DNA from: an uncultured delta proteobacterium
GTDB taxonomy: Bacteria > Desulfobacterota > Binatia > UBA9968
Reading direction: 5' to 3'
Assembly: GCA_963745035.1 (NCBI GenBank)
Contig: CAVUVW010000013.1
Location: 608,001-672,000, forward strand
Length of the DNA: 64,000 bases
The position numbers and the translations under genes are program-made. The notes under the pieces were generated by a model. The model saw only the letters and a list, made by a program, of their open reading frames with translations. It did no database searches and had not been told where the DNA came from. This document shows, in pieces, positions 1 through 64,000 of this stretch (positions are counted from its first letter, which is position 1; each line of letters starts with the position of its first letter).

Positions 1-593
1 ACGGCGAGATCGATTTCCGGCCCGCCGGGATATCCCTGCACGAGATTGAATTTCGTGCCGATCACTTCTTCGAACAGCTTCGGCAAATAATAGGCGGAGT
101 CCGAAGTCCCCTGCGCGCCGCAGCGCGGCGGCTCTTTGGCGTTGCGCACGTCTTCCATCGTTTTGTACGGCGTGTCGGCGCGCATGTACATCTGCGACTC
201 GCCCTGCACCGGAGAGCCGATCCAGACGAACTTTGCCCAGTCGTATTGCGCCTCCTTGCGCCCGACGAGCTGGTCGAAATACAAAGTCGGCACAATTGAG
301 CCGATCAGGCTCAAGCCGTCCGCTTTGGTCGTTTTGTAAACGTAATTTGCCGCGATCATGTGTCCGGCGCCGGGCATATTTTGCACGACGACATCCGGCC
401 TTCCGGGTATGTGCTTGTTCATATGGGTCGCGAGAATCCGCCCCCATTGATCGTACAATGCCCCGGGCGTCGTGCCGATATAGACGGTAATGGTCTTGCC
501 TTTGTAGAAATCGGATTGCGCCGCTACCGGAGCCACCCAAATCAATGCGCCTAATAATACGCCCCATGAAAACCAATTACTGGGAAATTTCAT
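1..593 (-). CDS. Tripartite tricarboxylate transporter substrate-binding protein (Bug/TctC family), 3' part outside window
   Basis: Not in the ORF track. Hand translation from ATG at 593 gives MKFPSNWFSWGVLLGALIWVAPVAAQSDFYKGKTITVYIGTTPGALYDQWGRILATHMNKHIPGRPDVVVQNMPGAG: a signal peptide plus the FYKGKTI and QNMPGAG motifs of Bug/TctC. GAGGAG RBS upstream. Confidence 0.85.
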   Translation of the reverse strand, partial: MKFPSNWFSWGVLLGALIWVAPVAAQSDFYKGKTITVYIGTTPGALYDQWGRILATHMNKHIPGRPDVVVQNMPGAGHMIAANYVYKTTKADGLSLIGSIVPTLYFDQLVGRKEAQYDWAKFVWIGSPVQGESQMYMRADTPYKTMEDVRNAKEPPRCGAQGTSDSAYYLPKLFEEVIGTKFNLVQGYPGGPEIDLA

Positions 594-774
594 AGTCTCT
601 CCTCGCACGAAGTTGATGGATAATTTCGTATCGCACGGAGCTGGCGACCGTCAAGCACCTCATCAGGGATTCCCATAAGCGAGGACGCATTGATCCGTCG
701 CGCTCCGACAGCTCGGATCGACGTGAATGACTCTCACGAGCCGAAAGTGAAAACACGATTTGTTCCGAACGGCG

Positions 775-1215
775 CTAACGCGCAAGCAAGCTGTCGATCG
801 ACAGCGCGCCCGCTCCGCCAAACACCAGCGCGACCGCCATCAGGAACAACGCAAGTGTGTATTCGATGCCGCTGCCCCTGCCTGGACCCTGGGCAAGGAA
901 GAAGCCGTTGCTCCAGTGGCTCAGGAACAACGCAAAGGCGATAAAAACCGCCAGGCAAAACGCCACCGGCCTGACCAAGAAACCGAGAGTGAACGAGACT
1001 ACGGCCATTAGTTCGATGACCAGAGCGAAAACTCCCATCGCTACGGGAATATGATACTTATCCCGCCAGTTGGCGACTTGGGCTTTAGGCCCTTTGCCGC
1101 CGTGCCAGCCGAACGCGTGCTGCGTGCCGTGCATAAAAAAAGTCAGCGCGAGACCGAATCGCAGGAAGACGTAGGAAAACGAGTCGTCCGTTTGAAATAG
1201 CCAATCCACTTTCAC
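775..1215 (-). CDS. DoxX family membrane protein
   Basis: 146 aa with 4 hydrophobic segments; LRFGLALTFFMHGTQH, GIEY and GAGALSID motifs typical of DoxX; GGAGG RBS before GTG. Confidence 0.85.
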   Translation of the reverse strand: MKVDWLFQTDDSFSYVFLRFGLALTFFMHGTQHAFGWHGGKGPKAQVANWRDKYHIPVAMGVFALVIELMAVVSFTLGFLVRPVAFCLAVFIAFALFLSHWSNGFFLAQGPGRGSGIEYTLALFLMAVALVFGGAGALSIDSLLAR

Positions 1216-1683
1216 CTCCCAAAGCCCGCGATGATCCTCGCGCGCCGAATTTTCGCAACAAGTATCACGCGTCCCAGTCCGGCGGCAAGCAGCGCTCAGA
1301 CGATCTCAGGGCCCGTAGGCGCTTGGCTTCGCGAATAGAGACGATTCCGGTCGGCCGGCGTATTCAGATAAATCCGCCGCCATGGACAAGCAATCCACAG
1401 AGGAAAGGGATCGCGAGTCTGTAGCTTTCTGAGTTGATGCGCCTTAAATGAATTTTGGCGCACGGCCTCAGTTGGGATCAGGGCAACATTTGAATCTGTA
1501 AACTCAGATTCAGCGCAGCGTGAAGTAGAAAAAAAAGGAGCCAGGGAAAAGAAGAAAGGGGGCGAGGAGAGAAGTGGAGGGACAACTGCGGAGAGTTCTT
1601 ACCGGGGAAATCCGAGTGCTAGGAGAGGTCACGCAACGATGGAACTCGAAGAGCCGGCAGGAAGGCCAGTGGATTGGGAAGGA

Positions 1684-2634
1684 TCAAAAAGCCGGGATTC
1701 TTTTAGCGCGCATGGACTCGATCGTCATTCTTAAGCCCTGTTCGACCTGGATATGGGGGCTGTAGCCAAGAATGCGGTTCGCCAAGGAAATATCAGCCAA
1801 TGAGTGCCGCACATCGCCCGGTTTCGCCGCGACGTGATTCACGATGGCCGCGACGCTCAACATACGCTCGAGCAATCGCACGAGATCGTTTAGGCTGATG
1901 CGCTCACCGCAGCCTATATTGAGGCAAGTTCCGGCGGCATGTCCCGACTGCATGGCCAACAGATTCGCCTCGACTACGTTTTCCACATAGGTAAAATCGC
2001 GCGATTGTTCGCCGTTCCCGTAGATCGTGATGGGTTGTCCTGCCAAAAGCGCGCTTATGAATTTCGGTATGACAGCAGAATACTCTGAATAGGGATCTTG
2101 ATCAGGTCCAAAGACGTTGAAATATCTCAAACTGACCGTCTCCAATCCATAAAGATCTTGATACAGTTTGCAGTAACGCTCACCGACCAACTTTTGCAAG
2201 GCATAGGGGGAAAGCGGATTCCAACACATCGCCTCGGTCTTCGGAAGAACCTCCGTATCCCCGTATGCAGAGGACGAAGCTGCGTAGACAAACCGACGAA
2301 CCGCGGCCCTTCGGCAGCTCTCCAAAAGGTTCAGCGTCGCCGTCACATTCGCGCGGTTCGTTCCGGTCGGATCGAGCACGGATCGCTGCACGGACGGAAT
2401 TGCGGCTTGATGGAAAACGCAATGGATGCCGTTGACCACCGCGTCGCAAAACAAAGGATCCGACAAGTCTCCGTTGATGAACTCTATGGAGCCGCGCAGG
2501 TCCTCCAGGCGAGCCAGTTGACCGGTGGAAATATTATCCACGACCCGAACCGTGGCGCCTTCTCTGACCAGGCGTCGTACAAGGTGAGAGCCTATAAACC
2601 CGGCGCCGCCAGTCACTAAGTAGCGATCAGACAT
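1684..2634 (-). CDS. NAD-dependent nucleotide-sugar epimerase/dehydratase (WbpP/GalE-like extended SDR)
   Basis: VTGGAGFIGS Rossmann motif, ASSSAYG, YALQK (YxxxK), RYFNVFGP, GEQSRDFTYV. Starts 6 nt after the NRPS stop. Confidence 0.92.
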   Translation of the reverse strand: MSDRYLVTGGAGFIGSHLVRRLVREGATVRVVDNISTGQLARLEDLRGSIEFINGDLSDPLFCDAVVNGIHCVFHQAAIPSVQRSVLDPTGTNRANVTATLNLLESCRRAAVRRFVYAASSSAYGDTEVLPKTEAMCWNPLSPYALQKLVGERYCKLYQDLYGLETVSLRYFNVFGPDQDPYSEYSAVIPKFISALLAGQPITIYGNGEQSRDFTYVENVVEANLLAMQSGHAAGTCLNIGCGERISLNDLVRLLERMLSVAAIVNHVAAKPGDVRHSLADISLANRILGYSPHIQVEQGLRMTIESMRAKRIPAF

Positions 2635-2640
2635 TGAAGC

Positions 2641-5600
2641 TTAGAAAACGCGAGACAGGCTGACCAGAGAATTTAGAGGCTCGCTGGTTTCGCTATCGAG
2701 CGCTCGGATGTCTTGGACGCATACAGGCGGCGCCCCGTTGTTGTTCAGCTCAACCTCACGTAAACATTCATTGAGACATTCGGCAACATCCCTGATATGT
2801 CCCTCGTGAAACATAGTTAAATGATCGCCGGGGACTTCGTGAATTTCCAATCCGCCGGTAAACATTCCCGTCCAACCACGGGTCGGATCATCGTCATAGC
2901 CCGCCTTCGGCTCTCGAGAACGCAATAGAACGCCGCGGCCTGTGTGTATTTCCGCGGCATGGTTCCGAAATGCAAAATCATAAGCCCAGGTCAGATTTGA
3001 AGCTGTCACGGCGACCGGAGTGCCGAGGAAAAAAGACCTATGGAAAATGCTCCACCAAATGCGTCGGAGCGGCAGAGATGCGAAGCTCGACGCTCTTTTA
3101 ATTGCAAAAGCGGCATACCTTAGCCGTCCCTGTAACCTTGGTTTTTTAAACGCCCTCCAGTGAGCCCGTAACCGTTGGAAAAGCGCGAGACTTCTTGACC
3201 GCGGGCCGTACGTGTCGAGCAAGGCGAGCAAGCCGATTTTTTCGCCCTCAGAATGGAGCAGTTGCGCCATCTCGAATGCAATCGTACCTCCGGATGAATA
3301 CCCGATAAGATGATAGGGTCCCTTTGGCTGAACCGTGCGAATGGCCTGAACGTAATTTGTCGCCATTTCTTTCAGAGTAACCGGCATAATCTCTTTTTCA
3401 AACATTCCCGAGAACGAAAGTCCATAGACGGGATATTGGGCATCGAGGTAGGAGACAAAGCCATATTCCACGCCAATGGTAAACACGGGCGGCTTGGATC
3501 CAGCGGATCTAACTTCAACCAGGCAGTTTCTTGGCGGAATCCAGCCCTCCGCGCGAATGACGTCCGCAAGTCGTTCGACCGTGGGAGCAGAAAAGATCGC
3601 GGTAATTGGAAGATCCACTCCTAAATGTCGCTTGATTTCCGCAACTACCCTGACTGTATTCAGTGAGTGCCCGCCCAACCCGAAGAAATTGTCCATTACA
3701 CTTACGCGACGGACATTTAAGACAGACTGCCAAATCTGGGCGAGTTGAAATTCGAGCCGATCACGGGGCGCGACAAAAGTCTTCGGCGAATCGCACTCGT
3801 CCGGACCGGGCAGCGGCAGCGCCTGGCGATTCACCTTGCCGCCGGGAGCGACAGGCAAGCCTTCAAGGAAAACAAACGCTGAAGGCACCATATAATCCGG
3901 GAGTTTTCGCGCAAGAAAGTTTCGCAGCTCACCGCGATCGCAGGCGACATTCGGATGAGTGACCAGATAGGCAACGAGCCGCATATCTTCCGGCGCGTAC
4001 TCCCTTCCGATCACAAGCACCTGCCTCACGTCCGGGTGCTCCATCAGATTTGCTTCGATTTCTCCCGGTTCGATTCGATGTCCGCGAATCTTTAGCTGCT
4101 GATCAATTCTCCCCAGGCATTCTATCGTTCCGTCGCCGAGGTGCCTGGCCCAATCCCCAGTCTTGAACAATCTTTCTCCGGAATCGCCGCTGTACGGATT
4201 CGGAACAAATCTTTGAGTCGTCAGCTCCGGACGTTTCAGGTAGCCCCGCGCAACCCCGTGTCCGCCGATACAAAGCTCGCCCGGTATACCCACCGGAACC
4301 GGCTGCATGTTGGCGTCGACGATATAGACCTGCGTATTGGCGATCGGTACCCCGATGGATATGACCCCGCAGTTCGCTGCGACTTGGCCGGCCGTGGACC
4401 ATACCGTCGTTTCCGTCGGCCCATAGAGATTCCAAACCGTGTTGCCGCCCTCGAGCAAGCTGTTGGCGAGATCTAAACTCAATGATTCGCCGCCACATAA
4501 CACTTTGAACCCTTTCGTACCTTTCCAGCCGGCCTCCACGAGCATCCGCCACGTTGTGGGTGTCGCCTGCATCATCGTCGCGCCCGAGGATTCGATCTGC
4601 CGCGCGAGCCTGCTGCCGTCGGCCGCCGCTTCTCTGGTGGTGACCACAACCCGTGCGCCGACACTCAGAGGCAGAAAAATCTCGAGCGCCGCGATATCGA
4701 AGGATATGGTGGTCACGGATAGCAAGACATCCGTCTCCGATATGCCGGGATTGTTCCTCATGGAATGGAGAAAATTGGCGAGCGAGCGATGTTCGATCTC
4801 GACGCCCTTGGGCTTGCCGGTCGATCCCGACGTGTAGATGACGTAGGCGAGCGAGCTCGGAGGCGGTGCGAGGTAGCTTTCTGCGGACTCGGAACTTACC
4901 GCGCTTGCCAGGCTGTCCAAGCAGAGCGTGAGTTGCCCATTGTCCGGCAAGCGTTCTAAAAGCCTTTCCTGGGTGAGCAGGATCCGCAGCCCGCTGTCCT
5001 CGAGCATAAATTGAATCCGCTCCTGAGGATAGCCGGGATCGATGGGCACATAAGCCCCGCCCGCCTTGAGCACTCCCAAAAGACCGGCAATGAGCTCGAT
5101 CGATCGCTCCGTGCACAAACCTACGAGAACACCGGGTTTGACCCCCATCGCTCGCAACCGGCAAGCGATTTGGTCGGTGCGCCGATTGAGTTCAGCGTAC
5201 GTGAGCTGCTGCTCTCCAAACACAACCGCGATGGAGTCCGGAGTTCTCCGCGCCTGCTCCTCGAATAATTCATGGACGCACTTTTGCGGAAACGCCGAGC
5301 CGGTGCTGTTCCACTGGCGCAGTAGCTGATTTTTCTCGCCCTCGGACAATATCGGAATTGTGGCAATCGAGTCGTTCGGATTCCCCGCCACGGCCTCGAG
5401 CAGCCGGTGATAGTGCCGCAGCATGCGCTTGACGGTCTCCGGCTTATAGAGGTCGGTGTTATAACTGATCAGGATCTTGCGCGTTACTTGCGGATCGACG
5501 GTGACGCCGATATCGAATTGCGACGCCGATTGATCGATCTCGAACGGCATCCAGGAGAGACCCTGCAAGTCGATCTTCTCCGCGGAGATGCTTTGAAAAT

Positions 5601-8600
5601 TGAAGAGCACCTGGATGAGCGGCGAGCGGCTCGGATCGCGACCAGACTCCATTTCCTTGACGACCGTTTCGAACGGCACATCGCCGTGGTCAAAGGCATC
5701 GAGCACAGTGTCACGCATTCGTCTTAGAACACGCCGAAAAGAGAGATCGCCCGAAAAGTCCGTGCGCAGCACCAGAATATTGATGAAGGTTCCAATCACA
5801 CTTTCCCATTCGAGCCGGTTTCGATTGGCAACAGGGGTGCCGATGCCAATGTCCCGTTGTCCCGAATACCGATGCAGCAGCGCCTTAAACGCGGCCAGAA
5901 AGAGCATGTATAACGTCGCATTCTCCTGCGCGGCTTGCTTCCTCAGATTTTCTACCAACTCGGCGGAGAGAGTCAGCGACTCGTAGCTTCCTCGGAAGGT
6001 TTGGATCGACGGCCGGGGATAATCCGTGGGGAGAGCCAGAGGTTGTAGGCCGGCGAGTTGCTTCTTCCAGTAGGCCAGTTGAGCATCTATCCGCCTTCCC
6101 GTGAGCCACTGATCTTGCCACATCGTGAAATCCCCGTACTGCGTCTGTGTTCCGTTCACGGCCAACGAGGACGATTCACAAAATCCGTTATAGAGCGAAC
6201 TCAGCTCGCGCGCGATAACGCCCAAAGACCATTGATCGGAAATCACGTGGTGCATATTCAGGAGCAAGACGTGGTCTTCTTCGGACAGGTGAAGCAATAA
6301 CACTCGTATTAAAGCGCCGTTTTCGAGGTCAAACGGACGACGCGCCTCGTCGCTCAAGAGTTGCTTTGCCGCGCTCAAACGATCCCCTTCGGGCATATTC
6401 CCAAGATCGATTTCCGGCATGTCCAACGTCAGCGTCGGCGAGATGGTCTGAACCGGCTCCCCTCCCCTGCTTGTGAAATTTGCTCGCAGGGATTCATGCC
6501 GCCGGATCAATTCCTCCAAGCTCCGATTCAGCGTTTCTTTGCGGAGCTGCCCGGCAAAACGGATGGGCACGGCGATATTGTACGCTGCGCTTTGCGGCGC
6601 GAGCTGATGCATGTACCAAATGCGCGCTTGCGATTGTGAAACGGGCGCTTCGTTTCCGCGCGACGAAAATGAAATGGGAGCTATCTCGGCGGCCGGCTCC
6701 TTCGACTGCAATGCCTCGTCGACACGCTCGGCAAACTGCGCCAAAACCGGCGCTTCAAAGATCACTCGCAGGGGAATCTCGATGGCCCATTCTTTACGAA
6801 CTCGAGACACGAGTTGAGCGGCAAGCAGAGACTGCCCGCCAAGTTCAAAAAAATGATCGCGCCTGCTTACGGCGTCCACGCCCAACAGCCGCATCCATAG
6901 ATCTGCGATGCGAATTTCCGTCGACGTCTCCGGAGCCTCGATCGGTCGGCCCGCCAAAGCCGAACACTTATCCGGATTGGGCAAAGCACGGCGGTCCACC
7001 TTGCCGCCGTGGGTTCGAGGCAAGGAATCCAGCGCCAGAATCGTCGTCGGCACCATGTATTCAGGGAGCTTCTTATTTACAAAATTCTTCACTTCCGTCA
7101 CGTTCAGCATGGCGCCTTGCTTGGGCACGAGATAAGCTACCAGTTGGTGGCGGGCGGAGTCGCCGTTCTGTGTCACCGTTGCGTCCTGGACCAGTGGATG
7201 CGCTTTGAGAACGACTTCGATTCCGTCGAGCTCTACACGAAAGCCTCGTATTTTTACTTGCCGGTCGAATCTCCCGAGGTACTCGAGGTTGCCATCGTCC
7301 CGCCAGCGAACCAGATCCCCGGTTCTGAATAAGCGGGAATTGGCGTCTTCTGCAAAGGGGTTGCGAATGAATTTGTCGGCCGTCAATACCGGTTGTTTCA
7401 CGTATCCGCGAGCAACCCCCGCGCCGCCGATGTACAATTCTCCGGGGACTCCGGTCGGCACCGGCGCCAAACTCGAGTCCAGCACATACGTTTGCGCATG
7501 GGGCAGAGGCGCGCCGATGGGAACCTCTTGGGAAGCAGCCCTCTTTGTAGGATAGTCGGTCAAGTCATAGACGGTCGCAGTGACCGTGGTTTCGGTAGGT
7601 CCATAGGTGTTGAGTAATTTCAGCGTCGGTCTGACACACGACTGCCATAATGCGACTCGCTCGGCATTGGCTTTTTCCCCGCCGATGATGACCAGGCGTA
7701 CCGAACCGGGCACCGCCAGGTGATCTGCAAACATATCGGCCACGAGGTCATGCCAATAGGCAGTCGGCAGATCGAGGATGGTGACGCCGTAATCCGCGCA
7801 CCCATCGAGGAAGTTCTTGGCCGACTCCAGCATGGCGTCGGTTCGGAGAACAAGCGTGGCGCCGCGCATCAAACAAGGAAAAATCTCTTCCACCGAAGTG
7901 TCGAAGGCGGCGGAAGCGAACTGAAGGACCCGGTCCTCGTGAACTAGTCCAAACACCCGTGCTGCCTGAGCGGCAAAATTCATCAAATTCTTGTGCGTAA
8001 TCTCGACGCCCTTGGGAGCTCCGGTCGACCCGGACGTATAGATCACATACGCGAGATCATCTCCGGAAACTCCTGAGTCGATGTTCTCCACACTCTCGCC
8101 GCTGATCGCCGGCTCCGAGGGGTCCAGTGCAATCGCCTCGGGGCCGTCTAGCGGTATGCGGCTCAACAGCTGCCCATGCGTGAGCACTATCGAAGCTCCC
8201 GCATTCGTCAAAATGAATTTCACCCATTCTCTCGAATAGTCTGGATGAATCGGGACATAAGCCGCCCCTGCTTTGAGAATGCCCAACTGGCCGACAATCA
8301 TTTCCAGCGAGCGCTCGACATACAGCCCAACCAGCGTCTTCGGTCCGACCCCGCGTTTTCGTAAATGGTGTGCCACTTGATTGGCGCGACGATTCAACTC
8401 TCCGTAAGACAGCCGCTCGTCGTTGAACACGACGGCGACTGCATCGGGTCGCGTCTTGGCTTGCTCTTCGATCAAGTAGTGAATACAGCGCTCGTCGAGG
8501 GCTTCAGCTTTCGGCCTGCTCGTCTCCAGAATCTGCTTGACCTCCTCCGACGAGGTTAGGCTCAAAAGGGCCAGCGGGCGAGCCGGATCAGTCAGATACG

Positions 8601-9957
8601 CGTCCACGACGCGCGAAAAATGGGAAATCAATCGCTGGCAATCCTGTTCGGCGAACACATCCCGATGCAAATCGAAATCGACCGACAGGCTCGTTACCGA
8701 GCCGAAATCGCTGATCTGGATCGTCAGTGCATCGTCTCCATGTCCGTTGTGCACCCACTGTGGTAAAGCCGCCATGCCCGCAAAGTTCGAGAACGACCGG
8801 GTGTGATAGTTAAGGACGACGTCGTACAACCTCCTGAAATACGGGTTGGCAACCGCGCACTGACCGTGTCGGGCTGCCTTGAACACTTCTGTTTTGACCT
8901 TGCCGATGAACGAAACAAACGTTTCCTCGTCGGACACTTCCAAGCGGACCGGAAGAACTTCGGAGAAAAATCCGATCGTCTGTTTGAACTCTTTGGATCG
9001 GCGATTATGAAATGGGATGCCGATGGTATATGTCGACTGTCTATTGAGACAGTAAAGATAACCGACGAGAATCGCGGCGAAGGTTTCGAGGAGAAACGCC
9101 TCTTCCGACCCCGACTTCGAGGCCGCGGCCATCGATCTCAGCCTGCTCGTGCGCTCGGCACCAAGCTCCCAAGAGACGCGGCGAACCCGCGTTGTCGCCT
9201 TGGCGGGGGTTTTGCCGTAAAAATGAATCTGTTCTCCGCCCGCGACGAAGAATTGCTTCCAATACGCCTCCGCGCGCCGATGACGCGCGGATTCACGATG
9301 ACTTCTCTCGTGAGCGACATAGTCGGCATAGGAGAACAAGCTCACATACTCCGGGAGTTGCCCCTGAAGCGAGCGGCTGTAGAACTCAGCCATACGGTGG
9401 TAAATCAACTCGAAAGACCAGCCGTCGCAGATCATATGATGGACGTTCAAATACCAGATGAACTCACTTTCCGACAATTGGATCAGCGCCGAGTCGAATA
9501 GGCGCTCATGCCATTGAAAGGGAATCTGGCAGCGCTTGTGCATCCAGCTTTTTGCCGTCGTGTGAGGATCCGGCAGCGACGACAGATCAACGACGTTGAG
9601 CTCGCATGGCACGATCGGCACAACCTTCTGTGTCGGAATTCCGTCGCATTCCTTGAGGACAGTCCGAAGTGCGTCACTGGAATTGACCAGGGTTTGAAAA
9701 GCCCTGCCGAAGTGTACCGGGTCGACTTTGCCGCGGATGTTCAGAGCCACGGCCAAGTTATAAATCGGTATCTCGGGAAGCAGGTCTTGCCCCATCCAGA
9801 CCTGCAACTGATTACTTGTCAGGTTCGATTGCTCGTATGCGCTCGTTGTTAGAGTCGCCTCACCGCCCGCAACTCCGCCGTTTCCGGTCACGCTGTGCAG
9901 GAGTCTCTCATTTTTCAGCGACTCGCTTTGCGGCTCAATCACGGATGTGCGGAGCAT
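2641..9957 (-). CDS. Two-module non-ribosomal peptide synthetase, C-A-T-C-A-T-TE
   Basis: C motifs HHMICDG and HHVISDQ; A cores YTSGSTGAPKG and YTSGSTGKPKG, NxYGPTE; carrier motifs FFELGGQS and FFGLGGHS; TE motifs GYSSGG and GDH. Confidence 0.96.
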   Translation of the reverse strand: MLRTSVIEPQSESLKNERLLHSVTGNGGVAGGEATLTTSAYEQSNLTSNQLQVWMGQDLLPEIPIYNLAVALNIRGKVDPVHFGRAFQTLVNSSDALRTVLKECDGIPTQKVVPIVPCELNVVDLSSLPDPHTTAKSWMHKRCQIPFQWHERLFDSALIQLSESEFIWYLNVHHMICDGWSFELIYHRMAEFYSRSLQGQLPEYVSLFSYADYVAHERSHRESARHRRAEAYWKQFFVAGGEQIHFYGKTPAKATTRVRRVSWELGAERTSRLRSMAAASKSGSEEAFLLETFAAILVGYLYCLNRQSTYTIGIPFHNRRSKEFKQTIGFFSEVLPVRLEVSDEETFVSFIGKVKTEVFKAARHGQCAVANPYFRRLYDVVLNYHTRSFSNFAGMAALPQWVHNGHGDDALTIQISDFGSVTSLSVDFDLHRDVFAEQDCQRLISHFSRVVDAYLTDPARPLALLSLTSSEEVKQILETSRPKAEALDERCIHYLIEEQAKTRPDAVAVVFNDERLSYGELNRRANQVAHHLRKRGVGPKTLVGLYVERSLEMIVGQLGILKAGAAYVPIHPDYSREWVKFILTNAGASIVLTHGQLLSRIPLDGPEAIALDPSEPAISGESVENIDSGVSGDDLAYVIYTSGSTGAPKGVEITHKNLMNFAAQAARVFGLVHEDRVLQFASAAFDTSVEEIFPCLMRGATLVLRTDAMLESAKNFLDGCADYGVTILDLPTAYWHDLVADMFADHLAVPGSVRLVIIGGEKANAERVALWQSCVRPTLKLLNTYGPTETTVTATVYDLTDYPTKRAASQEVPIGAPLPHAQTYVLDSSLAPVPTGVPGELYIGGAGVARGYVKQPVLTADKFIRNPFAEDANSRLFRTGDLVRWRDDGNLEYLGRFDRQVKIRGFRVELDGIEVVLKAHPLVQDATVTQNGDSARHQLVAYLVPKQGAMLNVTEVKNFVNKKLPEYMVPTTILALDSLPRTHGGKVDRRALPNPDKCSALAGRPIEAPETSTEIRIADLWMRLLGVDAVSRRDHFFELGGQSLLAAQLVSRVRKEWAIEIPLRVIFEAPVLAQFAERVDEALQSKEPAAEIAPISFSSRGNEAPVSQSQARIWYMHQLAPQSAAYNIAVPIRFAGQLRKETLNRSLEELIRRHESLRANFTSRGGEPVQTISPTLTLDMPEIDLGNMPEGDRLSAAKQLLSDEARRPFDLENGALIRVLLLHLSEEDHVLLLNMHHVISDQWSLGVIARELSSLYNGFCESSSLAVNGTQTQYGDFTMWQDQWLTGRRIDAQLAYWKKQLAGLQPLALPTDYPRPSIQTFRGSYESLTLSAELVENLRKQAAQENATLYMLFLAAFKALLHRYSGQRDIGIGTPVANRNRLEWESVIGTFINILVLRTDFSGDLSFRRVLRRMRDTVLDAFDHGDVPFETVVKEMESGRDPSRSPLIQVLFNFQSISAEKIDLQGLSWMPFEIDQSASQFDIGVTVDPQVTRKILISYNTDLYKPETVKRMLRHYHRLLEAVAGNPNDSIATIPILSEGEKNQLLRQWNSTGSAFPQKCVHELFEEQARRTPDSIAVVFGEQQLTYAELNRRTDQIACRLRAMGVKPGVLVGLCTERSIELIAGLLGVLKAGGAYVPIDPGYPQERIQFMLEDSGLRILLTQERLLERLPDNGQLTLCLDSLASAVSSESAESYLAPPPSSLAYVIYTSGSTGKPKGVEIEHRSLANFLHSMRNNPGISETDVLLSVTTISFDIAALEIFLPLSVGARVVVTTREAAADGSRLARQIESSGATMMQATPTTWRMLVEAGWKGTKGFKVLCGGESLSLDLANSLLEGGNTVWNLYGPTETTVWSTAGQVAANCGVISIGVPIANTQVYIVDANMQPVPVGIPGELCIGGHGVARGYLKRPELTTQRFVPNPYSGDSGERLFKTGDWARHLGDGTIECLGRIDQQLKIRGHRIEPGEIEANLMEHPDVRQVLVIGREYAPEDMRLVAYLVTHPNVACDRGELRNFLARKLPDYMVPSAFVFLEGLPVAPGGKVNRQALPLPGPDECDSPKTFVAPRDRLEFQLAQIWQSVLNVRRVSVMDNFFGLGGHSLNTVRVVAEIKRHLGVDLPITAIFSAPTVERLADVIRAEGWIPPRNCLVEVRSAGSKPPVFTIGVEYGFVSYLDAQYPVYGLSFSGMFEKEIMPVTLKEMATNYVQAIRTVQPKGPYHLIGYSSGGTIAFEMAQLLHSEGEKIGLLALLDTYGPRSRSLALFQRLRAHWRAFKKPRLQGRLRYAAFAIKRASSFASLPLRRIWWSIFHRSFFLGTPVAVTASNLTWAYDFAFRNHAAEIHTGRGVLLRSREPKAGYDDDPTRGWTGMFTGGLEIHEVPGDHLTMFHEGHIRDVAECLNECLREVELNNNGAPPVCVQDIRALDSETSEPLNSLVSLSRVF

Positions 9958-10001
9958 ACCGATCCTTGTCCTTCATTCATCGATGAATTTGGAGCAACCG
10001 A

Positions 10002-11816
10002 TCAACGATACCTTTGCGCTTGGGTTTCATACATCCGGGCATAAATCCGGCTTTCCCTCATGAGCTCTTGATGCGTGCCGAATTCGGCTATCCTGCCGTG
10101 CTTGAGCACGTAAATACGATCGGCCATTTTGACCGTCGAGAGCCGGTGACTGATGAGAATGGCCATCTTACCTTTGACCAGTTGGTGAAACCGCTCGAAA
10201 ACTTCGTACTCCGCCTCCGCATCAAGAGAACTGCTCGGCTCGTCCAATACGATAATGTCACCATCATGTAAGAAAGCGCGCGCGAGGGCGATCTTCTGCC
10301 ATTCTCCCGTGCTCAATTCGTGGCCTCCGTCAAATGACTTGCCCAAAAGCGTATCGTATCCGTCGGTTAGTTGCGCAATCAGCGGATCAACGCCGGCTTT
10401 ACGCGCGGCGGGGTCGAGGTGTTGGCCGTCGGGTGGAACATTGACATTTCCCAACCAGATATTTTCGCGAGCCGTCAGCTCGTAGCGAGGATAGTCTTGA
10501 AAAACAACACTGATGCTGCGTCGCAGATCTTGAGTCGCGTAGTGGCGCAGATCCACCCCGTCCAGGGTGATAGCCCCGCTCGTAGGATCGTAAAGCCGGC
10601 AAAGGAGCTTGGCCAACGTGGTTTTTCCCGCGCCATTCTCTCCGACCAGCGCCACGTGCTCGCCGGGTCGAATGGTCAAAACAATATCTTCCAGGACTCG
10701 ATGGCCATCCCCCGGGTACTGAAAACCAACATGGTCAAAGACGATACCGGACCGAAAGGGTTTCCTGATGACGCTCGGATTTGACGGCTCTTCCAGCTTT
10801 GGTTTGAGATCGAGAAACTTGTAAAGATTGCCGAGGAAGAGATTGTCTTCATAGAGGTCGGCAACGCTGTTAAATACCTGCCGAAGCAAAGCTTGGCCGC
10901 GCTGCACTGCGGCATAAAACATGACCAGATCCCCGAGGCTCATGAGCCCTTGTACGGCGCGCAGCCCGAGATAGCCCAGAAGGGCGAAAGACACGCAGAT
11001 GGCGGCGCTGATGGTGAGTAGTTCCGCAAACGCTTTTTTTGTGGCGATGCGCACCTTCTCGCGTCGCAGTTGGGAACGCAGCCGGCGAAATCGATCCATG
11101 AACAAAGAGCCCACGCCGAAGAGCCGAATTTCTTTGGCATACGCGTCGTTCGTAAGGATCCCATTTAAGTATGCCGCCTGCCGTTCCACGGGAGTTCTGT
11201 GGCGTTCCCATTGATAGTTTTTTCTAGCGTAGCGAATGCGCACGAACACGGCGGGAATGGCGGCGGCCAGAAGCACGAATCCTACAACCCAGTGAAGCCA
11301 AACCAGCAAGATGCCTAACGCAATCACCGAGATGGAATTTTGCGCAAGTTGCCGCAAATTGTTCAGCACCCGGACGGGCCGGACCGGGGCCTCTTGCTGC
11401 GCACGGTGAAGGGTATCGTGATATTGCGGGCTTTCGTAATATTCGAGGTCCACCTCGGTGGACTTAACGTGCAAGATGTCGTACATGCGGTCCGTCAAGA
11501 CGTTCCCATGAACAAAGCTGATGATCCTATCCACCGAGCTGAATATGGCTTCCAGTAACGTCGCCACACCGAGAAGGACGATAAATATGGTAACTGACTG
11601 GAAACCCGAGATACCGTCAGGACCAAGGGCTCCTTGCAGCGAGTCCACTGCCATTTTTACCAGATACAGCGTCAGTAACGGCAGCACACCCTGGACAGCG
11701 ACAACAACGATGCTGGCAAGGCTCCATCGGGGACCGCTATGCCAGATAAAGTGCAGGTAGCGGAACAGGTTGGAACTCAGGTCCGATTTGGTTTTTCCTG
11801 GCATCATCGCAATCAA
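10002..11816 (-). CDS. ABC exporter, fused permease/ATP-binding protein
   Basis: N-terminal TM helices; Walker A GENGAGKTT, signature LSTGEWQK, Walker B IIVLDEP, H-loop ISHRL. Confidence 0.93.
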   Translation of the reverse strand: MIAMMPGKTKSDLSSNLFRYLHFIWHSGPRWSLASIVVVAVQGVLPLLTLYLVKMAVDSLQGALGPDGISGFQSVTIFIVLLGVATLLEAIFSSVDRIISFVHGNVLTDRMYDILHVKSTEVDLEYYESPQYHDTLHRAQQEAPVRPVRVLNNLRQLAQNSISVIALGILLVWLHWVVGFVLLAAAIPAVFVRIRYARKNYQWERHRTPVERQAAYLNGILTNDAYAKEIRLFGVGSLFMDRFRRLRSQLRREKVRIATKKAFAELLTISAAICVSFALLGYLGLRAVQGLMSLGDLVMFYAAVQRGQALLRQVFNSVADLYEDNLFLGNLYKFLDLKPKLEEPSNPSVIRKPFRSGIVFDHVGFQYPGDGHRVLEDIVLTIRPGEHVALVGENGAGKTTLAKLLCRLYDPTSGAITLDGVDLRHYATQDLRRSISVVFQDYPRYELTARENIWLGNVNVPPDGQHLDPAARKAGVDPLIAQLTDGYDTLLGKSFDGGHELSTGEWQKIALARAFLHDGDIIVLDEPSSSLDAEAEYEVFERFHQLVKGKMAILISHRLSTVKMADRIYVLKHGRIAEFGTHQELMRESRIYARMYETQAQRYR

Positions 11817-11904
11817 ATGTGCGCAAACATGACCGTGCGACTTCTCCGCCGGTCAATCGCTAAAAACTGCAATTAACCAGAGGAAACGCATCATGGACGT
11901 CACG

Positions 11905-11920
11905 AGCAACCACAATGCCA
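11905..11920 (-). promoter_or_regulatory. Sigma-54 (-24/-12) promoter of the ABC-NRPS-epimerase operon
   Basis: Minus strand reads TGGCAT-TGTGG-TTGCT, matching TGGCAY-N5-TTGCW about 90 nt upstream of the ABC start. Confidence 0.8.
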
Positions 11921-12011
11921 ATAGTAAAGAAATTCCCCGACACTTGATCCAAGTTGCAGCAGTAGCCGGGTTCAGCGTGCCAACGCCTTCTGTCAATGTT
12001 AAAATTCGTTG

Positions 12012-12024
12012 TAAGTATTTGAAA
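12012..12024. promoter_or_regulatory. Putative IHF site upstream of the sigma-54 promoter
   Basis: TAAGTATTTGAAA, one mismatch to YAANNNNTTGATW, lying between the promoter and the palindrome at 12170-12183. Confidence 0.4.
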
Positions 12025-12332
12025 GGCTGGGGATTTGCGGGCAGGGGTCAAGTGAAGCCCTTGGGCGGGCAAGGCGGGAGCTGTTGGCAGGCTAGCAATC
12101 TGTATCTTTCCAAAACGCGCACAGGCGCGTTCAGTCGCGCTGAATCCTCGGGAATTGTCACGCAGGTCGCGTCAGAGTTGACGTAGGGGCCGAAATAAGC
12201 CAACTCTCTACGCCTTTTTCGTCTCGAGGATCTACCTAGGGCTTGGATTTTTCGGGCCTGGATGGCCGGGCGGGCCAAAGGAATCACGTAAGCGGGCGAC
12301 TTTGGGTGGTTTTCCCGCCGTTCGCCGCTTTG

Positions 12333-13479
12333 CTAACAACTCGCAACCTCCTGATAGAGACTGCCCAGTTGCGATGCGCAATGCCGAACATTGAAGGATT
12401 TGTCGATTTGGTCCCGCAGCGCCGACCCGTCGGTCAGCAACCGATCAGGCTCCTCAAAGTACATTTGCAGACGGTCGGCTATTGCGACCGGATCCCGCTC
12501 GGCAACGAGCCATTTTGCGTGAGCACCGAACAGATAAGGGATATCGGCGTGGACGGTAGAGATCACCGGCATACCCGTTGCCATCATTTGCTGCAACACA
12601 AACGGCGTTCCTTCACGATCGCCATCGGCGGCGGTAACGCTGGGCGCCACAAAAACATGGCAACTCAGCGCCAAGTCACAGAGCTCGCTAAACGGCATGA
12701 ACGGGTAGTGGGTGACGACATCCTCGATGCCCACCCGCCGAATGCTGCTAAACACCGCCTCTTTCGTTTCGCGGTCGCCCGATTTGCCCATTGCGTCGCC
12801 GACAAGCTTCACCTCGAGCTTCACCCCCGCCTTGCGCGCGCGAGCGGCCGCTTCGACAACGTACTGCACGCCTTTTTTCTCGCGAAAGGTCCCGGCAAAA
12901 AGTATCTTCAATGGCTCGCCTGGCCGCAGCGTTCGTGGAGCGGCCGTTAACTGCTCTACATCCACTCCCAACGGATGCACCACGATTTTTTCCGGCGGAC
13001 ATCCCAGCTCTTTGATCTCAGCCGCCATCAGCTGGTCCTAGGGCGAGAATGCGCTCGGCTTGTCGAAAGACCGTCTCGTATTTTTTTGCGCGTTCAGCCC
13101 GGCCACGCTGAAAGATGTCGGCACCGTAAAAGCTCACGATCCACGGCGTCCCGAGAGCTTGATGCATCCGGCAATCCTGCCTCGCTACCGAGCCGAAATG
13201 CGAGTGCAGTACTCGCGGCGCCAATTTTTTGATGCGGTGCCATTCCGTCGGATAATAGCGGGCACCGGAAATCCGCCGCCACGCGCGCCGTGTCAAACTC
13301 AAATTGAACTTCCAGGCGATCAACTCGGGAAATTCCTCGCGGTTCATCAACGCGTCGCACAGAACCACGGGAGTGAAACGCGGCAATGACCGTAAATGAT
13401 CGTACAACCAATTCATCGTTCGGGCGACGAAGCGGTCGCAGCGTTGTAAAGCAATGGGGGCGGCGGCAGTGGCGTTCAT
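12333..13479 (-). pseudogene. GT4 glycosyltransferase (WcaL-like), split by a +1 frameshift near 13029 as sequenced
   Basis: ORF 13018-13479 is the N-half (HSHFG, VSFYGAD). ORF 12333-13028 is the C-half (FAGTFREKKG, PSVTAADGDREGTP). Removing one base joins LALGPA to MAAEIKELGC. Confidence 0.8.
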
Positions 13480-14816
13480 GTTGCCGACTCTCTGGATGTC
13501 CCTTTTTGCAGTCTAACCGTCCAGGCAGACCGGGAGCATAGCCGCACGTAAAGCGAACAATCGCTCGGACGAGGGATGAGCTCCGTCCATGAAACTCCGG
13601 TTTCCCGGAGGTAAAACCAAGTCAACATCCCCGAAAGGATCGTATAAGAAATCGACGAGGCGATGGCCGCTCCCGCCAGACCCATCGACGGAACCAGCGC
13701 GAAATTGCCAATGATGTTAACCACGGCGGCTACGCCCGAGGCCCAAACAGTATAACCGGGCTTCTCGCGTGCGAGAACCTCGGCGACCAGAACCTTTCCG
13801 ACGCTGAGAGTAAAGATTCCCGGAAGCAGCCAGCGCATTGGCGTCACCACCGGCGCAAAGGCGGACGAGTACAGGAGCTCGACAAAAAAGTCGGCGACGG
13901 CGAACACAACTAGACAGCCGGCGCCTACCCATATAGCGACGTGCCGCGCGACCACCGCGGCAAGTTTCGGGTCGCGGCGCGGCGTATTGGTCAGGTGCGG
14001 CAACAATACGGTGCCGACCGTGCCGGACAAAAACCACAGTCGTTCAACGACTGCAGCCGCGATTACGTAAAATCCCAGTTCTTCTCTGGAAAGAAACGCG
14101 GCGATGAAAAATCCGTCGACTCGGTAGTTGAGATAAGCGGCGATGGTCCCGGCGTGAGCCGGCAATGCAAACCGCATTGCCTTTTTCCAGAGCGTCCGAT
14201 CTATGGCCGCCTTGCCCCACACGTCGATGCGTCGAAACAGCGCGATGACGCAGACCACGGCCGCGGCCTGCAAGATGATGTCCGCCCAAAGCGCGCCGAT
14301 GACGTGCAGGCCGAGCCCCCAGACCAGAACCGCAGTCAGCAGCAGCGAACCGACCCGCACCGACGTTTCCACAACATTCAAAAGAACGATTTGGTTCATC
14401 CCGCGCAGCAGCGCCAGCCAGTAATCGATGAGCACCTTGAGGGGCACCAGGGACAGAGGCAGGACGTAAAGCCAATACGGAATCGTCGTGAGCGCCGTCA
14501 ATCCCGGGGCTCCAATCGCCAGGAAGCCCAAGCCAAGCACCCAGGTCACCGCTCCAACCCCGAAGGCGAGCAGCACCGAATGCCAAAGCAGCGCCCGGCA
14601 TGCCGCCCGATCCAAGCCCGCATAGACCGCATTGGCCTGTTCAAACCCGAGCCGGCCAAGGGTGATCGCCAACTCGGGGACAAGAAACATGAGCGCGAAC
14701 AAGCCGCGTCCGTCAGGCCCCAAGCCGCGCGCCAGGATTACGGACGAGAGCAGCCGGAACGCCATCCCCGATAGCCGGCCCGCCATGGTAATAGCGATGT
14801 TTCGCTTCAGGTCCAT
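13476..14816 (-). CDS. wzx: Oligosaccharide flippase (Wzx/MOP family)
   Basis: Multi-pass membrane protein with LARGLGPDGRG, YLNYRVD and GLAGAAIASSISY. Start taken at MDLKRN (track ORF starts at 14825). Confidence 0.85.
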   Translation of the reverse strand: MDLKRNIAITMAGRLSGMAFRLLSSVILARGLGPDGRGLFALMFLVPELAITLGRLGFEQANAVYAGLDRAACRALLWHSVLLAFGVGAVTWVLGLGFLAIGAPGLTALTTIPYWLYVLPLSLVPLKVLIDYWLALLRGMNQIVLLNVVETSVRVGSLLLTAVLVWGLGLHVIGALWADIILQAAAVVCVIALFRRIDVWGKAAIDRTLWKKAMRFALPAHAGTIAAYLNYRVDGFFIAAFLSREELGFYVIAAAVVERLWFLSGTVGTVLLPHLTNTPRRDPKLAAVVARHVAIWVGAGCLVVFAVADFFVELLYSSAFAPVVTPMRWLLPGIFTLSVGKVLVAEVLAREKPGYTVWASGVAAVVNIIGNFALVPSMGLAGAAIASSISYTILSGMLTWFYLRETGVSWTELIPRPSDCSLYVRLCSRSAWTVRLQKGTSRESAT

Positions 14817-16600
14817 CGGTCCCACCGAAAAATCAACATATCCTCCGCGCCATCCACATCGTGAATCTGAAAATTGCGCTCGATGAATGCCGAAATATCA
14901 GCAGGCACCGAACGTTTATTGTGGAAGCGATTGCGCTCGATGACGAGCCAGCCCGACGAATATTTGCCGATTAGTTCCCGCAAATCTTTGAGGTCGACGA
15001 CAATCACGGCCGCTGCCGTGTACTCGGTCCGGCTGGTTTTCCAATTATAGCGCGCTTTCGCGAAGTGATCATCCAATTCGTTATTGTTCAACGAATAGAG
15101 CGGTCTTGGCGGCCCGTAGTACTTCGCCAAAAGCGGCACCGATGTCATAATGACATCGCCCTGCCGAGCTTTCTCGGCAATGTACCGCATGGCGGTTCTC
15201 CAGTTGTTGTGTTGCACACCGGCGAACTGACCGGCGTTGATATACGGGGTTTGAACGCTTTCGCGCAGTTCCGGCGCTCCATAGACAATCACCAGCATCG
15301 TTGCTCCACCGACGCCTCCCACCAGCACCCGCGTCATGACAGGCCGGGAGGAACGCGCCAGCAAACCGGATATCCATTCCCGCAATTGCGAAATCAGACT
15401 CGCCAATCCCATTCCTGAAAGGAGGAACAGCAAGGGGAACAGATGAAACACATACCGCTGGTTTTTCCACGCGATAAAGAGACTGTGAATGAGGAAAGGC
15501 GCTGCAAAGCAAACGATCAAGTAAAAGGCAGGCTTTGGATTGCGCAACCAAGCCAACCCACCCAAAATTACCGCGGCGACGGAAATGAAGGGAATATATC
15601 TTCTGAGCACGGCAATATAATGCTGCCACTCCTGAACGCCGCTTTGGGCCCATGCGGGCGCATAGTGCATGAAGCTCACATACCTCGCGATCCCCCCGGA
15701 AACGTATAGATGGATAAGGGCGAGCGCCACGCCGGCGCCGATCACAAGCGTCCAGAAAACGTATCTCGACCGGGCAAGTCGATCGGTCCGCTTGTCGAGC
15801 AAAGCGACGAGCGCCATGCAGAGCACGTACACTATCGGCCCGGCGGCGGCGACGAGAATCAGCTGCTGGAAATGAAGCGCCAACGCAAAGGCTATGGCGG
15901 CAAGGCTCCAGGGCAGCAGTTGCAGCCTCGCCGCCCATTCTTTCAATGCGCCTTTCCCGACGGCCGCTATTCTTCGGCTTTGGAACGAGCCTTCGATCGC
16001 CTGAAAAAATAAATAAATAAAAATGAGATAAAAGAGCTGAAATACGGTGTACATGCGCACTTGGCGGGAAAATGCCACCTGTATTGGGACCACCGCCGTT
16101 AAGAGCGCCGCGACGAGTCCCGCGGCGTTTGACTGCCATTGCCGGCCGATGAAAAACACCAGCGCAACGGTGAGAACGCCGAACAGGACGCTCGTCATTC
16201 GCGCGACGCTTTCAGTCATGCCGAGCAGCTTTCCGGAAAGAGCCACGCTGTATGTGTAGAGAAGAGCTCGCTGGTACGGATAGCCGGAAGGCAGGTTTGG
16301 ATCATCTCCATGGATCAGTTCGTTGGCGGCATAGACATGCAGCATCTCGTCGATACCGAAGCTCGGCCCACCCAAATTCGTCACGCGCAACATGAAGGCA
16401 AACAACAGCACAGCGCCTAACAAGAGCGCCGGGCCTCGGCTTTCGAGCCATTTTTGTGCCCATGTCTGTGGCAGTTCATTTCTCGCCATATCTCGTAAAT
16501 CAAGATTTCTCATGCCCGAAGTTAACCTGGCCCGGAGTAGGTCCATCATATCCATAGCCCGACGAAAGCTTTTCTCGTCAATTTCGGCTGACTGGACCAA
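14807..16600 (-). CDS. GT-C fold membrane glycosyltransferase (GT39/ArnT/PMT-like)
   Basis: LRVTNLGGPSFGIDE first-loop DE motif, ARMTSVLFG, SRQVRMY, many TM helices and a C-terminal periplasmic domain. Exact start uncertain. Confidence 0.8.
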   Translation of the reverse strand: MVQSAEIDEKSFRRAMDMMDLLRARLTSGMRNLDLRDMARNELPQTWAQKWLESRGPALLLGAVLLFAFMLRVTNLGGPSFGIDEMLHVYAANELIHGDDPNLPSGYPYQRALLYTYSVALSGKLLGMTESVARMTSVLFGVLTVALVFFIGRQWQSNAAGLVAALLTAVVPIQVAFSRQVRMYTVFQLFYLIFIYLFFQAIEGSFQSRRIAAVGKGALKEWAARLQLLPWSLAAIAFALALHFQQLILVAAAGPIVYVLCMALVALLDKRTDRLARSRYVFWTLVIGAGVALALIHLYVSGGIARYVSFMHYAPAWAQSGVQEWQHYIAVLRRYIPFISVAAVILGGLAWLRNPKPAFYLIVCFAAPFLIHSLFIAWKNQRYVFHLFPLLFLLSGMGLASLISQLREWISGLLARSSRPVMTRVLVGGVGGATMLVIVYGAPELRESVQTPYINAGQFAGVQHNNWRTAMRYIAEKARQGDVIMTSVPLLAKYYGPPRPLYSLNNNELDDHFAKARYNWKTSRTEYTAAAVIVVDLKDLRELIGKYSSGWLVIERNRFHNKRSVPADISAFIERNFQIHDVDGAEDMLIFRWDRWT

Positions 16601-17291
16601 CTTTAAGGTCGGACAGAACCATGAGCAAAAACACCACGACAGCCGCTATCATAATCAATTCAACAGGTTCTTGAAGACGGGATATTAGCTTGCCTCCTCC
16701 ACCGACAAAATAGAACCTCCTGGCCAATTTGAAACTCAAATGGCAAAGTGCTGCCGGTATTAAACTTGGGTGCGGAATCCAAAGCTGGGGGCGCCATGAC
16801 GCAGGGATTAAATTGCTTGTGTACCAGCCCAAACCGATAGCTAAGCCTATGGTTGTAAATACAACTAGATCGGCGATCCCCGATATTTCGTCCATAACAC
16901 CCGGAAGATTGTGCAGATTCATCTCGCCCTGGCGATTATCGGCCAACCATTCAGGCGTCCCTATTCCGAAAATCCTCTGTCCCCAGCTGATCTCTTCCCC
17001 GGCTACCCAAAGAAGCATTATGGCGACCACACCGTAAACGAGTGCCCATGGGTATACTCCGTCTTGGTGAAGACGGCGATAAATTTTAAAGCCCAAAACC
17101 GCGGCAAGACAAAATAGCGCGAATTGAGCGTTTTCAATCCAGCCATCTTCGGCAGTAAGCGCTATGAAAACTTGTCGGTGCTCACGCGCAAGCCATAGGT
17201 TCGCCAACCAGAATGCTGGAGGCACAAGCGTGACGAGCCACAATCTTTTACTGGACCAGCAGAGCATGTTCTTCTCCTTACTGAATTCCAA
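16578..17291 (-). CDS. Hypothetical membrane protein (EDGxxE / EEISWGQR / NxQxExNxHN motifs)
   Basis: About 6 TM segments with polar motif-like loops; overlaps the downstream gene. Function not recognised. Confidence 0.65.
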   Translation of the reverse strand: MEFSKEKNMLCWSSKRLWLVTLVPPAFWLANLWLAREHRQVFIALTAEDGWIENAQFALFCLAAVLGFKIYRRLHQDGVYPWALVYGVVAIMLLWVAGEEISWGQRIFGIGTPEWLADNRQGEMNLHNLPGVMDEISGIADLVVFTTIGLAIGLGWYTSNLIPASWRPQLWIPHPSLIPAALCHLSFKLARRFYFVGGGGKLISRLQEPVELIMIAAVVVFLLMVLSDLKVGPVSRN

Positions 17292-17387
17292 GACTCAATT
17301 TTTGAGTAGCAAACTCATCGTGAAATTCTGCCGATTGTAAAAATTTCCCTCACGATCGGCTGCTGTGCGCGAGATTTGTTTCACTTA

Positions 17388-18476
17388 TTAGGAAACGCCC
17401 GTCAGCAAACCGGCATTATCACCCTGAGGAACGAGCGTTTCCGCCAACCTTGCCACCTCGGCACCGTTCGCCGCAGTAGCCTTGACCAGACGTTCCGCGC
17501 CAAGTATTTCCCGCACGGTATAAACAGGCTTTCCTTGAGCTTCGTGGTAAATGCGCACGAGCATTTCTCCAAGCAGCCCCATGCTCACGAACTGCACTCC
17601 TACTACGATCAGGAGAATCCCGAGAAGCAGAATGGGGCGATTCGCCAACGACTCGCCGAACAATAGTTTCTGCAGCGTGAGACAGCCGGTGAGCGATAAT
17701 CCCGCCACGGTGGCCAAGATTCCGACAAAACCGAAAACGTGGAGCGGACGGGTCCAGTAGCTGGTGAGAAACTTGACCGTGATCAAATCCAAAATGACCC
17801 GAATCGTACGGCTGATTCCGTATTTCGAGCTGCCGTGTCGCCGTTCCCGGTGATTCACGGCGATTTCGGTTATACGCGCGCCAAGATCGGCCGCCAACAC
17901 CGGAATAAAGCGGTGCATTTCCCCATAAAGACTCAACGCCCTCGCTGTTTCTCCGCGATAAGCCTTGAGCGTACAACCGTAGTCATGGAGCTTAACTTTA
18001 GTCACCGATGAGATAAGCCGATTTGCGAGAATCGACGGCAAGCGGCGCGATATAAATCGATCCTGGCGCTTGATGCGCCATCCATTAACGAGATCGTATC
18101 CTTCATCGAGTTTCGCAATCAGCTTGGGGATGTCGGCCGGATCATTCTGCAGATCCCCGTCCAAGGTAATGACGATCTCGCCGCATGAATGAGAAATTCC
18201 GGCAGCAAGGGCGGCCGTTTGGCCAAAGTTGCGGCTCAAGCGAACGACTTTGACCTGGGGGTCGTTCTTTTGAATCTCCTTCAGAAGAGCGAAAGTATTG
18301 TCGCGGCTGCCGTCGTCGATATAGACCTGCTCGCAAGGCCCGAGACCTTCGGTGGCCTGCTGAATCGTGGAATAGAGCGGCCGAATATTCGGCTCCTCGT
18401 TGTAAACCGGAACGACGATGGAGACGAGTCGCCTGTCTCTCGATCCATTGTTGCCATTACAAAGGCTGTGATTCAT
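17388..18476 (-). CDS. GT2 polyprenyl-phosphate glycosyltransferase (ArnC/GtrB-like)
   Basis: SIVVPVYNEE, DDGSRD, RNFGQTAA, DGDLQNDP, LHDYGCTLKAY and two C-terminal TM helices. Confidence 0.9.
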   Translation of the reverse strand: MNHSLCNGNNGSRDRRLVSIVVPVYNEEPNIRPLYSTIQQATEGLGPCEQVYIDDGSRDNTFALLKEIQKNDPQVKVVRLSRNFGQTAALAAGISHSCGEIVITLDGDLQNDPADIPKLIAKLDEGYDLVNGWRIKRQDRFISRRLPSILANRLISSVTKVKLHDYGCTLKAYRGETARALSLYGEMHRFIPVLAADLGARITEIAVNHRERRHGSSKYGISRTIRVILDLITVKFLTSYWTRPLHVFGFVGILATVAGLSLTGCLTLQKLLFGESLANRPILLLGILLIVVGVQFVSMGLLGEMLVRIYHEAQGKPVYTVREILGAERLVKATAANGAEVARLAETLVPQGDNAGLLTGVS

Positions 18477-19038
18477 CTGGTGCTCCCTTCAGGGGCGATG
18501 CTGCAATGAATTGTTTGCGCCTCAACCAATGAACAAAAACCAGAACCGGCAGCAGCACGCCGATTTCCGCCGCGACCGTCGCCAAGTTATCGATGCTGAA
18601 GAGGGTCGCGATCAAGCCACTGGACTCCGGTGAATAGTCAAATTTGCGAAACACTGTCATCGGAGCCATGTAATGCTCGTTGGAAAAGGGCCAAAGCAAC
18701 GGCACGCCCTGTGGCCAGCTTGGGTCGTCTATCAAAAAATCCATAAATACGTGCAATAGATAGTTGAGGAAACCGATCGCGAATGCCAGCCTTTTGCCGA
18801 ACGGCAATACAACCGCGGCAAACAAACCGAACACGAAGGCAAATGCTATGCTATGGCTCGGCCCATGATGAAATAGACGAAGATCACCGACGAACAAGCC
18901 GGGAAGGAAATCGAGATCGGGAGCATTGGCGGCAAAGAGACACGCCGCGAGCAGAGGCCACTGAGACCGGCCAACACGGCCGCCGGCGCCGCGATAAATG
19001 ATGGCGCCCATCAATGAATGTCCAACAGGCGATGGCAT
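18457..19038 (-). CDS. Membrane-bound metal-dependent hydrolase (YdjM-like)
   Basis: GHSL, APDLD, HHGPSHS, LHVFMD and GVPLLWPF motifs. Confidence 0.8.
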   Translation of the reverse strand: MPSPVGHSLMGAIIYRGAGGRVGRSQWPLLAACLFAANAPDLDFLPGLFVGDLRLFHHGPSHSIAFAFVFGLFAAVVLPFGKRLAFAIGFLNYLLHVFMDFLIDDPSWPQGVPLLWPFSNEHYMAPMTVFRKFDYSPESSGLIATLFSIDNLATVAAEIGVLLPVLVFVHWLRRKQFIAASPLKGAPDESQPL

Positions 19039-19306
19039 AAACCAATCTTGCTAGAGACAACATGTGTCGAGGTCGCATCGGATCCGCCCAAAGCAAACCT
19101 TTGATCGACATCTCACGCGTTGGCAGTGCTGTGATAATCAAGAGATACTAAGAAAGTGCGCGGCTGTTCAACTTGGGAAAGATAGACTCAACTTACCGGA
19201 CTTGTCATTCGCGCTGATAAGGCCTCCACTTAGGAGCGGAGTTTTACACTCCCTGAGCCCTACGTTTCTTCCGTGTAAACTCGACGTCATTTACACATGG
19301 AGGAAC

Positions 19307-20350
19307 CTAATTATCTACCACGACTACAGGATCGTTATGAACCGTCCTATGCGGTTCTCCGTCGCTTTCCAACGACTTTGCGAGAATCGGCTCGCCGAGG
19401 GTGACAAACGGGTAGATCGCTCCTCCGATCAACCCAAACGCTATGGACCTCAATCGGAACAACAAGGCGAGACTGATGCTCACGGGAGCAGGGACGCCAA
19501 CAATCGTCAAAACATAAAAGTAGGCCCACTCCTGCAGGCCGATGCCGCCAAGGGAGAAGGGCACCATAAAAAGGATCAACAGAACCGGCACAGCGGCGAG
19601 CAGCCCCACGAAGGATACTGCCGCATGGAATGTGAGACAACCCACGTATACGGTGACGACCGACAAAAAATAGAACAAGATCGAATACCCACCCGCCTTT
19701 AAGAGAGCCTTCGGTTCATGCCTATACAGAGTTATGACCTGATGAAACGAGTTAATTTTTGCCAGACATTTTTGAATCGTCTTCCCGGGCAGCCATTTTT
19801 GCGCGAGCCTCAGCCATGACTCGTTCAAGATCATCCACAGCATTCCCACGTAAGCTACGGCCGCAATCGTGATAGGCGCAACCAGTCTGATATCCGCCCG
19901 TAGCTTCTGATCCAATGCGATCGCCAGCAAACCAAATAATACCAGCACGGTATAACCGACGAATCTTTCCACGAAGACCGATGCCATCGCATCCGTAAAC
20001 TTCCCATAAGCCTTGCCCAGCGCGTAGCCGCGCACAACATCGCCGCCCACGCTTGTCGGCAAAAAGTTATTAAAGAAGGCGCCGATCAAGTAAAGCGAGA
20101 CCAGATAGCGCACCGGCGCATGAATCCCGCGCGCCTCGGCAAGAACGCGCCATTTCACCGCATTGGGCACAATCACGACGAAACCCAATAAGACATAGAG
20201 CCCCATGTACGGTACGTGGGCGCCCTTGAGATGCCGCCAGACCTCATCCCATTCCACCTGATCGACCAGGTAAGCCAAAAACAAGAGACTTACACAGATC
20301 TTGAGACCTACGCCCAGCAATTTTCGCGGCAAGTGCAAAGTTATTCGCAT
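19307..20350 (-). CDS. Lysylphosphatidylglycerol-synthase TM (UPF0104, flippase-like) domain protein
   Basis: FFNNFLPTSVGGDVVR, SVFVERFVG and PFSLGGIGLQE motifs; multi-pass membrane protein. Confidence 0.85.
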   Translation of the reverse strand: MRITLHLPRKLLGVGLKICVSLLFLAYLVDQVEWDEVWRHLKGAHVPYMGLYVLLGFVVIVPNAVKWRVLAEARGIHAPVRYLVSLYLIGAFFNNFLPTSVGGDVVRGYALGKAYGKFTDAMASVFVERFVGYTVLVLFGLLAIALDQKLRADIRLVAPITIAAVAYVGMLWMILNESWLRLAQKWLPGKTIQKCLAKINSFHQVITLYRHEPKALLKAGGYSILFYFLSVVTVYVGCLTFHAAVSFVGLLAAVPVLLILFMVPFSLGGIGLQEWAYFYVLTIVGVPAPVSISLALLFRLRSIAFGLIGGAIYPFVTLGEPILAKSLESDGEPHRTVHNDPVVVVDN

Positions 20351-21437
20351 GAGTCAGCCGCCTTGCTTCACTGTTCCGCGCGGGACGAACTACGGCTGTT
20401 TTGACTCTGATGCTCTGCGCTGAACGGGATAAATAATACAGAAACCAGGTGTTCGTTTCTTTGTCGAAAAAAGTAGTGGCGTGATTCAGATCGTGAAAAC
20501 GATACACTTGCAACGGATCGCTGAGGGAATCCGGGCGTAGCGCCGACGCGGTTCTAGCTTCGATGATGGTATCGGTAAAATCTCGAACGATAAAAAGTGC
20601 GATTCTATCCTGCCCCAACCAAACCGGATCTCCTCCACCGATCACGTAGCTGCCTCGCGTAATCACTCCTTTCGATTCACCCAGCTTATCCTGGCTCGGC
20701 CCGGATGCGATGCCCAGGTTCCAATAAATGGGCTCGCGCCAGAGAGCATGATCGATCAGCCGGCGACGCATGCCGCTTTTTGCAATGTAGTAGACATGCC
20801 ATTTTCCACCGACATGGAGGACTCCTACCGGGAATAGTTCGTCGCCCCTCCCCCAGACCGCTTTGTCTCGATAGGAGAGGATGACCCCCTTATCCGTGAA
20901 CTGCAGACCGTTGACTGAGGAGGCTAGACGTATGTCGCTGGTAACCGATTCCGACGTTTTGCTGTGGGCATTCATCGCTCCGTAATAGATAACGATATTT
21001 CCTTCGTGATCTAGCGTGCCGCCCGCTGAGAAAATCCCTTCCTCCTCGTTTTGATTCGGCAGGAATGTCAGAATCGGATTACCGGAATACTTTGTAAACC
21101 GAATCCCGTCCCTGCTCGTCGCCACCCCAAGCGCTCGATGGCGCGCATCGCCGTCTGTCGAGCGATTACCATCCGCCCCGATATAATAGAGAAAATATAC
21201 TCCTTCTTTTTTAACCACCGTAGCGGGACTGATCATTCCACCAAGTCTTGTGTCCCATGTTCCCGGAGCACCGGGCGATAGCACGATTCCACGATCCACC
21301 CAATCGGACTGCCTTGGGATTTCAAGGCCGAGTTGCTGTTGTGCGAATGCTTCGACGCTACCCAAGCGAAGTCCGGCCATCGTTAGAACTGCCAGAATAA
21401 GGATCGCCCATAACGGCGTGTAAACGCGGTTCACCAT
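20244..21437 (-). CDS. Secreted five-bladed beta-propeller glycoside hydrolase-like protein; probable true stop near 20354
   Basis: Signal peptide; blade-like repeats PGAPGTWD, YFLYYIG, LGVATSRDGIRFTKYSGNPIL, WHVYY, WFLYY. The 107 nt overlap with the next gene disappears if one base is removed (TGA at 20354-20356). Confidence 0.65.
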   Translation of the reverse strand: MVNRVYTPLWAILILAVLTMAGLRLGSVEAFAQQQLGLEIPRQSDWVDRGIVLSPGAPGTWDTRLGGMISPATVVKKEGVYFLYYIGADGNRSTDGDARHRALGVATSRDGIRFTKYSGNPILTFLPNQNEEEGIFSAGGTLDHEGNIVIYYGAMNAHSKTSESVTSDIRLASSVNGLQFTDKGVILSYRDKAVWGRGDELFPVGVLHVGGKWHVYYIAKSGMRRRLIDHALWREPIYWNLGIASGPSQDKLGESKGVITRGSYVIGGGDPVWLGQDRIALFIVRDFTDTIIEARTASALRPDSLSDPLQVYRFHDLNHATTFFDKETNTWFLYYLSRSAQSIRVKTAVVRPARNSEARRLTHANNFALAAKIAGRRSQDLCKSLVFGLPGRSGGMG

Positions 21438-21482
21438 GCTAAGTCGCTCACGTCTTGGACGAATTGAGGCAAGACCTGACCC

Positions 21483-22397
21483 TCATCCATAAAGCCGCGC
21501 CCAACGAATGGCGCCGACAAAAAGGCCTAGTAAGTACTTGAATTCCCCACGAGGCAGACGCTTCTGATGCCATGCTCGCAGCGGAATCCGTGCACAACTC
21601 CGGAGAACGTCATAGCTCATCCGTTTGAGCATGTAGGAATCCTTCAGGCTTAGATATTTGGCGTAGAATGCCCCTTGGGCTCGCCCATAATTCCATTGGA
21701 GTGAGGCATATTCAGCGCTGCCACGCCATGCTCGGTGAATGACGACCGCCTCATGAGCGTGCAAGATCGCGTATCCAGCCTCAAGCAGCCGCAAACCAAA
21801 ATCGTTGTCCTCAGCGCCCGGAAAATTGGTGCCGGGGCCAATCCGCTCATCAAAAAGTCCAATCTCTTGCACGGCGGAGCGATGGAACGCCGCATTTTGC
21901 AGGTAAAGAACATCCTCTCCAATGCGCCCCTTGTACATCACCGCCTGGGTCTCGGTAGTTGTAGAGGGTGAGAACCCGCCGCCTATTTCAGCTTCACCCG
22001 GAATTACTCGTCCCGTTACCACGGTTCGGGATGGCGCGTCTCGTAATGTGGTTACGATGGTTTGGAACCACGTCGGTGTAACCACCACATCGTCCTGAGT
22101 AAACACGAGTATGTCATAGCGCGCCGCCTGGATTCCATCGTTGTTGGCTCGACTTAAGCCTATCGAGCGAGTCCACAAATAACGCAGCTCACATTCCCCC
22201 GGCGCCGACAAGCTCGCAAGATCTGAATGCACCTCGTCACTATCGTCGACGATAATCACTTCATTGGGGAGGGTATTGCCTTCCAAGACGGACGCAACGA
22301 GATGTTCTAGAAGCTGCGGGCGATTACGAGAACAAATAATAACGGACGTGCCTGGTAGAACGTTCACAGTAGGTGATCCCTGTTCGTTCACTCTCAT
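21483..22397 (-). CDS. GT2 glycosyltransferase
   Basis: SVIICSRNR, IIVDDS, GLSRANNDG, FTQDD, FDERIGPG and AEDNDF motifs. Confidence 0.88.
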   Translation of the reverse strand: MRVNEQGSPTVNVLPGTSVIICSRNRPQLLEHLVASVLEGNTLPNEVIIVDDSDEVHSDLASLSAPGECELRYLWTRSIGLSRANNDGIQAARYDILVFTQDDVVVTPTWFQTIVTTLRDAPSRTVVTGRVIPGEAEIGGGFSPSTTTETQAVMYKGRIGEDVLYLQNAAFHRSAVQEIGLFDERIGPGTNFPGAEDNDFGLRLLEAGYAILHAHEAVVIHRAWRGSAEYASLQWNYGRAQGAFYAKYLSLKDSYMLKRMSYDVLRSCARIPLRAWHQKRLPRGEFKYLLGLFVGAIRWARLYG

Positions 22398-22536
22398 GCC
22401 TTGACTCCCATGTTGTTTCGCATGCCGCGTACTCTGCAGAAAAGATTCACGCTATTCAAAATCGACTTGCCTAGTAAAGCAATGATCGGAGTAGCTCATC
22501 GGTCGACTGCACAGTGGGAGAATTATCCAATGCCGA

Positions 22537-23511
22537 TCAACTACCCAGCCAATGTCTCAACCAGCGGGCGAAGGTTGCGCCATCGAAGTTGTGCGGCCAT
22601 AATCTTGGCAACTGAAAAGGATCGCTCCCGCGCCAAATAACATCGGCATGGCTGGCGCATGCGCAACGAAATCCTGCTTCTCGAACCACCTTTTCCGTAA
22701 CCCGCGATGACGATCCATTTGGAAAACAAAAACTCGTGACAGGTCTTCCGAGAAGCCCCTCGAGTTCGAGCTTGCTCGTCGAGATCTCCTGTTGCTGGCG
22801 AGCCTCGGTCAACGTGGAAAGAAACGGGTGCGTCACCGTGTGCGCGCCGACATCGACCACTCCGCCCGCCGCTAGCTCACAAATCTCGCTCTCCGTCATT
22901 GCTCGAATCGGTGATTCTGGATTCGACTTTCGCCCAACAACGTTCCGTAACTGCGCGAAGGCGTCCGCCCGCCCGTCGCCAGACAGGTGTCGCATAAAGT
23001 CGTAAACGGCCCAAACGAGATTTTTCCGCCGTTTCACATCAGCGGGGCGCGTCAGCGTTCGCTCGAGGCTACGGCCATCCGCGATCAGACGGATTTGCTC
23101 CGGCAACGGCGAGCTAGGCCGAAAAATTTCCGCCAGTTCGTCCCACCAGAATTTCCTGCCCATATAGCCCGTGGCGACGAAGACTGTCGCCGGACATTCA
23201 TGGCGCAGCAGCAAAGACTTCGCATAATGCAGATTGTCGACATAGCCATCGTCCAGCGTAATCGCCACGGAACCAGGCGGCAAGTCGTGTCGTTGAAGCG
23301 ATTCCGTCAGATCTCGCAAAGATATCGGCACCGCGTACTTTCGCACCGCCTCCAAGTGTTCGGCAAAGAATCGCGGCGTGACGCTCAACGAGTAGGGATC
23401 CCACTCGGATTCATCAGCCACTCGATGGTAGCCCAAAATCAGCGCCCGCGATCCGCGAAAACGGCTGCGCAGCCAAGCGGCCGATTTTCTAAACGTTCTA
23501 AGTCCGTACAT
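22537..23511 (-). CDS. Polysaccharide deacetylase (CE4/NodB domain)
   Basis: LGYHRV, ITLDDGY, GAHTVTHP and FCFPNG motifs. Confidence 0.9.
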   Translation of the reverse strand: MYGLRTFRKSAAWLRSRFRGSRALILGYHRVADESEWDPYSLSVTPRFFAEHLEAVRKYAVPISLRDLTESLQRHDLPPGSVAITLDDGYVDNLHYAKSLLLRHECPATVFVATGYMGRKFWWDELAEIFRPSSPLPEQIRLIADGRSLERTLTRPADVKRRKNLVWAVYDFMRHLSGDGRADAFAQLRNVVGRKSNPESPIRAMTESEICELAAGGVVDVGAHTVTHPFLSTLTEARQQQEISTSKLELEGLLGRPVTSFCFPNGSSSRVTEKVVREAGFRCACASHADVIWRGSDPFQLPRLWPHNFDGATFARWLRHWLGS

Positions 23512-24247
23512 GGTCGATACGCGCAGCCTTAGTCACTCGAACAGTGATAAGAACCTGGTAATCCGGATCGTCCGCTTCGAGATCATCCACTCGAACGTCT
23601 TCGGTAGCGAGGCCATGAAGAAAAGCGACCGCGGAAAGAACGTTACCACGGGCCTGAACCTGAACTTCAGCTCCATGGCATGCTTCGAATAGCCGCGTGG
23701 CGGAAGCGAGAGTAAACCGCCAATAGTCTCCAAGAACGCCGTCGCCGTGCACGATTCTGCTGATTCCCGGTACGGTCGCCAGCAAGACTCCACCCGGACT
23801 CAGCAGTCGATAAAGCGTCGCGACCGCCGCCGGCACGTCATAGATGAGCTGAAGCGTTTGCGTACAAATAATACAATCGAACGTTTCGGAAGGCAGTTGC
23901 GGGGCTGACGCGAGATTGGCGGTCAACGTTGCCTTGGGGTTTCCTTCAACAACATGGAGAATATCGCTTTTGGCAACTCGTTTCCCACCGTAGCGGCGGG
24001 TATATTCATTGTCTCCTATTTCCAACACGCGACCTCGCACGTCACGAGAATATTTCGACAGAAATCGCTCCATGTAGTAACGGTCGACGGGGACTCCTCG
24101 ATCGAACCCCCAACTTTTGCTGATGGGTTCAATTTGCTCAAGGTCTCCCCACGTCACTCTTCCGACAGGCGGCCGGCACGTATGGCGCTTGATAAACCGG
24201 CTCACCGGCCCGGTGAATTTTTTCAGTGCTGTAAGATTTTGGTACAT
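23498..24247 (-). CDS. Class I SAM-dependent methyltransferase
   Basis: WGFDRGVPVDRYY, VLEIGD, FDCIICTQTL and LSPGGVLL motifs. Start taken at MYQNL (track ORF extends to 24334). Confidence 0.85.
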   Translation of the reverse strand: MYQNLTALKKFTGPVSRFIKRHTCRPPVGRVTWGDLEQIEPISKSWGFDRGVPVDRYYMERFLSKYSRDVRGRVLEIGDNEYTRRYGGKRVAKSDILHVVEGNPKATLTANLASAPQLPSETFDCIICTQTLQLIYDVPAAVATLYRLLSPGGVLLATVPGISRIVHGDGVLGDYWRFTLASATRLFEACHGAEVQVQARGNVLSAVAFLHGLATEDVRVDDLEADDPDYQVLITVRVTKAARIDHVRT

Positions 24248-24275
24248 AAACTTCCCCTTGAGTTGCGAAGCCGGC

Positions 24276-25751
24276 CTACGGCGATGCGGGAGCGAGACCG
24301 ATAACGCGCGCGAGCGGCGGAAACGCGCGAACAAGGTTGCGACCTACTCCAAAATCAAACCTGTAATCTACGTACCACAGTAGACCTGCCATAATAGCTG
24401 AGCCCGTTAGAACACTCATCGCTAAACCGAGCAATCCCTGAAGGAGGTAGTCCATTCCAAGCGCAATGACAGCGCCGGCGAGAGAGACGCAACCAATGGC
24501 CGCGATGGGCGCTCCGAGCCTCTGGAACGGCCGGGAGAGCATTCGCCGCGTGAACCCCATACTGACCCCTTGAGAGACACTGGTACCAATCAGCCAAGCC
24601 ACTGCGACTCCGATAAGACCATAATCGCTGATCAACAGCATCGCGCAAATGATAGCGAGGAAGGACTGGATCGCTTCCAGTGCTGTGGCTTTGTAAGGTT
24701 GGCCAAGTCCGTGGACAAGCGCGATCGTCAACTCTCCGATAGGTGAGACAATACTTGCAATCGCAAGTAGCTGAATAATGGGTCCCGTGCCATTCCATTT
24801 CGATCCGAGCAGATTCTCTATGAGCGATGGCGCCAAAAATATAATAAGTGCGCACAGTGGGATCAACAGCACGAACATGCCGACTAATGTCGCGCGAAAT
24901 ATTTTACCGACTTGCTGTACATCGGACTTAACCTGAGCATAAAGCGGAAAGGCTACTGCGCCAATCACCTCTTTAGCTATTTCCCCAGGCAAAAAAGCGA
25001 GCCTGGCCGCGAGGAAATAAATCCCTAACTCCATCGTGCCGAGCCGTTGCGAAATGAGCGCCCGCATCACCGCGGCTCCTGTGACCGCAATCAAACCGGT
25101 CAACAAAATCCAACGACCGAAGCTGACGAGGTCTCGAACCGTCTCAGCATCGAGGTGTAGCCGTGGGCGGTAGGGCGCCACTATATAGGAGATCGCCGCA
25201 TACGCCGTCGATCCCGCAAGGGCGCCGGCGACAAGGGCCCATACGCCTAGATACGGCGCCAGCGCTATCGCGATAATGGTATCTGCCAAGGCTTTGATGA
25301 CGCCCGTGATTGCAATAGAGCGAAACTTTAGATTTCGCGTCAAATCCGCCAGTCGAATACTGGCCATCTGTTCGATAAGAGTTACGATCGCAAGACCGCG
25401 TATAATGTTTGCGGCGCGGGGCTCATGAAATATCGCGGCAACCACCGAAGCCCCGATCAGGAGACCTCCCGTTATGACTAGGCCGCGAATAAACCCCACT
25501 GTCCAAGCCGCGTGGTAGTGCTTTTCGTCGACTTCGGCGCGTTGTACGAGGGCGGGAAGAATTCCAAAATCCGTCACGAGCAACAGGAACCCGCTCGCCG
25601 TGGTGGCGATGGCCAAGAGACCGAAATCCTCCGGGGCGAGAAGCCTCGCCAACACCAACAGGCGAACAATATGGAGAATCTTTACGCCACCGAGCTGGAC
25701 GCCTTTCCAAACAATCGCAGCTCCGGTTAGTCTATATAGTTCGGCTTTCAA
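24276..25751 (-). CDS. wzx: Polysaccharide flippase (WzxC-like)
   Basis: LARLLAPEDFGL, DFGILPALVQ, GVWALV and LLGSKW motifs; many TM helices. Confidence 0.9.
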   Translation of the reverse strand: MKAELYRLTGAAIVWKGVQLGGVKILHIVRLLVLARLLAPEDFGLLAIATTASGFLLLVTDFGILPALVQRAEVDEKHYHAAWTVGFIRGLVITGGLLIGASVVAAIFHEPRAANIIRGLAIVTLIEQMASIRLADLTRNLKFRSIAITGVIKALADTIIAIALAPYLGVWALVAGALAGSTAYAAISYIVAPYRPRLHLDAETVRDLVSFGRWILLTGLIAVTGAAVMRALISQRLGTMELGIYFLAARLAFLPGEIAKEVIGAVAFPLYAQVKSDVQQVGKIFRATLVGMFVLLIPLCALIIFLAPSLIENLLGSKWNGTGPIIQLLAIASIVSPIGELTIALVHGLGQPYKATALEAIQSFLAIICAMLLISDYGLIGVAVAWLIGTSVSQGVSMGFTRRMLSRPFQRLGAPIAAIGCVSLAGAVIALGMDYLLQGLLGLAMSVLTGSAIMAGLLWYVDYRFDFGVGRNLVRAFPPLARVIGLAPASP

Positions 25752-25823
25752 GATGAGGATCTCTCGACAGATCTCTTTCCGCTAGCCGGAATTCGCGTCA
25801 AAGAAAAACACCGAAGCAAGCGG

Positions 25824-26771
25824 TTACTTGCGCCAATATCCTCGCGCAAGTTGAAACGGCGCCTTGAAGTTGCCTTTAGCACTCTCTCTAAAGATTGTGC
25901 GCAGACCTAACAACGGCAGCAATAAATTAAAACAGTACCATTGAAGAGTCGAGGCATGGCGTTTCAAAAACTTGCGAAGGTTTTGTCCCTTCAGAGCCGC
26001 GTATTCCGAATTATAGCCGCCGAATCCTGTCTTATTGCCCTTGTGATAAACGATCGATTTGGGCACATAGCGAAACGAGTAACCCTGCTCTTTGACGCGC
26101 AGGGAAAAATCAAGATCCTCGGGACCATACGGGTTAAATTGCGAATCAAAACCACCGCACTTCTCAATCACCTTACGGCGAGCCATGGCTATTCCCGCTG
26201 GAACACAAGCCGGTATCGTCGGACCATCGTATTGACCTCGGTCAATTTCTCCGTAGCCGCGCCGCCCTGTCTGCCCCGTCCAAAAACTAATATTCGAGCC
26301 GCCCGCGCTATCCAGTCGGTTCTCCCCATGCATGATGTATAACTTTGGTGTAGCAATTCCGATGGTGGGGTCGGCCTCGAGGGCTGCAATCAACGGTCTT
26401 AGAACATCTTTCGCGACCACGGTGTCATTGTCACAATAAAAACAGTAATCGTAGGCGAAATGATCACGGGCGTACGCGATGCCTAAATTTCGACCGCCCG
26501 CCACACCTGCATTGCTCCGGCTATAGACGACGTGCACGTTTGGAAATTCCTTGTTGACCGCTTCGCGGGTGCCGTCCATCGACGCATTGTCGACGAGTAC
26601 TATCTCTAATCGTGGATACTCAACGAATCGGAAGCTCCGCAAACATCGGATCGTGTCTTCCTTCTGATTGCAGGTCAGTATGACAGCGACAACAAGTGGT
26701 TCGTGTAGAAAAGAATTTTCCGGTGGGTTGCGCATTGAGCAGTTTATTCGAAGTCGCTGCGACGATGACAC
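25824..26771 (-). CDS. GT2 glycosyltransferase (rhamnosyltransferase-like)
   Basis: LVDNASMDGT, NAGVAGGRNLG, DNDT and EDLDFSLR motifs. Confidence 0.88.
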   Translation of the reverse strand: MSSSQRLRINCSMRNPPENSFLHEPLVVAVILTCNQKEDTIRCLRSFRFVEYPRLEIVLVDNASMDGTREAVNKEFPNVHVVYSRSNAGVAGGRNLGIAYARDHFAYDYCFYCDNDTVVAKDVLRPLIAALEADPTIGIATPKLYIMHGENRLDSAGGSNISFWTGQTGRRGYGEIDRGQYDGPTIPACVPAGIAMARRKVIEKCGGFDSQFNPYGPEDLDFSLRVKEQGYSFRYVPKSIVYHKGNKTGFGGYNSEYAALKGQNLRKFLKRHASTLQWYCFNLLLPLLGLRTIFRESAKGNFKAPFQLARGYWRK

Positions 26772-26908
26772 TCATCATCGCTGCTTTTGCCGTTTTTAGG
26801 ACTCCGCACCATCTGCCGAGAACTGATCAAGGGAAATTTCAACGCGCCTTTTCAACTGGTCCGCGGATACTGGAACAAATGAACGACCACGGGCCGATCT
26901 CAATTCGA

Positions 26909-28051
26909 TCAATCCCGCCTCTTTGCAATTTCCACCGCCGCATGCGCCTCTATCGCGCTTACAGGGTGCGGATCCTTCGGATGATTCGTCTCTAGATATC
27001 CTCGATCAACGATGTAATCGAAAAGACTCTCGGCTACGGCGGCATGACCCGCGGCAGTCCAGTGACCGTCCAAGCGATAGTAGAGCGCGAGCCGATCAGT
27101 TCGCGCTCTGAAAATTGGTGTTAAATCGATAAAGTCTGCGCCCGCCTCATGGGTGCCTTGTTCAACAACGGCGACGGCCCGAATAGGAGGCGCGCTTTCC
27201 GAGACCACCGGCGTTTGGCCCGGCGAGAACAGGAAGAGAGTGTGGGCGCCAAGCCGTTTCGCGGTCGCCGCCACCCGCTGCAGCAGAGCAATCGCGCGCC
27301 GCCCGTCCTCATCGGTAAAATCCTCTCCGTGCGTAGCCCCAAGATTTCCCATGAGCCCAGCGCGCATCGCGATATAACCGAGCCTTTCGCTTACCAGTTT
27401 GGCGAGATGGCTGTGATTTTTGAGCCACTTGTGTGCGCGTAACCAGATCGGCTGGCCTAGAAACGGATCTTTGCCTCCCTGTTTGCTGACCAGCCAACCC
27501 TCTCGCACTTCGGCATTGTCCCGCGCAGGAACTCGATTTTCGATGAAATCGTTGTCCGGCAAGAATTGAAGAATTACCAAATCCGGATCGAGAGCCGTGG
27601 CACGGCTGAGCAGGAAGTGCAACTGATCCGCGGTGCCGTACCCCGGGACGCCGGCATTGATGACCTGAATGTCTCGTTCGGGGAAACGACTGGCGAGTGC
27701 CTTTTCGAGACGGACGGTAAACATCTCCGCCTCACTCACACCAAAGCCCCACGTGAATGAATCTCCCAGACAAACCACCCGGAAGGAATTCGCTTTCCGA
27801 GGTCGCGGGTCGACACCTCTTTGGCTAATCTGGTTGATTGTGAAGTGGTAATGGAACTCGGGGCGGGACAGGATCGCGCTAAACCCCGGCGTGAGCACGT
27901 AGCCGACGGCGTCATCCGTTACATACATCCCTCGGGGATGAATGTCGAAGATCTGTGGCGAAGCAAACCTCAGACACAACTCAGCGCCGAGCAGCCCGAT
28001 TGCAAGCGATCCCGCTACCAGCAATAAGTTAGCGATTCCAGGTCTTCTCAT
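26909..28051 (-). CDS. SGNH/GDSL hydrolase-fold protein (AlgX/AlgJ-like acyltransferase or esterase)
   Basis: N-terminal membrane anchor; LGDSFTWG (block I), NAGVPGYG, NDF and DGHWTAAGH (DxH). Confidence 0.87.
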   Translation of the reverse strand: MRRPGIANLLLVAGSLAIGLLGAELCLRFASPQIFDIHPRGMYVTDDAVGYVLTPGFSAILSRPEFHYHFTINQISQRGVDPRPRKANSFRVVCLGDSFTWGFGVSEAEMFTVRLEKALASRFPERDIQVINAGVPGYGTADQLHFLLSRATALDPDLVILQFLPDNDFIENRVPARDNAEVREGWLVSKQGGKDPFLGQPIWLRAHKWLKNHSHLAKLVSERLGYIAMRAGLMGNLGATHGEDFTDEDGRRAIALLQRVAATAKRLGAHTLFLFSPGQTPVVSESAPPIRAVAVVEQGTHEAGADFIDLTPIFRARTDRLALYYRLDGHWTAAGHAAVAESLFDYIVDRGYLETNHPKDPHPVSAIEAHAAVEIAKRRD

Positions 28052-28063
28052 TCGCCCTCTGGC

Positions 28064-29245
28064 TCAGCCGCCAGAAACAATTGGAGCGCCTACGGAAAAA
28101 TCCGGAGCTACTAGATTCTCGAGAATGGCTAACGTCTCCATGGCGCACTTGTCCCAGCGAAACATTTTCGAGCGCTCTAGGCCTTGGCGTGACAGGGAAT
28201 TTCGCAGATGCGAGCTTGAGAGCAATTTTTCGATCGCCGCGGCGATATCTTCGGACCGCCGCGGGTCCACGAAGAGTGCGGCGTCGCCAGCCAGCTCCTT
28301 CAAGCCGTTTTGATTCGAGGTAATGATCGGCGTGCCGCACGCCATCGCTTCTGTAATCGGGATCGGAAAGGCTTCCATATTGGAGGGGTACAGAAAAAGA
28401 TCAGCCAGTGAATAGACGACCGGAAGGTCCTCCTGTTCGATCCAGCCGGGAAAGACGACGTTTCTCCCGTATCCATCGCCCGGGATGTGGTAGTCTCGAA
28501 TGAAGTTCTGGCAATCCTTTCCCCCGACGACGAGCTTGTGCGGGATCGTTTCGTGAATCCTCTGATAGGCGCTGAGAATGCCACCGATATTTTTTCGTCC
28601 GCCATCGCCATATCTCTGCAAGGTGAGAATGAATTTTTTCGGCAGACCGTACTTGGCGACAACCCTCTGGCGCGTCGATTCCGCCTCCACGCGGTGAAAA
28701 TGCTCCCCCGGGCCGAAGTACACCGTTTTGACTTTGCCGGGAGGCAGCTTGAAAAGCTTGTTGTAGATATCGGTCGTGAGCTGCGAAACCGAGAGGATCG
28801 CAGCTGCTTTTCTGCAGTAGAGCGGCATCATCAGATTGATGTACTTCAGATCCCAACTTTTCCAGAATTTACTATGTTCGGGAATAAACCAGCCGGCGCC
28901 ATGCAACACCATGACAGTCTTGCAGGGGGCGAGCAAAGGAACGGTGAATTTGGGATGAAGGAGCACGTCGAGCCGCGACTTCCAGGTTATGTAGGGAACG
29001 GCAACTTGATCCCAAAACGCCTTGTTCGGGGCATAGACGACCCTTTCTGTGACGTTTGCGTGGTGCGCAAAACGGCCCACGTGCGCGGGATTCGAGTATA
29101 GAAGAACGTAATGATTGCGCCGATCAAGCTCGAGCAGCTTTTGGGTCAGATATCGGGTGTAGACGCCTACTCCGCCTTTTTCATCGAACGCCCGTAGCAT
29201 GATACCGATACGCATTTGGTCCTCCACCCTGCAATAATGATTCAA
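28064..29245 (-). CDS. GT4 glycosyltransferase
   Basis: GGVGVY, RKNI and YPSNMEAFPIPITEAMACG (EX7E). Probable start at MRIGIM. Confidence 0.9.
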   Translation of the reverse strand: MNHYCRVEDQMRIGIMLRAFDEKGGVGVYTRYLTQKLLELDRRNHYVLLYSNPAHVGRFAHHANVTERVVYAPNKAFWDQVAVPYITWKSRLDVLLHPKFTVPLLAPCKTVMVLHGAGWFIPEHSKFWKSWDLKYINLMMPLYCRKAAAILSVSQLTTDIYNKLFKLPPGKVKTVYFGPGEHFHRVEAESTRQRVVAKYGLPKKFILTLQRYGDGGRKNIGGILSAYQRIHETIPHKLVVGGKDCQNFIRDYHIPGDGYGRNVVFPGWIEQEDLPVVYSLADLFLYPSNMEAFPIPITEAMACGTPIITSNQNGLKELAGDAALFVDPRRSEDIAAAIEKLLSSSHLRNSLSRQGLERSKMFRWDKCAMETLAILENLVAPDFSVGAPIVSGG

Positions 29246-29396
29246 CTTCGTTCCGCGCCCGCCTTCTCGGGAAAGCGGCGAAAAAAAATATCGAGGCGCT
29301 TTCTGTTGATTAGATTTGGGACTTCACTCTAAGGAAGAAAGACCGCGGCACGGATGAAGAGGGTTCATCCGCGGCTGCGTAACAGATCGGGAAGGT

Positions 29397-29669
29397 TTAA
29401 CGGCGTTTCGACAGAATTTTCTCCACATCCCGCAGGCATGCGATCTCGGTGACTTCTTTATCGCTTAATGCGGTTTCAAAGACCTCTTCGATTTCCGCGA
29501 TCAGCCTCAAGTGGCTGACTGAATCCCAGCCGCCGATCTCGTCGCGTTGGATATTTTCGCGGTCCGAGTCGATCTCGATCTGAAAAATATCGGCGAAAAT
29601 CGCAGCGACCTTCCGGTGCAACTCCGGATCGATCATCGCTCCGCCAAATGTCCCTTCATTGACGTTCAA
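29397..29669 (-). CDS. Stand-alone acyl carrier protein
   Basis: Small acidic protein with the GWDSVSHL phosphopantetheine site and IEEVFE. Its start overlaps the AMP-ligase stop; alternative ATG at 29636. Confidence 0.87.
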   Translation of the reverse strand: MNVNEGTFGGAMIDPELHRKVAAIFADIFQIEIDSDRENIQRDEIGGWDSVSHLRLIAEIEEVFETALSDKEVTEIACLRDVEKILSKRR

Positions 29670-31180
29670 TGGACCTCCTGTAGCTTGCGACGTAATAGCT
29701 TGCCCGTGCTGTTTTTTGGCAGCTCGGGAATCAACACCACCGAGAACGGCACCTTATAGCTGGGCAGATTGCGCGCGCAATGTTGGACGATTTGCTTGCT
29801 GCGGAGACCGTTCTGCTCCGCCGGTATGACAAACGCTTTCGCCACCTGTCCCAATATACCGTGCGCGACGCCGACCACGGCCACTTCTGCAACTTCCGGC
29901 ATCTGGCGGATACAGGTCTCGACTTCTTCCGGCGCGAATTTGCGCCCGCCGCAATTGATCAAATCGTTTTTCCGGCCGCCGAGATAATAAAGCCCTCGCT
30001 CGTCCTGGTAGCCGATGTCGCCGGTGCGCAGCCAACCATCGGATACGGCGCGACGCGTGGCCTCGGGCCGATTGTGGTAGCCGAGAAAAACGTGCTCGCC
30101 GCGCACGTAGATTTCACCCTCCTCGCCAACGCCGAGTATCCGCCCGTCGTCTCCCCGCACCGACATCTCGACTCCGTCGATTGCGTGACCGATGGATTCC
30201 GAGTCGGTCAATGCCATCGCGTCCGGCAAAACCGTGCAGGTGGACGCTTCGGTCAATCCATAGGAATTCATCACCTCGATGCGAGGAAACCGGCGCTTCA
30301 CGGCGCGATAGGTTTCCGGATCGATGGGGGCGCTGGAATTGATGAGCAGCCGGAGCGAAGGGAGCGCTTCGGAGTTAAAACCATGAGACGCGAGTAACAT
30401 GCGCAGCATGGTGGGAACCGCGCGTAGACAGCTAACCCGTTCCTCCTCGATAACCGAAAGCAACCGGTGGACGTCGAACCCGTTCACCAGAACAACCGTG
30501 CCGCCCAATTGAACCAGCGGAATCATCTGACTGTTCAGGGCGCTCGAATGACTGAGCGGCATCACGACAGCGATGACGTCACTGGCTTGATAACCGAAGC
30601 CGGTGATCGAGTTGCGGGCCGCGGCCAGCACATTGGCATGGCTGCGGATGACGCCTTTTGCTTCGCCCGTGGTACCGGACGTATACATGAGTTCCGCTGG
30701 ATCACCGCTCGCGACTTGACGCGGCGCGCAATCATTGCCGAACGATTGGCTGACCCAATCACCAAAACGTTCGCCCCCATCCGGCGTCAAATCGATGCCC
30801 AATATGCCCGCGGGCGCCGGGAGCTCAACAAGGGCCTTGTGCAATTTCCCTCCGAGACTGCGATGCACGATGACATGGCGAGCGCCGGAATCGAGAAGCG
30901 TGGCTCTGATCTCTTCGGGCGTCAAGCGCTCGTCGATCGGCTGCACGACGGCGCCCGAGCTCGCGGCGGCAAAATAACTGATGACGAACTCCACGCAATT
31001 GGGCGCGAGAATGGCGACAACGGCCCCGCGGGGCATCCGCCATCGAAGTATCAAGCCCTTCATGATTCGGCGGATGTCATCGCCCGCCTGCCGATAGGTG
31101 AAGCGTCTTGCGCCATCGACCAGAGCGGTCTTTTCAGGCGCGCTCTGTTCGGCTTGAAGCCAGAGGCGATCGAGGGTCAT
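29666..31180 (-). CDS. AMP-binding (ANL family) acyl-CoA/acyl-ACP ligase
   Basis: YTSGTTGEAKG, YGLTEA, GWLRTGD and LPKNSTGK motifs. ATG at 31180 overlaps the upstream stop (ATGA). Confidence 0.92.
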   Translation of the reverse strand: MTLDRLWLQAEQSAPEKTALVDGARRFTYRQAGDDIRRIMKGLILRWRMPRGAVVAILAPNCVEFVISYFAAASSGAVVQPIDERLTPEEIRATLLDSGARHVIVHRSLGGKLHKALVELPAPAGILGIDLTPDGGERFGDWVSQSFGNDCAPRQVASGDPAELMYTSGTTGEAKGVIRSHANVLAAARNSITGFGYQASDVIAVVMPLSHSSALNSQMIPLVQLGGTVVLVNGFDVHRLLSVIEEERVSCLRAVPTMLRMLLASHGFNSEALPSLRLLINSSAPIDPETYRAVKRRFPRIEVMNSYGLTEASTCTVLPDAMALTDSESIGHAIDGVEMSVRGDDGRILGVGEEGEIYVRGEHVFLGYHNRPEATRRAVSDGWLRTGDIGYQDERGLYYLGGRKNDLINCGGRKFAPEEVETCIRQMPEVAEVAVVGVAHGILGQVAKAFVIPAEQNGLRSKQIVQHCARNLPSYKVPFSVVLIPELPKNSTGKLLRRKLQEVH

Positions 31181-31917
31181 AGCTGGGCCGCTTCCTTGCG
31201 CTTTTGCACCACGCGCGCGGGATTTCCCAAGACTACCGTCCAAGGGGGGACATCTTTGTTGACGACAGCGCCGGCGCCAACGACGCTATTGTGGCCGACC
31301 GAAACGCCGTCGAGAATAATCGCGCCGGTGCCGACCCACGCTCCGTCATGGATCGTGATGCCTTTGGCCGTACGCGCCTGGCGAATCACCGGGACATCGG
31401 GGTCGTCAGCCGCGTGACCTCCGGCCATGAGCTGCGCGCTCGAGCCGATTGAGACATTGGAGCCGATCTCGATCAGGCTCTTGCACGCAAAAAAGCAAAA
31501 CGGCCCGATTGAAACAAAATCGCCGATGCGAATCTGCGCCTCGTTGCAACTGAGAATGGATTGACGTCCGAGCAGGATTTGATTACCGAGTTGAATGCTC
31601 GACGTTGCGCCCTTGGCATCGAGCACCACGCCGTCGTCGATCATGACGCTCTCACCCAGCGAGATCCGCTTGGGAGAGCGTATCGCCAGGCCCCGCCCAA
31701 ATACGGTCCGAGCCCCGACTTGGCCAAGGATCCACGGATAGCATTTACCGCGGAGCACGTATCCCAAGGCCCCACCGAGGTTCCCGAGAACGCTGGTCAA
31801 GATTTCGTATTTTATGAATGCGGTTAAAGACTCATCACCGACAAAGATGCGCAGATACTGCTGATAAGGCGACGTATACGGATTTCCCAATTGTTCGACC
31901 AAAGGCTGCTCATTCAT
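31177..31917 (-). CDS. Hexapeptide-repeat (left-handed beta-helix) acyltransferase
   Basis: Hexapeptide repeats (IGDFVS IGPFCF, IGSNVS IGSSAQ), VGAGAVVNKDVP and GNPARV. Start at MNEQPL after GGAGGG. Confidence 0.9.
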   Translation of the reverse strand: MNEQPLVEQLGNPYTSPYQQYLRIFVGDESLTAFIKYEILTSVLGNLGGALGYVLRGKCYPWILGQVGARTVFGRGLAIRSPKRISLGESVMIDDGVVLDAKGATSSIQLGNQILLGRQSILSCNEAQIRIGDFVSIGPFCFFACKSLIEIGSNVSIGSSAQLMAGGHAADDPDVPVIRQARTAKGITIHDGAWVGTGAIILDGVSVGHNSVVGAGAVVNKDVPPWTVVLGNPARVVQKRKEAAQL

Positions 31918-32016
31918 TGCTCCACCCTCCGCGGCTCGCTCTGCATGAAAAACGAGAAAAGCCGCCCAGCCTCGGTGTCGCTCGGCCAAGACCCATCGCA
32001 ATCCGCCCGCCGATTT

Positions 32017-33958
32017 TCAGGCGGCCTTGCGATCGAGCAGTTCGCTGATCTGCTGATCAAGGGCGTCCACCGCCGCGCCATCGATGTACATGCGCCACCA
32101 TAGCTCGAGGTTGAGAAGAATCCACAATCGGTAGTTATGGTCCATTGCGCCGCTGCGGTGCTGATCGAGCAATTCGAGCATGTAAGCGCGCTCGAAATAG
32201 CCTTCTTCGCACAAGCGCGATTTCATAAACAAAGATTCGAGGACATTGCCGAGCTCCGACTTCATCCAATGGGCGAGCGGGAAGGAAAAACCTTGCTTCG
32301 ACCTCGACAGCAACTGGGGCGGCAGATAATCTTTGGCCGCCTCGCGAAAAACATGCTTCAACCGGCCGCCTTTCACTTTCAAGCGCGTCGGCGTCGCCGC
32401 GGCAAATTCCACAACACGGTAGTCCAATAGCGGCGAACGATCTTCCAGGCTGTGCGCCATGGTCATATGGTCGACGAGCATCAGCAGATGTTCGGGCATG
32501 CGGGTCATCATGTCCGTGTACAGCATCTTGTCGATCAACTCTTCCGCGCAGCTACTGTCGAAGTGCTCGAGAATGTTGGGGACGGAATCGAACGCGCCAT
32601 TCAGCTCCCGGCGTAACGAGGAGGTGAATAAACGCTCCTTGGCTTCCTGGGTAAAGCGCAGGTAGGCCATACTGTGCGCGTACCTGTTGCCGCCCGAGGT
32701 CAAGGACATGTCGTTCAGCCATCGCAGCTTTTGCGTCGTGCTGTTATAGCCGTAGGAGTCGGGCAGGAGGCGGAGCAACGCCGGGAACACGCGCTGGCGC
32801 AGCGCTCGGGGAACAAAACAATAATAGTCGACAAGGCGGTTACCGACGTAGCGATCATAGCCGGCAAATAGTTCGTCTCCGCCGTCGCCGCCCAACACCA
32901 CTTTGACGCGCGACTTGGCGAGCTCCGCCGCGAGGAAAACGCCGAAACCAAACGGGTCGGCGATTTCGTCCATGTGCCAGATGAGCTTCGGCAACAGCGA
33001 GACCAAACGATTATCGGCGATCTTCTCATAATGTTTGGTGCCGTACTTCTCGGCGACCAGACGGGCGTACGGCAGCTCGTTGAACGCCTGCCTCCTGAAC
33101 GCCGATCGAAAACGTTTGAATCGGCTGCGAAGCGGAGAGCGCCATCATCGAAGCCACCGTGCTCGAATCGATGCCGCCGCTTAGGAAAGCGCCGACCGGC
33201 ACGTCGCTCACCAAATGGGATTTGACCGCGTCCAGTAGGATCGCTTTGAGCTCCGCGACGATCTCGTCTTCGCTTCCGGCAAGCTTGTTATTGTAAACCG
33301 GCCGCCAATATCGCTGCATCTTGATCTGGCCGTTTTCAACGGTCATCCAGTGAGCCGCGGGCAGTTTGTGGATTCCTTTGAAAAGAGTTTGCGTGCCGGG
33401 CAGGTAGCGTAGTGAGATCAGGTGATTCATGGCGTCCGCGGCCATCTCGGGCTTCACCATGCCGCTTTTGAGCAGCGCCTTGATCTCGGAGGCAAAGCCG
33501 AATACGCCGTCGCGCTGAAAGAAGAAAAGCGGCTTCTGACCGATATGATCGCGCGCGAGAAACAAGCGCTGACGCGACCTGTCCCAGATCGCGAACGCAA
33601 ACATCCCGCGCAGGTGGCGCACGCAGTCGGCGCCGTGCTGCTCGTAGAGATGGACGATGACTTCGGTGTCCGTGGAAGTCTTGAACTTGTGGCCCTGGGC
33701 CTCGAGGTCGCGCCGGAGATCAAGAAAGTTGTAAATCTCGCCGTTAAAAACAATCCAAACCGTTCCGTCTTCGTTCGCGATCGGCTGCCGGCCGTGCTCG
33801 ATGTCAATAATGCTCAGCCGCCGATGCCCCAAGCCGATCGCGCCATCGAAATAATAACCCTCGTCGTCAGGACCGCGGTGCCTGAGCGTATTGCTCATCG
33901 ACCGGATCCGTTGTTCGTCAACCCTGAACGGTTGCCAAAGGCCGCTAATGCCGCACAT
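32017..33958 (-). pseudogene. asnB: Glutamine-hydrolysing asparagine synthetase-like amidotransferase, split by a +1 frameshift near 33090 as sequenced
   Basis: The first ORF has MCGISG (Ntn Cys), HRGPD, NGEIYN and FLSGGIDSS. The second has GGDELFAGY, RSPLLD and KQGF. Removing one G restores EAAFNELPYARLVA. Confidence 0.85.
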
Positions 33959-34132
33959 AACTCCGCCACCCTTGCGATTCAGCAAATCGCTGTGTTTCGA
34001 TAGCCATTGTTGAAAAACTGACTGTGCTTCGCTCGCTCGCCGCTTTTGAGCATTCTTCGGATCACTAACCCATCGCGGCGATCATCGTGCCGCGACGAAC
34101 ATCCAATAGGCGCAACTTAAGAGGCAACAGCG

Positions 34133-35134
34133 TTAGATATAGCCGTGGTTACGATACCACTCTCCCGTTCGGCCGAGTCCGGTCGGCAAGTCGACTTTGG
34201 GCCGGTAGCCAAGCTCTCGTATCGCTTTGTCGATATTGAAAGCGCGAACCTGGCGAAACCAATCCACCCGACGACGAAACAGCGGCGGCGTCATGCGAAA
34301 CGGCTTACAAACAGCTTCACAGAGGAAAGCAGCCGTCCACAACGGCCAGAAAGGCAAGTGACGGATGCGCACGGAAGCCCCCAAGGCTTTGCCGACCTCG
34401 AGCACCAAATCATTGATCGTATAATAATGCTCGTCGCCGATGATGTAGGTTTCCCCGGCTATACCTTCTTTGCTGCCGGCAAGCTCAAAGGCGTCGACCA
34501 GGTTATCAATGTAGACTGGGTGATAATATGTCCGGCCGTCGCCGAACATCAGAAACGATCCGCGTTTTGCCAATCGGAACAAGATCAAAAAGCGCTCCGG
34601 GTCGCCGGGTCCATAGATCGCCGTGGGGCGGATCGTCACCGCGTCGAGACCTTTGGCGACGTATTCCTGTACTACTTTTTCGCCTTCGTATTTGGTCAAC
34701 TGATAGTAGTCCTCGGGTACGATGGGCGATTGCTCACTCCCCGGCGGGGTCTTGATGTGGCCATGTACACCTTGGGTGCTGCAATACACGAACCGGCGTA
34801 CCTTGGCCCGGTGCGCCACGTCCAGCAGATGCCGCGTGCCCTCTACGTTCACGTCCCAGTAGTACCGCTCGGGAACGTTCAGCTGCCGAAACGCCGCGGC
34901 AATGTGGTATACAAGCTCGCAACCCGACATCAGCTTTTCGCTCAGGTGCTTGTCGGTAATGCTGCCCAGCTCGATCTTTGCGCCCAACTGCTTGAGCTCG
35001 TCGTAGAACAGTCCCTTCTGATTATCGACGACCAGAACGTCATGGCCCTTTGTCAGCAGTCGTCTAACCAGGTGGCTTCCGGTAAAACCGGTTCCTCCAG
35101 TAACGAATATTTTCATGGTATGATCTTTCGACAC
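34133..35134 (-). CDS. NAD-dependent epimerase/dehydratase (3-beta-HSD-like extended SDR)
   Basis: VTGGTGFTGS, YQLTK and RPTAIYGPGD motifs. Confidence 0.9.
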   Translation of the reverse strand: MSKDHTMKIFVTGGTGFTGSHLVRRLLTKGHDVLVVDNQKGLFYDELKQLGAKIELGSITDKHLSEKLMSGCELVYHIAAAFRQLNVPERYYWDVNVEGTRHLLDVAHRAKVRRFVYCSTQGVHGHIKTPPGSEQSPIVPEDYYQLTKYEGEKVVQEYVAKGLDAVTIRPTAIYGPGDPERFLILFRLAKRGSFLMFGDGRTYYHPVYIDNLVDAFELAGSKEGIAGETYIIGDEHYYTINDLVLEVGKALGASVRIRHLPFWPLWTAAFLCEAVCKPFRMTPPLFRRRVDWFRQVRAFNIDKAIRELGYRPKVDLPTGLGRTGEWYRNHGYI

Positions 35135-36144
35135 TCCGGCAGAAATTCTTTCAGCCAGATCTTCGGCATATTTTTCGTAACTTCGATTTGTCCGAAACGT
35201 TTACTGTGCTTGGCTCCGACCGCGCGAGCCCAGTCCGCCATCTTTACCAAACCCTCTTCCAGCGGAACCTTCGCCGCGTAATCGAAGACGTCGTTGAGGC
35301 GCTCATGGCTCGAGAACGCATGCTTGACCTCGTCTCGCGCATCGAGATACACGACGTTGAGCGCTGTCCCCATGGCGGCCGCGACCTTCTCGGCGAGCTC
35401 GTTGACCGTGTAGGGAACGTCGGCGCCGACGTTGAAGATCTGATTTTGCGCTCTGGGATTGAACGGCGCATCGGCAATGACCGGAACCACGTCGCCCACG
35501 CAGGTAAACGCCCTGCGCTGTTCGCCGTCCCCGAAAATGGTCATCGGCCGCGACTGCATGATCTGGTTCATGAAAATGCCGACCACGTTGCGATACCGAT
35601 CGCCGATGTTCTGCCGCTCGCCGTAAACGTTGTGTGGGCGGAAGATCACATGATTCAACCCGAACATTTTGTGGCTGACTCGCAGCTCCTGTTCGACGGC
35701 CAGCTTCGCCACGCCATAGGGATCTTCCGGCACCGGGGTCATTTCTTCGGTCATGGGCACCTGATTTTGCCCGTACACCGCGATCGACGAGGTAAACACG
35801 AAGCATTTGACGTCGTGGTGAATGGAGGCGTTGATCAGGTTGACACTGCCGATCAGGTTATTCTCGTAATTGAACCTCTTGATGAAATGACTGAGACCTT
35901 CAGCCGCATAGGCGGCCAGGTGAAAAACGTATGCGAACCGGTTGCGCGAAAACAGCGCATTGATCAGGTGATGATCCGTGATGCTGCCGTTGACGAACTG
36001 GGCCCGCCGGTCGATGTTCTCGACAAATCCGCCGCTCAGGTCATCCAGGACCGTGACCGCGTGGCCCTGATCGAGTAGGTGACTTGCTAAATGGGAGCCT
36101 ATGAAACCGGCTCCGCCCGTAACCAAGACTTGCGCCTTCTCCAT
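35113..36144 (-). CDS. NAD-dependent nucleotide-sugar epimerase/dehydratase
   Basis: VTGGAGFIGS, HLAAYAAEGLS, YGVAK and RPHNVYG motifs. Start at MEKAQ after AAGGAG. Confidence 0.9.
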   Translation of the reverse strand: MEKAQVLVTGGAGFIGSHLASHLLDQGHAVTVLDDLSGGFVENIDRRAQFVNGSITDHHLINALFSRNRFAYVFHLAAYAAEGLSHFIKRFNYENNLIGSVNLINASIHHDVKCFVFTSSIAVYGQNQVPMTEEMTPVPEDPYGVAKLAVEQELRVSHKMFGLNHVIFRPHNVYGERQNIGDRYRNVVGIFMNQIMQSRPMTIFGDGEQRRAFTCVGDVVPVIADAPFNPRAQNQIFNVGADVPYTVNELAEKVAAAMGTALNVVYLDARDEVKHAFSSHERLNDVFDYAAKVPLEEGLVKMADWARAVGAKHSKRFGQIEVTKNMPKIWLKEFLPECRKIIP

Positions 36145-37379
36145 TTTGTTGCTCCTTTGACAGATTGCGCGGTTGCTTTCGTATGGAATTGTAAATATCG
36201 GCCAGCCGGCGCGCCACTCCCGACCAGGAATGCTCATTGGCGGCTTTTTGCCGGCTCATCTTCGCAAGCTCCGCCGACCGTTCATGATTCGTCAAAACCC
36301 CGATCAGCGCTTCGGCGAGCGACGTGACGTCACCCATCTTTGCGTAGACGCCGACGTGGCCCAATATTTCGCGGTTGATCGGAGTGTCGAAGACGACCGT
36401 CGGCAAACCCATCGCCATGTAGCCGAACAGCTTCAGATTGGCTTCGGTTGTCGAGATTTTCGGTGACACCGCCACGTCGGCGATCGAGAGATATCGGGGC
36501 ACGTCCTCGTAAGAAATTTTTCCGGTAAAATGGGTCCACTTTTCGATTTGCAGGCAGCGCGCCTTCTCGCGATAGTGCTGCTCGTTCGGATATCCGACGA
36601 TGACGAACTTGACGTGCTCGACCTTTTGTACCACCAGAGGAACCGCCTCGAGCAGCAGGTCGATGCCTTGATACTCGGTCAACACGCCGACGAACATCAC
36701 CACTTTACTAGTCATTGTCGCCTCGCATCGTCGCAATGCCCAAAGATGTCCGGAGCTCGATATCCTTTTCGAGCGGGCGGAAAATATCCAGATCGACGCC
36801 GTCCATTACCGAAGTCACGCGTTCGGCGGCAATCCCATAGAGATTCACACAGGCCTGCGCCGTATGGGTCGAGCTAACGATCAGATGCGCGGGCATTTGG
36901 TTGACCATGCGTTCGATCCAGCTCACGAACCTGACGAGCGGCGCGTTATCGGGCAGGAACCGATGAGCAAGCAACTCATCGGTAAGGCTGCCCTGCAAAT
37001 CCGCGACCAAGGGAATGCGAAAGATCACGCTAGCGATTTTGCCGATCACGATTCCTTCATGGAGATGGGCATGGATTATGTCGGGCCGAAAGCTGCGGCA
37101 CGTCCGCAGCACCGTCCACAGCAGCAACAGATCGATATAGAACTTGTGCCACGAAGGACCGGCCGAGAGCTTGCCGTACCATGGAACTCTCATCGTCCGC
37201 GCCGTGGGAATGCCTTCCACATCGCGGCCCAAAAAATACGTGCAAAGGGTCACTTGATGTCCCATCTCGATCAGCGCCTTGGCTTCCCCCAGGATGCGGA
37301 CGTGGCATCCGCGATCCGCGAAAAACGGCGTCGGGGCGATCATCAAAATGCGTTGGCTTCGAACCTCAGATGTTTTCAT
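36041..37379 (-). pseudogene. GT4 glycosyltransferase, split by a net +1 frameshift near 36710-36735 as sequenced
   Basis: N-half has APTPFFADRGCHVRI and HAHLHEG. C-half has FVGVLTEYQGID and SPKISTTEANLKLFGYMAMG. Confidence 0.8.
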
Positions 37380-39048
37380 GCATCGGTCCCATAAAGTTCC
37401 GTTGAACTTCTTCCAGCTCCGCCGACATCCTTTGCCGGCTCCAACCTAACTCGGCTGCCATGATCTTGGCGCACGACGAAAGCGCGTGATCGCCGGGGTG
37501 CCCGGCGGTTCCCAGATTGGTGCGCCTGAAAACGATATCTGCGAGCTTTTGCGCCATCTCGACGCGCACGCCGTGGAGCACTTCGGCTTTGATGACCGGG
37601 GAGTCGGCCGCGACGCGCTCGAGACATTGTGGCTGGGCATCGCCATGGCGGAGCACTTCACCGTATGCCGCTCCATGGGTCTCGACCAAATGGCGCAAGA
37701 TTTCGGCATCCACCCGAGCGGGCCGCTCCCGCAAGGCTCGGGACAACAATGCCTCGACGTCTTCCCCGGCTCCGCAAAGTGGGATTTCCGAAGTGCTACA
37801 ACGAGGTGCGCGCCTGTCGAGCTTCTTAAAAATCAGATTGACCGTCTGCTCGGCGACTTGCCTGGCAGTCGTGTACTTCACCCCGACGATGGAGACCAAA
37901 CCGTCGATCCCATTATCGATGGCGTGATCACGGATTTCGTGATGTTTTTTGAGCTGGACGTCGCCACCTCGGGCGTCTCCTTCCGCGGGAACCAATCCAC
38001 GAAAGATTGCTACGACGTCTGCGCGCTCCAGCCGCGGCGTCGGAAAAGCTGTATTGATCTCCCGGATCGCCTCGCCGATTTCGGCTTCGCTGACCGTCAG
38101 AGCTTCGGGAGGGCCGTCGTGCGGCCTTTGAAAAGTGCCGACCAGGGACCACTTACGCCAAGGCGTTACGAAGAAATAACGAAATCCCTTCTTGACCATC
38201 GCGTCTGCATCGCTGTACGAGAACCGGCTCGGCACGCCAACCGCGATCTTCCCGGCGATAATCGGACGGGTAACGAGCACCATCGACTTGCACAAAGCCT
38301 GGTTCTGGGTGCTTGCGTACCTGAGCGGTTCGAGCAACTGCGCGGCCCAAGGCCCTGCGCAGTTGACGACCATGCGCGCGCGCACGGTCAAGGCATCGCC
38401 GGTCAACAAGTCCTTAAGATGGACGCCGGTCACGCGCGCACCTTCGCACACAAAGCCGCCGGCCTCGACGTAATTGGCAACCTCGGCGCCAGCGTCTACG
38501 GCCGAGCGCAGCAACGCAAGATTCAATCGGCCCGGATTTTCGACCTGCGCGTCGCAAAACAGCGCCCCTCCCGTTATGTCGGGCTGATCCAGCCCCGAAC
38601 AAATCTCCAGACACTCGGCCCTCGAGATCACCCGGCCGGCCGGGATTTGCTGGCGCGTCGGCAAATCACGGTTGCGGTCCGTGCCCACCCAATCGTTGAG
38701 CTTCAGCGCCGCGGACATCAGCAGTTTTCCCCGCAACAGCCGCTTATAGGTCGGGATGAGAAACGGTAACGGTCGGACCAGATGGGGAGCGATGCGCAAA
38801 AGAATACTGCGCTCGCGAATCGACTCGCGCATGCGCTTAAGATCGCCGTGCTGCAAATAGCGTAGCCCGCCATGAATGATCCGATGATGATTCGACGAGG
38901 TGGCATGGCCAAAATCGCCCCGGTCCACCAAAGCCACCCGAAGTCCTCTGAGAGCCGCGTCCCGCGCCACGCTGATGCCATATATCCCGGCACCGATGAT
39001 CGCGATATCAAAGATCGTATCGGCTAGCGCGGCTGGATTTCTTTTCAA
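37366..39048 (-). CDS. FAD-dependent glycerol-3-phosphate dehydrogenase/oxidase family oxidoreductase
   Basis: IIGAGIYG, DFGHATSS, IHGGLRYL, VNCAGPW, GVKYTTAR and DIVFRRT motifs. Family similarity begins at TTG 39048 (track ORF extends to 39171). Confidence 0.85.
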   Translation of the reverse strand: MKRNPAALADTIFDIAIIGAGIYGISVARDAALRGLRVALVDRGDFGHATSSNHHRIIHGGLRYLQHGDLKRMRESIRERSILLRIAPHLVRPLPFLIPTYKRLLRGKLLMSAALKLNDWVGTDRNRDLPTRQQIPAGRVISRAECLEICSGLDQPDITGGALFCDAQVENPGRLNLALLRSAVDAGAEVANYVEAGGFVCEGARVTGVHLKDLLTGDALTVRARMVVNCAGPWAAQLLEPLRYASTQNQALCKSMVLVTRPIIAGKIAVGVPSRFSYSDADAMVKKGFRYFFVTPWRKWSLVGTFQRPHDGPPEALTVSEAEIGEAIREINTAFPTPRLERADVVAIFRGLVPAEGDARGGDVQLKKHHEIRDHAIDNGIDGLVSIVGVKYTTARQVAEQTVNLIFKKLDRRAPRCSTSEIPLCGAGEDVEALLSRALRERPARVDAEILRHLVETHGAAYGEVLRHGDAQPQCLERVAADSPVIKAEVLHGVRVEMAQKLADIVFRRTNLGTAGHPGDHALSSCAKIMAAELGWSRQRMSAELEEVQRNFMGPMHENI

Positions 39049-39267
39049 GGCTGCGCTTTGTAAGACCGCATCAGGACGGAGGGTGTCAGGGAAAGCGCTG
39101 GCTACCGGCAGACTCGATGAAGCTCCGCCCATAACGTCCAATAAGGCGTGAGCCGATAAACCGAAGGGCATGTGACTCTGTGCTGCTGTCAGGTCCCCGC
39201 GGACCTGTAAGTCGAACGCGCGGCCAAATCCACGCGAACGACTTCATCAAACAATTTACTGTACTGT

Positions 39268-39373
39268 CGCTTTCGGCGGCCCGGCTGTCGGCAAGCCTTC
39301 GGTTACCTACCGAAGTCCATTTGACCCGTGGCTTTCCGCCCTTCCTTCTCGGGAAGTTCGGCTTTTTCAGGCG
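39268..39373 (-). ncRNA. GEMM-I (c-di-GMP-I class) riboswitch, G20 variant
   Basis: Minus strand reads G-CCGAA-CTTCCC-GAGA-AGGAAG-GGCGGAAAGCC-ACGGGTC...GACAGCCGGGCCGCCGA: P2 with a GNRA loop, GAAAG junction, P3 and conserved CC. Position-20 base is G (39362). Confidence 0.82.
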
Positions 39374-39388
39374 AGTAGCAAGCCTGAG

Positions 39389-39405
39389 CGCAAGCTCGGT
39401 GCCAA
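39389..39405 (-). promoter_or_regulatory. Sigma-54 promoter directly upstream of the riboswitch
   Basis: Minus strand TTGGCAC-CGAGC-TTGCG. The predicted start site (about 39378) falls at the 5' end of the aptamer. Confidence 0.85.
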
Positions 39406-39639
39406 AGCCAATTGGCTGGAATTAAAGGAATTTTTGACCAGACTTTTGTGGTATTTGCCAGCCTTGGCAGATGCCATCATGACAGTGGCAGCCAGCAGCG
39501 TCAGTCATTTAGTTGTAAGATGGCGAAAATATTGTTGTTTGCGGCCTTGGGATGAAGAACTCAAGGGGAGCGGCGAAACGGGTCGCGGCGCCAAACTTTA
39601 CTTTCAGTTCGCGCTTCTATGGCTAATTTGCCCGGTGCT

Positions 39640-41106
39640 CTACCTGCCCTCCAAACGCAAGATCGTGCTGGCCGTCTTGAGCAGGATGCTCAGCTCGAGC
39701 GCGATGGAGCGATTCTTGATGTAGTACAAGTCGTATTGAAGTTTTTCGAGCGCGTCGCTTTCCGAAGACCCGTAGCCGAAATTGATCTGCGCCCAGCCGG
39801 TGAGTCCCGGCCTGACAATGCTCCGAGCGCCGAAGAACGGCACACGCTCGCTTAACTCCTCGACAAACTCCGGGCGTTCCGGCCGAGGGCCCACGAGCGA
39901 CATTTCACCGGTGAGCACATTCCATAGTTGCGGTAGTTCATCGATTCTGGTTTTGCGCAGCACGCCGCCGACGCGCGTAATCCTGTCGTCGCCCGGCGTC
40001 GCCCAACGAGCGCCGTTGCGCTCCGCATCGGCCACCATCGTGCGAAACTTCACGACGTGAAAGACGCGCCCATCTCTTCCGACCCGCCGTTGCCGAAACA
40101 TCACGGGCCCGGGAGACTCGAGCTTGATCGCGGCCGCGACCAAAGGAAAGCAAAGGAGAGCGGGCATTCCCAGCACCAGCGCCGCGAAAATATCGAGCGT
40201 GCGTTTGGCGATTTCAAAGCCGCGTTTGTTGAATGCTCTGACACTGCCGACGAACCATCCCTCGTTGATCAGCGAGCTCGGTATTTTTCCCGTCACCTCC
40301 TCGTACAAGTGGGTGAAATCGATCACGTGCGCGCCCGAGCACAGCAGCTTGTAGAAAAACACCCGCATCGCTTCATTGTCGCCGACCTGCCGTGTCACCG
40401 CGACAACGTCGATCTCGCGCGCAAGAACGCGCGTTTGAATGAATTCCTGTAGGACCGGCAATTCATCCTCGGCCGGATGTTCCAAAGTAAGTACATGGCA
40501 CACGTTGTAACCAAGATAGCTTTTTTGCTCCAGCAAGCTTTTCAACTCCGCCATTTCACTGCCGCTGCCGCACAGCATGACCCTCATCTTCGGGCCGATT
40601 CTGCCCCATTGCATGAACAACTGGCGGCTGGCAAACAGGAAAAAAGTGAGAAACGTCAGATCGAGAGCCAGCACGATGCGCGGCGGCATTCTGAAGACCT
40701 TGGGGGTGATCCGGAAGTAATTGACCGTATAGAAAATGGTGATTCCTATGACGCCGCAAATCGCGAGCGCCAGTGCGATTCGTTTGATTAGCTCGCGCCG
40801 CGACGTGAACCGCTCGATATCGTATAAGCCAACGCTGTAGAGGACGAAAAGCCAGACCGCATGGAGAATGTTAAAGCCGGTGAAAGTCCGGCTCATGGTA
40901 AAGTATTTCGCCACCGCGTACTCCTCCGGAAGCCATAAATCCCGCAGGAGTAAGGCGAGAAACAGGGCGCAGTTAACCAGGACGAGGTCGCATAGGCACA
41001 AAAGCACCTTCTGCAGCGGAAACGATATGAATACTCGCTGTTTGATCGCCGGCGGTGAAATACCGGATAAATCAAATTTATCCGCGACGGAACTACTCGC
41101 GTCCAT
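39640..41106 (-). CDS. Priming undecaprenyl-phosphate sugar-phosphate transferase (WcaJ/WbaP-like)
   Basis: N-terminal TM helices; KRTLDI, KFRTM, DELPQLWNVLTGEMSLVGPRPE, RPGLTGWAQ and YDLYYI motifs. Confidence 0.95.
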   Translation of the reverse strand: MDASSSVADKFDLSGISPPAIKQRVFISFPLQKVLLCLCDLVLVNCALFLALLLRDLWLPEEYAVAKYFTMSRTFTGFNILHAVWLFVLYSVGLYDIERFTSRRELIKRIALALAICGVIGITIFYTVNYFRITPKVFRMPPRIVLALDLTFLTFFLFASRQLFMQWGRIGPKMRVMLCGSGSEMAELKSLLEQKSYLGYNVCHVLTLEHPAEDELPVLQEFIQTRVLAREIDVVAVTRQVGDNEAMRVFFYKLLCSGAHVIDFTHLYEEVTGKIPSSLINEGWFVGSVRAFNKRGFEIAKRTLDIFAALVLGMPALLCFPLVAAAIKLESPGPVMFRQRRVGRDGRVFHVVKFRTMVADAERNGARWATPGDDRITRVGGVLRKTRIDELPQLWNVLTGEMSLVGPRPERPEFVEELSERVPFFGARSIVRPGLTGWAQINFGYGSSESDALEKLQYDLYYIKNRSIALELSILLKTASTILRLEGR

Positions 41107-41163
41107 GGATGCCTCCTGAAAATCTGCTCGAGCGAATTGCCGTCATACAATGCGCGGCGTCGG

Positions 41164-42315
41164 TCAACTTCCCCGCGCCACCGACCAGGTCGCGCCCTGA
41201 CGCCCGGTAAGCCAGGCGACGAAACCCCAGGCGACGGCGGCATTGCCGACAAGAAAATGCAGGGCGAAGGAAAACAATGGTCGCGGTTTGCCCAACCAGT
41301 AAAGCGCCGCACCCGTGCCCGCCGCTAACAAGAAGAGCCCGATGGCAAAACGCAGAAATGCAAACACGCCGCCATCCAAGAGAAACGGAACTGCCAGGAG
41401 ATTCAGCACCAGAAACGGGCTCACCCAGCGCAATACTTTCTTGGACGCAAACTGAAAAAGAACAAAGGGTCGCACGGGATCGAGCAAGCAACCGAGCCAG
41501 CGGGCCATGCCGTGGAACGTCCGCGCGCTGATCCTCGAGTGGCGCGCAAACTCGATGCCTACCTTCGCCGATGCCGGTTCAAGACATATCGCCGCCGGCT
41601 CGTAGAGGACTTCGTGACCTTTGCGCAGCACCTGGAGCGGGATCTCGAGATCGACCGGGGTCATCGGGTCCATGGGCTCAAAAAATTCCTTGCGAAAAGC
41701 AAAATTCCCGCCATAGGCGCCAATAACCGACCCGAGCGCGCTTTCCGCTTTTTTTACCCAGGAGTCATAGCGCATGTACAAACCTTCGCCCTGGTGCGCG
41801 GCGCCGTCCTTTGCATCGAAGTAGCGGACGACTCCAGAAACACACCCGACACGCGGGCGGGCGAAGTGACGCACGAGTTTTTTGATCGCGCTTGCGTCCA
41901 GGATTCCGTTGGCGTCGGTGAACAGCAAAATATCTCCTCGCGCTTGGGGACAGGCGGCGTTGAGCGCGGCGGTCTTTCCCGCTCTGTTCCGCCGCGCCAT
42001 GAAAGTCACGCCGCGGTTGCGGTATTCGCCGACGATGCTATCGGTCCGGTCGGTGGAGGCGTCCGAGACGACAAAAATCTCCAACCGGTCTTTGGGGTAG
42101 TCAAGCCCAAGCAGGTTCTCAATTCTTCCTCTAATGACTGCATCTTCATTGTGCGCAGCCAATACGACGGAGACCGTGGGCCACACATCCGGCGCCTCCG
42201 AATGCGGCGCAGTCTTGCGCCACCGAGCAAGCAAGACGAGCACGAGTGGATACCCGACGTAGGTGTAAAACAGCAAAGACAAGGAGCCCCAGAAAAAAAT
42301 CTCAGCCATGATCAA
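41164..42315 (-). CDS. GT2 glycosyltransferase with TM helices (CESA-like)
   Basis: AAHNED, LDYPKDRLE, SDASTDRT, GKTAALN and FTDAN motifs. Confidence 0.9.
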   Translation of the reverse strand: MIMAEIFFWGSLSLLFYTYVGYPLVLVLLARWRKTAPHSEAPDVWPTVSVVLAAHNEDAVIRGRIENLLGLDYPKDRLEIFVVSDASTDRTDSIVGEYRNRGVTFMARRNRAGKTAALNAACPQARGDILLFTDANGILDASAIKKLVRHFARPRVGCVSGVVRYFDAKDGAAHQGEGLYMRYDSWVKKAESALGSVIGAYGGNFAFRKEFFEPMDPMTPVDLEIPLQVLRKGHEVLYEPAAICLEPASAKVGIEFARHSRISARTFHGMARWLGCLLDPVRPFVLFQFASKKVLRWVSPFLVLNLLAVPFLLDGGVFAFLRFAIGLFLLAAGTGAALYWLGKPRPLFSFALHFLVGNAAVAWGFVAWLTGRQGATWSVARGS

Positions 42316-42623
42316 GCAACCTCGTCGATCGTTGCGCGATTGTTTTTGCTTCTGAGTAAAGTGCAGTTACAAATTCGCGCATGACAGAACTTTCACTGCC
42401 GCCAATGGAAAAAATGGTCTTTAATCGCCTTTACGAGACAATTTGTTTTGAAGAGTGTCAGAAAAGCATACAGATTTCGTGCAGTGAAGAGCGGGACTGA
42501 ACACATTTTCATTCGCTCTTCAAAATCATTGCGCGCTCCTGCACAAATCACTTGTCATAAAAGCCGTGCATTTTTTAAACGTTAGCTGCGCGATGGCGAA
42601 AACAACCAACAAGCTTGCGAAAA

Positions 42624-42639
42624 TGGCATATGCCTTGCT
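42624..42639 (+). promoter_or_regulatory. Sigma-54 promoter of the secreted-protein pair
   Basis: TGGCAT-ATGCC-TTGCT, about 40 nt upstream of the riboswitch. Confidence 0.82.
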
Positions 42640-42677
42640 GCATGAGCAGCGCAAATCACAATTAGAAGACAGCTCAC

Positions 42678-42780
42678 TGTGAGCCTGTTAAGAGCAAACC
42701 GCGCGAAAGCGCGGGACGCAAAGCCACTGGCCTGACTCTCCGTACGTTGAGAAAGGTCGCAGGGCTACCTGGCGAGCACA
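42678..42780 (+). ncRNA. GEMM-I riboswitch, A20 variant (candidate 3',3'-cGAMP sensor)
   Basis: A-GCAAACC-GCGC-GAAA-GCGC-GGGACGCAAAGCC-ACTGGCCTGA...AGGTCGCAGGGCTACC aligns by eye with the Vc2 aptamer. Position-20 base is A (42693). Confidence 0.92.
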
Positions 42781-42836
42781 GCACCTTCCGGGGGTCTGTG
42801 ATTCGCTTTTAGACGGAATCGCACACACTTGGGAGG

Positions 42837-44390
42837 GTGCCGATGACTTTGTTGAGCTACGCATTCAAGCGTCTGGTATTTTTCACATCATCGATTGTTT
42901 TCATAGGTTTCCTGCACGCGACGGCCGACGCCGCCTCGATTAGGCTGCTGTGGGCGGATCTATCGAGCAACGAAGACGGGTTCAGGATCGAACGCAAGCC
43001 GTCCGGCGGCAACTATGCGACGCTCGCCACCGTGGGCGCGAACGTGCAATCGTACACGGACGCCAACGCGACCGCGGGCGTGAGTTACTGTTACGTCGTA
43101 CGCTCATTTAATACCGGCGGGGTATCCGCTCCTTCAAATAGCGCGTGCGGCACGGCGCCGGCTTCCACGTCCGGCGACCCAGTCGCCAGCGGCTCGGGCT
43201 CCACGGACGGAACCGGCAGCACGGACGGTTCCAGTACCGGCGGTTCCAGCGCGCCGACAATTGCAGTTGGATCGTATAGCGGCAGCAAATGGAAAGATTA
43301 CAGCGTCAGTCTGACGATGAAATCCGCGGACAACGATTCGATCGGAGTCATGTTCCGTTACCTCGACAACGACAATTACTACCGGTTCTCGTGGCATAAC
43401 GAAACAAAAACGCAGCAGCTCGTAAAGCGCGAGAACGGCGCCTTCAAGGTTCTGGCGAAACGCACGGCGACTTACACCTCAGGAAGAAGCTATTCCCTGG
43501 CGATCAGCGCAAACGGTTCGCAGCTCAAGGTCGCGGTCGACGGCGCGACGATCTTCACCGTTACGGACACGAGCTTCGCCGACGGTACGATCGGCTTATA
43601 CTCCTCTTCCAATCAAGGCAGCTCTTTTGATAACGTCAAGGTCATCGATTTGAGCACGGAGAAAACTTTGCTCACCGAAGATTTCAGCGACGGAAACTTC
43701 GTCGGCTGGAGTATCATCGACGACCCGGCAGCAAAGAACGGCCCATCCCTTTGGTCCGTCTCCAGCGGAGTCTTGCTTCAGAAGAGCAATATCGGTTCCG
43801 GAACCAGCGACGCCCTCGGCACCTACGCCTTATTTACCCGAGGCAGTTGGACGGACTATCGCTTCAGCGTAAAGATAAAATCGACCGACAATGATTCTAT
43901 TGGCGTCATGTTTCGCTACCAGGACGATCGCAACTACTATCGATTCGTTTGGGATCCCCAGGAAAAATCCCGGCGCCTGGAAAAGCGCGTAAACGGCGTT
44001 TTCACTTCCATTGCTCACGACACAGTCCCTTACGTCACCGGCCAGACGTATCAGATCGAGATCGGCGCGAACAAAGCCGCATTACAGGTTCTGGTCAACG
44101 GCGCTTCGGTCTTCGCGGTCAACGATTCCACTTTCAGCGGAGGCACGGTCGCCCTGTACTCCAGGTTCAACAGCACAAGCATCTTCGATGACGTCATGGT
44201 TCAGGATCTATTAACGAAGACGGTCTTGCTATGGGATGATTTCAATGACGGAAATCTTCACGCCTGGACGATCATTGATGACGATGGCACCCGATCCGGC
44301 CCTTCCGAATGGTCGGTGTCCAACGGCGCGCTGGTGGAAACCAGCAACATCGGCTCCGATAGTCAACTAGGCACTTTCGCAGTATACTAG
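42837..44390 (+). CDS. Secreted protein: FN3-like domain, Gly/Ser linker and two tandem lectin/concanavalin-like (DUF1080-like) repeats
   Basis: Signal peptide ending near ATADA; LLWADLSSNEDGFRIERK...YTD...YCYVVRSFN FN3 pattern; repeated WxDY...DNDSIGVMFRY...NYYRF...FDxVxV; GGGAGG RBS. Confidence 0.85.
   Translation: MPMTLLSYAFKRLVFFTSSIVFIGFLHATADAASIRLLWADLSSNEDGFRIERKPSGGNYATLATVGANVQSYTDANATAGVSYCYVVRSFNTGGVSAPSNSACGTAPASTSGDPVASGSGSTDGTGSTDGSSTGGSSAPTIAVGSYSGSKWKDYSVSLTMKSADNDSIGVMFRYLDNDNYYRFSWHNETKTQQLVKRENGAFKVLAKRTATYTSGRSYSLAISANGSQLKVAVDGATIFTVTDTSFADGTIGLYSSSNQGSSFDNVKVIDLSTEKTLLTEDFSDGNFVGWSIIDDPAAKNGPSLWSVSSGVLLQKSNIGSGTSDALGTYALFTRGSWTDYRFSVKIKSTDNDSIGVMFRYQDDRNYYRFVWDPQEKSRRLEKRVNGVFTSIAHDTVPYVTGQTYQIEIGANKAALQVLVNGASVFAVNDSTFSGGTVALYSRFNSTSIFDDVMVQDLLTKTVLLWDDFNDGNLHAWTIIDDDGTRSGPSEWSVSNGALVETSNIGSDSQLGTFAVY
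43290..44387 (+). repeat. Intragenic tandem duplication, period 558 nt (186 aa)
   Basis: WKDY begins at 43290 and WTDY at 43848. Both units contain DNDSIGVMFRY, DFxDGN, GPSxWSVS, SNIGS and LGTxA. Confidence 0.9.
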
Positions 44391-44435
44391 AAATCAGGCG
44401 TAAGGAACTGACATCGCGAACAATCAGGAGTAGAA

Positions 44436-45740
44436 ATGAACCCTCAGTTAAAAATGGCCGTCATGTCCGGCGCGCTTTTCCTTGGCTTCCTTATTGCCGA
44501 CTCAAGCATCGCGGCAACCTACCATGTGAAAAAGTCCGGCAACGATTCCTATAGTTGCACCCAGGCGCAAAGCGCCTCGACACCCAAGCTGACAATTAGT
44601 TCCGCTCTTAACTGCATCGGTACAGGAGCAGGTGCAGGCGCAAACCATACTGTTCGGGTCTACGCCGGCACCTACGCCGAAACCATCAACAACAACTTGC
44701 CCGGCGGCACTTCATGGAACGATCCATTCACACTTGAGAGTAATCCCGGTGATGTTGTCAGCATACGACCGTCCGGATCTTGTATCATAACTATCGACCT
44801 TCGCCGATCAACGACTCAGTATGCAATTATTCAAGGCCATGGTGACGCTAAAATGGTAGTAGACGCCACGAACTGCAGTAATAACGCTATAAAGATCACT
44901 AAGTCTACTTCACACGGAACAGCGCATCACGTTCGGCTTAAAGAGTTGGAGGTTAGGAATGCGCCTAATCACGGTATTCAAATAACATCTGATTCTGCTT
45001 TTAATGAACAGATCAACTTGTGGGTGCACCATAACGGCTCTTCGGCAAACGTTGACGATACCCACGGAACTTACGTTGGCGGGCCGGACAATCTGATCGA
45101 AGGCGGACTTTACGAGTACAACTACCATAGAGGTATTCAGATCCGAGCGGGTACTAAAACTGCGCACCGCAATATCATCCGCCGAACAATTATTAGAAAT
45201 AATGGCAGAGCTCCCGGAGGGGGAGGAAACGTCGTACTCGCCGCGGGCGATGACATCCAGTTTTATAACAATATCGTTTATGGAGCTACCATTCACGGAG
45301 TGTCTGTTACCTGTTCAGGTGGTTGTCCTTCCCGAACAAAAATCTACAACAATACAATCTTTAAGAATGGGCAATATGCGATCAACTTACACGGTGTGAG
45401 CCAAACTGAGATCAAAAATAATATCTTTTGGCAAAATGGATCAGATACGGTCGCCCTCGGGCCCAGTATTGGCACAACGCAATCGAATAATTTAACCTCA
45501 GACCCAAAATTTGCCGATGTGACCAAGTATAATTTTCGCTTGGTGTCAGGCAGCCCAGCTATCGACAAAGGAGCGACCATTTCGGCAGTTAAAAACGACT
45601 TTGATGGCCGGCCGCGGCCACAAGGAGCAAGTTTTGATATTGGAGCTTTCGAATTTAATGCGACCTCGGGTGGTAGCCAGCCAATTCCGTCAGCGACTCC
45701 GCCGGCGGCTCCCGGTCAGTTAACGACAGTGACTCAGTGA
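44436..45740 (+). CDS. Secreted right-handed parallel beta-helix (pectin-lyase-like) protein
   Basis: Signal peptide, ATYHV, AGTYAE, Asn-ladder repeats (YNNIVY, YNNTIF, KNNIFW) and SPAIDKG...DFDGRPRPQG...DIGAFE tail; AGGAG RBS. Confidence 0.88.
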   Translation: MNPQLKMAVMSGALFLGFLIADSSIAATYHVKKSGNDSYSCTQAQSASTPKLTISSALNCIGTGAGAGANHTVRVYAGTYAETINNNLPGGTSWNDPFTLESNPGDVVSIRPSGSCIITIDLRRSTTQYAIIQGHGDAKMVVDATNCSNNAIKITKSTSHGTAHHVRLKELEVRNAPNHGIQITSDSAFNEQINLWVHHNGSSANVDDTHGTYVGGPDNLIEGGLYEYNYHRGIQIRAGTKTAHRNIIRRTIIRNNGRAPGGGGNVVLAAGDDIQFYNNIVYGATIHGVSVTCSGGCPSRTKIYNNTIFKNGQYAINLHGVSQTEIKNNIFWQNGSDTVALGPSIGTTQSNNLTSDPKFADVTKYNFRLVSGSPAIDKGATISAVKNDFDGRPRPQGASFDIGAFEFNATSGGSQPIPSATPPAAPGQLTTVTQ

Positions 45741-46965
45741 GCTTGCAGTGTGATTTGAAAACTTCAGCAAGGCGCTGTCCGTTTTTCCACATATCGAAAC
45801 TCTGTTCGGCGTAGTTGCGAGCCTGCCGGGCATAAGAAATTCTGCGGCCTTCATCGGTCAACAACGATTCTATAGCATCAGCTAACGCAGTTACATTTTT
45901 CGGCGGTACCAGGACTCCGCGTTTGCCGTTGCCCAGCAGTTCGGGAATCCCAGCAACGGTCGAACCGAGCACCGTCGTGCCCACTGCCATCGATTCTTTG
46001 ATCACGTTCGGGACGCCGTCCCCCAGATCCGGAGAGGGATGAACCAAAAGCATCGCTTGACTGATCGCCGCCGGAACCTGGTCAGCCGGAAGCCAACCGC
46101 GAAATCTAATTTGGTCGACGATATCGAGATCGTGTGCTAAAGACCGGAGCAACTCTGCTTGCTCGCCGTCGCCGACCAGATCAACGGTGACGTTAACACC
46201 GCGAGTCTTAAGCAAACCAACCGCTCGTAACAGATAGTCGAAACCTTTTTGCTCGACGAAGCGGCCCACGGCGATAATTGTTCCCGGCGTTCGATCATCG
46301 AGCCCCATTGGCACCGTCCCGAAATCCAGCCCGTGATGGTGTACGAATATCTTCTCCTTAATTACTTCCTGAACATCAGAAAACCTCTCCGCAATAAAAT
46401 TGCGGTTGAACTCGCTACAGGTGATGATCTGGTCGGCGTACAGCATTTTGCACTTCATGAAAATCGGCCTTCGGTACAAATCGACGTTTGCATGCAGAAA
46501 AAGTGAGAAGGGATTCGAGACTCCGGACAATCGATGATACAGGTACGCGCACGTGGCGGGATAATTACCCCAATATGCCAGGACACGATCGTAATTGTTC
46601 GGGTACATTTGCGCCCACGCCCACGCCTTTAGGAACACGTAACTACTCTTCGCTAACGGTTGCAGTCCGTATTGGAGCGCGGATGCGCTGATCGAAAACG
46701 TGTCCGCCAAAAATTGCGTCAGCTTTTTGGGTGGCCAGGAATAGAAACCCCTGATGCAATCGCGCATCGAGAGATGGTGCACCTTACTGGGGGGCAATAC
46801 CTTCTCGTTGAGGAGCTCGGGAACATACTTCCACAGGCTCGAGTCCAGGGGATAGATCGGAAATACCTCGACGTCGATCCCGGCGTCGATCAATCCGCGG
46901 ATATCCCGGGCGAAAAACGTGGCTGTGCGGCCGGGGAACTGATTGGTAAAAACAGCGAGTCGCAT
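45655..46965 (-). CDS. GT4 glycosyltransferase
   Basis: AVGRFVEQKG and HPSPDLGDGVPNVIKESMAVG motifs. The 3' end overlaps the convergent beta-helix gene by 86 nt. Confidence 0.9.
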   Translation of the reverse strand: MRLAVFTNQFPGRTATFFARDIRGLIDAGIDVEVFPIYPLDSSLWKYVPELLNEKVLPPSKVHHLSMRDCIRGFYSWPPKKLTQFLADTFSISASALQYGLQPLAKSSYVFLKAWAWAQMYPNNYDRVLAYWGNYPATCAYLYHRLSGVSNPFSLFLHANVDLYRRPIFMKCKMLYADQIITCSEFNRNFIAERFSDVQEVIKEKIFVHHHGLDFGTVPMGLDDRTPGTIIAVGRFVEQKGFDYLLRAVGLLKTRGVNVTVDLVGDGEQAELLRSLAHDLDIVDQIRFRGWLPADQVPAAISQAMLLVHPSPDLGDGVPNVIKESMAVGTTVLGSTVAGIPELLGNGKRGVLVPPKNVTALADAIESLLTDEGRRISYARQARNYAEQSFDMWKNGQRLAEVFKSHCKLTESLSLTDREPPAESLTELAGYHPRSH

Positions 46966-46971
46966 ATGAAG

Positions 46972-47952
46972 TTACAACATCTCCTGCGATGAGTTGGGTT
47001 TCCGCAGAACGAGCGTGCAGCCGCGCGTGCGAAGGTCCTCGGAATCAAGCGCTCGATATCGGCTGGACAACTGCATGGAGGGAAGCCCCGATTGGCCGTA
47101 GTCGCTTTTGATTTCGAGTATCTCAAAGGGCGCCTTTTTGGCCAGCCTGAGATGAGTGCTTACCGGTTCTCGATTGAGCAGAAACTCCCGGCGCCCGCGA
47201 ACAAGGCGCCATTGCCAATCCGTGTATGCGCGGTGGCCGTTCCAATAGGGAGACAGGTTGTGGGCGGCGAAATCGATCACGTGCGAAGCATATCCGCCCG
47301 GCTTCAACCATACTGCGGTGGCTGCGTAGGTATCGTCCAGATCGTCAACGTGCTCGAGCACAGCCTGGGAAAAGATCAGATCGAGAGAGCCGGCCGCTAT
47401 GACGCTTGGAGAGTTCCATGGGGCGCGGTAGGTGATTAAGGCGCTGGCGCCCAAGCCTTCGCTGAGCTGGCGCCTGATAGCGTCGGCGCGCCCGGCAAGA
47501 TCCGAAAAGCTTACCAAGTGTTGCGGAAACGCATACGAGGTCAATCTCGGCCGCACGCGGGGAAATTCGTCATGATCCGGTATTGCCTCGCGCCTGGCAT
47601 AAAGCTCGACCAGCTCTTCGAAGATGGCCCGGAGGTTGGCTTTCGCCGAAAACGGCACGATATCGAGGCCGACGTAGCTGCTTGCTCCCGAGAGCAGGGC
47701 CGCCAACCCGATTCCTATGCTGTCGCCCGGCCCTAATTCGCCGACTGTCGCGTGATGAACACTGAATCCGTGGGAGCTCAACACGGTCAAATGACGCAAC
47801 CAAACCGAGTAGCAGTATCGAGCGGAGTCGGTTCCCGACGTCGCCGCGCGCTTTTGGCGCAGCCGATTGAGCGCCGGGACCTGGGTCAAGATCCCTTTCA
47901 TGATATGCGCCGTTTTCCAGGTATGAAGCATGGGACCGTACGTTGAAGTCAC
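46972..47952 (-). CDS. Class I SAM-dependent methyltransferase
   Basis: GELGPGDS, DLIFSQAVLEHV and WLKPGG motifs. Confidence 0.82.
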   Translation of the reverse strand: MTSTYGPMLHTWKTAHIMKGILTQVPALNRLRQKRAATSGTDSARYCYSVWLRHLTVLSSHGFSVHHATVGELGPGDSIGIGLAALLSGASSYVGLDIVPFSAKANLRAIFEELVELYARREAIPDHDEFPRVRPRLTSYAFPQHLVSFSDLAGRADAIRRQLSEGLGASALITYRAPWNSPSVIAAGSLDLIFSQAVLEHVDDLDDTYAATAVWLKPGGYASHVIDFAAHNLSPYWNGHRAYTDWQWRLVRGRREFLLNREPVSTHLRLAKKAPFEILEIKSDYGQSGLPSMQLSSRYRALDSEDLRTRGCTLVLRKPNSSQEML

Positions 47953-47962
47953 GGAAGGCTTA

Positions 47963-49076
47963 TTAATTGAAGCGTTGCCAGCCCGCGGCGCGATAGGCTT
48001 CGAACGTATAATCGAGCAAACGAGTCAAACCAAACTCTTTTTCTGCCTTCGCGCGTGCCGCCTCTCCCATGCGCCGGCACAGCGCATGGTCGCCGGCCAG
48101 CCTTGCGATACGCTCGGCAAAGGACTCGGCGTCGTTGCCGTCAACGATGAATCCGGTTTTGCCTTCGTCAACGAGCGCGGGAATGTCGCCGGCCTGCATC
48201 GCCACGACGGGACGGCCGCACGCCATGGCTTCCATCACGACGTTGGGACAGCCTTCATTTTCAGAGGTGTGCGCCAGGATCGCAGCCTGAGACAGCAGAG
48301 CTGGGATTTCTTCCCTGCGGCCGGCGAACTCTACACGATCGGTCACGCCGAGATCCCTTGCCTGCGTCTCCAGCCGCTCTCGGAGCGGGCCGTCGCCGAC
48401 GAGTTGCACAAGAAATTCGATGTTTCTTTGCTTCAGCAAAGAAGCCGCCCGCAGCAAGCGATCCCAGCGTTTCACGGGCGACAGCGATCCGATACCGATA
48501 ATTTTCAGAAGTCTTTGATCCACCGGCGGCAGTGTACTTGAACTGTTCGGTATCGATGCCGTTGCGCACCACAAAGACATGCCTCGGGACAAAATAATTA
48601 TCCGTCTGGCGAGCGCTTTCAGCGGCGGCGAAACTGTTGAAGATCTGATGGCGCGGCCACCGCGCGCACACTCTGCCCAAAGAGCCGTACTCCGATCGTG
48701 AGCGGTGAAAATCACTTCTCACCGAGCCCACCGGAATAGACTTGGTGCCGATGGCGGCATACCAGGCCGCCAGATTGGTATAAAAGCTGTAAGAATGAAC
48801 CACCTCGGGATTGAGCCTGCGAAGGAGCTTGCGCAGTACCGCCATTTTTTTGATTCTTGAGCTCCCTCCGCTGAGGCCGTGAAGAGGCACGCCCAGGGCG
48901 CGAATGCGCGAGACATACTTTTCATCTTCACGAAAGTGCCAAACCAACACCTGCGGTTTGTGGCGTTCTCGATCCATAGTCTCGAGGAGATAGCAGAGTT
49001 GCCGCTCCAAACCGCCGTCGCGTAGTTGACCCACGACGTAAAGAAGGCGGCAGTCCGCCGGGCTCGTGGATTGCAA
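47963..49076 (-). pseudogene. GT4 glycosyltransferase, split by a +1 frameshift near 48536 as sequenced
   Basis: N-half has GGLERQL and VRNGID. C-half has IGSLSPVKRW, VGDGPLR and EGCPNVVMEAMACG. Confidence 0.8.
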
Positions 49077-49172
49077 GCTACTCAGCCCTTAAGCAACGGT
49101 GTCACGGGAGGATTGATTGACCACGGGATAAATGTATTGCGGCTCAAATAGCCGAGATCTCGCCTTTTTTAC

Positions 49173-50234
49173 TTATACTTTCGCGAAACTTGTTGATCTA
49201 TTGCTTAGCCAACTTGTCATTCCACGCAGTCCAATCACGGGCAAACGAAATTGCAATCGATAGCCCCAGCGATTGAAACGGCCGAGCGACTGCCGGTACC
49301 ACTCATCGTAGCCATCGAGGCTCAGCGGACGGCTCACTTTGATGAAGCGCCGCAACGCTCGCTCCTTCCAGTCCGGCCGCGTTTCATGCGCGCCGCGCCA
49401 GTAGGAATAAATATCCCAAGCCAGCCGTTTGCCGCGCGTAAATTTAAACTCCACCACGAGGGCTTCCCGGTTGCGGCGTACCTGCTTCCGAATCCAACCG
49501 CCGGCAGGGGATCGCACGTTGCTGAAAAAAAAGTTTCCCAGGCTGTAGAAGACCGGCCGGTCGCTGATGATTTCCGCGCCGCGGATGACGTGCGGGTGAT
49601 TGCCAATGACGGCGTCGGCGCCTCCATCCAGCAGCTTACCCGCCAGCAATCGATCTTGTGGCCTTGGGAACGAAAAACACTCATCGCTCCAGTGCATATA
49701 AACGATCACCCAATCGACCGACCGACGCAATGCGGTAATAGCACGCAGCGCGAGTGACTCACCGGGCCAAACGTTAGGTCCGATACCCGACGGATCCGGT
49801 CCTTCGGGATGTGTTTCCGGAGTAACCCAGTTAAGGACTCCCACTCGCCCTTCGGGTCCCTCCCAAATCCATGGCCGGCTGATTTCATTGTTGGTAAGGC
49901 CGCCGCCAACGATATCGATTCCGACACCCTTCAGGCTTTCGACGGTCTCTACGACGCCGTCGACACCGCCGTCCATCAGGTGATTGTTGGCCAATCCCGC
50001 GACCGCGGGAACCCAGTTCTTAATCACCTGCACCGCGCCGACCGGAGCAACGTAGCGTCGCATGCTGCCGCTCATACGCGGTTTTTTTACCGACGCGTTG
50101 GCGCACGGAAATTGCCAATTAAAGAGAATGCAGGTTCGCTGCGCCACATGCAGATGGGCAAGCGGGCGTTGCCATTTTTCCAAGACATCGCGTTGTTCGT
50201 CGAGAGCGACGTCGCCAATACAGATGAGCCGCAT
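49173..50234 (-). CDS. CapA/PgsA-family metallophosphoesterase-fold protein
   Basis: IGDV, LANNHLMDGG, YMHWSDE, GNHPHV and YSLGNF motifs. Confidence 0.88.
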   Translation of the reverse strand: MRLICIGDVALDEQRDVLEKWQRPLAHLHVAQRTCILFNWQFPCANASVKKPRMSGSMRRYVAPVGAVQVIKNWVPAVAGLANNHLMDGGVDGVVETVESLKGVGIDIVGGGLTNNEISRPWIWEGPEGRVGVLNWVTPETHPEGPDPSGIGPNVWPGESLALRAITALRRSVDWVIVYMHWSDECFSFPRPQDRLLAGKLLDGGADAVIGNHPHVIRGAEIISDRPVFYSLGNFFFSNVRSPAGGWIRKQVRRNREALVVEFKFTRGKRLAWDIYSYWRGAHETRPDWKERALRRFIKVSRPLSLDGYDEWYRQSLGRFNRWGYRLQFRLPVIGLRGMTSWLSNRSTSFAKV

Positions 50235-50288
50235 CGAATAACCTGGAGCGATTCTTCGAAACCAAAAGAACCGAAGTGGGGGGAGAGA

Positions 50289-51596
50289 TTAAACAGCCCG
50301 CACGCCCGCCTCGCGGGCGCCCAAGTTCTTCGGACGAGCGCGGAGATACGCGTAATGCCGAGCGGGTGAGACTACAAAGGTTGCACTTGCCAGCGAGTAG
50401 GCCAACACAAACCAGAAAAACTTCTTGTGCAAGTACGTGCCCTTCAAATTGACCGCCAGAAAGAGCAACAGCAATGCCAGCGGCAGCGCTCCTTGAAAGG
50501 ATCTGCGCGCTCGCCACGCCGCTTTCAAGCACATCCAGAGTCCGAATAGAAACGGGATCGTGCCCAGAACACCTACTTCGGTTAAGAGATAAAGGTATAG
50601 ATTGTGAATATCTCTCTCCGGGAGGCCAAGCCGGGAACCCAACTCGACGCGATTACGCATGGGGCCCCATCCCAGAGGCTGTTCCTTGAACATCTCAAAA
50701 GCATAATAATAAATCTCCTGGCGTCCCGACAGATCGCCCTGGGTGAGGGTCTTTTCCCAACGGAGCCTCACCGCGTCAATCTGGTACGAAGCAATGACGA
50801 GAACTACGATCCCGACGACGATCGCGAAGCTCATCTTGATCTTCATGGCGAGATTGGCCTTGATAAGGGGAAAAATCAGTAAAGCCCCCACCAGAGCGAG
50901 AAGCGCGCCTCGCGACCCGGTGCGAACCAAGCCAATGGTCATGAGCCCGAAACAAGGCCAGAACAGAAGCTGCAGTTTCGCACTGCCTTTAAAAAAGCCT
51001 TGTTTGAGACCCACCAACGCGAGTGTTCCAAGCGCGAGTGTGACTCCCACCAAGTTCGCGTTGGCTTCCCCCACAGTGGCCCGTGCCGCTTCCTCCGCAC
51101 TAAGTCCCGCAACGATCAACCCGCCAACGATCGTGCAGGAAGCGACAAGCGTCAGCAACGACCCCTTAACGACCCGCTTGTACTGAAGGATATTGTAAGA
51201 GACCCAGAAGAGAACGAGAAGCTGAAACAGTGTCAAAAAGCGAAGAATAATATCTTTCGAAAGCTCGGAGCCGGAGAGAACGAAAAAGATTCCCCATACC
51301 GAATGCAAGTAAAGATAGGTAGCAAACAACCAAAATACCTTGGGAGGCATCCTCCAGCATAACCGGGGTTGCAGCACCGTCACAATAATGAACAGGACAC
51401 CGATCAATTTGGGTATGGTACCAACAACGCGGATCCCCACATCCACAGACTCGAAGGGTATGGAAAAAATAAAGCCGTAGTAAAAGTAACGGATGATCGG
51501 CTTGGGCTCTCCGTTGCCAATCCGCGCCGATCGTTTTCGGCGGATTCCGCCCTCCAACGCAGCCGGCGTTTCAAAATTATTTGTCGGCATCTTCAT
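50289..51596 (-). CDS. O-antigen ligase / Wzy polymerase family membrane protein
   Basis: About 10 TM helices; NAN, TGSRGALL, SGR and HNLYL...EVGVLG motifs. Confidence 0.88.
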   Translation of the reverse strand: MKMPTNNFETPAALEGGIRRKRSARIGNGEPKPIIRYFYYGFIFSIPFESVDVGIRVVGTIPKLIGVLFIIVTVLQPRLCWRMPPKVFWLFATYLYLHSVWGIFFVLSGSELSKDIILRFLTLFQLLVLFWVSYNILQYKRVVKGSLLTLVASCTIVGGLIVAGLSAEEAARATVGEANANLVGVTLALGTLALVGLKQGFFKGSAKLQLLFWPCFGLMTIGLVRTGSRGALLALVGALLIFPLIKANLAMKIKMSFAIVVGIVVLVIASYQIDAVRLRWEKTLTQGDLSGRQEIYYYAFEMFKEQPLGWGPMRNRVELGSRLGLPERDIHNLYLYLLTEVGVLGTIPFLFGLWMCLKAAWRARRSFQGALPLALLLLFLAVNLKGTYLHKKFFWFVLAYSLASATFVVSPARHYAYLRARPKNLGAREAGVRAV

Positions 51597-51832
51597 TGTT
51601 AGTCACGAACCTAGGCGAGCTTTCAAAGGTCGACCCGAAAGCTGCTCCCGATGGAAAATCCAGTTTCTTTATGATAGCCGGCCATGCAAACGCGGCATCC
51701 GGAGCCGCTATCGGAACCGAGCAGACGTCAGGGCCGCAATAAAAATCAGATGTTTCATGGATGCTGCTGCCAGGGGGCATTTGACGAGTGATCTGCCGCC
51801 TAGCAAGCGCATTGCGATCGCTGCCGTGGTGT

Positions 51833-53212
51833 TTATATTGAAGGATGGGCAGGTTCATACTCAGAGACTACTAACCGTATTTTGCCGGCGGCGGTTCTGT
51901 CGATACGGGATACACAAGAGAGCGAGACAGAAACACCAGAAAGGTTGTCGCGCAGTATCCGTTCGATGCTAGCCATCTGATCGGCCGTGAACTGCGGACC
52001 CGGAACTAATGAAATCTGGACATCACTGCTTGCGGCTTGTCTCACCTGGAACTCACGCACGTCAAAATTTCCGAATATACTTGGAAATTTGACGCCATGA
52101 ATCGTCCCGCCATCGGGTAGTGAGACGAAGTCAACCGTACGCCCGACGATTTGCTCCAAAAACTCCGCTGGCGCATCAGCCCCGGACTGCGGAAATTTTG
52201 CTCGATCACCCAAGCGGTAGCGTAGGAATGGCATTCCAAGCCGGTGAAGATCGGTGACTATGACTTCGCTTCCTGTTTCCGGGTCGGACTCACCGTAGGG
52301 CTCGACCATGATGTTTGCTCCCGCGACATGGAGACGTCGATTCGATGAGTCTAGCTGCATGGCGATCAATCCACAGTCACGGCTCCCATACGACTCGTGC
52401 ACGGGCACGCAAAAAACTTCTTCAATGATTCGTCGTTGGATCGGGTCGAGCTTTTCGGCTCCGGTAATTATTCCGCGCTTTGGATAGCAGGGCCGCTTAC
52501 CGCGCTCCCGCAAACGGTGCGCGAGAAGTGCCAGCGGCGAGGTATAACACCATAAAAATTCAGGCTTGTAAGCTGACATCCGCGCATCGACTTCATCCAA
52601 AATTTGGTCGCTCAAATGATAACAGTCGTGCGACTGTCGATGCGCGAGCCAGTTTGATAATTGCGTTCTTATCTTGTTTTTGGCCAACGGGCCGCTTGGC
52701 GCACCCCATAGCATCCCTGTACGATCGCCGGCACTGTAACCGATTTTGGAAAATCCCCACTCCGACTGCACGCTTCGCCACGCGGAGGCGCGTTCGTCAA
52801 GCCAAAATCGAACACGCACGCCGGTGCTTCCCGCGGTGGAATTAGCTCGCATTTTGTCGCGGCTGAATCCTTCTGCGACAAAGTCTTCGACACGATCGAT
52901 AACTGTTTTTTTATCTAGAGCCGGCAGTTGCCGATAATCCGCGAAAGTAAAATTCGCCTTTGGATCGAACCCAACGTTACGGAACAACTCCTGATAATAG
53001 GGCACTTTTTCACCCGCCCATCGAACAAGCGTTCGTAACTCCTTCAGAATCAGATATGATCGCTCCTCAGCATGCCCGTTGGACCAAGCGCCGAAACCGG
53101 CACGAGCTTCGCGGACGAAAGCGCGACATTTGCGCCTACTCTCGGTCCAAGGACCAAGAATAATCCAAGGAATGAAAAAGTTGCGACTAAGCCATGTACG
53201 GGTTGTGACCAT
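51833..53212 (-). CDS. Phenylacetate-CoA ligase family adenylate-forming protein (CapK-like)
   Basis: VPYY, LPALDK, STAGSTG P-loop, YGSRDCG, VTDL and MPFLRYRLGD motifs. Confidence 0.87.
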   Translation of the reverse strand: MVTTRTWLSRNFFIPWIILGPWTESRRKCRAFVREARAGFGAWSNGHAEERSYLILKELRTLVRWAGEKVPYYQELFRNVGFDPKANFTFADYRQLPALDKKTVIDRVEDFVAEGFSRDKMRANSTAGSTGVRVRFWLDERASAWRSVQSEWGFSKIGYSAGDRTGMLWGAPSGPLAKNKIRTQLSNWLAHRQSHDCYHLSDQILDEVDARMSAYKPEFLWCYTSPLALLAHRLRERGKRPCYPKRGIITGAEKLDPIQRRIIEEVFCVPVHESYGSRDCGLIAMQLDSSNRRLHVAGANIMVEPYGESDPETGSEVIVTDLHRLGMPFLRYRLGDRAKFPQSGADAPAEFLEQIVGRTVDFVSLPDGGTIHGVKFPSIFGNFDVREFQVRQAASSDVQISLVPGPQFTADQMASIERILRDNLSGVSVSLSCVSRIDRTAAGKIRLVVSEYEPAHPSI

Positions 53213-53353
53213 TTCTACCTACTCTAAAGTTTCCTTAGCGTACTATTCTGGACTTTATCGACACAGATCGCATGCTGCTGCCTATTAGCTGGTTAGGCCC
53301 CAACCTGAGATTCACCTGACCGGGCAAACCTCTCGATGGACGAACTAAGATTG

Positions 53354-54688
53354 TTAGTAACTGTTCGCCGAATGGCTTTTCGCAACACTCGTATCAAGGT
53401 CTTTTGCAATATGTGGCCATGAGAAACTCTCCGCCGCTTCACAGTTTGGCATGGATCCAAGCATTAGCTTTTTGATATATTCAGAGATTCCTTCGACGTT
53501 ACCACCAGAAAAACACACAATTCCAGGTATTCCTCTTACGATCGCGTCAAGATCGCTCCCTTTAGGGGTAATGAGTAGAACGGGTGTTTTGAGACCCAAA
53601 GCTTCGTACACCTTACCGGTCATAATGCCCATGTCTTCCATGGGAGCATCATCACTGACGGAGGTGATCACTATGGCAAGACTGGCCCCTCGAACCGCGG
53701 CTAACGCAGCGGCGTGAGGTACCCATCCATGTGAAATAACCTTCGACGTAACGCCGAACCGGGCCGCCTCATTCAATACGTGTGCTTGCTGCCGACCATA
53801 ATAGTGAAAAAACCATTCCGCCTCGTTTTCCTGGTTTTCCATGAGCCTCTTTAGGGCTGCCATGATTGGTGAAATTACTCTCTTAGGAGGATAAAACGTT
53901 CCTGCATATACAATCGCAAAATGACCAAAGTCATAGGGCTCGACACCAGCCAGGTCCTCAGGATCGTAGCCATTTGAGACCACATGCAGTTTTGACGCAA
54001 TATCGTAGCGGTGATCCAAAGCCTTTGCCCACGAGGGAGATACAATCGTAACGGCAGCACTGCCGGCGATTAGTCGGCTTTCTCCCTCTAGCTCTTTTCG
54101 ACGCAGAGAACGACGCCGGTGAGGATTCTGCGTCCACGGGTCGCGATAATCCATTACGTAGGGGCAGTCGAGTCGATCGGACAACCGCTTCGCTAAAGTA
54201 AAGGACGCGAAGGGGGAACCCGTTGCCAAAATAACGTCTACGTCACCTTTCGAAAACCGCCTGCATTCCTTCTCTGCTTCTTGAATCCATCCAATGTTGC
54301 TGTCAATCCCAAGTGTTGCTGCAAATCTGCGACACAACGCTCCAAGAAACCATCCGATCCCTCTGTTCCAGCAGTTTAGCGAACGCGGTAGCAAAAATCG
54401 CCATCGATGCCGCGTCAAAATACGCCTGATTCCTTCTTGGCGTAGCTTGGAGCTCACCAAATCGGGATCATCGCTCTGTCGCCAAACGGACGGGTGAGGA
54501 GTGACAACCGTGACTTCCCACCCGAGGCGTGTAAGATATTTCGCAATATTCCAAGTCCTCGTACAGGCGGGCGCGCGTGACGGGGGGAACGGCTTGGCTA
54601 GAAACAGCAGCTTAGGTGATTTAGGTGTCCGCCTTTCGTGCGGGCATTCATCTTTCTGTATGGATCTGTGAGCAGTCATATAAACCAA
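53354..54688 (-). CDS. GT4-like glycosyltransferase
   Basis: FPP, ATGSPF, DYRDPW, NGYD, YAGTFY and GKVYE motifs. Confidence 0.85.
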   Translation of the reverse strand: MVYMTAHRSIQKDECPHERRTPKSPKLLFLAKPFPPSRAPACTRTWNIAKYLTRLGWEVTVVTPHPSVWRQSDDPDLVSSKLRQEGIRRILTRHRWRFLLPRSLNCWNRGIGWFLGALCRRFAATLGIDSNIGWIQEAEKECRRFSKGDVDVILATGSPFASFTLAKRLSDRLDCPYVMDYRDPWTQNPHRRRSLRRKELEGESRLIAGSAAVTIVSPSWAKALDHRYDIASKLHVVSNGYDPEDLAGVEPYDFGHFAIVYAGTFYPPKRVISPIMAALKRLMENQENEAEWFFHYYGRQQAHVLNEAARFGVTSKVISHGWVPHAAALAAVRGASLAIVITSVSDDAPMEDMGIMTGKVYEALGLKTPVLLITPKGSDLDAIVRGIPGIVCFSGGNVEGISEYIKKLMLGSMPNCEAAESFSWPHIAKDLDTSVAKSHSANSY

Positions 54689-54784
54689 TACGTCTTTAGA
54701 ATCGTCAAACTTCTCCCATGGTCCTGATCGATAGACTGCTCAGCCGCTCTCTAGTTGGTGTGTAAGCAGATTTGAAAACTTAGC

Positions 54785-55912
54785 TTATGAAGTCGCACGA
54801 ACCGTCGCAGATGAAAAATCCTGACGCGCCAGCACTTCGACGATTCTTTCCGCCGCGTGGCCGTCCCACAATTCGGGAGTTTGGATGTCGCGGCCATTGC
54901 GGCTCAGCGCCGACGAGATCGTGGAGCGAATTTTCGCCGGATCGTTGCCCGCCAGTTGATTGCAGCCGGATTCGATGGTGACCGGACGCTCGGTGTTGTC
55001 GCGCAGGGTGACGCACGGCACCCGCAACACGGTCGCTTCCTCTTGTACTCCGCCGGAGTCGGTAAGGATAATGCGCGCCTTGCGATTGAGGGCGAGCATG
55101 TCGAGATAGCCGAGCGGCGGGCTCACAATGATACCTGAGACTTTGTCCAGCCGCTGCAAGATGCCCCATTGCTCCAGGTTTTTTCGCGACCTAGGATGCA
55201 GCGGCCATAGGATCGGCAGCTCGCAGCCGATTTCGCTGAGCGCATCGATTATGCCGCCCAACGTAGCCGGATCATCGACGTTGCTCGGCCGATGCAGGGT
55301 CAAGGTCGCGTAGCGACCCTCCTCCACTCCGAACCGGCGCAGAGTATCGCGATCCTGGGTCCGGGCAAGGAGCGCCAGCAGCGAATCGATCATGACATTG
55401 CCGACGAAATGAATGCGCTCCGGCGCGACGCCTTCTCCCCGCAGGTTGCGATCGGCGTCGCGGGATGGCGTGAACAGCAAGTCGGAAACGCTGTCGGTGA
55501 CAAGACGGTTGATTTCCTCCGGCATCATCCAATCTCTGCTGCGCAGGCCGGCCTCCACGTGGGCGACCGGGAGACAGAGCTTCTTGGCGGTGATTGCACA
55601 GGCCATGGTAGAGTTGACATCGCCGACGACGACCACCACGTCGGGCCGGTCCTGCACGCAGACCTGCTCGAACGCCATCATGATTTTGCCGGTTTGCTCC
55701 GCGTGCGTTCCCGACCCGATGCCCAAAAAGAGATCCGGCGCGCCGAGGCCGAGCTCTTCCAGAAACACGTCAGACATGTCGAAATCGTAATGCTGGCCTG
55801 TGTGCAATAGCTTGGCGCTGAACTGCCCGGGGCGCTCACGGAGCTCTTTCATGAGCGGCGCCACCTTCATAAAGTTAGGCCGCGCGCCCGCGACGAGTAA
55901 GACGTTGATCAT
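54785..55912 (-). CDS. wecB: UDP-N-acetylglucosamine 2-epimerase (non-hydrolysing)
   Basis: GARPNFMK, HTGQHYD, HVEAGLRS, PEEINR, TDSGGVQEE and TERP motifs. Confidence 0.96.
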   Translation of the reverse strand: MINVLLVAGARPNFMKVAPLMKELRERPGQFSAKLLHTGQHYDFDMSDVFLEELGLGAPDLFLGIGSGTHAEQTGKIMMAFEQVCVQDRPDVVVVVGDVNSTMACAITAKKLCLPVAHVEAGLRSRDWMMPEEINRLVTDSVSDLLFTPSRDADRNLRGEGVAPERIHFVGNVMIDSLLALLARTQDRDTLRRFGVEEGRYATLTLHRPSNVDDPATLGGIIDALSEIGCELPILWPLHPRSRKNLEQWGILQRLDKVSGIIVSPPLGYLDMLALNRKARIILTDSGGVQEEATVLRVPCVTLRDNTERPVTIESGCNQLAGNDPAKIRSTISSALSRNGRDIQTPELWDGHAAERIVEVLARQDFSSATVRATS

Positions 55913-55998
55913 GGGTGTAATGAGAGATTACCGAGTCCCACCGCTCCCGCTGCGTCTGGCAAGACTATCCGCGAGCGAGCTGAACTGGGAACGGCCTC

Positions 55999-58833
55999 TT
56001 ATAGCAAGGGAGAGCTTCCGAGTTTGCGCTCCTGAAAAAGCTTCTTTAGCTCGGGATTGACAATCTGCGACTCGAGGGATCTCAAAAGATCGCCGACACG
56101 GCTCTTGGGAAACGCGTCTACATTCGCGCCCAGCCGAGCGACTTGCTCGCGCAGGACGAGCGGAGCCACCGGCCCCAAGGCCTCGGTAAGCGACTGCGAC
56201 AGCCGCTCCATGAATTCTTGAGATGCAACCGCGGCCGTTTCATCTGCCGGCGACTTGCCGCCGCGCCCGGTAAACACTTCAAATCCGCTGGAGCCGTTCC
56301 GTTTATCATGGCCGTTCGTGCCGGCGGGAGTGCTGTCCTGTTCGCTCTTGCCGTTCTTTGCGGCTTTGGTCTCATCGGACGGTCTGGGCGAGACTTCAAC
56401 CGCTGCATCGAACCCGTCGCCTTCTTCGTCGGCCGGTTTTCCGTTTCGCTGGCGCGCGAAGTTATCCGCCGTCGCCGAATCGGTGCTGAAATAGGACGAA
56501 TACGACTGGAAGTACGAGTAGCTCGGATTATCGAGGCTGACACTGTTCAGAACGACGCCGAGCAGCCGCGCGCGCACCATATCGAGTTGCTCGACGGCTT
56601 TCTTCGCGAACGTTTCGCTGGTTGACTGACCGTTGAGGACAAGCAGGACCCCATCGCTCATGGACGACAACACTGAGGCGTCGCTGATGGTGATCGCGGG
56701 CGGAGAGTCGATCAAGACAAAATCGTAGGTTGCGCGCAGCGCTTCCAGCGTCTGCTTCATTTTTCGCGAGCCCAGAAGCTCGCTGGGGTTGGGCGGCACG
56801 CGCCCGCGCGAGAGAAGAGAGAGCCTCGCGACCGAGGTTCGCTGTACGCACTCCTCTATAGGCGCGCCGCCGCTCAACACCTCGGAAAGCCCCTTGCCGT
56901 TGCGTAGGGCGAGGCGGGTATGGCAACACCCCTTGCGCATGTCGCCGTCGATCAGCAAAACGGAATACTCGTCTTGCGCCAAGGCAATGGAGAGATTCAG
57001 GCTGGTAACCGTCTTTCCTTCGCCGGGCGAGGGGCTGGTCACCAGGATGATCTGCGGCGGCTTCTCCGCCTGGGACAGCAACAACGCCGTCCGGATGCTG
57101 CGATACGACTCGCTGATCACCGAAAGCGGGCTATAAGCGACGGTTAACTCCTTGGCCGGCTCGCGCCCATGTTGCTGAGGCGCGTCGTGGCCGGGGCGAG
57201 CCAGAGCGGTTGTTTGCCGGTCGATAAACTTCCGTTGGCTCAAAAGCTTGAGATCGGGAACGATGCCGAGGGTTCCGAGTCTGACGCAGCGCCACACATC
57301 TTCCGGCGTGCTGAGCGTCGAGCTCATGTATTCCTGGGCGAAGGCGGTCCCGCAGCCGGCAAACAGCCCGAGCATGATGATCGCGAGCAAGTACAGCGGG
57401 ATGTTCGGCGAAGATGGCTGCAAGGGCCGCACCGCGCGTTCGGCGATTTGCATATTCGAAACCGCGATGTCGTTGGACACGTTGGTCTCGCTCAACCGCT
57501 TGAGCACGTTCTGGTATAGGGTGCGATTGGCGTTCACCTCTTCCTGCAAGACTGTGTAATTCACGCCCAAGGCTTTCAATTTGAGAGCGTCGCGCTGCTG
57601 ATTGTCGGCCTCGACTTGCAGCGCCCGCTCTTTGGCGAGAGCCGCGGCGTAACCCGACTTTACGCCCCGGACCACGTTGGCGATTTCGCTGCTCAGTGCT
57701 TGCCGGGCGGCGTTGATCTGCTGTCCCAGCTCCTGAATGCGCGGGTGGTCGGGTTTAAAGATCGTCGAAAGCCGGCTCCGCTCCGCTTCCAGAGTAGCCA
57801 TATTGCTCTTCAGTTGCTGAACGATGCCTTGTCTCATTATCTCGGAGAGGTCCTGATAATTCCTGTTCTCCACGGTCTTATACAGAGACTCCGCCTCGAG
57901 GCGCTGTGCCCGCGCCGCGGTCAGTTGCCGATTGACGTCAACCATCCGATCGACGACGATGTTTTCGCCTTTCTCCACCGATACGACGCCGTGCGTTTGG
58001 CGAAAATTGTTCAATTCGGCTTCGGACTTTTCCAGCTTCTCTCTCAGCTCGACCTTTTTCTGGTCGAGAAACGCGCGCGCCTCCTTGGTCAGGCTGAAGC
58101 GGTTCTGCAAGTTCATCCACATGAAGCTTTGCACGTGAGCGTTGGCAAGAACCTGCGACAGAGTCGGATCCGGAGTGGTAAACTCCACCTTCACCAAGCG
58201 CGTTTTGGGCACCGGATTGACGAAAAGCAACTGGTTGTAGCGGTTGATGAGATGCGGCGACACGGCGATCTCGACTTCGCCCGTCTCGGCCTTGGCCATC
58301 GCTTTGACCGCCTCGGAATTCTCCGTTTCAGGCTGCGACCTGAAGAGCGGCGCGACATAGGAGAATAAACCCAACAGGCGAAAGACCCACGACCTTATGT
58401 GATCCAGCGGGTTGGGGCTGACAATGCGGGATTTGGTGAAGATCGTGTTCGATTTGAGATCGAGATCAGTGATTACCTTGGCCACCAGCGGACGGCTTTT
58501 CAAGAGCGCGAACTGGGTTTGATAGTAATCATACTGCGCGCCGCCGCCTTCAGTGGGCGATTGCATCTCGCCGACGCCCGTGACCTGTGGATTCTGCGGC
58601 TCGATTTTGACTGTGGCGGCCGCCGTGTAGAGCGTGGTTGCGGCAAAAACAAAGTATGACCCGATCGCGAAAACGGTCAAAAAAACGATGAGAACAATGC
58701 GCCGGCGCTTGACCAGCATGTTCCAATAATCGAGCAGATGCACTTCGTCCGACTGAGAATCACGAGCATACTCGGGCTCGAGCTCATCGCTCTCGGCCAA
58801 ACGGCGAATGCGCCAAGGAGATAGTTCCTTCAT
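55999..58833 (-). CDS. wzc: Polysaccharide co-polymerase / BY tyrosine autokinase with an extra C-terminal domain
   Basis: Two TM helices flanking a coiled coil; SESYRSIRT, Walker A PGEGKT, IDGDMR, VLIDSPP and Tyr cluster YSYFQSYSSY. Confidence 0.94.
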   Translation of the reverse strand: MKELSPWRIRRLAESDELEPEYARDSQSDEVHLLDYWNMLVKRRRIVLIVFLTVFAIGSYFVFAATTLYTAAATVKIEPQNPQVTGVGEMQSPTEGGGAQYDYYQTQFALLKSRPLVAKVITDLDLKSNTIFTKSRIVSPNPLDHIRSWVFRLLGLFSYVAPLFRSQPETENSEAVKAMAKAETGEVEIAVSPHLINRYNQLLFVNPVPKTRLVKVEFTTPDPTLSQVLANAHVQSFMWMNLQNRFSLTKEARAFLDQKKVELREKLEKSEAELNNFRQTHGVVSVEKGENIVVDRMVDVNRQLTAARAQRLEAESLYKTVENRNYQDLSEIMRQGIVQQLKSNMATLEAERSRLSTIFKPDHPRIQELGQQINAARQALSSEIANVVRGVKSGYAAALAKERALQVEADNQQRDALKLKALGVNYTVLQEEVNANRTLYQNVLKRLSETNVSNDIAVSNMQIAERAVRPLQPSSPNIPLYLLAIIMLGLFAGCGTAFAQEYMSSTLSTPEDVWRCVRLGTLGIVPDLKLLSQRKFIDRQTTALARPGHDAPQQHGREPAKELTVAYSPLSVISESYRSIRTALLLSQAEKPPQIILVTSPSPGEGKTVTSLNLSIALAQDEYSVLLIDGDMRKGCCHTRLALRNGKGLSEVLSGGAPIEECVQRTSVARLSLLSRGRVPPNPSELLGSRKMKQTLEALRATYDFVLIDSPPAITISDASVLSSMSDGVLLVLNGQSTSETFAKKAVEQLDMVRARLLGVVLNSVSLDNPSYSYFQSYSSYFSTDSATADNFARQRNGKPADEEGDGFDAAVEVSPRPSDETKAAKNGKSEQDSTPAGTNGHDKRNGSSGFEVFTGRGGKSPADETAAVASQEFMERLSQSLTEALGPVAPLVLREQVARLGANVDAFPKSRVGDLLRSLESQIVNPELKKLFQERKLGSSPLL

Positions 58834-58913
58834 TTAAACCTCAAGGGGCTAAGTATTTGTTCGGACTGATTGCTCGGTCGGCCGTTGCAACCCGGAGCTG
58901 CCGGCCGCTCGAA

Positions 58914-59969
58914 TCATCTGGCCATCTGACCAATGGACATCCCGCCCAGTAAAGTTCCCACGAATCGTTTGACGATATACTTGGCCGTGCTGGTCGGAAC
59001 GACGATGACGTCGTCGGCTTGTATCTGCGGATCGGGAGCGTTTCCTTCCATCACGCGGGCCAGGTCTAGAGAGATTGTCTGCATGTTGCCCGGACCCTTG
59101 CGGCGAAATATCGATATCTCGCTGGAATACAACTCATAGTTGACGCCTCCCGCGGTTGCCAACGCTTGGGTGAGGGAATATCGCCGGCCCAGAGCATAAG
59201 AACCCGGCTTATGGACCGCCCCATCGACAAAAAACATTCCGGCTTCCGGCACGTTGATCATGTCGCCCGGCTGAACGGGCATATTGATCATCCCGGCGTT
59301 GTCGGCGTTAATTAACCCGACGCTGTTGGCGAGGACCGCGAGGTCGATGACGTGGGTTTCCCGTCCGCTGGCTCCGATACGGTAGATGTGGACCTGAGTG
59401 CCGGCCTTTTCGGAAATGCCGCCAGCGACGGCTAAGCTTTCGATCACGGTTTTCGGCCCCGTGAGCTCATAAGTGCCGGGTTTTAGCACGGCGCCGATCA
59501 CCGACACCTTTTGGCGAAATTCTTTGATCAAAACGCCCACCTGAGGATGGTAGATGTATTTGTCGTATTGCTGCCGGAGTTTTTGCTCGAGATCAGAGAT
59601 CGTAAGTCCCTTGATCTCTATTTCGCCTACCACGGGCAGCGAAATCTGGCCCTGATGACTGACCCTTACCGTGACTGTCCTGGGCGTAACCTTTCCGTCC
59701 GCCTCCGGGATGTTAAACAGCGTGATCTCCAATAAATCCTCCGGACCGATCCGATAGTCCGGGGACGAGTTGGAAGCCTGGAGTACCGAGGCGGCCGCGA
59801 TCGTGCGATTGATATCAGCCACCGCGCTCGCGGAGCCTGAAGTCACGGTGAGCTCGTTCGAGCGCCTTTCTACCATCTCCGGACTCGGGCTCTGGACGGC
59901 CGGGCTGCACGCGCTGGCCAATAACGCGCCAGCGATCAAAGCAATTAGTACCTGTTTGCGGCGATTCAT
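58914..59969 (-). CDS. wza: Polysaccharide export outer-membrane lipoprotein (Poly_export + SLBB domains)
   Basis: Lipobox LASAC, DYRIGPEDLLEI, GQISLPVVGEI and two SLBB repeats (GAVLKPG, GAVHKPG). Start at MNRRKQ. Confidence 0.92.
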   Translation of the reverse strand: MNRRKQVLIALIAGALLASACSPAVQSPSPEMVERRSNELTVTSGSASAVADINRTIAAASVLQASNSSPDYRIGPEDLLEITLFNIPEADGKVTPRTVTVRVSHQGQISLPVVGEIEIKGLTISDLEQKLRQQYDKYIYHPQVGVLIKEFRQKVSVIGAVLKPGTYELTGPKTVIESLAVAGGISEKAGTQVHIYRIGASGRETHVIDLAVLANSVGLINADNAGMINMPVQPGDMINVPEAGMFFVDGAVHKPGSYALGRRYSLTQALATAGGVNYELYSSEISIFRRKGPGNMQTISLDLARVMEGNAPDPQIQADDVIVVPTSTAKYIVKRFVGTLLGGMSIGQMAR

Positions 59970-60278
59970 AAGAGACTCCTTACACCGGAGCTGTGACAAT
60001 AGTTGACTCTGGACCGCTCACGCCACCCCTGTGCGCGACCGGCGACTTCTACCAATCTCACTTTGCCTGCGCAACCAGGAAAAGGATTCCGTTTGGAGAT
60101 AGCTCCGCCCATGGGCATTGATCCCCTTTCTGACGCATTTGACATGCAGCACCAACTTCTAATGAGCCCCACCAGCAATCCGCTAAAGCTCTCTACGGAC
60201 ATGCTAAGGCTCGCCAACCAGCCACTTAACGGCTACTCCGCTGTTTCCGTGAAGTCAGGCGGACCGTCTGGAAGCTCA

Positions 60279-60308
60279 CCGGGAATCCCCGATTTGCTTA
60301 ATTCCCGG
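60279..60308 (-). other. Stem-loop just after the NusG-paralog stop codon
   Basis: CCGGGAAT-N14-ATTCCCGG inverted repeat with no U-tract. Confidence 0.4.
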
Positions 60309-60324
60309 CGCTAAAATCCAATCT

Positions 60325-60906
60325 TCACGCGTTCAGGCAAGACGCCACCCACCCGGCGTTGATGTAAGCGGCCGGCACTTCCACTGGCACGTGCCGGCTC
60401 AACATTGCCATCAGAACCTTAACGCGACTTTTGGTATCAGGAGGTTCTTGAATAATGCCAACAAGGCCCCGCAGGGGTCCTTTCGCGATTTGAACCTCGT
60501 CTCCAACCTTCAGATTAGACCGCGCGACGATAACGCCTCGGGAGTCGGCTTGGTCCTTCACGAAATCAATAACGCTGTCTTCAACGGCCGCTGCGGCGCC
60601 GCCGAAACTTACGAGCTTTCTTGTGCCGCGGCACCATACAACTTGCGAGTATTCCGAAGAGGACGCATCGATTCGAACAAACAGGTAGTTGGGAAACAAG
60701 GAAACGATCTGTTGGCCAGGCTTCCTTGCGCTGGGCAAAAATAACTTCGGATAGAAAACCTCTATACCTTTGGAAACAAGATGGAATCGAGCCGTTTCTT
60801 CATTCCGCGGCTTGGTCAAGACGACGTACCATTTCTTTCCGACGTGCTGCTTAGTTTGCTCCACTGGCGCCACACCTTCTAGGGTCTTAGTACTGAACAT
60901 TGTCAA
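60325..60906 (-). CDS. NusG paralog transcription antiterminator (RfaH/UpxY-like)
   Basis: WYVVLTKPRNE and LFPNYLFV (NGN domain); GDEVQIAKGPLRGLVG (KOW). First gene ahead of wza. Confidence 0.92.
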   Translation of the reverse strand: MTMFSTKTLEGVAPVEQTKQHVGKKWYVVLTKPRNEETARFHLVSKGIEVFYPKLFLPSARKPGQQIVSLFPNYLFVRIDASSSEYSQVVWCRGTRKLVSFGGAAAAVEDSVIDFVKDQADSRGVIVARSNLKVGDEVQIAKGPLRGLVGIIQEPPDTKSRVKVLMAMLSRHVPVEVPAAYINAGWVASCLNA

Positions 60907-60937
60907 AAGCCGAGCTAGTTAACTTCGTCCCGTTAAA

Positions 60938-60953
60938 AGCAAATGCCACACCA
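60938..60953 (-). promoter_or_regulatory. Putative sigma-54 promoter of the antiterminator-wza-wzc operon
   Basis: Minus strand TGGTGT-GGCAT-TTGCT: correct GG-N10-GC spacing but a degenerate -24 box. Confidence 0.5.
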
Positions 60954-61303
60954 TGAATAAAACCCTAGAAAGTAATGACTTATCACAGCAGGAATGGCGG
61001 GCTTAGACGCTTTTGACAACGGCGATGACACAGCGGTTACCCGATTGGGCACAAATCCGCCTCTACTTTCTTCAAAAGCCCCCAAGCCGCAACCTTGGCG
61101 GCAGGGCATTTGCGACCGAATGGTAGTTGCTACGTAGAGGATCGGGTAATGTGGGCCCCCACCGTAAGCACCCGTTAAGCTGGATGAAAAAGCTGCGCGT
61201 TCGATGCAAAAGTTCGACGGCTTGCGTGCCCGGTGGTGGCAGAGCTACAAGGAAATCGGTGGAGTTGCGAGCGGATAGGAAAGGCTCAGGGCATCACGCA
61301 GCG

Positions 61304-62056
61304 TTAGCCGCTTCGGAGATAGCGGTTCCAGATGCGAAATAAGTCCTGCATTGCTCGGATAAAATCACGGTAAGTCAGCTTGGACCCGGGCACGTCTCGC
61401 CACTCCCGCAAAGGGAATTCATAGATGATTTGCTCCGGCTGGAAAAGGCACGTGCCCCGCCTGGACTGGATGAGCCTTGCGAGTATTTCGACGTCGAATA
61501 TCCATTTCGACACGAACGGCTGATGAAAGAGCGCGCCGAGAGAGGATGTTCGAAAAAGCTTCGCGCCGCACTGAGTATCGTACACCGCCAAGCCCAGGAT
61601 CAGGGACGCTGCGGTGGCGAAAACGCGTCCAAGATAGTGCCGGCTTGGCCGTCGCTCGATCTTTCTCCCCAGCAGCTTGACTCGGGAACCCATGATGAGC
61701 TCGAGATCGCGCCGGCTCTCCGCCAGATCGATGAATTCGAGTATGGCTCCAAGGGGCGTCGCCAGATCGGCGTCCCAGAAGCCGACGTAGTCTGGGTTGG
61801 AGTGGACGGCGGCCAGAATTCCTCGTCGAACGGCTTCGCCCTTGCCGCAGTTTTTTTCCAGGTTCAATATGGAATACGTCGGCAGCTCGGATGATTGGAG
61901 AGAGCTGAGGAGTGTCAGGGTCGCATCGGTGCTGCCGTCGTTGACAAACAGGAAAGCGACCCTGTGGGACGAAGAGGCAAAGTTGTGAAACGCCAGGATG
62001 TCTAGCCTGTTCTCTTCGTTGTAACAGGGAACAACGATTGCCGCGCTCGCCATCAA
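61304..62056 (-). CDS. GT2 polyprenyl-phosphate glycosyltransferase (dolichyl-phosphate glucosyltransferase-like)
   Basis: VPCYNEE, NDGSTD, GKGEAVR, DADLATP, DTQCGAKLF and FDVEI motifs. Confidence 0.9.
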   Translation of the reverse strand: MMASAAIVVPCYNEENRLDILAFHNFASSSHRVAFLFVNDGSTDATLTLLSSLQSSELPTYSILNLEKNCGKGEAVRRGILAAVHSNPDYVGFWDADLATPLGAILEFIDLAESRRDLELIMGSRVKLLGRKIERRPSRHYLGRVFATAASLILGLAVYDTQCGAKLFRTSSLGALFHQPFVSKWIFDVEILARLIQSRRGTCLFQPEQIIYEFPLREWRDVPGSKLTYRDFIRAMQDLFRIWNRYLRSG

Positions 62057-62979
62057 GATCCGTGTTCAGTGCGGACGCCACATGAGCGATCGGCTGGGTT
62101 CTTCAAACGCGCGCTCCGATATCCTTTCTCAATCAAATACGCCTCCAAGGCATCGCGCCAGGAACGAAGCTTAACAAGACCCCGCTCGCTCCGGAGCACC
62201 GAATTCTGCGGTCGGCGCGCTCGCGTCGGATACTGATTTCCCGAAACGGGAACAATGGAGGCGGCGTCGGCGGCGAGCTCCAGCGCTTTGTGCGCAAACT
62301 CGTACCACGTGCAGGCGCCGTCATTGGTGACATGGACGATACCATCGGCCTCGGCGTCGATTAGAGCCGCCAAAGCCTGGGCGGCGTCACGGCTGTAGGT
62401 TGGAGACATGCGGATATCATTCACGACTCTTAGCGCTTGCCCGGCTTTTGCCTTGGCGAGAATGGTTTCGACGAAATTGCCGCTTTTTGCCCGCGCGCCG
62501 GTCCTGCCGAAAAGACTCGCCGACCTGATAATCAACCATCGTCGGGCGGCTTGACGGACCAGAAGCTCGCCGCTGAGCTTGGAAGCGCCGTACACGTTGA
62601 CCGGCAGAGCCGGATCAGATTCCGTGTAAGGCGACGGCTTGGATCCGTCAAACACGTAGTCGGTGCTGACATAAACGCACGCCGCATCGCGCTCGGCGCA
62701 CGCGCGCGCAACGTGGAGAGCGCCCAACGCATTGACTCCAAAGGCTTGCTCGGCCTGATCTTCGCAGTCGTCGACCCGCACGAATGCGGCGCAGTTTACG
62801 ACGATGTCCGGGCGCGTTTGGCTAAGCGCAGCCCGCACGGACTGGTAAATCGTGCAGTCGGTCTGAGCGCGCGTCAACCCGATGACCTCGAAATTGGCCG
62901 ATCCCTGGAGCGTTTCCACCAGATCGCTGCCGAGTTGCCCGGCGCTCCCCAGAACGGTTATGCGACGTTTACTTTTCAC
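62053..62979 (-). CDS. rmlD: dTDP-4-dehydrorhamnose reductase
   Basis: GSAGQLG, NCAAFVRVD, STDYVFDG, YGASK and SPTY motifs. True start taken as GTG 62979, overlapping the rmlB stop. Confidence 0.94.
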   Translation of the reverse strand: MKSKRRITVLGSAGQLGSDLVETLQGSANFEVIGLTRAQTDCTIYQSVRAALSQTRPDIVVNCAAFVRVDDCEDQAEQAFGVNALGALHVARACAERDAACVYVSTDYVFDGSKPSPYTESDPALPVNVYGASKLSGELLVRQAARRWLIIRSASLFGRTGARAKSGNFVETILAKAKAGQALRVVNDIRMSPTYSRDAAQALAALIDAEADGIVHVTNDGACTWYEFAHKALELAADAASIVPVSGNQYPTRARRPQNSVLRSERGLVKLRSWRDALEAYLIEKGYRSARLKNPADRSCGVRTEHGS

Positions 62980-64000
62980 GATCGTGACTCTGTACCTTGT
63001 CCGCTGCGCCCCAGACCCGATCATAAACGGCATTGTAATAAACCCGATACTCGCCGGAGGTAACGCGCCGAATCCACTCGCCGTGGTCAAGATACCACCT
63101 AATCGTGCTCTGCAGACCGGCTTCGAAAGGCGTGCTTGGATGCCAACCGACCGCCGCGCGAACTTTCTTCGACTCGATCGCATACCGGCGGTCGTGTCCC
63201 GGACGATCGGCGACGAAACGAACGCGGCCTTTGAGCTGACCGACGTCGGCGCCGGTCTCAGCGGCGATGGCGCTGCACACCGCTTCGACAACCTCGAGAT
63301 TGGTGCGTTCCTTGCCGGTGCCGATGTTGTAGATCCCGGGTGGGCATTCTTGGTTCAGCATAGCCAAAATCGCCCGGCAATTGTCTTCCACATACATCCA
63401 ATCGCGGATCTGCTCTCCATCTCCGTAGACCGGAAGGTCAAGACCTTGCAGGGCGTTGCGAATAAGCAACGGAATGAACTTCTCGGGAAACTGACATGGC
63501 CCGTAGTTGTTCGAGCTCCGGGTAATCATAATCGGCACGCCATAGGTGCGTTGATAAGAGCCGCATAGTAGGTCGGCTGCCGCTTTACTGGCGGCATAGG
63601 GGCTGCTGGGTAGCAGTGGCGCCTCTTCGGTCGAAGCTTCTTTTGCTTCCTTGTCCCCATAAACTTCGTCGGTCGAGACTTGCAGGAAACGACCGACGGG
63701 GAAGCTGCGCGCCGTTTCAAGCAGCGCGTGAACGCCGTCGATGTTTGTATGCAGAAAGGGCGACGCATCGAGGATGCTCCGGTCGACGTGGGATTCGGCG
63801 GCGAAATTGACCAAGCCCCACGGGCTCTCCTCTTGAAGGATCCGCGCCATCAATGCGCGATCGCAGATATCGCCACGCACGAAACGATAGCGTTCGCCCG
63901 GGATTTCGCTCACGTTGTCCGGATTTCCCGCATACGTGAGCTTATCGACGTTGACGATACGCCAATCGGTCTCGGCGCCGAGCAACCTGATAAAGTTGGC
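62969..64000 (-). CDS. rmlB: dTDP-glucose 4,6-dehydratase, 5' end outside window
   Basis: DKLTYAGN, FAAESHVDRSI, STDEVYG, PYAASK, NNYGP and DRPGHDRRYA motifs. Frame is open to the window edge. Confidence 0.96.
   Translation of the reverse strand, partial: ANFIRLLGAETDWRIVNVDKLTYAGNPDNVSEIPGERYRFVRGDICDRALMARILQEESPWGLVNFAAESHVDRSILDASPFLHTNIDGVHALLETARSFPVGRFLQVSTDEVYGDKEAKEASTEEAPLLPSSPYAASKAAADLLCGSYQRTYGVPIMITRSSNNYGPCQFPEKFIPLLIRNALQGLDLPVYGDGEQIRDWMYVEDNCRAILAMLNQECPPGIYNIGTGKERTNLEVVEAVCSAIAAETGADVGQLKGRVRFVADRPGHDRRYAIESKKVRAAVGWHPSTPFEAGLQSTIRWYLDHGEWIRRVTSGEYRVYYNAVYDRVWGAADKVQSHDREK

Follow-up and report, generated by a model that had tools for sequence, protein, structure and literature searches.

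The D-alanylation of teichoic acids by DltABCD and the glycylation of Vibrio cholerae lipid A by AlmEFG rely on a stand-alone adenylation (A) enzyme that works with a small carrier and with a membrane transferase specific to the pathway, without condensation (C) domains and without a thioesterase (TE). Glycosylated lipopeptides such as brabantamide, a rhamnosylated lipodipeptide, and the mycobacterial glycopeptidolipids are products of small nonribosomal peptide synthetases (NRPSs) encoded in compact clusters with dedicated cytoplasmic glycosyltransferases. The XrtA/PEP-CTERM accessory set contains a ligase (TIGR03098), a carrier and an amidotransferase (TIGR03108). In the lipoinitiated NRPSs RzmA (rhizomide), HolA and CdaPS1 (CDA), a C domain is placed at the N-terminus before A1 (PMC7804268). 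A title search outside the subscription journals found no published account of an NRPS within a Wzx/Wzy/Wza or exopolysaccharide locus, and titles and opening lines of abstracts in the Udaeobacter nonribosomal literature gave none of an enzyme such as the one described here.

The window analysed is a stretch of 64,000 nucleotides from an uncultured genome that, judging by the nearest named record, is that of a relative of Candidatus Udaeobacter, a group reported to be one of the most dominant among soil bacteria (PMC7343977). Its features are given in Table 1. Pfam searches across the window revealed Wza, Wzc, Wzy, flippase and initiating phosphoglycosyl transferase genes in a single co-oriented cluster, characteristic of a Wzx/Wzy-dependent locus, with many GT1, GT2 and GT4 genes in the rest of the window. 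This locus ends in an operon of an ABCB-type exporter, an NRPS and a nucleotide-sugar epimerase, separated by gaps of 44 nt (9958-10001) and 6 nt (2635-2640). The gene order, the gaps and the co-orientation of the operon with approximately 50 kb of Wza/Wzc/Wzy/flippase/GT genes had been noted in a sequence-only reading of this DNA, and were confirmed by the ORF coordinates and Pfam matches. Only two Wza genes and three Bac_transf genes are present in the 7.4 Mb genome, and the chance of a random gene lying next to such a locus was estimated at about 2%.

Table 1. Features of the 64,000-nucleotide window, with residue bounds of the NRPS domains (Pfam bounds where a Pfam family is named).
Feature	Position	Strand	Details
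Putative nucleotide-sugar 4-epimerase gene, last of operon	1684-2634	-	316 aa
NRPS gene	2641-9957	-	2438 aa
TE	2758-3510	-	About residues 2150-2400; Thioesterase 2182-2253
T2	3556-3747	-	PP-binding 2071-2134; GGHS site
A2	3835-5265	-	Residues 1565-2041; AMP-binding 1565-1907 and AMP-binding_C; code DILQLGLVWK
C2, LCL-like	5320-6651	-	Condensation 1103-1546; HHVISDQ
T1	6721-6912	-	PP-binding 1016-1079; GGQS phosphopantetheine site
A1	7000-8469	-	Residues 497-986; AMP-binding 497-852 and AMP-binding_C; code DTEDIGTVTK, read by hand
C1, most like starter type	8527-9822	-	Condensation 46-477; HHMICDG at residues 173-179 (9421-9441)
ABCB-type exporter gene	10002-11816	-	604 aa by longest ORF; likely ATG at 11806
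Sigma-54-like -24/-12 element TGGCATTGTGGTTGCT	11905-11920	-	Motif search; predicted promoter
Species-specific glycosylation block adjoining operon	12333-20350	-	
Split GT1	12333-13479	-	
Wzx-like flippase	13476-14825	-	
Flippases, including the Wzx-like one above (PF13440/PF01943)	13476-14825 and 24276-25751		Pfam
GT-C/PMT_2	14807-16600	-	
ORF without assigned function	16578-17291	-	237 aa
ArnC-like GT2	17388-18476	-	
YdjM	18457-19038	-	
Flippase-like LPG_synthase_TM, MprF-type membrane protein	19307-20350	-	
Polysaccharide deacetylases	22537-23511		Pfam
Carrier-protein-like ORF	29397-29669	-	90 aa; PP-binding 23.1 bits, cut-off 20.8
Acyl-CoA/AMP ligase	29666-31243	-	
Core of polysaccharide locus	39640-60906	-	
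Initiating transferase, Bac_transf (PF02397)	39640-41106	-	Pfam
Wzy, Wzy_C (PF04932)	50289-51596	-	Pfam
Wzc (PF02706/PF13807/PF13614)	55999-58833	-	Pfam
Wza (PF02563)	58914-59999	-	Pfam
NusG-like	60325-60906	-	

The NRPS has the Pfam domain order C-A-T-C-A-T-TE and is a modular (type I) enzyme, with the domains in module order and a catalytic motif in each. When C1 was compared with solved structures, the five best of 47 matches were all starter C domains (RzmA-Cs, CdaPS1; identities from PMC7804268), which scored 99.7-111.1 bits, while the next match scored 85.5 bits. These five alignments were near end-to-end, at a low identity to the solved domains (approximately 100-111 bits). By its position ahead of A1 and this ranking of solved structures, C1 is most like a starter (lipoinitiation) C domain, and its HHMICDG motif is intact, as the sequence-only reading had it. 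The acyl-length gate position of C1 is a Phe, aligned to R148 of RzmA and M165 of CdaPS1. Shorter acyl chains are associated with larger gate side chains in RzmA and HolA (PMC7804268), and the Phe hints at a short or medium acyl chain. C2 was closest to solved C domains of the LCL type (Txo1/Txo2, 310 bits), compared to 51-70 bits for starter C domains.

The code of A1 was compared with those for Orn, Lys and Arg (PMC12283262) and on that basis reads as specific for a basic amino acid (Lys/Orn/Arg). The code of A2 is equal to the published Gly code DILQLGMIWK (PMC12283262) at 8 of 10 positions, that of the homologue in G018 is identical to it, and the A2 substrate reads as glycine. Both code types are also present in the homologues of G005, G006 and G018. 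The TE contains a triad of Ser2221 (GYSSG), Asp2248 and His2379 that is invariant in all six family members, and the lid is long, basic and variable. Three PF01648 matches in the genome are candidates for the phosphopantetheinyl transferase, and the acyl-CoA/AMP ligase with its neighbouring 90-residue carrier-like ORF is a possible in-trans acyl donor pair. The starter-like C1, the two A domain codes and the intact TE triad together lead to N-acyl-(basic amino acid)-Gly as the predicted product. The N-acylated dipeptide proposed from the sequence alone is therefore still the best reading, C1 being closest to starter and C2 to LCL-type domains.

The predicted promoter of the operon lies in a 516-nt gap (11817-12332) that separates the exporter gene from the last glycosyltransferase gene, approximately 100 nt ahead of the exporter start. 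Sigma-54-like motifs are not significantly enriched, with four matches at up to one mismatch against 2.08 expected and at least four in 17 of 100 shuffles. Two of the three other matches, however, are followed after 17-45 nt by c-di-GMP-I riboswitches at the head of sub-operons, and RpoN is encoded in the genome, which makes the element convincing by placement though not by count. These two riboswitch-led sub-operons support the earlier suggestion of a promoter type common to other sub-operons. A 10-mer search allowing one mismatch gave no common upstream activator site among the four elements, no RNA family or riboswitch was detected in 11600-12400 at E<=1, and the counts of sigma-70 promoters and terminators in 600-13600 were not above those of shuffles. 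Four soil RNA libraries contain short contigs that match the operon as well as the EPS genes upstream of it (1-20000 partly covered), and one of these, X18 (9907-10104), spans the exporter/NRPS junction. The region 1684-11650 is near-identical in 16 DNA runs of five studies (0.70-0.91 of sampled words), which cover soil, rhizosphere and vineyard-type metagenomes. From this near-identity and the soil RNA-library contigs, the NRPS product is probably made in real soils. The wiring of the locus, sigma-54-type promoters followed by c-di-GMP riboswitches, points to the conditions under which the product could be sought.

The epimerase is a putative UDP-HexNAc-type 4-epimerase, an extended SDR similar to WbgU, WbpP and TviC (PF01370, 221.5 bits; WbgU, 257.8 bits; WbpP, 241.8 bits), with a score of 236.5 bits against the TviC model, for which the cut-off is 760. 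Orthologs sharing 67-76% identity were detected in 10 of the 30 genus genomes and lie for the most part in polysaccharide or exosortase loci. Five of the eight ortholog contexts examined are loci of this kind in which the scan of flanking ORFs revealed no NRPS gene. Since the gene downstream of the NRPS is thus a polysaccharide-locus gene in relatives, the view that the NRPS is embedded within the locus, and not merely alongside it, is supported. An NRPS gene is paired with an epimerase gene also in L047 and G005:C73, where the epimerases are 75% and 76% identical to that of the window. In G047, which holds L016 and is listed with no completeness value, an epimerase ortholog was not found at E<=1e-60.

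The exporter gene encodes a half-transporter of full length, with both TMD and NBD (MsbA/HepA-like; Pfam ABC_tran). It scored 280.5 bits over residues 51-600 against the NCBIfam MsbA model, below the 602-bit cut-off, 248.6 bits against the HepA model, also under cut-off, and approximately 340 bits against ABCB1/ABCB4 in the PDB. An ortholog was found in none of the 30 genus genomes, where the best full-length match had 41% identity. This is no better than the paralog on contig C1 of the same genome (about 40-41%), which matches a copy in 24 of 30 relatives, and the exporter is on this ground taken as accessory. It is absent from every other NRPS-homologue context seen. The GC content of the operon is not distinct from its surroundings, and a search for flanking repeats as marks of mobile insertion picked up nothing beyond the core motifs of the two A domains and short pairs attributable to chance. 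At E<=1e-40 none of the 30 genus genomes gave a match to the PMT_2 protein of the window, so that an NRPS-less syntenic locus was not available for comparison, and the ArnC-like GT2 of the window is an extra paralog.

Homologues of the NRPS were collected by scans of genome contigs and of metagenomes, which gave 30 and 22 loci respectively. The architecture is closely shared only by L016, L046, L047 and L048 (63-73% identity) and by G005, G006 and G018 of the genus. Eight loci at 31-42% (L025, L027, L028, L029, L031, L035, L036 and L042) and L060 (41%) were judged from their ORF listings to be parts of larger assembly lines and were kept out of every context count. Polysaccharide-type genes adjoin the NRPS in three of the five readable same-architecture contexts (the window, L047 and G005:C251), and are not adjoining in the other two; the contexts are few and related, and these counts are not independent. 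In G018:C8 the 20 kb to either side of the homologue together contain a single lone GT4 gene, and in L046/L048 no polysaccharide gene was found in the 4.4 kb ahead of the homologue or in the 9.8 kb after it. The homologue of G005:C251 (51%) directly follows GT2, PMT_2 and other polysaccharide genes, so that the GT-C/ArnC-like pair recurs beside it, but its GT2 is 62% identical to that of the window where genus-wide copies are 55-63%, and simple inherited synteny is therefore not evident. Three synthetases, those of the window and of G005:C251 and the related one of G015:C10, have a GT-C (PMT_2) gene no more than 10 kb away. Polysaccharide genes around homologues, the check suggested by the sequence-only reading, thus gave a mixed answer. 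The NRPS is an ordinary enzyme type in an unusual, partly recurrent place.

The explanation we prefer, to which we give an even chance, is that the peptide is a free, exported or envelope-associated small molecule, co-made with the polysaccharide but not covalently built into it; the operon would then be an accessory exporter, NRPS and epimerase unit between the species-specific GT block and the conserved epimerase gene, and the epimerase would serve the polysaccharide pathway. Transcription would probably be driven by sigma-54, and the NRPS would be primed by one of the genome-encoded phosphopantetheinyl transferases. A1 would load Lys, Orn or Arg onto T1, as its code suggests, and C1, from its likeness to RzmA-Cs and CdaPS1, would N-acylate this residue using an acyl-CoA or acyl-carrier protein supplied in trans. 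C2 would couple the acyl-aminoacyl group to the Gly on T2 that the A2 code predicts, the TE would release the acyl-dipeptide by hydrolysis or transfer, and the adjacent exporter could carry it out of the cytoplasm. A free product is favoured because an intact TE and an exporter of its own (in this genome only) are the usual outfit of such a pathway, and because homologues of the NRPS occur without the exporter and outside polysaccharide loci. Against it are the three of five contexts that touch polysaccharide genes, compared to the small figure expected by chance, the GT-C genes recurring near three synthetases, the epimerase just 6 nt away in a recurrent pairing, and the promoter type shared with polysaccharide sub-operons.

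A tie of the acyl-dipeptide to glycan metabolism is possible but rather unlikely. By one route the TE would transfer the acyl-dipeptide to a sugar, either in the lipid-linked repeat unit or in the polymer, giving a cationic peptide-decorated polysaccharide; by another the MsbA-like exporter would flip the peptide, and the ArnC-like GT2, flippase-like protein and GT-C would glycosylate it in the periplasm to a glycolipopeptide. The position of the NRPS, co-oriented between locus genes, is consistent with this, as are the NRPS-epimerase pairings of L047 and G005:C73, the G005:C251 arrangement that simple synteny does not readily explain, the rarity of Wza loci in the genome, the deacetylases of the locus, which could expose amines, and the presence, within single RNA-library runs, of contigs matching the operon and of contigs matching the glycosylation genes upstream. 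Among window ORFs of at least 150 aa, however, Pfam at E<=1e-5 revealed neither an MBOAT nor an AlmG-like protein, nor any other evident peptidyl-to-sugar transferase. The TE triad is ordinary, and the nearest solved relatives of the TE release free peptides (PMC10510592). The exporter is missing from the other homologue contexts seen, two of the five contexts have no polysaccharide genes, and the related contexts do not count independently. The link between peptide and glycan proposed in the sequence-only reading has some support from the embedding in the locus and three contexts, and is weakened by the remaining two and by the intact TE and exporter of the NRPS. Somewhat more doubtful is the extension to a genus-wide Cs-A(basic)-T-C-A(Gly)-T-TE family acting as an envelope glycan module, by TE off-loading onto a polyprenyl-linked unit or by flipping and glycosylation, under sigma-54 control with c-di-GMP-gated sub-operons.

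It is improbable that the product stays in the envelope as an aminolipid, namely an N-acyl-(Lys/Orn)-Gly with a long acyl chain that is flipped to the outer leaflet or outer membrane, where it would alter surface charge. The exporter is closest to lipid flippases (the MsbA model; ABCB4 and ABCB1 in the PDB), the starter-like C domain and basic first residue would suit such a lipid, and an MprF-type flippase-like membrane protein is encoded nearby. To our knowledge, however, ornithine, lysine and glycine lipids described so far are made by N-acyltransferases and not by NRPSs. The exporter also falls under the MsbA cut-off, and the bulky Phe gate would argue for shorter chains by the trend in RzmA and HolA (PMC7804268). 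An adjacency artefact of a chimeric bin or assembly, or a decaying NRPS remnant, is very improbable. The bin consists of 28 contigs and has 5.81% contamination, a number of genes near the operon are split, and a further NRPS locus in the genome is full of stops, but the 7.3-kb frame is open with every catalytic motif kept, independent contigs carry the NRPS-epimerase junction (L047) and the polysaccharide-NRPS junction (G005:C251), and the operon stretch recurs in the 16 DNA runs and RNA-library contigs.

If the peptide is free, the operon represents an uncharacterised lipodipeptide pathway of an uncultured lineage that is small and tractable, being centred on a single 7.3-kb gene whose expression should be simple; if it is tied to the glycan, it would add to what may be a new class of polysaccharides that carry peptides. 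New in either case are the starter likeness of C1, the putative basic and Gly codes of A1 and A2, the intact TE triad and the product predicted from them.

When the locus was compared with known systems, the Dlt and Alm pathways were found to share the adenylation and carrier chemistry, with glycine used in Alm as predicted for A2. They differ in that the NRPS here is a full C-A-T-C-A-T-TE line, and 0 of 49 window ORFs (at least about 150 aa, Pfam E<=1e-5) match an MBOAT or lipid A acyltransferase. The window resembles the XrtA/PEP-CTERM set in having a similar ligase, the carrier-like ORF and an AsnB-type amidotransferase, and the epimerase orthologs of relatives adjoin EpsH and DUF3485. The ligase, however, scored 252.5 bits against TIGR03098 (cut-off 592.35) and the amidotransferase halves 349.8 and 188.1 bits against TIGR03108 (cut-off 816.9), the NRPS lies 20 kb from these genes, and the 92.6%-complete genome has no match to exosortase EpsH (PF09721), so that an exosortase-A accessory cassette is not recognised. 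Brabantamide and glycopeptidolipid clusters likewise combine a short NRPS acyl-peptide with glycosyltransferases and a transporter, whereas the neighbours here are a full Wzx/Wzy locus and a GT-C type enzyme. The lipoinitiated NRPSs are alike in the N-terminal C domain before A1, the intact HHxxxDG motif and TE termination, and C1 aligned near end-to-end with RzmA-Cs and CdaPS1-Cs. The NRPS of this locus differs from RzmA, HolA and CdaPS1 in having only two modules and a basic-Gly dipeptide as its predicted product, in a gate residue of Phe where these three enzymes have R, A and M (PMC7804268), and in its place in the polysaccharide locus of a verrucomicrobium-like genome.

The genes for the exporter, the NRPS and the epimerase were called as minus-strand open reading frames separated by 44 nt (exporter/NRPS) and 6 nt (NRPS/epimerase), which confirms the placement of the three genes in the sequence-only reading. 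Pfam searches identified the remainder of the window as a single co-oriented polysaccharide locus. Along with Wza and Wzc it encodes a Wzy_C protein, a Bac_transf initiating transferase and two flippases of the Wzx type. Its GT1, GT2 and GT4 genes number more than a dozen, and there are deacetylase, methyltransferase, SGNH/AlgX-like and AsnB-like genes besides several for nucleotide sugars. The NRPS and exporter are placed between glycosyltransferases and the epimerase of the polysaccharide set. The head of the locus, before wza, is a NusG-like (antiterminator-type) gene (60325-60906, minus strand), and the Wzy gene is flanked by a PGA_cap (CapA-like) gene (49173-50234, minus) and a F390-synthetase/PaaK-like adenylating enzyme (51833-53212, minus). 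Four genes in the window, one for an AsnB-type amidotransferase and three for GT1/GT4 glycosyltransferases, are interrupted, each being represented by two open reading frames that adjoin or overlap (32017-33985, 36041-37379, 47963-49076 and 12333-13479); these are frameshifts, either real or assembly indels.

Coordinates of the operon, synthetase domains, candidate acyl-donor genes and regulatory elements, with related features in other genomes and loci
Feature	Position	Strand	Remarks
Exporter	10002-11816	-	604 aa; ORF call
NRPS	2641-9957	-	2438 aa; ORF call
Epimerase	1684-2634	-	316 aa; ORF call
Condensation, module 1 (C1)	residues 46-477		Pfam
AMP-binding, module 1 (A1)	residues 497-852		Pfam; AMP-binding_C 913-986
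PP-binding, module 1 (T1)	residues 1016-1079		Pfam
Condensation, module 2 (C2)	residues 1103-1546		Pfam
AMP-binding, module 2 (A2)	residues 1565-1907		Pfam; AMP-binding_C 1966-2041
PP-binding, module 2 (T2)	residues 2071-2134		Pfam
Thioesterase, module 2 only (TE)	residues 2182-2253		Pfam
Carrier-like ORF	29397-29669	-	90 aa; PP-binding 23.1 bits, cut-off 20.8
Acyl-CoA/AMP ligase	29666-31243	-	in locus, 20 kb upstream of NRPS operon
Hexapeptide acyltransferase	31177-32001	-	in row with ligase and carrier-like ORF
Sigma-54-like element TGGCATTGTGGTTGCT	11905-11920	-	in 516-nt gap, ~100 nt before likely ATG of exporter
Sigma-54-like element TGGCAY-N5-TTGCW	39389-39404	-	17 nt before c-di-GMP-I-GGC riboswitch
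c-di-GMP-I-GGC riboswitch RF03167	39271-39371	-	60.8 bits; heads sub-operon
Sigma-54-like element TGGCAY-N5-TTGCW	42624-42639	+	43 nt before c-di-GMP-I riboswitch
c-di-GMP-I riboswitch RF01051	42683-42772	+	67.8 bits; heads sub-operon
Sigma-54 motif before EAL-GGDEF gene	L047:10735-10750	-	gene near epimerase ortholog
Sigma-54 motif before EAL-GGDEF gene	L068:13186-13201	+	gene near epimerase ortholog
Sigma-54 motif before EAL-GGDEF gene	L075:5845-5860	+	gene near epimerase ortholog
Tandem-C synthetase	L068/L069 (G005:C73)
Tandem-C synthetase	L077:1670-8134 (G015:C10)

The HHMICDG motif reported earlier for the N-terminal C domain was found at residues 173-179. When C1 was searched alone against all solved structures, 47 distinct sequences were matched, and the top five were the starter C domain of RzmA (7C1K, 7C1H and 7C1P; 106-111 bits) and CdaPS1 (4JN3 and 5DU9; 100-102 bits), aligned over nearly the entire domain; the sixth-best match, at 85.5 bits, covered the N-terminal lobe only. 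This starter assignment is by ranking among solved structures. C2 showed the reverse pattern, with 310 bits for Txo1/Txo2, whose domains are LCL-type, and 51-70 bits for starter domains. The 'surfactin synthetase' entries 8F7F-I, which we take to be SrfA-C rather than a starter domain, scored low with C1. These entries stem from a paper on the reprogramming of an NRPS condensation domain. The RzmA (rhizomide synthetase) and CdaPS1 entries are described in PMC7804268 as starter domains taking acyl-CoA or acyl-ACP. The same paper gives the residues gating acyl length as R148 in RzmA, A149 in HolA and M165 in CdaPS1, with a bigger side chain corresponding to a shorter acyl group; Phe is not among the residues tested there (PMC7804268). 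In the printed alignment the gate position of C1 is Phe (DGWSF), as in four of five homologues with an alignable C1, the fifth (in G018, another genome of the genus) having Val. By this size rule, the Phe hints at a short- or medium-chain acyl group.

The ten specificity positions of the A domains were located by hand from core motifs A4, A5 and A10, on our assumed assignment of these places to GrsA positions. The A2 code was DILQLGLVWK, and that of the G018 homologue, DILQLGMIWK, was an exact match to a Gly code quoted in PMC12283262, which provided a check on the hand placement. The A1 code, DTEDIGTVTK, has eight of ten positions in common with the published Orn code DGEDHGTVTK, seven with the Lys code DGEDHGTVVK and eight with the Arg consensus, all as given in PMC12283262, and so reads as specifying a basic residue, probably Lys, Orn or Arg. 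The TE triad of Ser2221, Asp2248 and His2379 is invariant in all six aligned family members, and the nearest solved TE relatives, matched over the N-terminal half only, are those of skyllamycin (73 bits) and nocardicin (63 bits; names from PMC10510592). Three phosphopantetheinyl-transferase matches lie elsewhere in the genome. The predicted product is an N-acyl-(Lys/Orn/Arg)-Gly. The genome has two more NRPS loci (contig C13, 1555000-1567000 and 816000-828000), the one at 1.56 Mb having many in-frame stops inside its Condensation matches.

The exporter gene encodes a half-transporter of the ABCB type at full length, with ABCB1 and ABCB4 as its best solved relatives; its top NCBIfam models were MsbA (280.5 bits) and HepA (248.6 bits), both far under their cut-offs. 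The exporter is accessory, since its best full-length match among the 30 other genomes of the genus is only 41% identical. The window's genome carries its own 40% copy, on the contig named C1, of a kind found in 24 of the 30 relatives, and a 329-aa fragment in G011, 52% identical, covers the ATPase half only. Unlike the exporter, the epimerase has orthologs at 67-76% in 10 of the 30 genomes. It is an extended SDR whose closest UDP-HexNAc 4-epimerases are WbgU (258 bits) and WbpP (242 bits), and it scored 236.5 bits against the TviC model (cut-off 760). The surroundings of eight of the ten orthologs were read (all except G020 and G009), and five lay amid polysaccharide or exosortase genes: two GT1 genes, EpsH and DUF3485 in G015; DUF3485 and TPR proteins in G045; a sigma-54 response regulator and Wza in G004; GT2, RmlD and RmlB on contig C4 of G018; and a sigma-54 response regulator in G014, where a NusG-like gene 67% identical to that heading the window locus comes right after this regulator and the epimerase ortholog. 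On contig C73 of G005 the ortholog directly follows another NRPS, and clear polysaccharide neighbours were absent in G043 and G046. The epimerase is therefore a member of the polysaccharide gene set of the genus.

The sequence-only reading had proposed a sigma-54 promoter of the same type as other sub-operons have. The element upstream of the exporter is indeed of the type common to the riboswitch-led sub-operons, but the bare motif count, 4 against 2.08 expected and reached in 17 of 100 shuffles, is non-significant, and the element is supported by its placement and not by its count. RpoN is encoded in the genome. Exact copies of the motif lie about 95-110 nt upstream of EAL-GGDEF genes in three relatives and look like a conserved promoter. 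An RNA-family search upstream of the NRPS operon found no riboswitch; in two polysaccharide sub-operons the predicted elements stack sigma-54 control with c-di-GMP control. Just two genes of the locus (42837-45740) are on the plus strand, behind a riboswitch; one encodes a protein like LamG/3-keto-disaccharide hydrolases and the other a beta-helix protein, and both are candidate secreted glycan-modifying enzymes. Sequence near-identical to the stretch 1684-11650 (0.70-0.91 of sampled words) occurs in 16 DNA runs from five studies, with the labels soil, rhizosphere and 'winery' metagenome; one of the runs may be the source sample, and the organism or locus seems widespread. Four metatranscriptome runs from four studies contained short matching contigs, 150-570 nt long and 95% or more alike, that map to the epimerase, NRPS, exporter and upstream glycosylation genes. 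One contig, X18 (9907-10104), crosses from the exporter into the NRPS, reaching 51 letters to one side of their junction and 103 to the other. DNA carry-over is possible, and such contigs cannot prove a single transcript; these are a weak hint that the operon is expressed and co-occurs with polysaccharide-gene RNA.

Co-linear NRPS homologues were found in three of the 30 other genomes of the genus, G005 (contig C251, 51%), G006 (contig C33, 55%, truncated where the contig stops) and G018 (contig C8, 46%), and four more came from public collections: L047 (63%, full length), L016 (67%, C-terminal part), and L046 (73%, N-terminal part) and L048 (69%, C-terminal part), which are from the same metagenome and may be one gene. 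The L016 record is labelled Candidatus Udaeobacter sp., placed by NCBI taxonomy in Chthoniobacterales, Verrucomicrobiota; the searchable library yielded no publication on any NRPS of Udaeobacter, nor on an NRPS in a Wzx/Wzy locus. Flanks were analysed for these close homologues, distant NRPS matches being left out, and the linkage to polysaccharide genes expected from the sequence-only reading held in three of five readable contexts and failed in two, G018 and L046/L048. Both flanks of the window NRPS carry polysaccharide genes. In L047, read for 4.2 kb downstream and 264 nt upstream, a 75% epimerase ortholog is followed by an EAL-GGDEF gene. In G005, an unpublished genome on which all statements about G005 rest, the 13 open reading frames in 17 kb upstream on contig C251 include AsnB, a deacetylase, two GT1, a flippase, methyltransferases, LPG_synthase_TM, an ArnC-like GT2 and PMT_2, with additional NRPS genes downstream. 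The G018 homologue has aromatic-catabolism, F420 and transport genes over 20 kb per side and a single GT4 19 kb off, while L046/L048 has five open reading frames without family in 4.4 kb upstream and PilZ, polyphosphate kinase, LigB and SDR genes in 9.8 kb downstream. Another NRPS lies in the 2.6 kb read upstream in G006, and L016 has zero flank. Related synthetases of about 2160 aa have tandem C domains (acyl-AMP-ligase-like A, T, C, starter-like C, basic A, T; no TE); that on contig C73 of G005 has a 76% epimerase ortholog directly downstream, and that on contig C10 of G015 adjoins a deacetylase, with a PMT-type gene 8.7 kb away and no export locus.

Several observations argue for an adjacency beyond chance. 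The entire 7.4-Mb genome has two Wza and three Bac_transf genes, and by a rough estimate about 2% of it lies at such a polysaccharide locus. The block on contig C251 of G005 is apparently not simply the window block inherited: its GT2 is 62% identical to that of the window, no closer than the copies in 25 of 30 genus genomes (55-63%), and is a second copy in both genomes, and its other genes are 23-42% identical or unmatched. A GT-C gene also recurs within 10 kb in the window, on contig C251 of G005 and on contig C10 of G015. We put at even chances that the product is an acyl-dipeptide which is free and exported and whose synthesis accompanies that of the polysaccharide. A link between peptide and glycan, whether covalent or by glycosylation, would draw on the same adjacency but is rather unlikely: polysaccharide genes are absent from two of the five contexts in a small, phylogenetically related sample, the exporter is confined to the window's genome, the TE is complete and ordinary, and no peptidyl-to-sugar transferase is recognisable in the window. 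Polysaccharide loci and NRPS genes are, moreover, typical variable-genome cargo that may collect in the same plastic regions; no match to the window's PMT_2 neighbour reached E<=1e-40 among the 30 relatives. Pfam searches of the window open reading frames showed no Dlt/Alm-type transferase. An envelope aminolipid as the product is very unlikely.

The ligase and carrier-like protein of the window are a possible acyl-donor pair. On contig C251 of G005 the next gene after the NRPS homologue encodes a ligase-carrier fusion with 31% identity to the window ligase, and on contig C73 the starter-like C domain is preceded, within a fusion, by a ligase-like A-T pair; these arrangements would fit lipoinitiation from a carrier-bound acyl group. 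In profile searches the window ligase fell below the TIGR03098 cut-off, and the window's genome gave no EpsH match. The ligase and carrier-like genes form a four-gene row (29397-33985, minus strand) with the hexapeptide acyltransferase and an AsnB-type amidotransferase. With scores under the cut-offs of that set, the row resembles the exosortase-A accessory set, and its genes may acylate or amidate a sugar.

Follow-up and report, generated by a model that had tools for sequence, protein, structure and literature searches.

A candidate split fibronectin type III domain in two adjacent genes for secreted proteins of an exopolysaccharide locus

Organisation of the locus

Two genes for secreted proteins lie next to each other on the forward strand of the 64,000-nt stretch of DNA analysed here, referred to below as the window. 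The first, P1, occupies positions 42843-44390 and the second, P2, positions 44436-45740; re-reading of the window gave the same coordinates and sequences for both as the original prediction had reported. The features of the two genes, and of a gene that converges on them, are as follows.

42831-42836, + strand: Shine-Dalgarno-like GGGAGG, 6 nt 5' of the ATG at 42843; read directly
42843-42932, + strand: P1 signal peptide, ending in HATADA with an AxA signal-peptidase-I-type site; from sequence
42933-43157, + strand: proposed socket, an FN3 domain made up of strands B to G and lacking strand A; from Pfam fn3, AF2 and the register against 2330 FN3 domains
43170-43283, + strand: linker rich in Ser, Gly, Thr and Asp, including the lead-in to APTIAV; disordered in the model (pLDDT <50, residues 110-147)
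43299-44207, + strand: two concanavalin-like (3keto-disac_hyd/DUF1080) lectin- or CBM-like domains; from PF06439 and Foldseek
44223-44387, + strand: C-terminal segment of P1, an offset repeat; from sequence comparison within P1, its strands confident in AF2
44426-44430, + strand: AGGAG ribosome-binding site, 5 nt 5' of the P2 ATG
44436-44513, + strand: P2 signal peptide, ending in SSIA and followed by ATYHV; helix at residues 3-20 in the AF2 model, cleavage site presumed
44514-45665, + strand: right-handed beta-helix body, polysaccharide lyase/epimerase-like; from PF13229, AF2 and Foldseek
45531-45659, + strand: choice-of-anchor Q domain at the end of the beta-helix body; NCBIfam NF041518
45666-45698, + strand: flexible Ser/Pro-rich linker; pLDDT about 50, no secondary structure
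45699-45737, + strand: strand-A-like C-terminal tail PPAAPGQLTTVTQ, the proposed plug; from sequence, FN3 register and conservation in homologs
45655-46965, - strand: group-1 glycosyltransferase ORF, convergent with P2 and sharing its final 86 nt with the end of P2 that codes for the linker and tail

The P1 ORF can be read to 44390 from a GTG at 42837 or from the ATG at 42843. The ATG is the likelier start because GGGAGG sits 6 nt upstream of it; the GTG overlaps the stretch between that GGGAGG and the ATG. The gap between the two genes is 45 nt, with AGGAG ahead of the P2 ATG, and no terminator-like site was found between them on the + strand in a promoter and terminator scan, the counts of which were at the level of shuffled sequence (4 vs 2.8 +/- 1.8 and 7 vs 5.0 +/- 2.0). 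Both P1 and P2 have internal matches, at 95-100%, to short contigs of four soil metatranscriptome libraries, for which DNA carry-over is a possible source. One RNA contig spans 44201-44429, ie the end of P1 and the gap, and none among the metatranscriptome matches bridges into P2 by 31 nt. Co-transcription of P1 and P2 is plausible.

The ten flanking genes scanned code for a sugar transferase, glycosyltransferases, Wzy-like, Wzz/tyrosine-kinase-like and PGA_cap proteins and an epimerase, with two genes giving no Pfam match. The Pfam domain of the convergent glycosyltransferase stops near residue 390 of 436, and in the syntenic locus L043 the glycosyltransferase and P2-type genes do not overlap. 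Read-through of the P2 stop into further FN3 sequence is ruled out, as the DNA downstream is the antisense of the glycosyltransferase gene.

Anatomy of P1 and P2 and the fit of the tail

The P1 signal peptide ends in HATADA, where we infer the cleavage site from the -3/-1 rule, which is established knowledge. Codon 42933, immediately after it, is the start of ASIRLLWADLSSNEDGFRIERK. Residues 30-102 align with positions 11-80 of the 84-position Pfam fn3 profile, and profile positions 1-10, which correspond to strand A, have no counterpart in P1. The PF00041 score of 21.9 bits is under the gathering cut-off of 25, as fits the absence of the first 10 profile positions; the socket domains of loci L031, L033, L035 and L139 pass it (32.7-40 bits). 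An FN3 domain has seven strands (A, B, C, C', E, F and G, with a Trp in B). The AF2 model of P1 has the Trp and six strands (residues 33-36, 46-53, 59-65, 70-73, 81-90 and 100-104); strand B follows the signal peptide without a strand A in between. The N-terminal domain of P1 is an FN3 domain minus strand A; on this point the Pfam alignment, the AF2 model and the FN3 register all agree with the original prediction, in which mature P1 began at strand B.

The segment is modelled at pLDDT 78-86 (515-aa AF2 model) though it is without strand A. Strand A is an edge strand, and the domain may be stable on its own.

It had been allowed at the outset that APTIAV, further along P1, might fill the strand-A site of its own domain. 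That is ruled out: the linker is disordered in the model over the residues listed above, and the strand-A motif is not conserved there.

The DUF1080 part of P1 scores 64.2 bits against PF06439 (cut-off 26.8), in two stretches, and its Foldseek matches are tandem galectins, laminin LG pairs, CBM66 and BT3469. Modelling thus assigns these domains a concanavalin-like fold, with sugar binding as their putative function. The C-terminal segment repeats the N-terminal part of a lectin domain, a part that the first lectin domain is without, and would pack onto that first domain. It has a conserved ending, GT..LY, and the same type of ending is found in 105 of the 120 listed homologs.

P2 matches PF13229 with 37.1 bits (cut-off 25.9), and its AF2 model is a beta-helix at pLDDT 91.9, with the body above 90. 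The best Foldseek match is Pel9A (1ru4; E 4.7e-11, TM 0.62/0.67), followed by AlgE4, PL6 lyases and AlgG, which suggests a PL9-like beta-helix protein and putative enzyme. The choice-of-anchor Q domain covers residues 366-408 (50.5 bits, cut-off 25). The last codons of the ORF (45699-45737), which encode PPAAPGQLTTVTQ, are followed by a TGA stop at 45738-45740. In the AF2 monomer, residues 411-434, ie the linker and tail, have a pLDDT of 50-53 and no secondary structure. Packing of the tail onto the P2 body is ruled out by this model, in which the tail is free and disordered.

The tail was compared with 2330 complete FN3 domains that belong to the subtype of P1 and were obtained by searching 1.84 billion representatives with the 78-residue socket. 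(N-terminal sockets were not resolvable in that search, since giant multi-FN3 proteins alone appeared among the 150 listed of 33127 matches, at E up to 0.001.) The consensus N-terminal to strand B in these domains is P-A-A-P-T-G/N-L-T-A-T-A-V-S-S-T. The P2 tail matches its strand A, from position -16 to position -4, and in the same register the first residue of mature P1 is at -1; together the two lack just two loop residues of a complete FN3 domain. The likeness of the tail to an isolated strand A after a flexible linker, as first noticed in the sequence, was therefore upheld. An Asn precedes the anchor Leu in 55 of 106 tails, a position where Asn is common in strand A of ordinary FN3 domains too.

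A loose regular expression for the tail matched 187 of the 11920 ORFs of at least 150 aa in the window's own genome, mostly in one solute-binding protein family, and was superseded by a position matrix built from P2-family tails. With this matrix the P2 C-terminus ranks first among the 11920 ORFs, at 14.5 bits against a 99.9th percentile of 6.3, a rank that is partly circular since near-identical tails were in the training set. The matrix is circular within the P2 family and independent solely for the five tails found in P1-type loci, which are described below. At the level of sequence, the complementarity of tail and socket is confirmed as real and far beyond chance.

The FN3 domain of P1 (8-row alignment) and P2 residues 403-434 (40-row alignment) were also submitted to complex prediction. 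Three runs gave ipSAE values of 0.55, 0.56 and 0.55, compared to 0.02 for the best of three controls; the partner pLDDT was 60-62 and the runs shared at least 97% of contacts. When the method was calibrated, 58 of 80 solved complexes passed, as did 2 of 110 mismatched pairs; both of these mismatches, and just 7 of the 80 complexes, passed with an ipSAE <=0.60. This prediction, of the kind proposed with the original one, was scored as weak support for tail-FN3 pairing. A strand-A peptide may be placed beside an FN3 domain from the predictor's memory of the fold. In an alignment of eight socket domains, no residues other than W, G, Y, G and S are invariant.

Occurrence in homologs and neighbouring genes

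An N-terminal FN3 domain is present in 99 of the 120 listed P1 homologs, and in none of the 99 does it have a strand A. The signal peptide leads directly into strand B in 86 of them by script and in about 4 more by eye. A strand-A-less FN3 domain right after the signal peptide is a trait of the whole P1 family. P1 and the homologs show AxA sites and lack a lipobox Cys. In the window's own genome, all three FN3 domains of this subtype have the same layout of signal peptide followed by strand B.

A tail lacking in homologs had been named as evidence that would count against docking. In fact it is present in 49 of the 120 listed P2 homologs, at 30-54% identity, as a linker, the motif PxxPxx[LV]x[VI], 2-7 further residues and the stop. 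In L043 an extra domain of ~150 aa is inserted ahead of the tail, yet the tail is still at the extreme C-terminus. What follows the choice-of-anchor Q domain in P2 homologs varies. It may be a dockerin (Dockerin_1; L074, L137 and L056), a T9SS sorting domain (L180 and L154), a complete FN3 domain or the tail; the Pfam scan gave no Dockerin_1 match in P2 itself. In five loci (L048, L192, L134, L157 and L185) the beta-helix is followed by a complete FN3 domain exactly at the position of the tail. Two fused proteins extend this picture: that of L237 has, in order, a beta-helix, a complete fn3, LamG, PKD and four DUF1080 domains, and that of L249 a beta-helix and two DUF1080 domains.

A socket gene followed by a plug gene on the same strand was found in at least ten loci of several lineages (the window, L043, L230, L232, L233, L246, L031, L033, L035 and L139). 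The socket proteins in these pairs have DUF1080, H-type lectin or Flg_new_2 bodies, and the plug proteins are P2-family or unrelated. When 918 ORFs in 79 loci around P1 homologs were scored with the tail matrix, only five tails reached 13.3 bits or more (the next had 7.7), and all five were downstream of socket genes. High-scoring tails were thus present in 5 of 18 loci with a socket and in 0 of 61 without (one-sided Fisher p = 3.8e-4, for loci that are not independent).

The fused forms raise the question of whether tail and domain are an evolutionary leftover, ie whether a beta-helix-FN3-lectin ancestor was split at the A/B boundary into remnants that no longer interact, with the FN3 domain of P1 now a stable spacer. 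In unfolding studies FN3 domains withstand having strand A lost or peeled off, and the fair quality of the P1 model without strand A is in keeping with this. However, a useless 13-residue remnant would not be expected to keep its motif and exact distance from the stop in the 49 tailed homologs at such low identity, to stay C-terminal past the domain insertion in L043, or to turn up on unrelated proteins beside socket genes. The gene order is also socket then plug, the opposite of that in the fused proteins, which simple fission would not give. We regard a leftover as distinctly improbable.

Most tailed genes have no socket beside them. Of the tailed P2-family genes, 30 are flanked by 2.5 kb or more on each side, and just 4 of these (by script), or 5 (including L031, by eye), have a socket within 5 kb; Nitrospira loci often have two tailed genes with no socket close by. 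The co-occurrence of tails and strand-A-less FN3 domains across genomes, put forward as a check with the original prediction, was looked at on a small scale: in five genomes with tailed genes (30 loci read, no control), clear sockets were seen in G401 and G405 and looser lipoprotein forms in G404. In the window's own genome there are three sockets, namely P1 and a further FN3 protein on each of the contigs C25 and C7, and a single plug that is clear; candidate plugs there include ones on C14, C1 and C13.

These counts suit a reading in which the tail does serve for anchoring or docking but has some other receptor, for instance a part of the export route or a surface or outer-membrane protein bound by beta-augmentation, so that adjacency to P1 would reflect a shared function in polysaccharide processing only. 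The position of the tail behind a choice-of-anchor domain, where homologs have a dockerin or T9SS domain, fits as well, as do the 25 of 30 tailed genes without an adjacent socket and the surplus of sockets in the window's own genome. It does not explain why the tail follows FN3 strand A residue by residue and stops at the A-B turn, why the sole high-scoring tails in the 79 P1-type loci adjoin socket genes, or why fused forms have a complete FN3 domain at the position of the tail, and no result in this analysis points to such a receptor. We consider it unlikely, though to be kept in mind.

The surplus of sockets would also be expected if the open FN3 edge served P1-type proteins themselves, either in self-association into sheets or fibres (edge-to-edge or by swapped strands) or in contact with polysaccharide, the tail having an unrelated role. 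The socket proteins of L031, L033 and L035 have a conserved C-terminus of the DPAxLR/FR type, which could in principle be their own donor strand. Against this, these ends score about 0 or below with the tail matrix, P1 ends in a lectin-domain segment rather than a strand-A motif, and the strand-A likeness of the tails and their adjacency to socket genes are left unexplained. This reading seems very unlikely.

Proposed docking and comparison with known systems

The reading we prefer, at about an even chance of being right, is that P1 and P2 form a secreted enzyme-lectin complex held together non-covalently by a split FN3 domain, ie by donor-strand docking. The anatomy, the conservation, the recurrence of the gene pair, the fused forms and the disorder of the tail in the monomer model speak for it; the adjacent socket for only about 5 of 30 tailed genes and the FN3 model that does without strand A speak against it. 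Both proteins would be exported by Sec, and signal peptidase would trim P1 to an FN3 domain beginning at strand B, leaving open the B-strand edge and the part of the core normally under strand A. P2 would be a PL9/alginate-epimerase-like beta-helix enzyme acting on the exopolysaccharide of the surrounding Wzx/Wzy-type cluster. Of the approximately 24 disordered residues at its end, the last 13 would serve as FN3 strand A, aligning against strand B of P1 to complete the sandwich by donor-strand complementation. The enzyme would in this way be tethered to the two concanavalin-like, presumably sugar-binding domains of P1. Across bacteria, one plug would be carried by different enzymes and one socket by different binding modules, and the arrangement would therefore be cohesin-dockerin-like, but by strand addition. 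The wider proposal, that 12- to 15-residue C-terminal strand-A tags of diverse secreted enzymes and strand-A-less FN3 domains, uncovered by signal-peptide cleavage on diverse lectin or repeat proteins, form a widespread natural plug-and-socket which reconstitutes FN3 and assembles enzyme-lectin complexes in the exopolysaccharide matrix, is tentative and falls slightly short of an even chance. A search of open-access papers turned up no description of docking by a split FN3 domain.

Several systems resemble this one in part. In chaperone-usher pili an Ig-like sandwich is made without one strand and is completed by a strand from another polypeptide (PMC10903470). The one-strand-short sandwich is common to both, with an FN3 domain completed in trans in our proposal. 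Pilus subunits lack the C-terminal G strand and the donor is an N-terminal extension, whereas here the A strand is missing and the candidate donor is a C-terminal tail. The pili also need a chaperone and an usher and give a homopolymer; here an enzyme-lectin heterodimer is proposed, and no PapD-like chaperone or usher gene was among the ten flanking genes scanned.

A second parallel is offered by the FimA/Mfa1-type (type V) pili of Bacteroidia. A protease removes the N-terminal strand of the pilin and the C-terminal strand of another subunit fills the groove; the pilins are lipoprotein precursors which polymerise after the cut by an Arg-specific protease. An N-terminal strand absent after processing and a C-terminal donor would be shared features. 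Here, in contrast, trimming would occur at an ordinary AxA signal-peptidase site, the fold is FN3, there is no lipobox Cys and nothing in the proposal calls for a polymer.

TasA, a secreted matrix protein, is assembled by strand donation without a dedicated chaperone (PMC10903470). Archaeal threads and cannulae are alike in this respect; all three are homotypic filaments with N-terminal donors, unlike the heterotypic tag-and-socket on modular enzymes proposed here. The rbm proteins of Vibrio cholerae are a further parallel, as RbmA (FN3) and RbmC/Bap1 (lectin) are matrix proteins that bind exopolysaccharide (PMC10903470). P1 likewise has FN3 and lectin-like domains and would act in the matrix, whereas RbmA has complete tandem FN3 domains, and no split domain or tail is described. 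No sequence relationship is claimed. RbmB is a beta-helix lyase, and the rbm genes lie in a polysaccharide cluster.

In the cellulosome, as proposed here, a short C-terminal module shared by many different enzymes plugs into a receptor on a carbohydrate-binding protein, and members of the P2 family have Dockerin_1 at the very position of the tail. A dockerin is a Ca-binding fold of roughly 60 residues that sits on the surface of a complete cohesin, whereas the 13-residue peptide would become part of the receptor fold. In SpyTag/SpyCatcher an engineered split CnaB2 is reconstituted from a strand peptide and the remainder and is locked by an isopeptide bond. As in our proposal, an Ig-like domain is divided into a short peptide of one strand and a larger part; SpyTag/SpyCatcher is man-made, and no Lys/Asp/Glu triad for an isopeptide bond is apparent in the eight aligned sockets.

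If docking by a split FN3 domain is correct, it would be a new bacterial way to build multi-subunit extracellular enzymes, with one split domain, a 13-residue tag and a 75-residue socket, as the interaction module. It would stand beside cohesin-dockerin as an equivalent based on strand complementation, and would be the natural parallel to engineered split-domain tags. It would also account for two odd features that are very common in environmental genomes, namely the orphan 'PxAPxNLRV' stub at the end of beta-helix enzymes and the strand-B start of N-terminal FN3 domains. Enzyme and lectin partners in the turnover of biofilm matrix would become predictable, including those of hard-to-culture groups, and the pairs would be a source of small natural, possibly orthogonal peptide-domain partners for protein engineering. 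Should docking be wrong, the conserved tail would still mark an anchoring signal after choice-of-anchor Q. MAGs with such genes are labelled as being from Nitrospirales/Nitrospira, Binatia, delta-proteobacterial/Geobacteraceae and Acidobacteriota lineages among others, and they include the window's own phylum.

The P1-P2 gene pair and its locus

P1, a secreted FN3 and DUF1080 lectin-like protein, and P2, its secreted beta-helix neighbour, are encoded by adjacent forward-strand genes inside a long run of reverse-strand polysaccharide genes.

42843-44390, + strand: P1; ATG 6 nt past GGGAGG, a site that overlaps with the listed GTG (42837)
44436-45740, + strand: P2; 45 nt past P1, with its own AGGAG
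Polysaccharide run around the pair, - strand: initiating sugar transferase
Same run, - strand: GT2, GT1 and GT4 glycosyltransferases
Same run, - strand: Wzy-like protein
Same run, - strand: Wzz/tyrosine-kinase-like protein
Same run, - strand: UDP-GlcNAc 2-epimerase
Same run, - strand: PGA_cap protein

At 45655-45740, a convergent glycosyltransferase ORF shares 86 nt with the end of the P2 gene, where linker and tail are encoded; in L043, a metagenome contig that is in synteny with the window, the glycosyltransferase gene and the P2 counterpart do not overlap. Two overlapping reverse-strand ORFs at 47963-49076 (271 and 250 aa) jointly resemble a single 365-aa glycosyltransferase of L043; the gene may be frameshifted or a pseudogene, or the assembly may be in error here.

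The strand-A consensus was built from the 20 residues that precede strand B in 2330 complete domains of the FN3 subtype of P1 (150 large proteins listed). It reads P(-15)-A-A-P(-12)-T-G/N-L(-9)-T-A-T-A-V-S-S-T, followed by Q-I-D-L-T-W. The signal peptide of P1 ends in HATADA, and the sequence that follows, ASIRLLWADLSSNEDGFRIERK, matches the Pfam fn3 profile starting at position 11. Mature P1 starts at -1 of the register, so that strand A is absent from its FN3, as the original prediction had it. A disordered Ser/Gly-rich linker then leads to two concanavalin-like DUF1080 domains, whose Foldseek relatives are tandem galectins, laminin LG pairs, CBM66 and BT3469. When P1 was modelled alone, FN3 strands B-G had pLDDT values of 78-86. 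The APTIAV segment, a candidate for P1's own strand A, sits in linker 110-147, and was ruled out on the basis of the modelled pLDDT of that linker (<50).

P2 consists of a signal peptide, a right-handed beta-helix (model pLDDT 91.9) and an NCBIfam choice-of-anchor Q domain; its nearest solved folds (Foldseek) were pectate lyase Pel9A first, then mannuronan epimerases and PL6 lyases. The last ~24 residues have no secondary structure (pLDDT 50-53), and the tail is free in the model of P2 alone. Its final 13 residues, PPAAPGQLTTVTQ, fit consensus positions -16 to -4 and end there, in keeping with the proposal that they resemble an isolated FN3 strand A.

Open FN3 domains and tails among homologs

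P1 homologs numbered 238 at E <=0.001 among 7999 scored candidates, and 120 listed homologs were counted. An N-terminal FN3 was found in 99, none with strand A (0/99); the signal peptide ran straight into strand B in 86 by script and ~4 by eye. The gene start was called within or just ahead of the FN3 in 8 of the listed homologs, and 21 of the 120 had no FN3. All three proteins with this FN3 subtype in the window's own genome carry it directly behind the signal peptide. The socket, ie an FN3 that begins at strand B, is a family-wide feature defined by signal peptidase. An internal socket-like FN3 occurs in L032 (G029, 3073-4170), a lipoprotein whose C-terminal FN3 lies behind an Ig-like domain with no space for strand A.

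For P2, 206 homologs were obtained at E <=0.001 among 8000 scored. Conservation of the tail, also expected from the original prediction, was seen in 49 of the 120 listed, which end in a linker, PxxPxx[LVIF]x[VIL], 2-7 residues and stop; the scoring matrix was trained on the P2 family itself, and an independent simple motif gave 52 of 120. The tail was borderline in 2, 24 stop <=8 residues past a DIGAxE motif, 28 have long C-terminal extensions and 17 are other forms or fragments.

In five members of the P2 family (L048, L192, L134, L157, L185) the tail position runs on into a complete FN3. One protein (L237) has the order beta-helix, complete fn3, LamG, PKD and four DUF1080 domains, and another (L249) joins a beta-helix to two DUF1080 domains. 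In sequence, the P2 tail followed by mature P1 adds up to a single FN3, short of only two residues in the A-B turn. The two pieces might be remnants of gene fission that no longer interact. We consider that reading rather improbable; judged by sequence and register, the tail is an FN3 strand A and appears to be under selection. Dockerin_1 (L074, L137, L056) or a T9SS sorting domain (L180, L154) stands behind choice-of-anchor Q in other members. This is therefore the site of the family's attachment device, one version of which is the tail.

Pairing of sockets and tails

In five P2-side loci the gene directly upstream of the tailed beta-helix gene encodes a signal peptide, an FN3 from strand B and a binding module.

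L031, L033, L035: from three genomes in the same phylum as the window; socket gene directly upstream of the tailed gene; L031 and L033 have an H-type lectin, L033 and L035 have TSP3 repeats
L139: Geobacteraceae MAG; socket protein with Flg_new_2 repeats, upstream of the tailed gene
L043: P1 ortholog, then the beta-helix gene

The L043 beta-helix protein has an extra ~150-aa domain, yet still ends in APPSPPGLLTVTSP-stop. Starting from P1 homologs, tail scoring covered 79 loci with 918 ORFs (>=150 aa). Only five reached 13.3 bits, the next best scoring 7.7. Four of the five lie immediately behind a socket gene (L230, L232, L233, L246) and encode secreted proteins of ~470-484 aa, with no Pfam match in the two that were scanned (L230, L233). 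The fifth (L247) is two ORFs behind two socket genes. Such tails occurred in 5/18 loci with a socket versus 0/61 without (Fisher p = 3.8e-4, which overstates the case because some loci share a MAG). The socket gene came first in 10/10 adjacent pairs. The two halves are linked by neighbourhood and fusion.

The L247 genes (3386-5395, 6320-8800 and 10267-12819) are on a Nitrospirales chromosome; the tailed protein (850 aa, no Pfam or NCBIfam match) has the top tail score of its set, 21.7 bits. In L032 a second tailed protein (11897-13156, 22.1 bits) adjoins the tailed beta-helix.

Other results weigh against pairing. A socket lay within 5 kb of 4 of 30 well-flanked tailed genes by script (5 with L031, by eye), and in Nitrospira loci two tailed genes with no socket close by are a frequent arrangement. 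Among the 30 loci read in five genomes chosen for tailed genes, clear sockets were present in G401 and G405 and not found in G402 or G403; in G404 there are lipoprotein forms, in which a linker precedes strand B. Tails distant from sockets would suit a tag for some other receptor, which we think unlikely, the 5/18 versus 0/61 distribution favouring sockets. The window's genome has three sockets versus one clear plug, ie tail, with weaker candidates at 9.0 and 7.1 bits. Because strand A is an edge strand, an FN3 may be stable without it. The open edge might serve self-association, to which we give only a slim chance.

The other two sockets of this genome (G000:C25:105292-106668, L196; G000:C7:28407-30275, L197) belong to secreted proteins, one with Flg_new_2 repeats and one with a C-terminal domain common to its neighbours; neither locus has a tailed neighbour. 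Three secreted proteins whose C-termini resemble the tail less closely are possible further plugs (G000:C14:581521-582258, C1:6095-7093, C13:1944265-1945263). One of them scores 9.0 bits; two are near-identical YNCE-like beta-propeller proteins that end in ..AAAPQRLQLR (7.1 bits). Dozens of ~330-aa paralogs on C2, C14, C17 and other contigs, many in tandem arrays, end in TIPPNVLARADKVIR and look like an expanded solute-binding protein family.

Predicted docking and related systems

When the socket was co-modelled with the 32 C-terminal residues of P2, ipSAE values were 0.55, 0.56 and 0.55, compared to 0.02 for the best of three controls (verdict 'weak support'), although a strand-A peptide may be placed there purely from knowledge of the fold. 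Partner pLDDT was 60-62, and contacts agreed by >=97% across runs. In the simplest mechanism the P2 tail would complete the P1 FN3 as donor strand and so tether an enzyme that acts on polysaccharide to a lectin subunit; we put the chances of this predicted binding at about even. Completion of an Ig-like fold in trans is the principle at work in chaperone-usher pili, type V pili, TasA and archaeal threads, and a small tag carried by many enzymes, with its receptor on a carbohydrate-binding protein, follows the logic of cohesin-dockerin. The P1/P2 case has the defining features of none of these, and a literature search found no description of a split FN3 docking system.

The lectin repeats of P1 (43299-44387) are offset. 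The first DUF1080 domain is without its ~60-residue N-terminal segment (LLxDDFxDG...GTxAL), and an extra copy of that segment alone closes the C-terminus, where AF2 places confident strands; 105 of 120 listed homologs end in the same way. The arrangement suggests circular permutation or intramolecular complementation of the domain. P2 (44436-45737) and P0004, a 418-aa metagenome homolog, are near-identical over the first ~107 residues and ~51% identical overall, and both retain the PAAPGxL tail. The pattern is a mosaic, as though a swap had replaced the central beta-helix, which is the specificity part.
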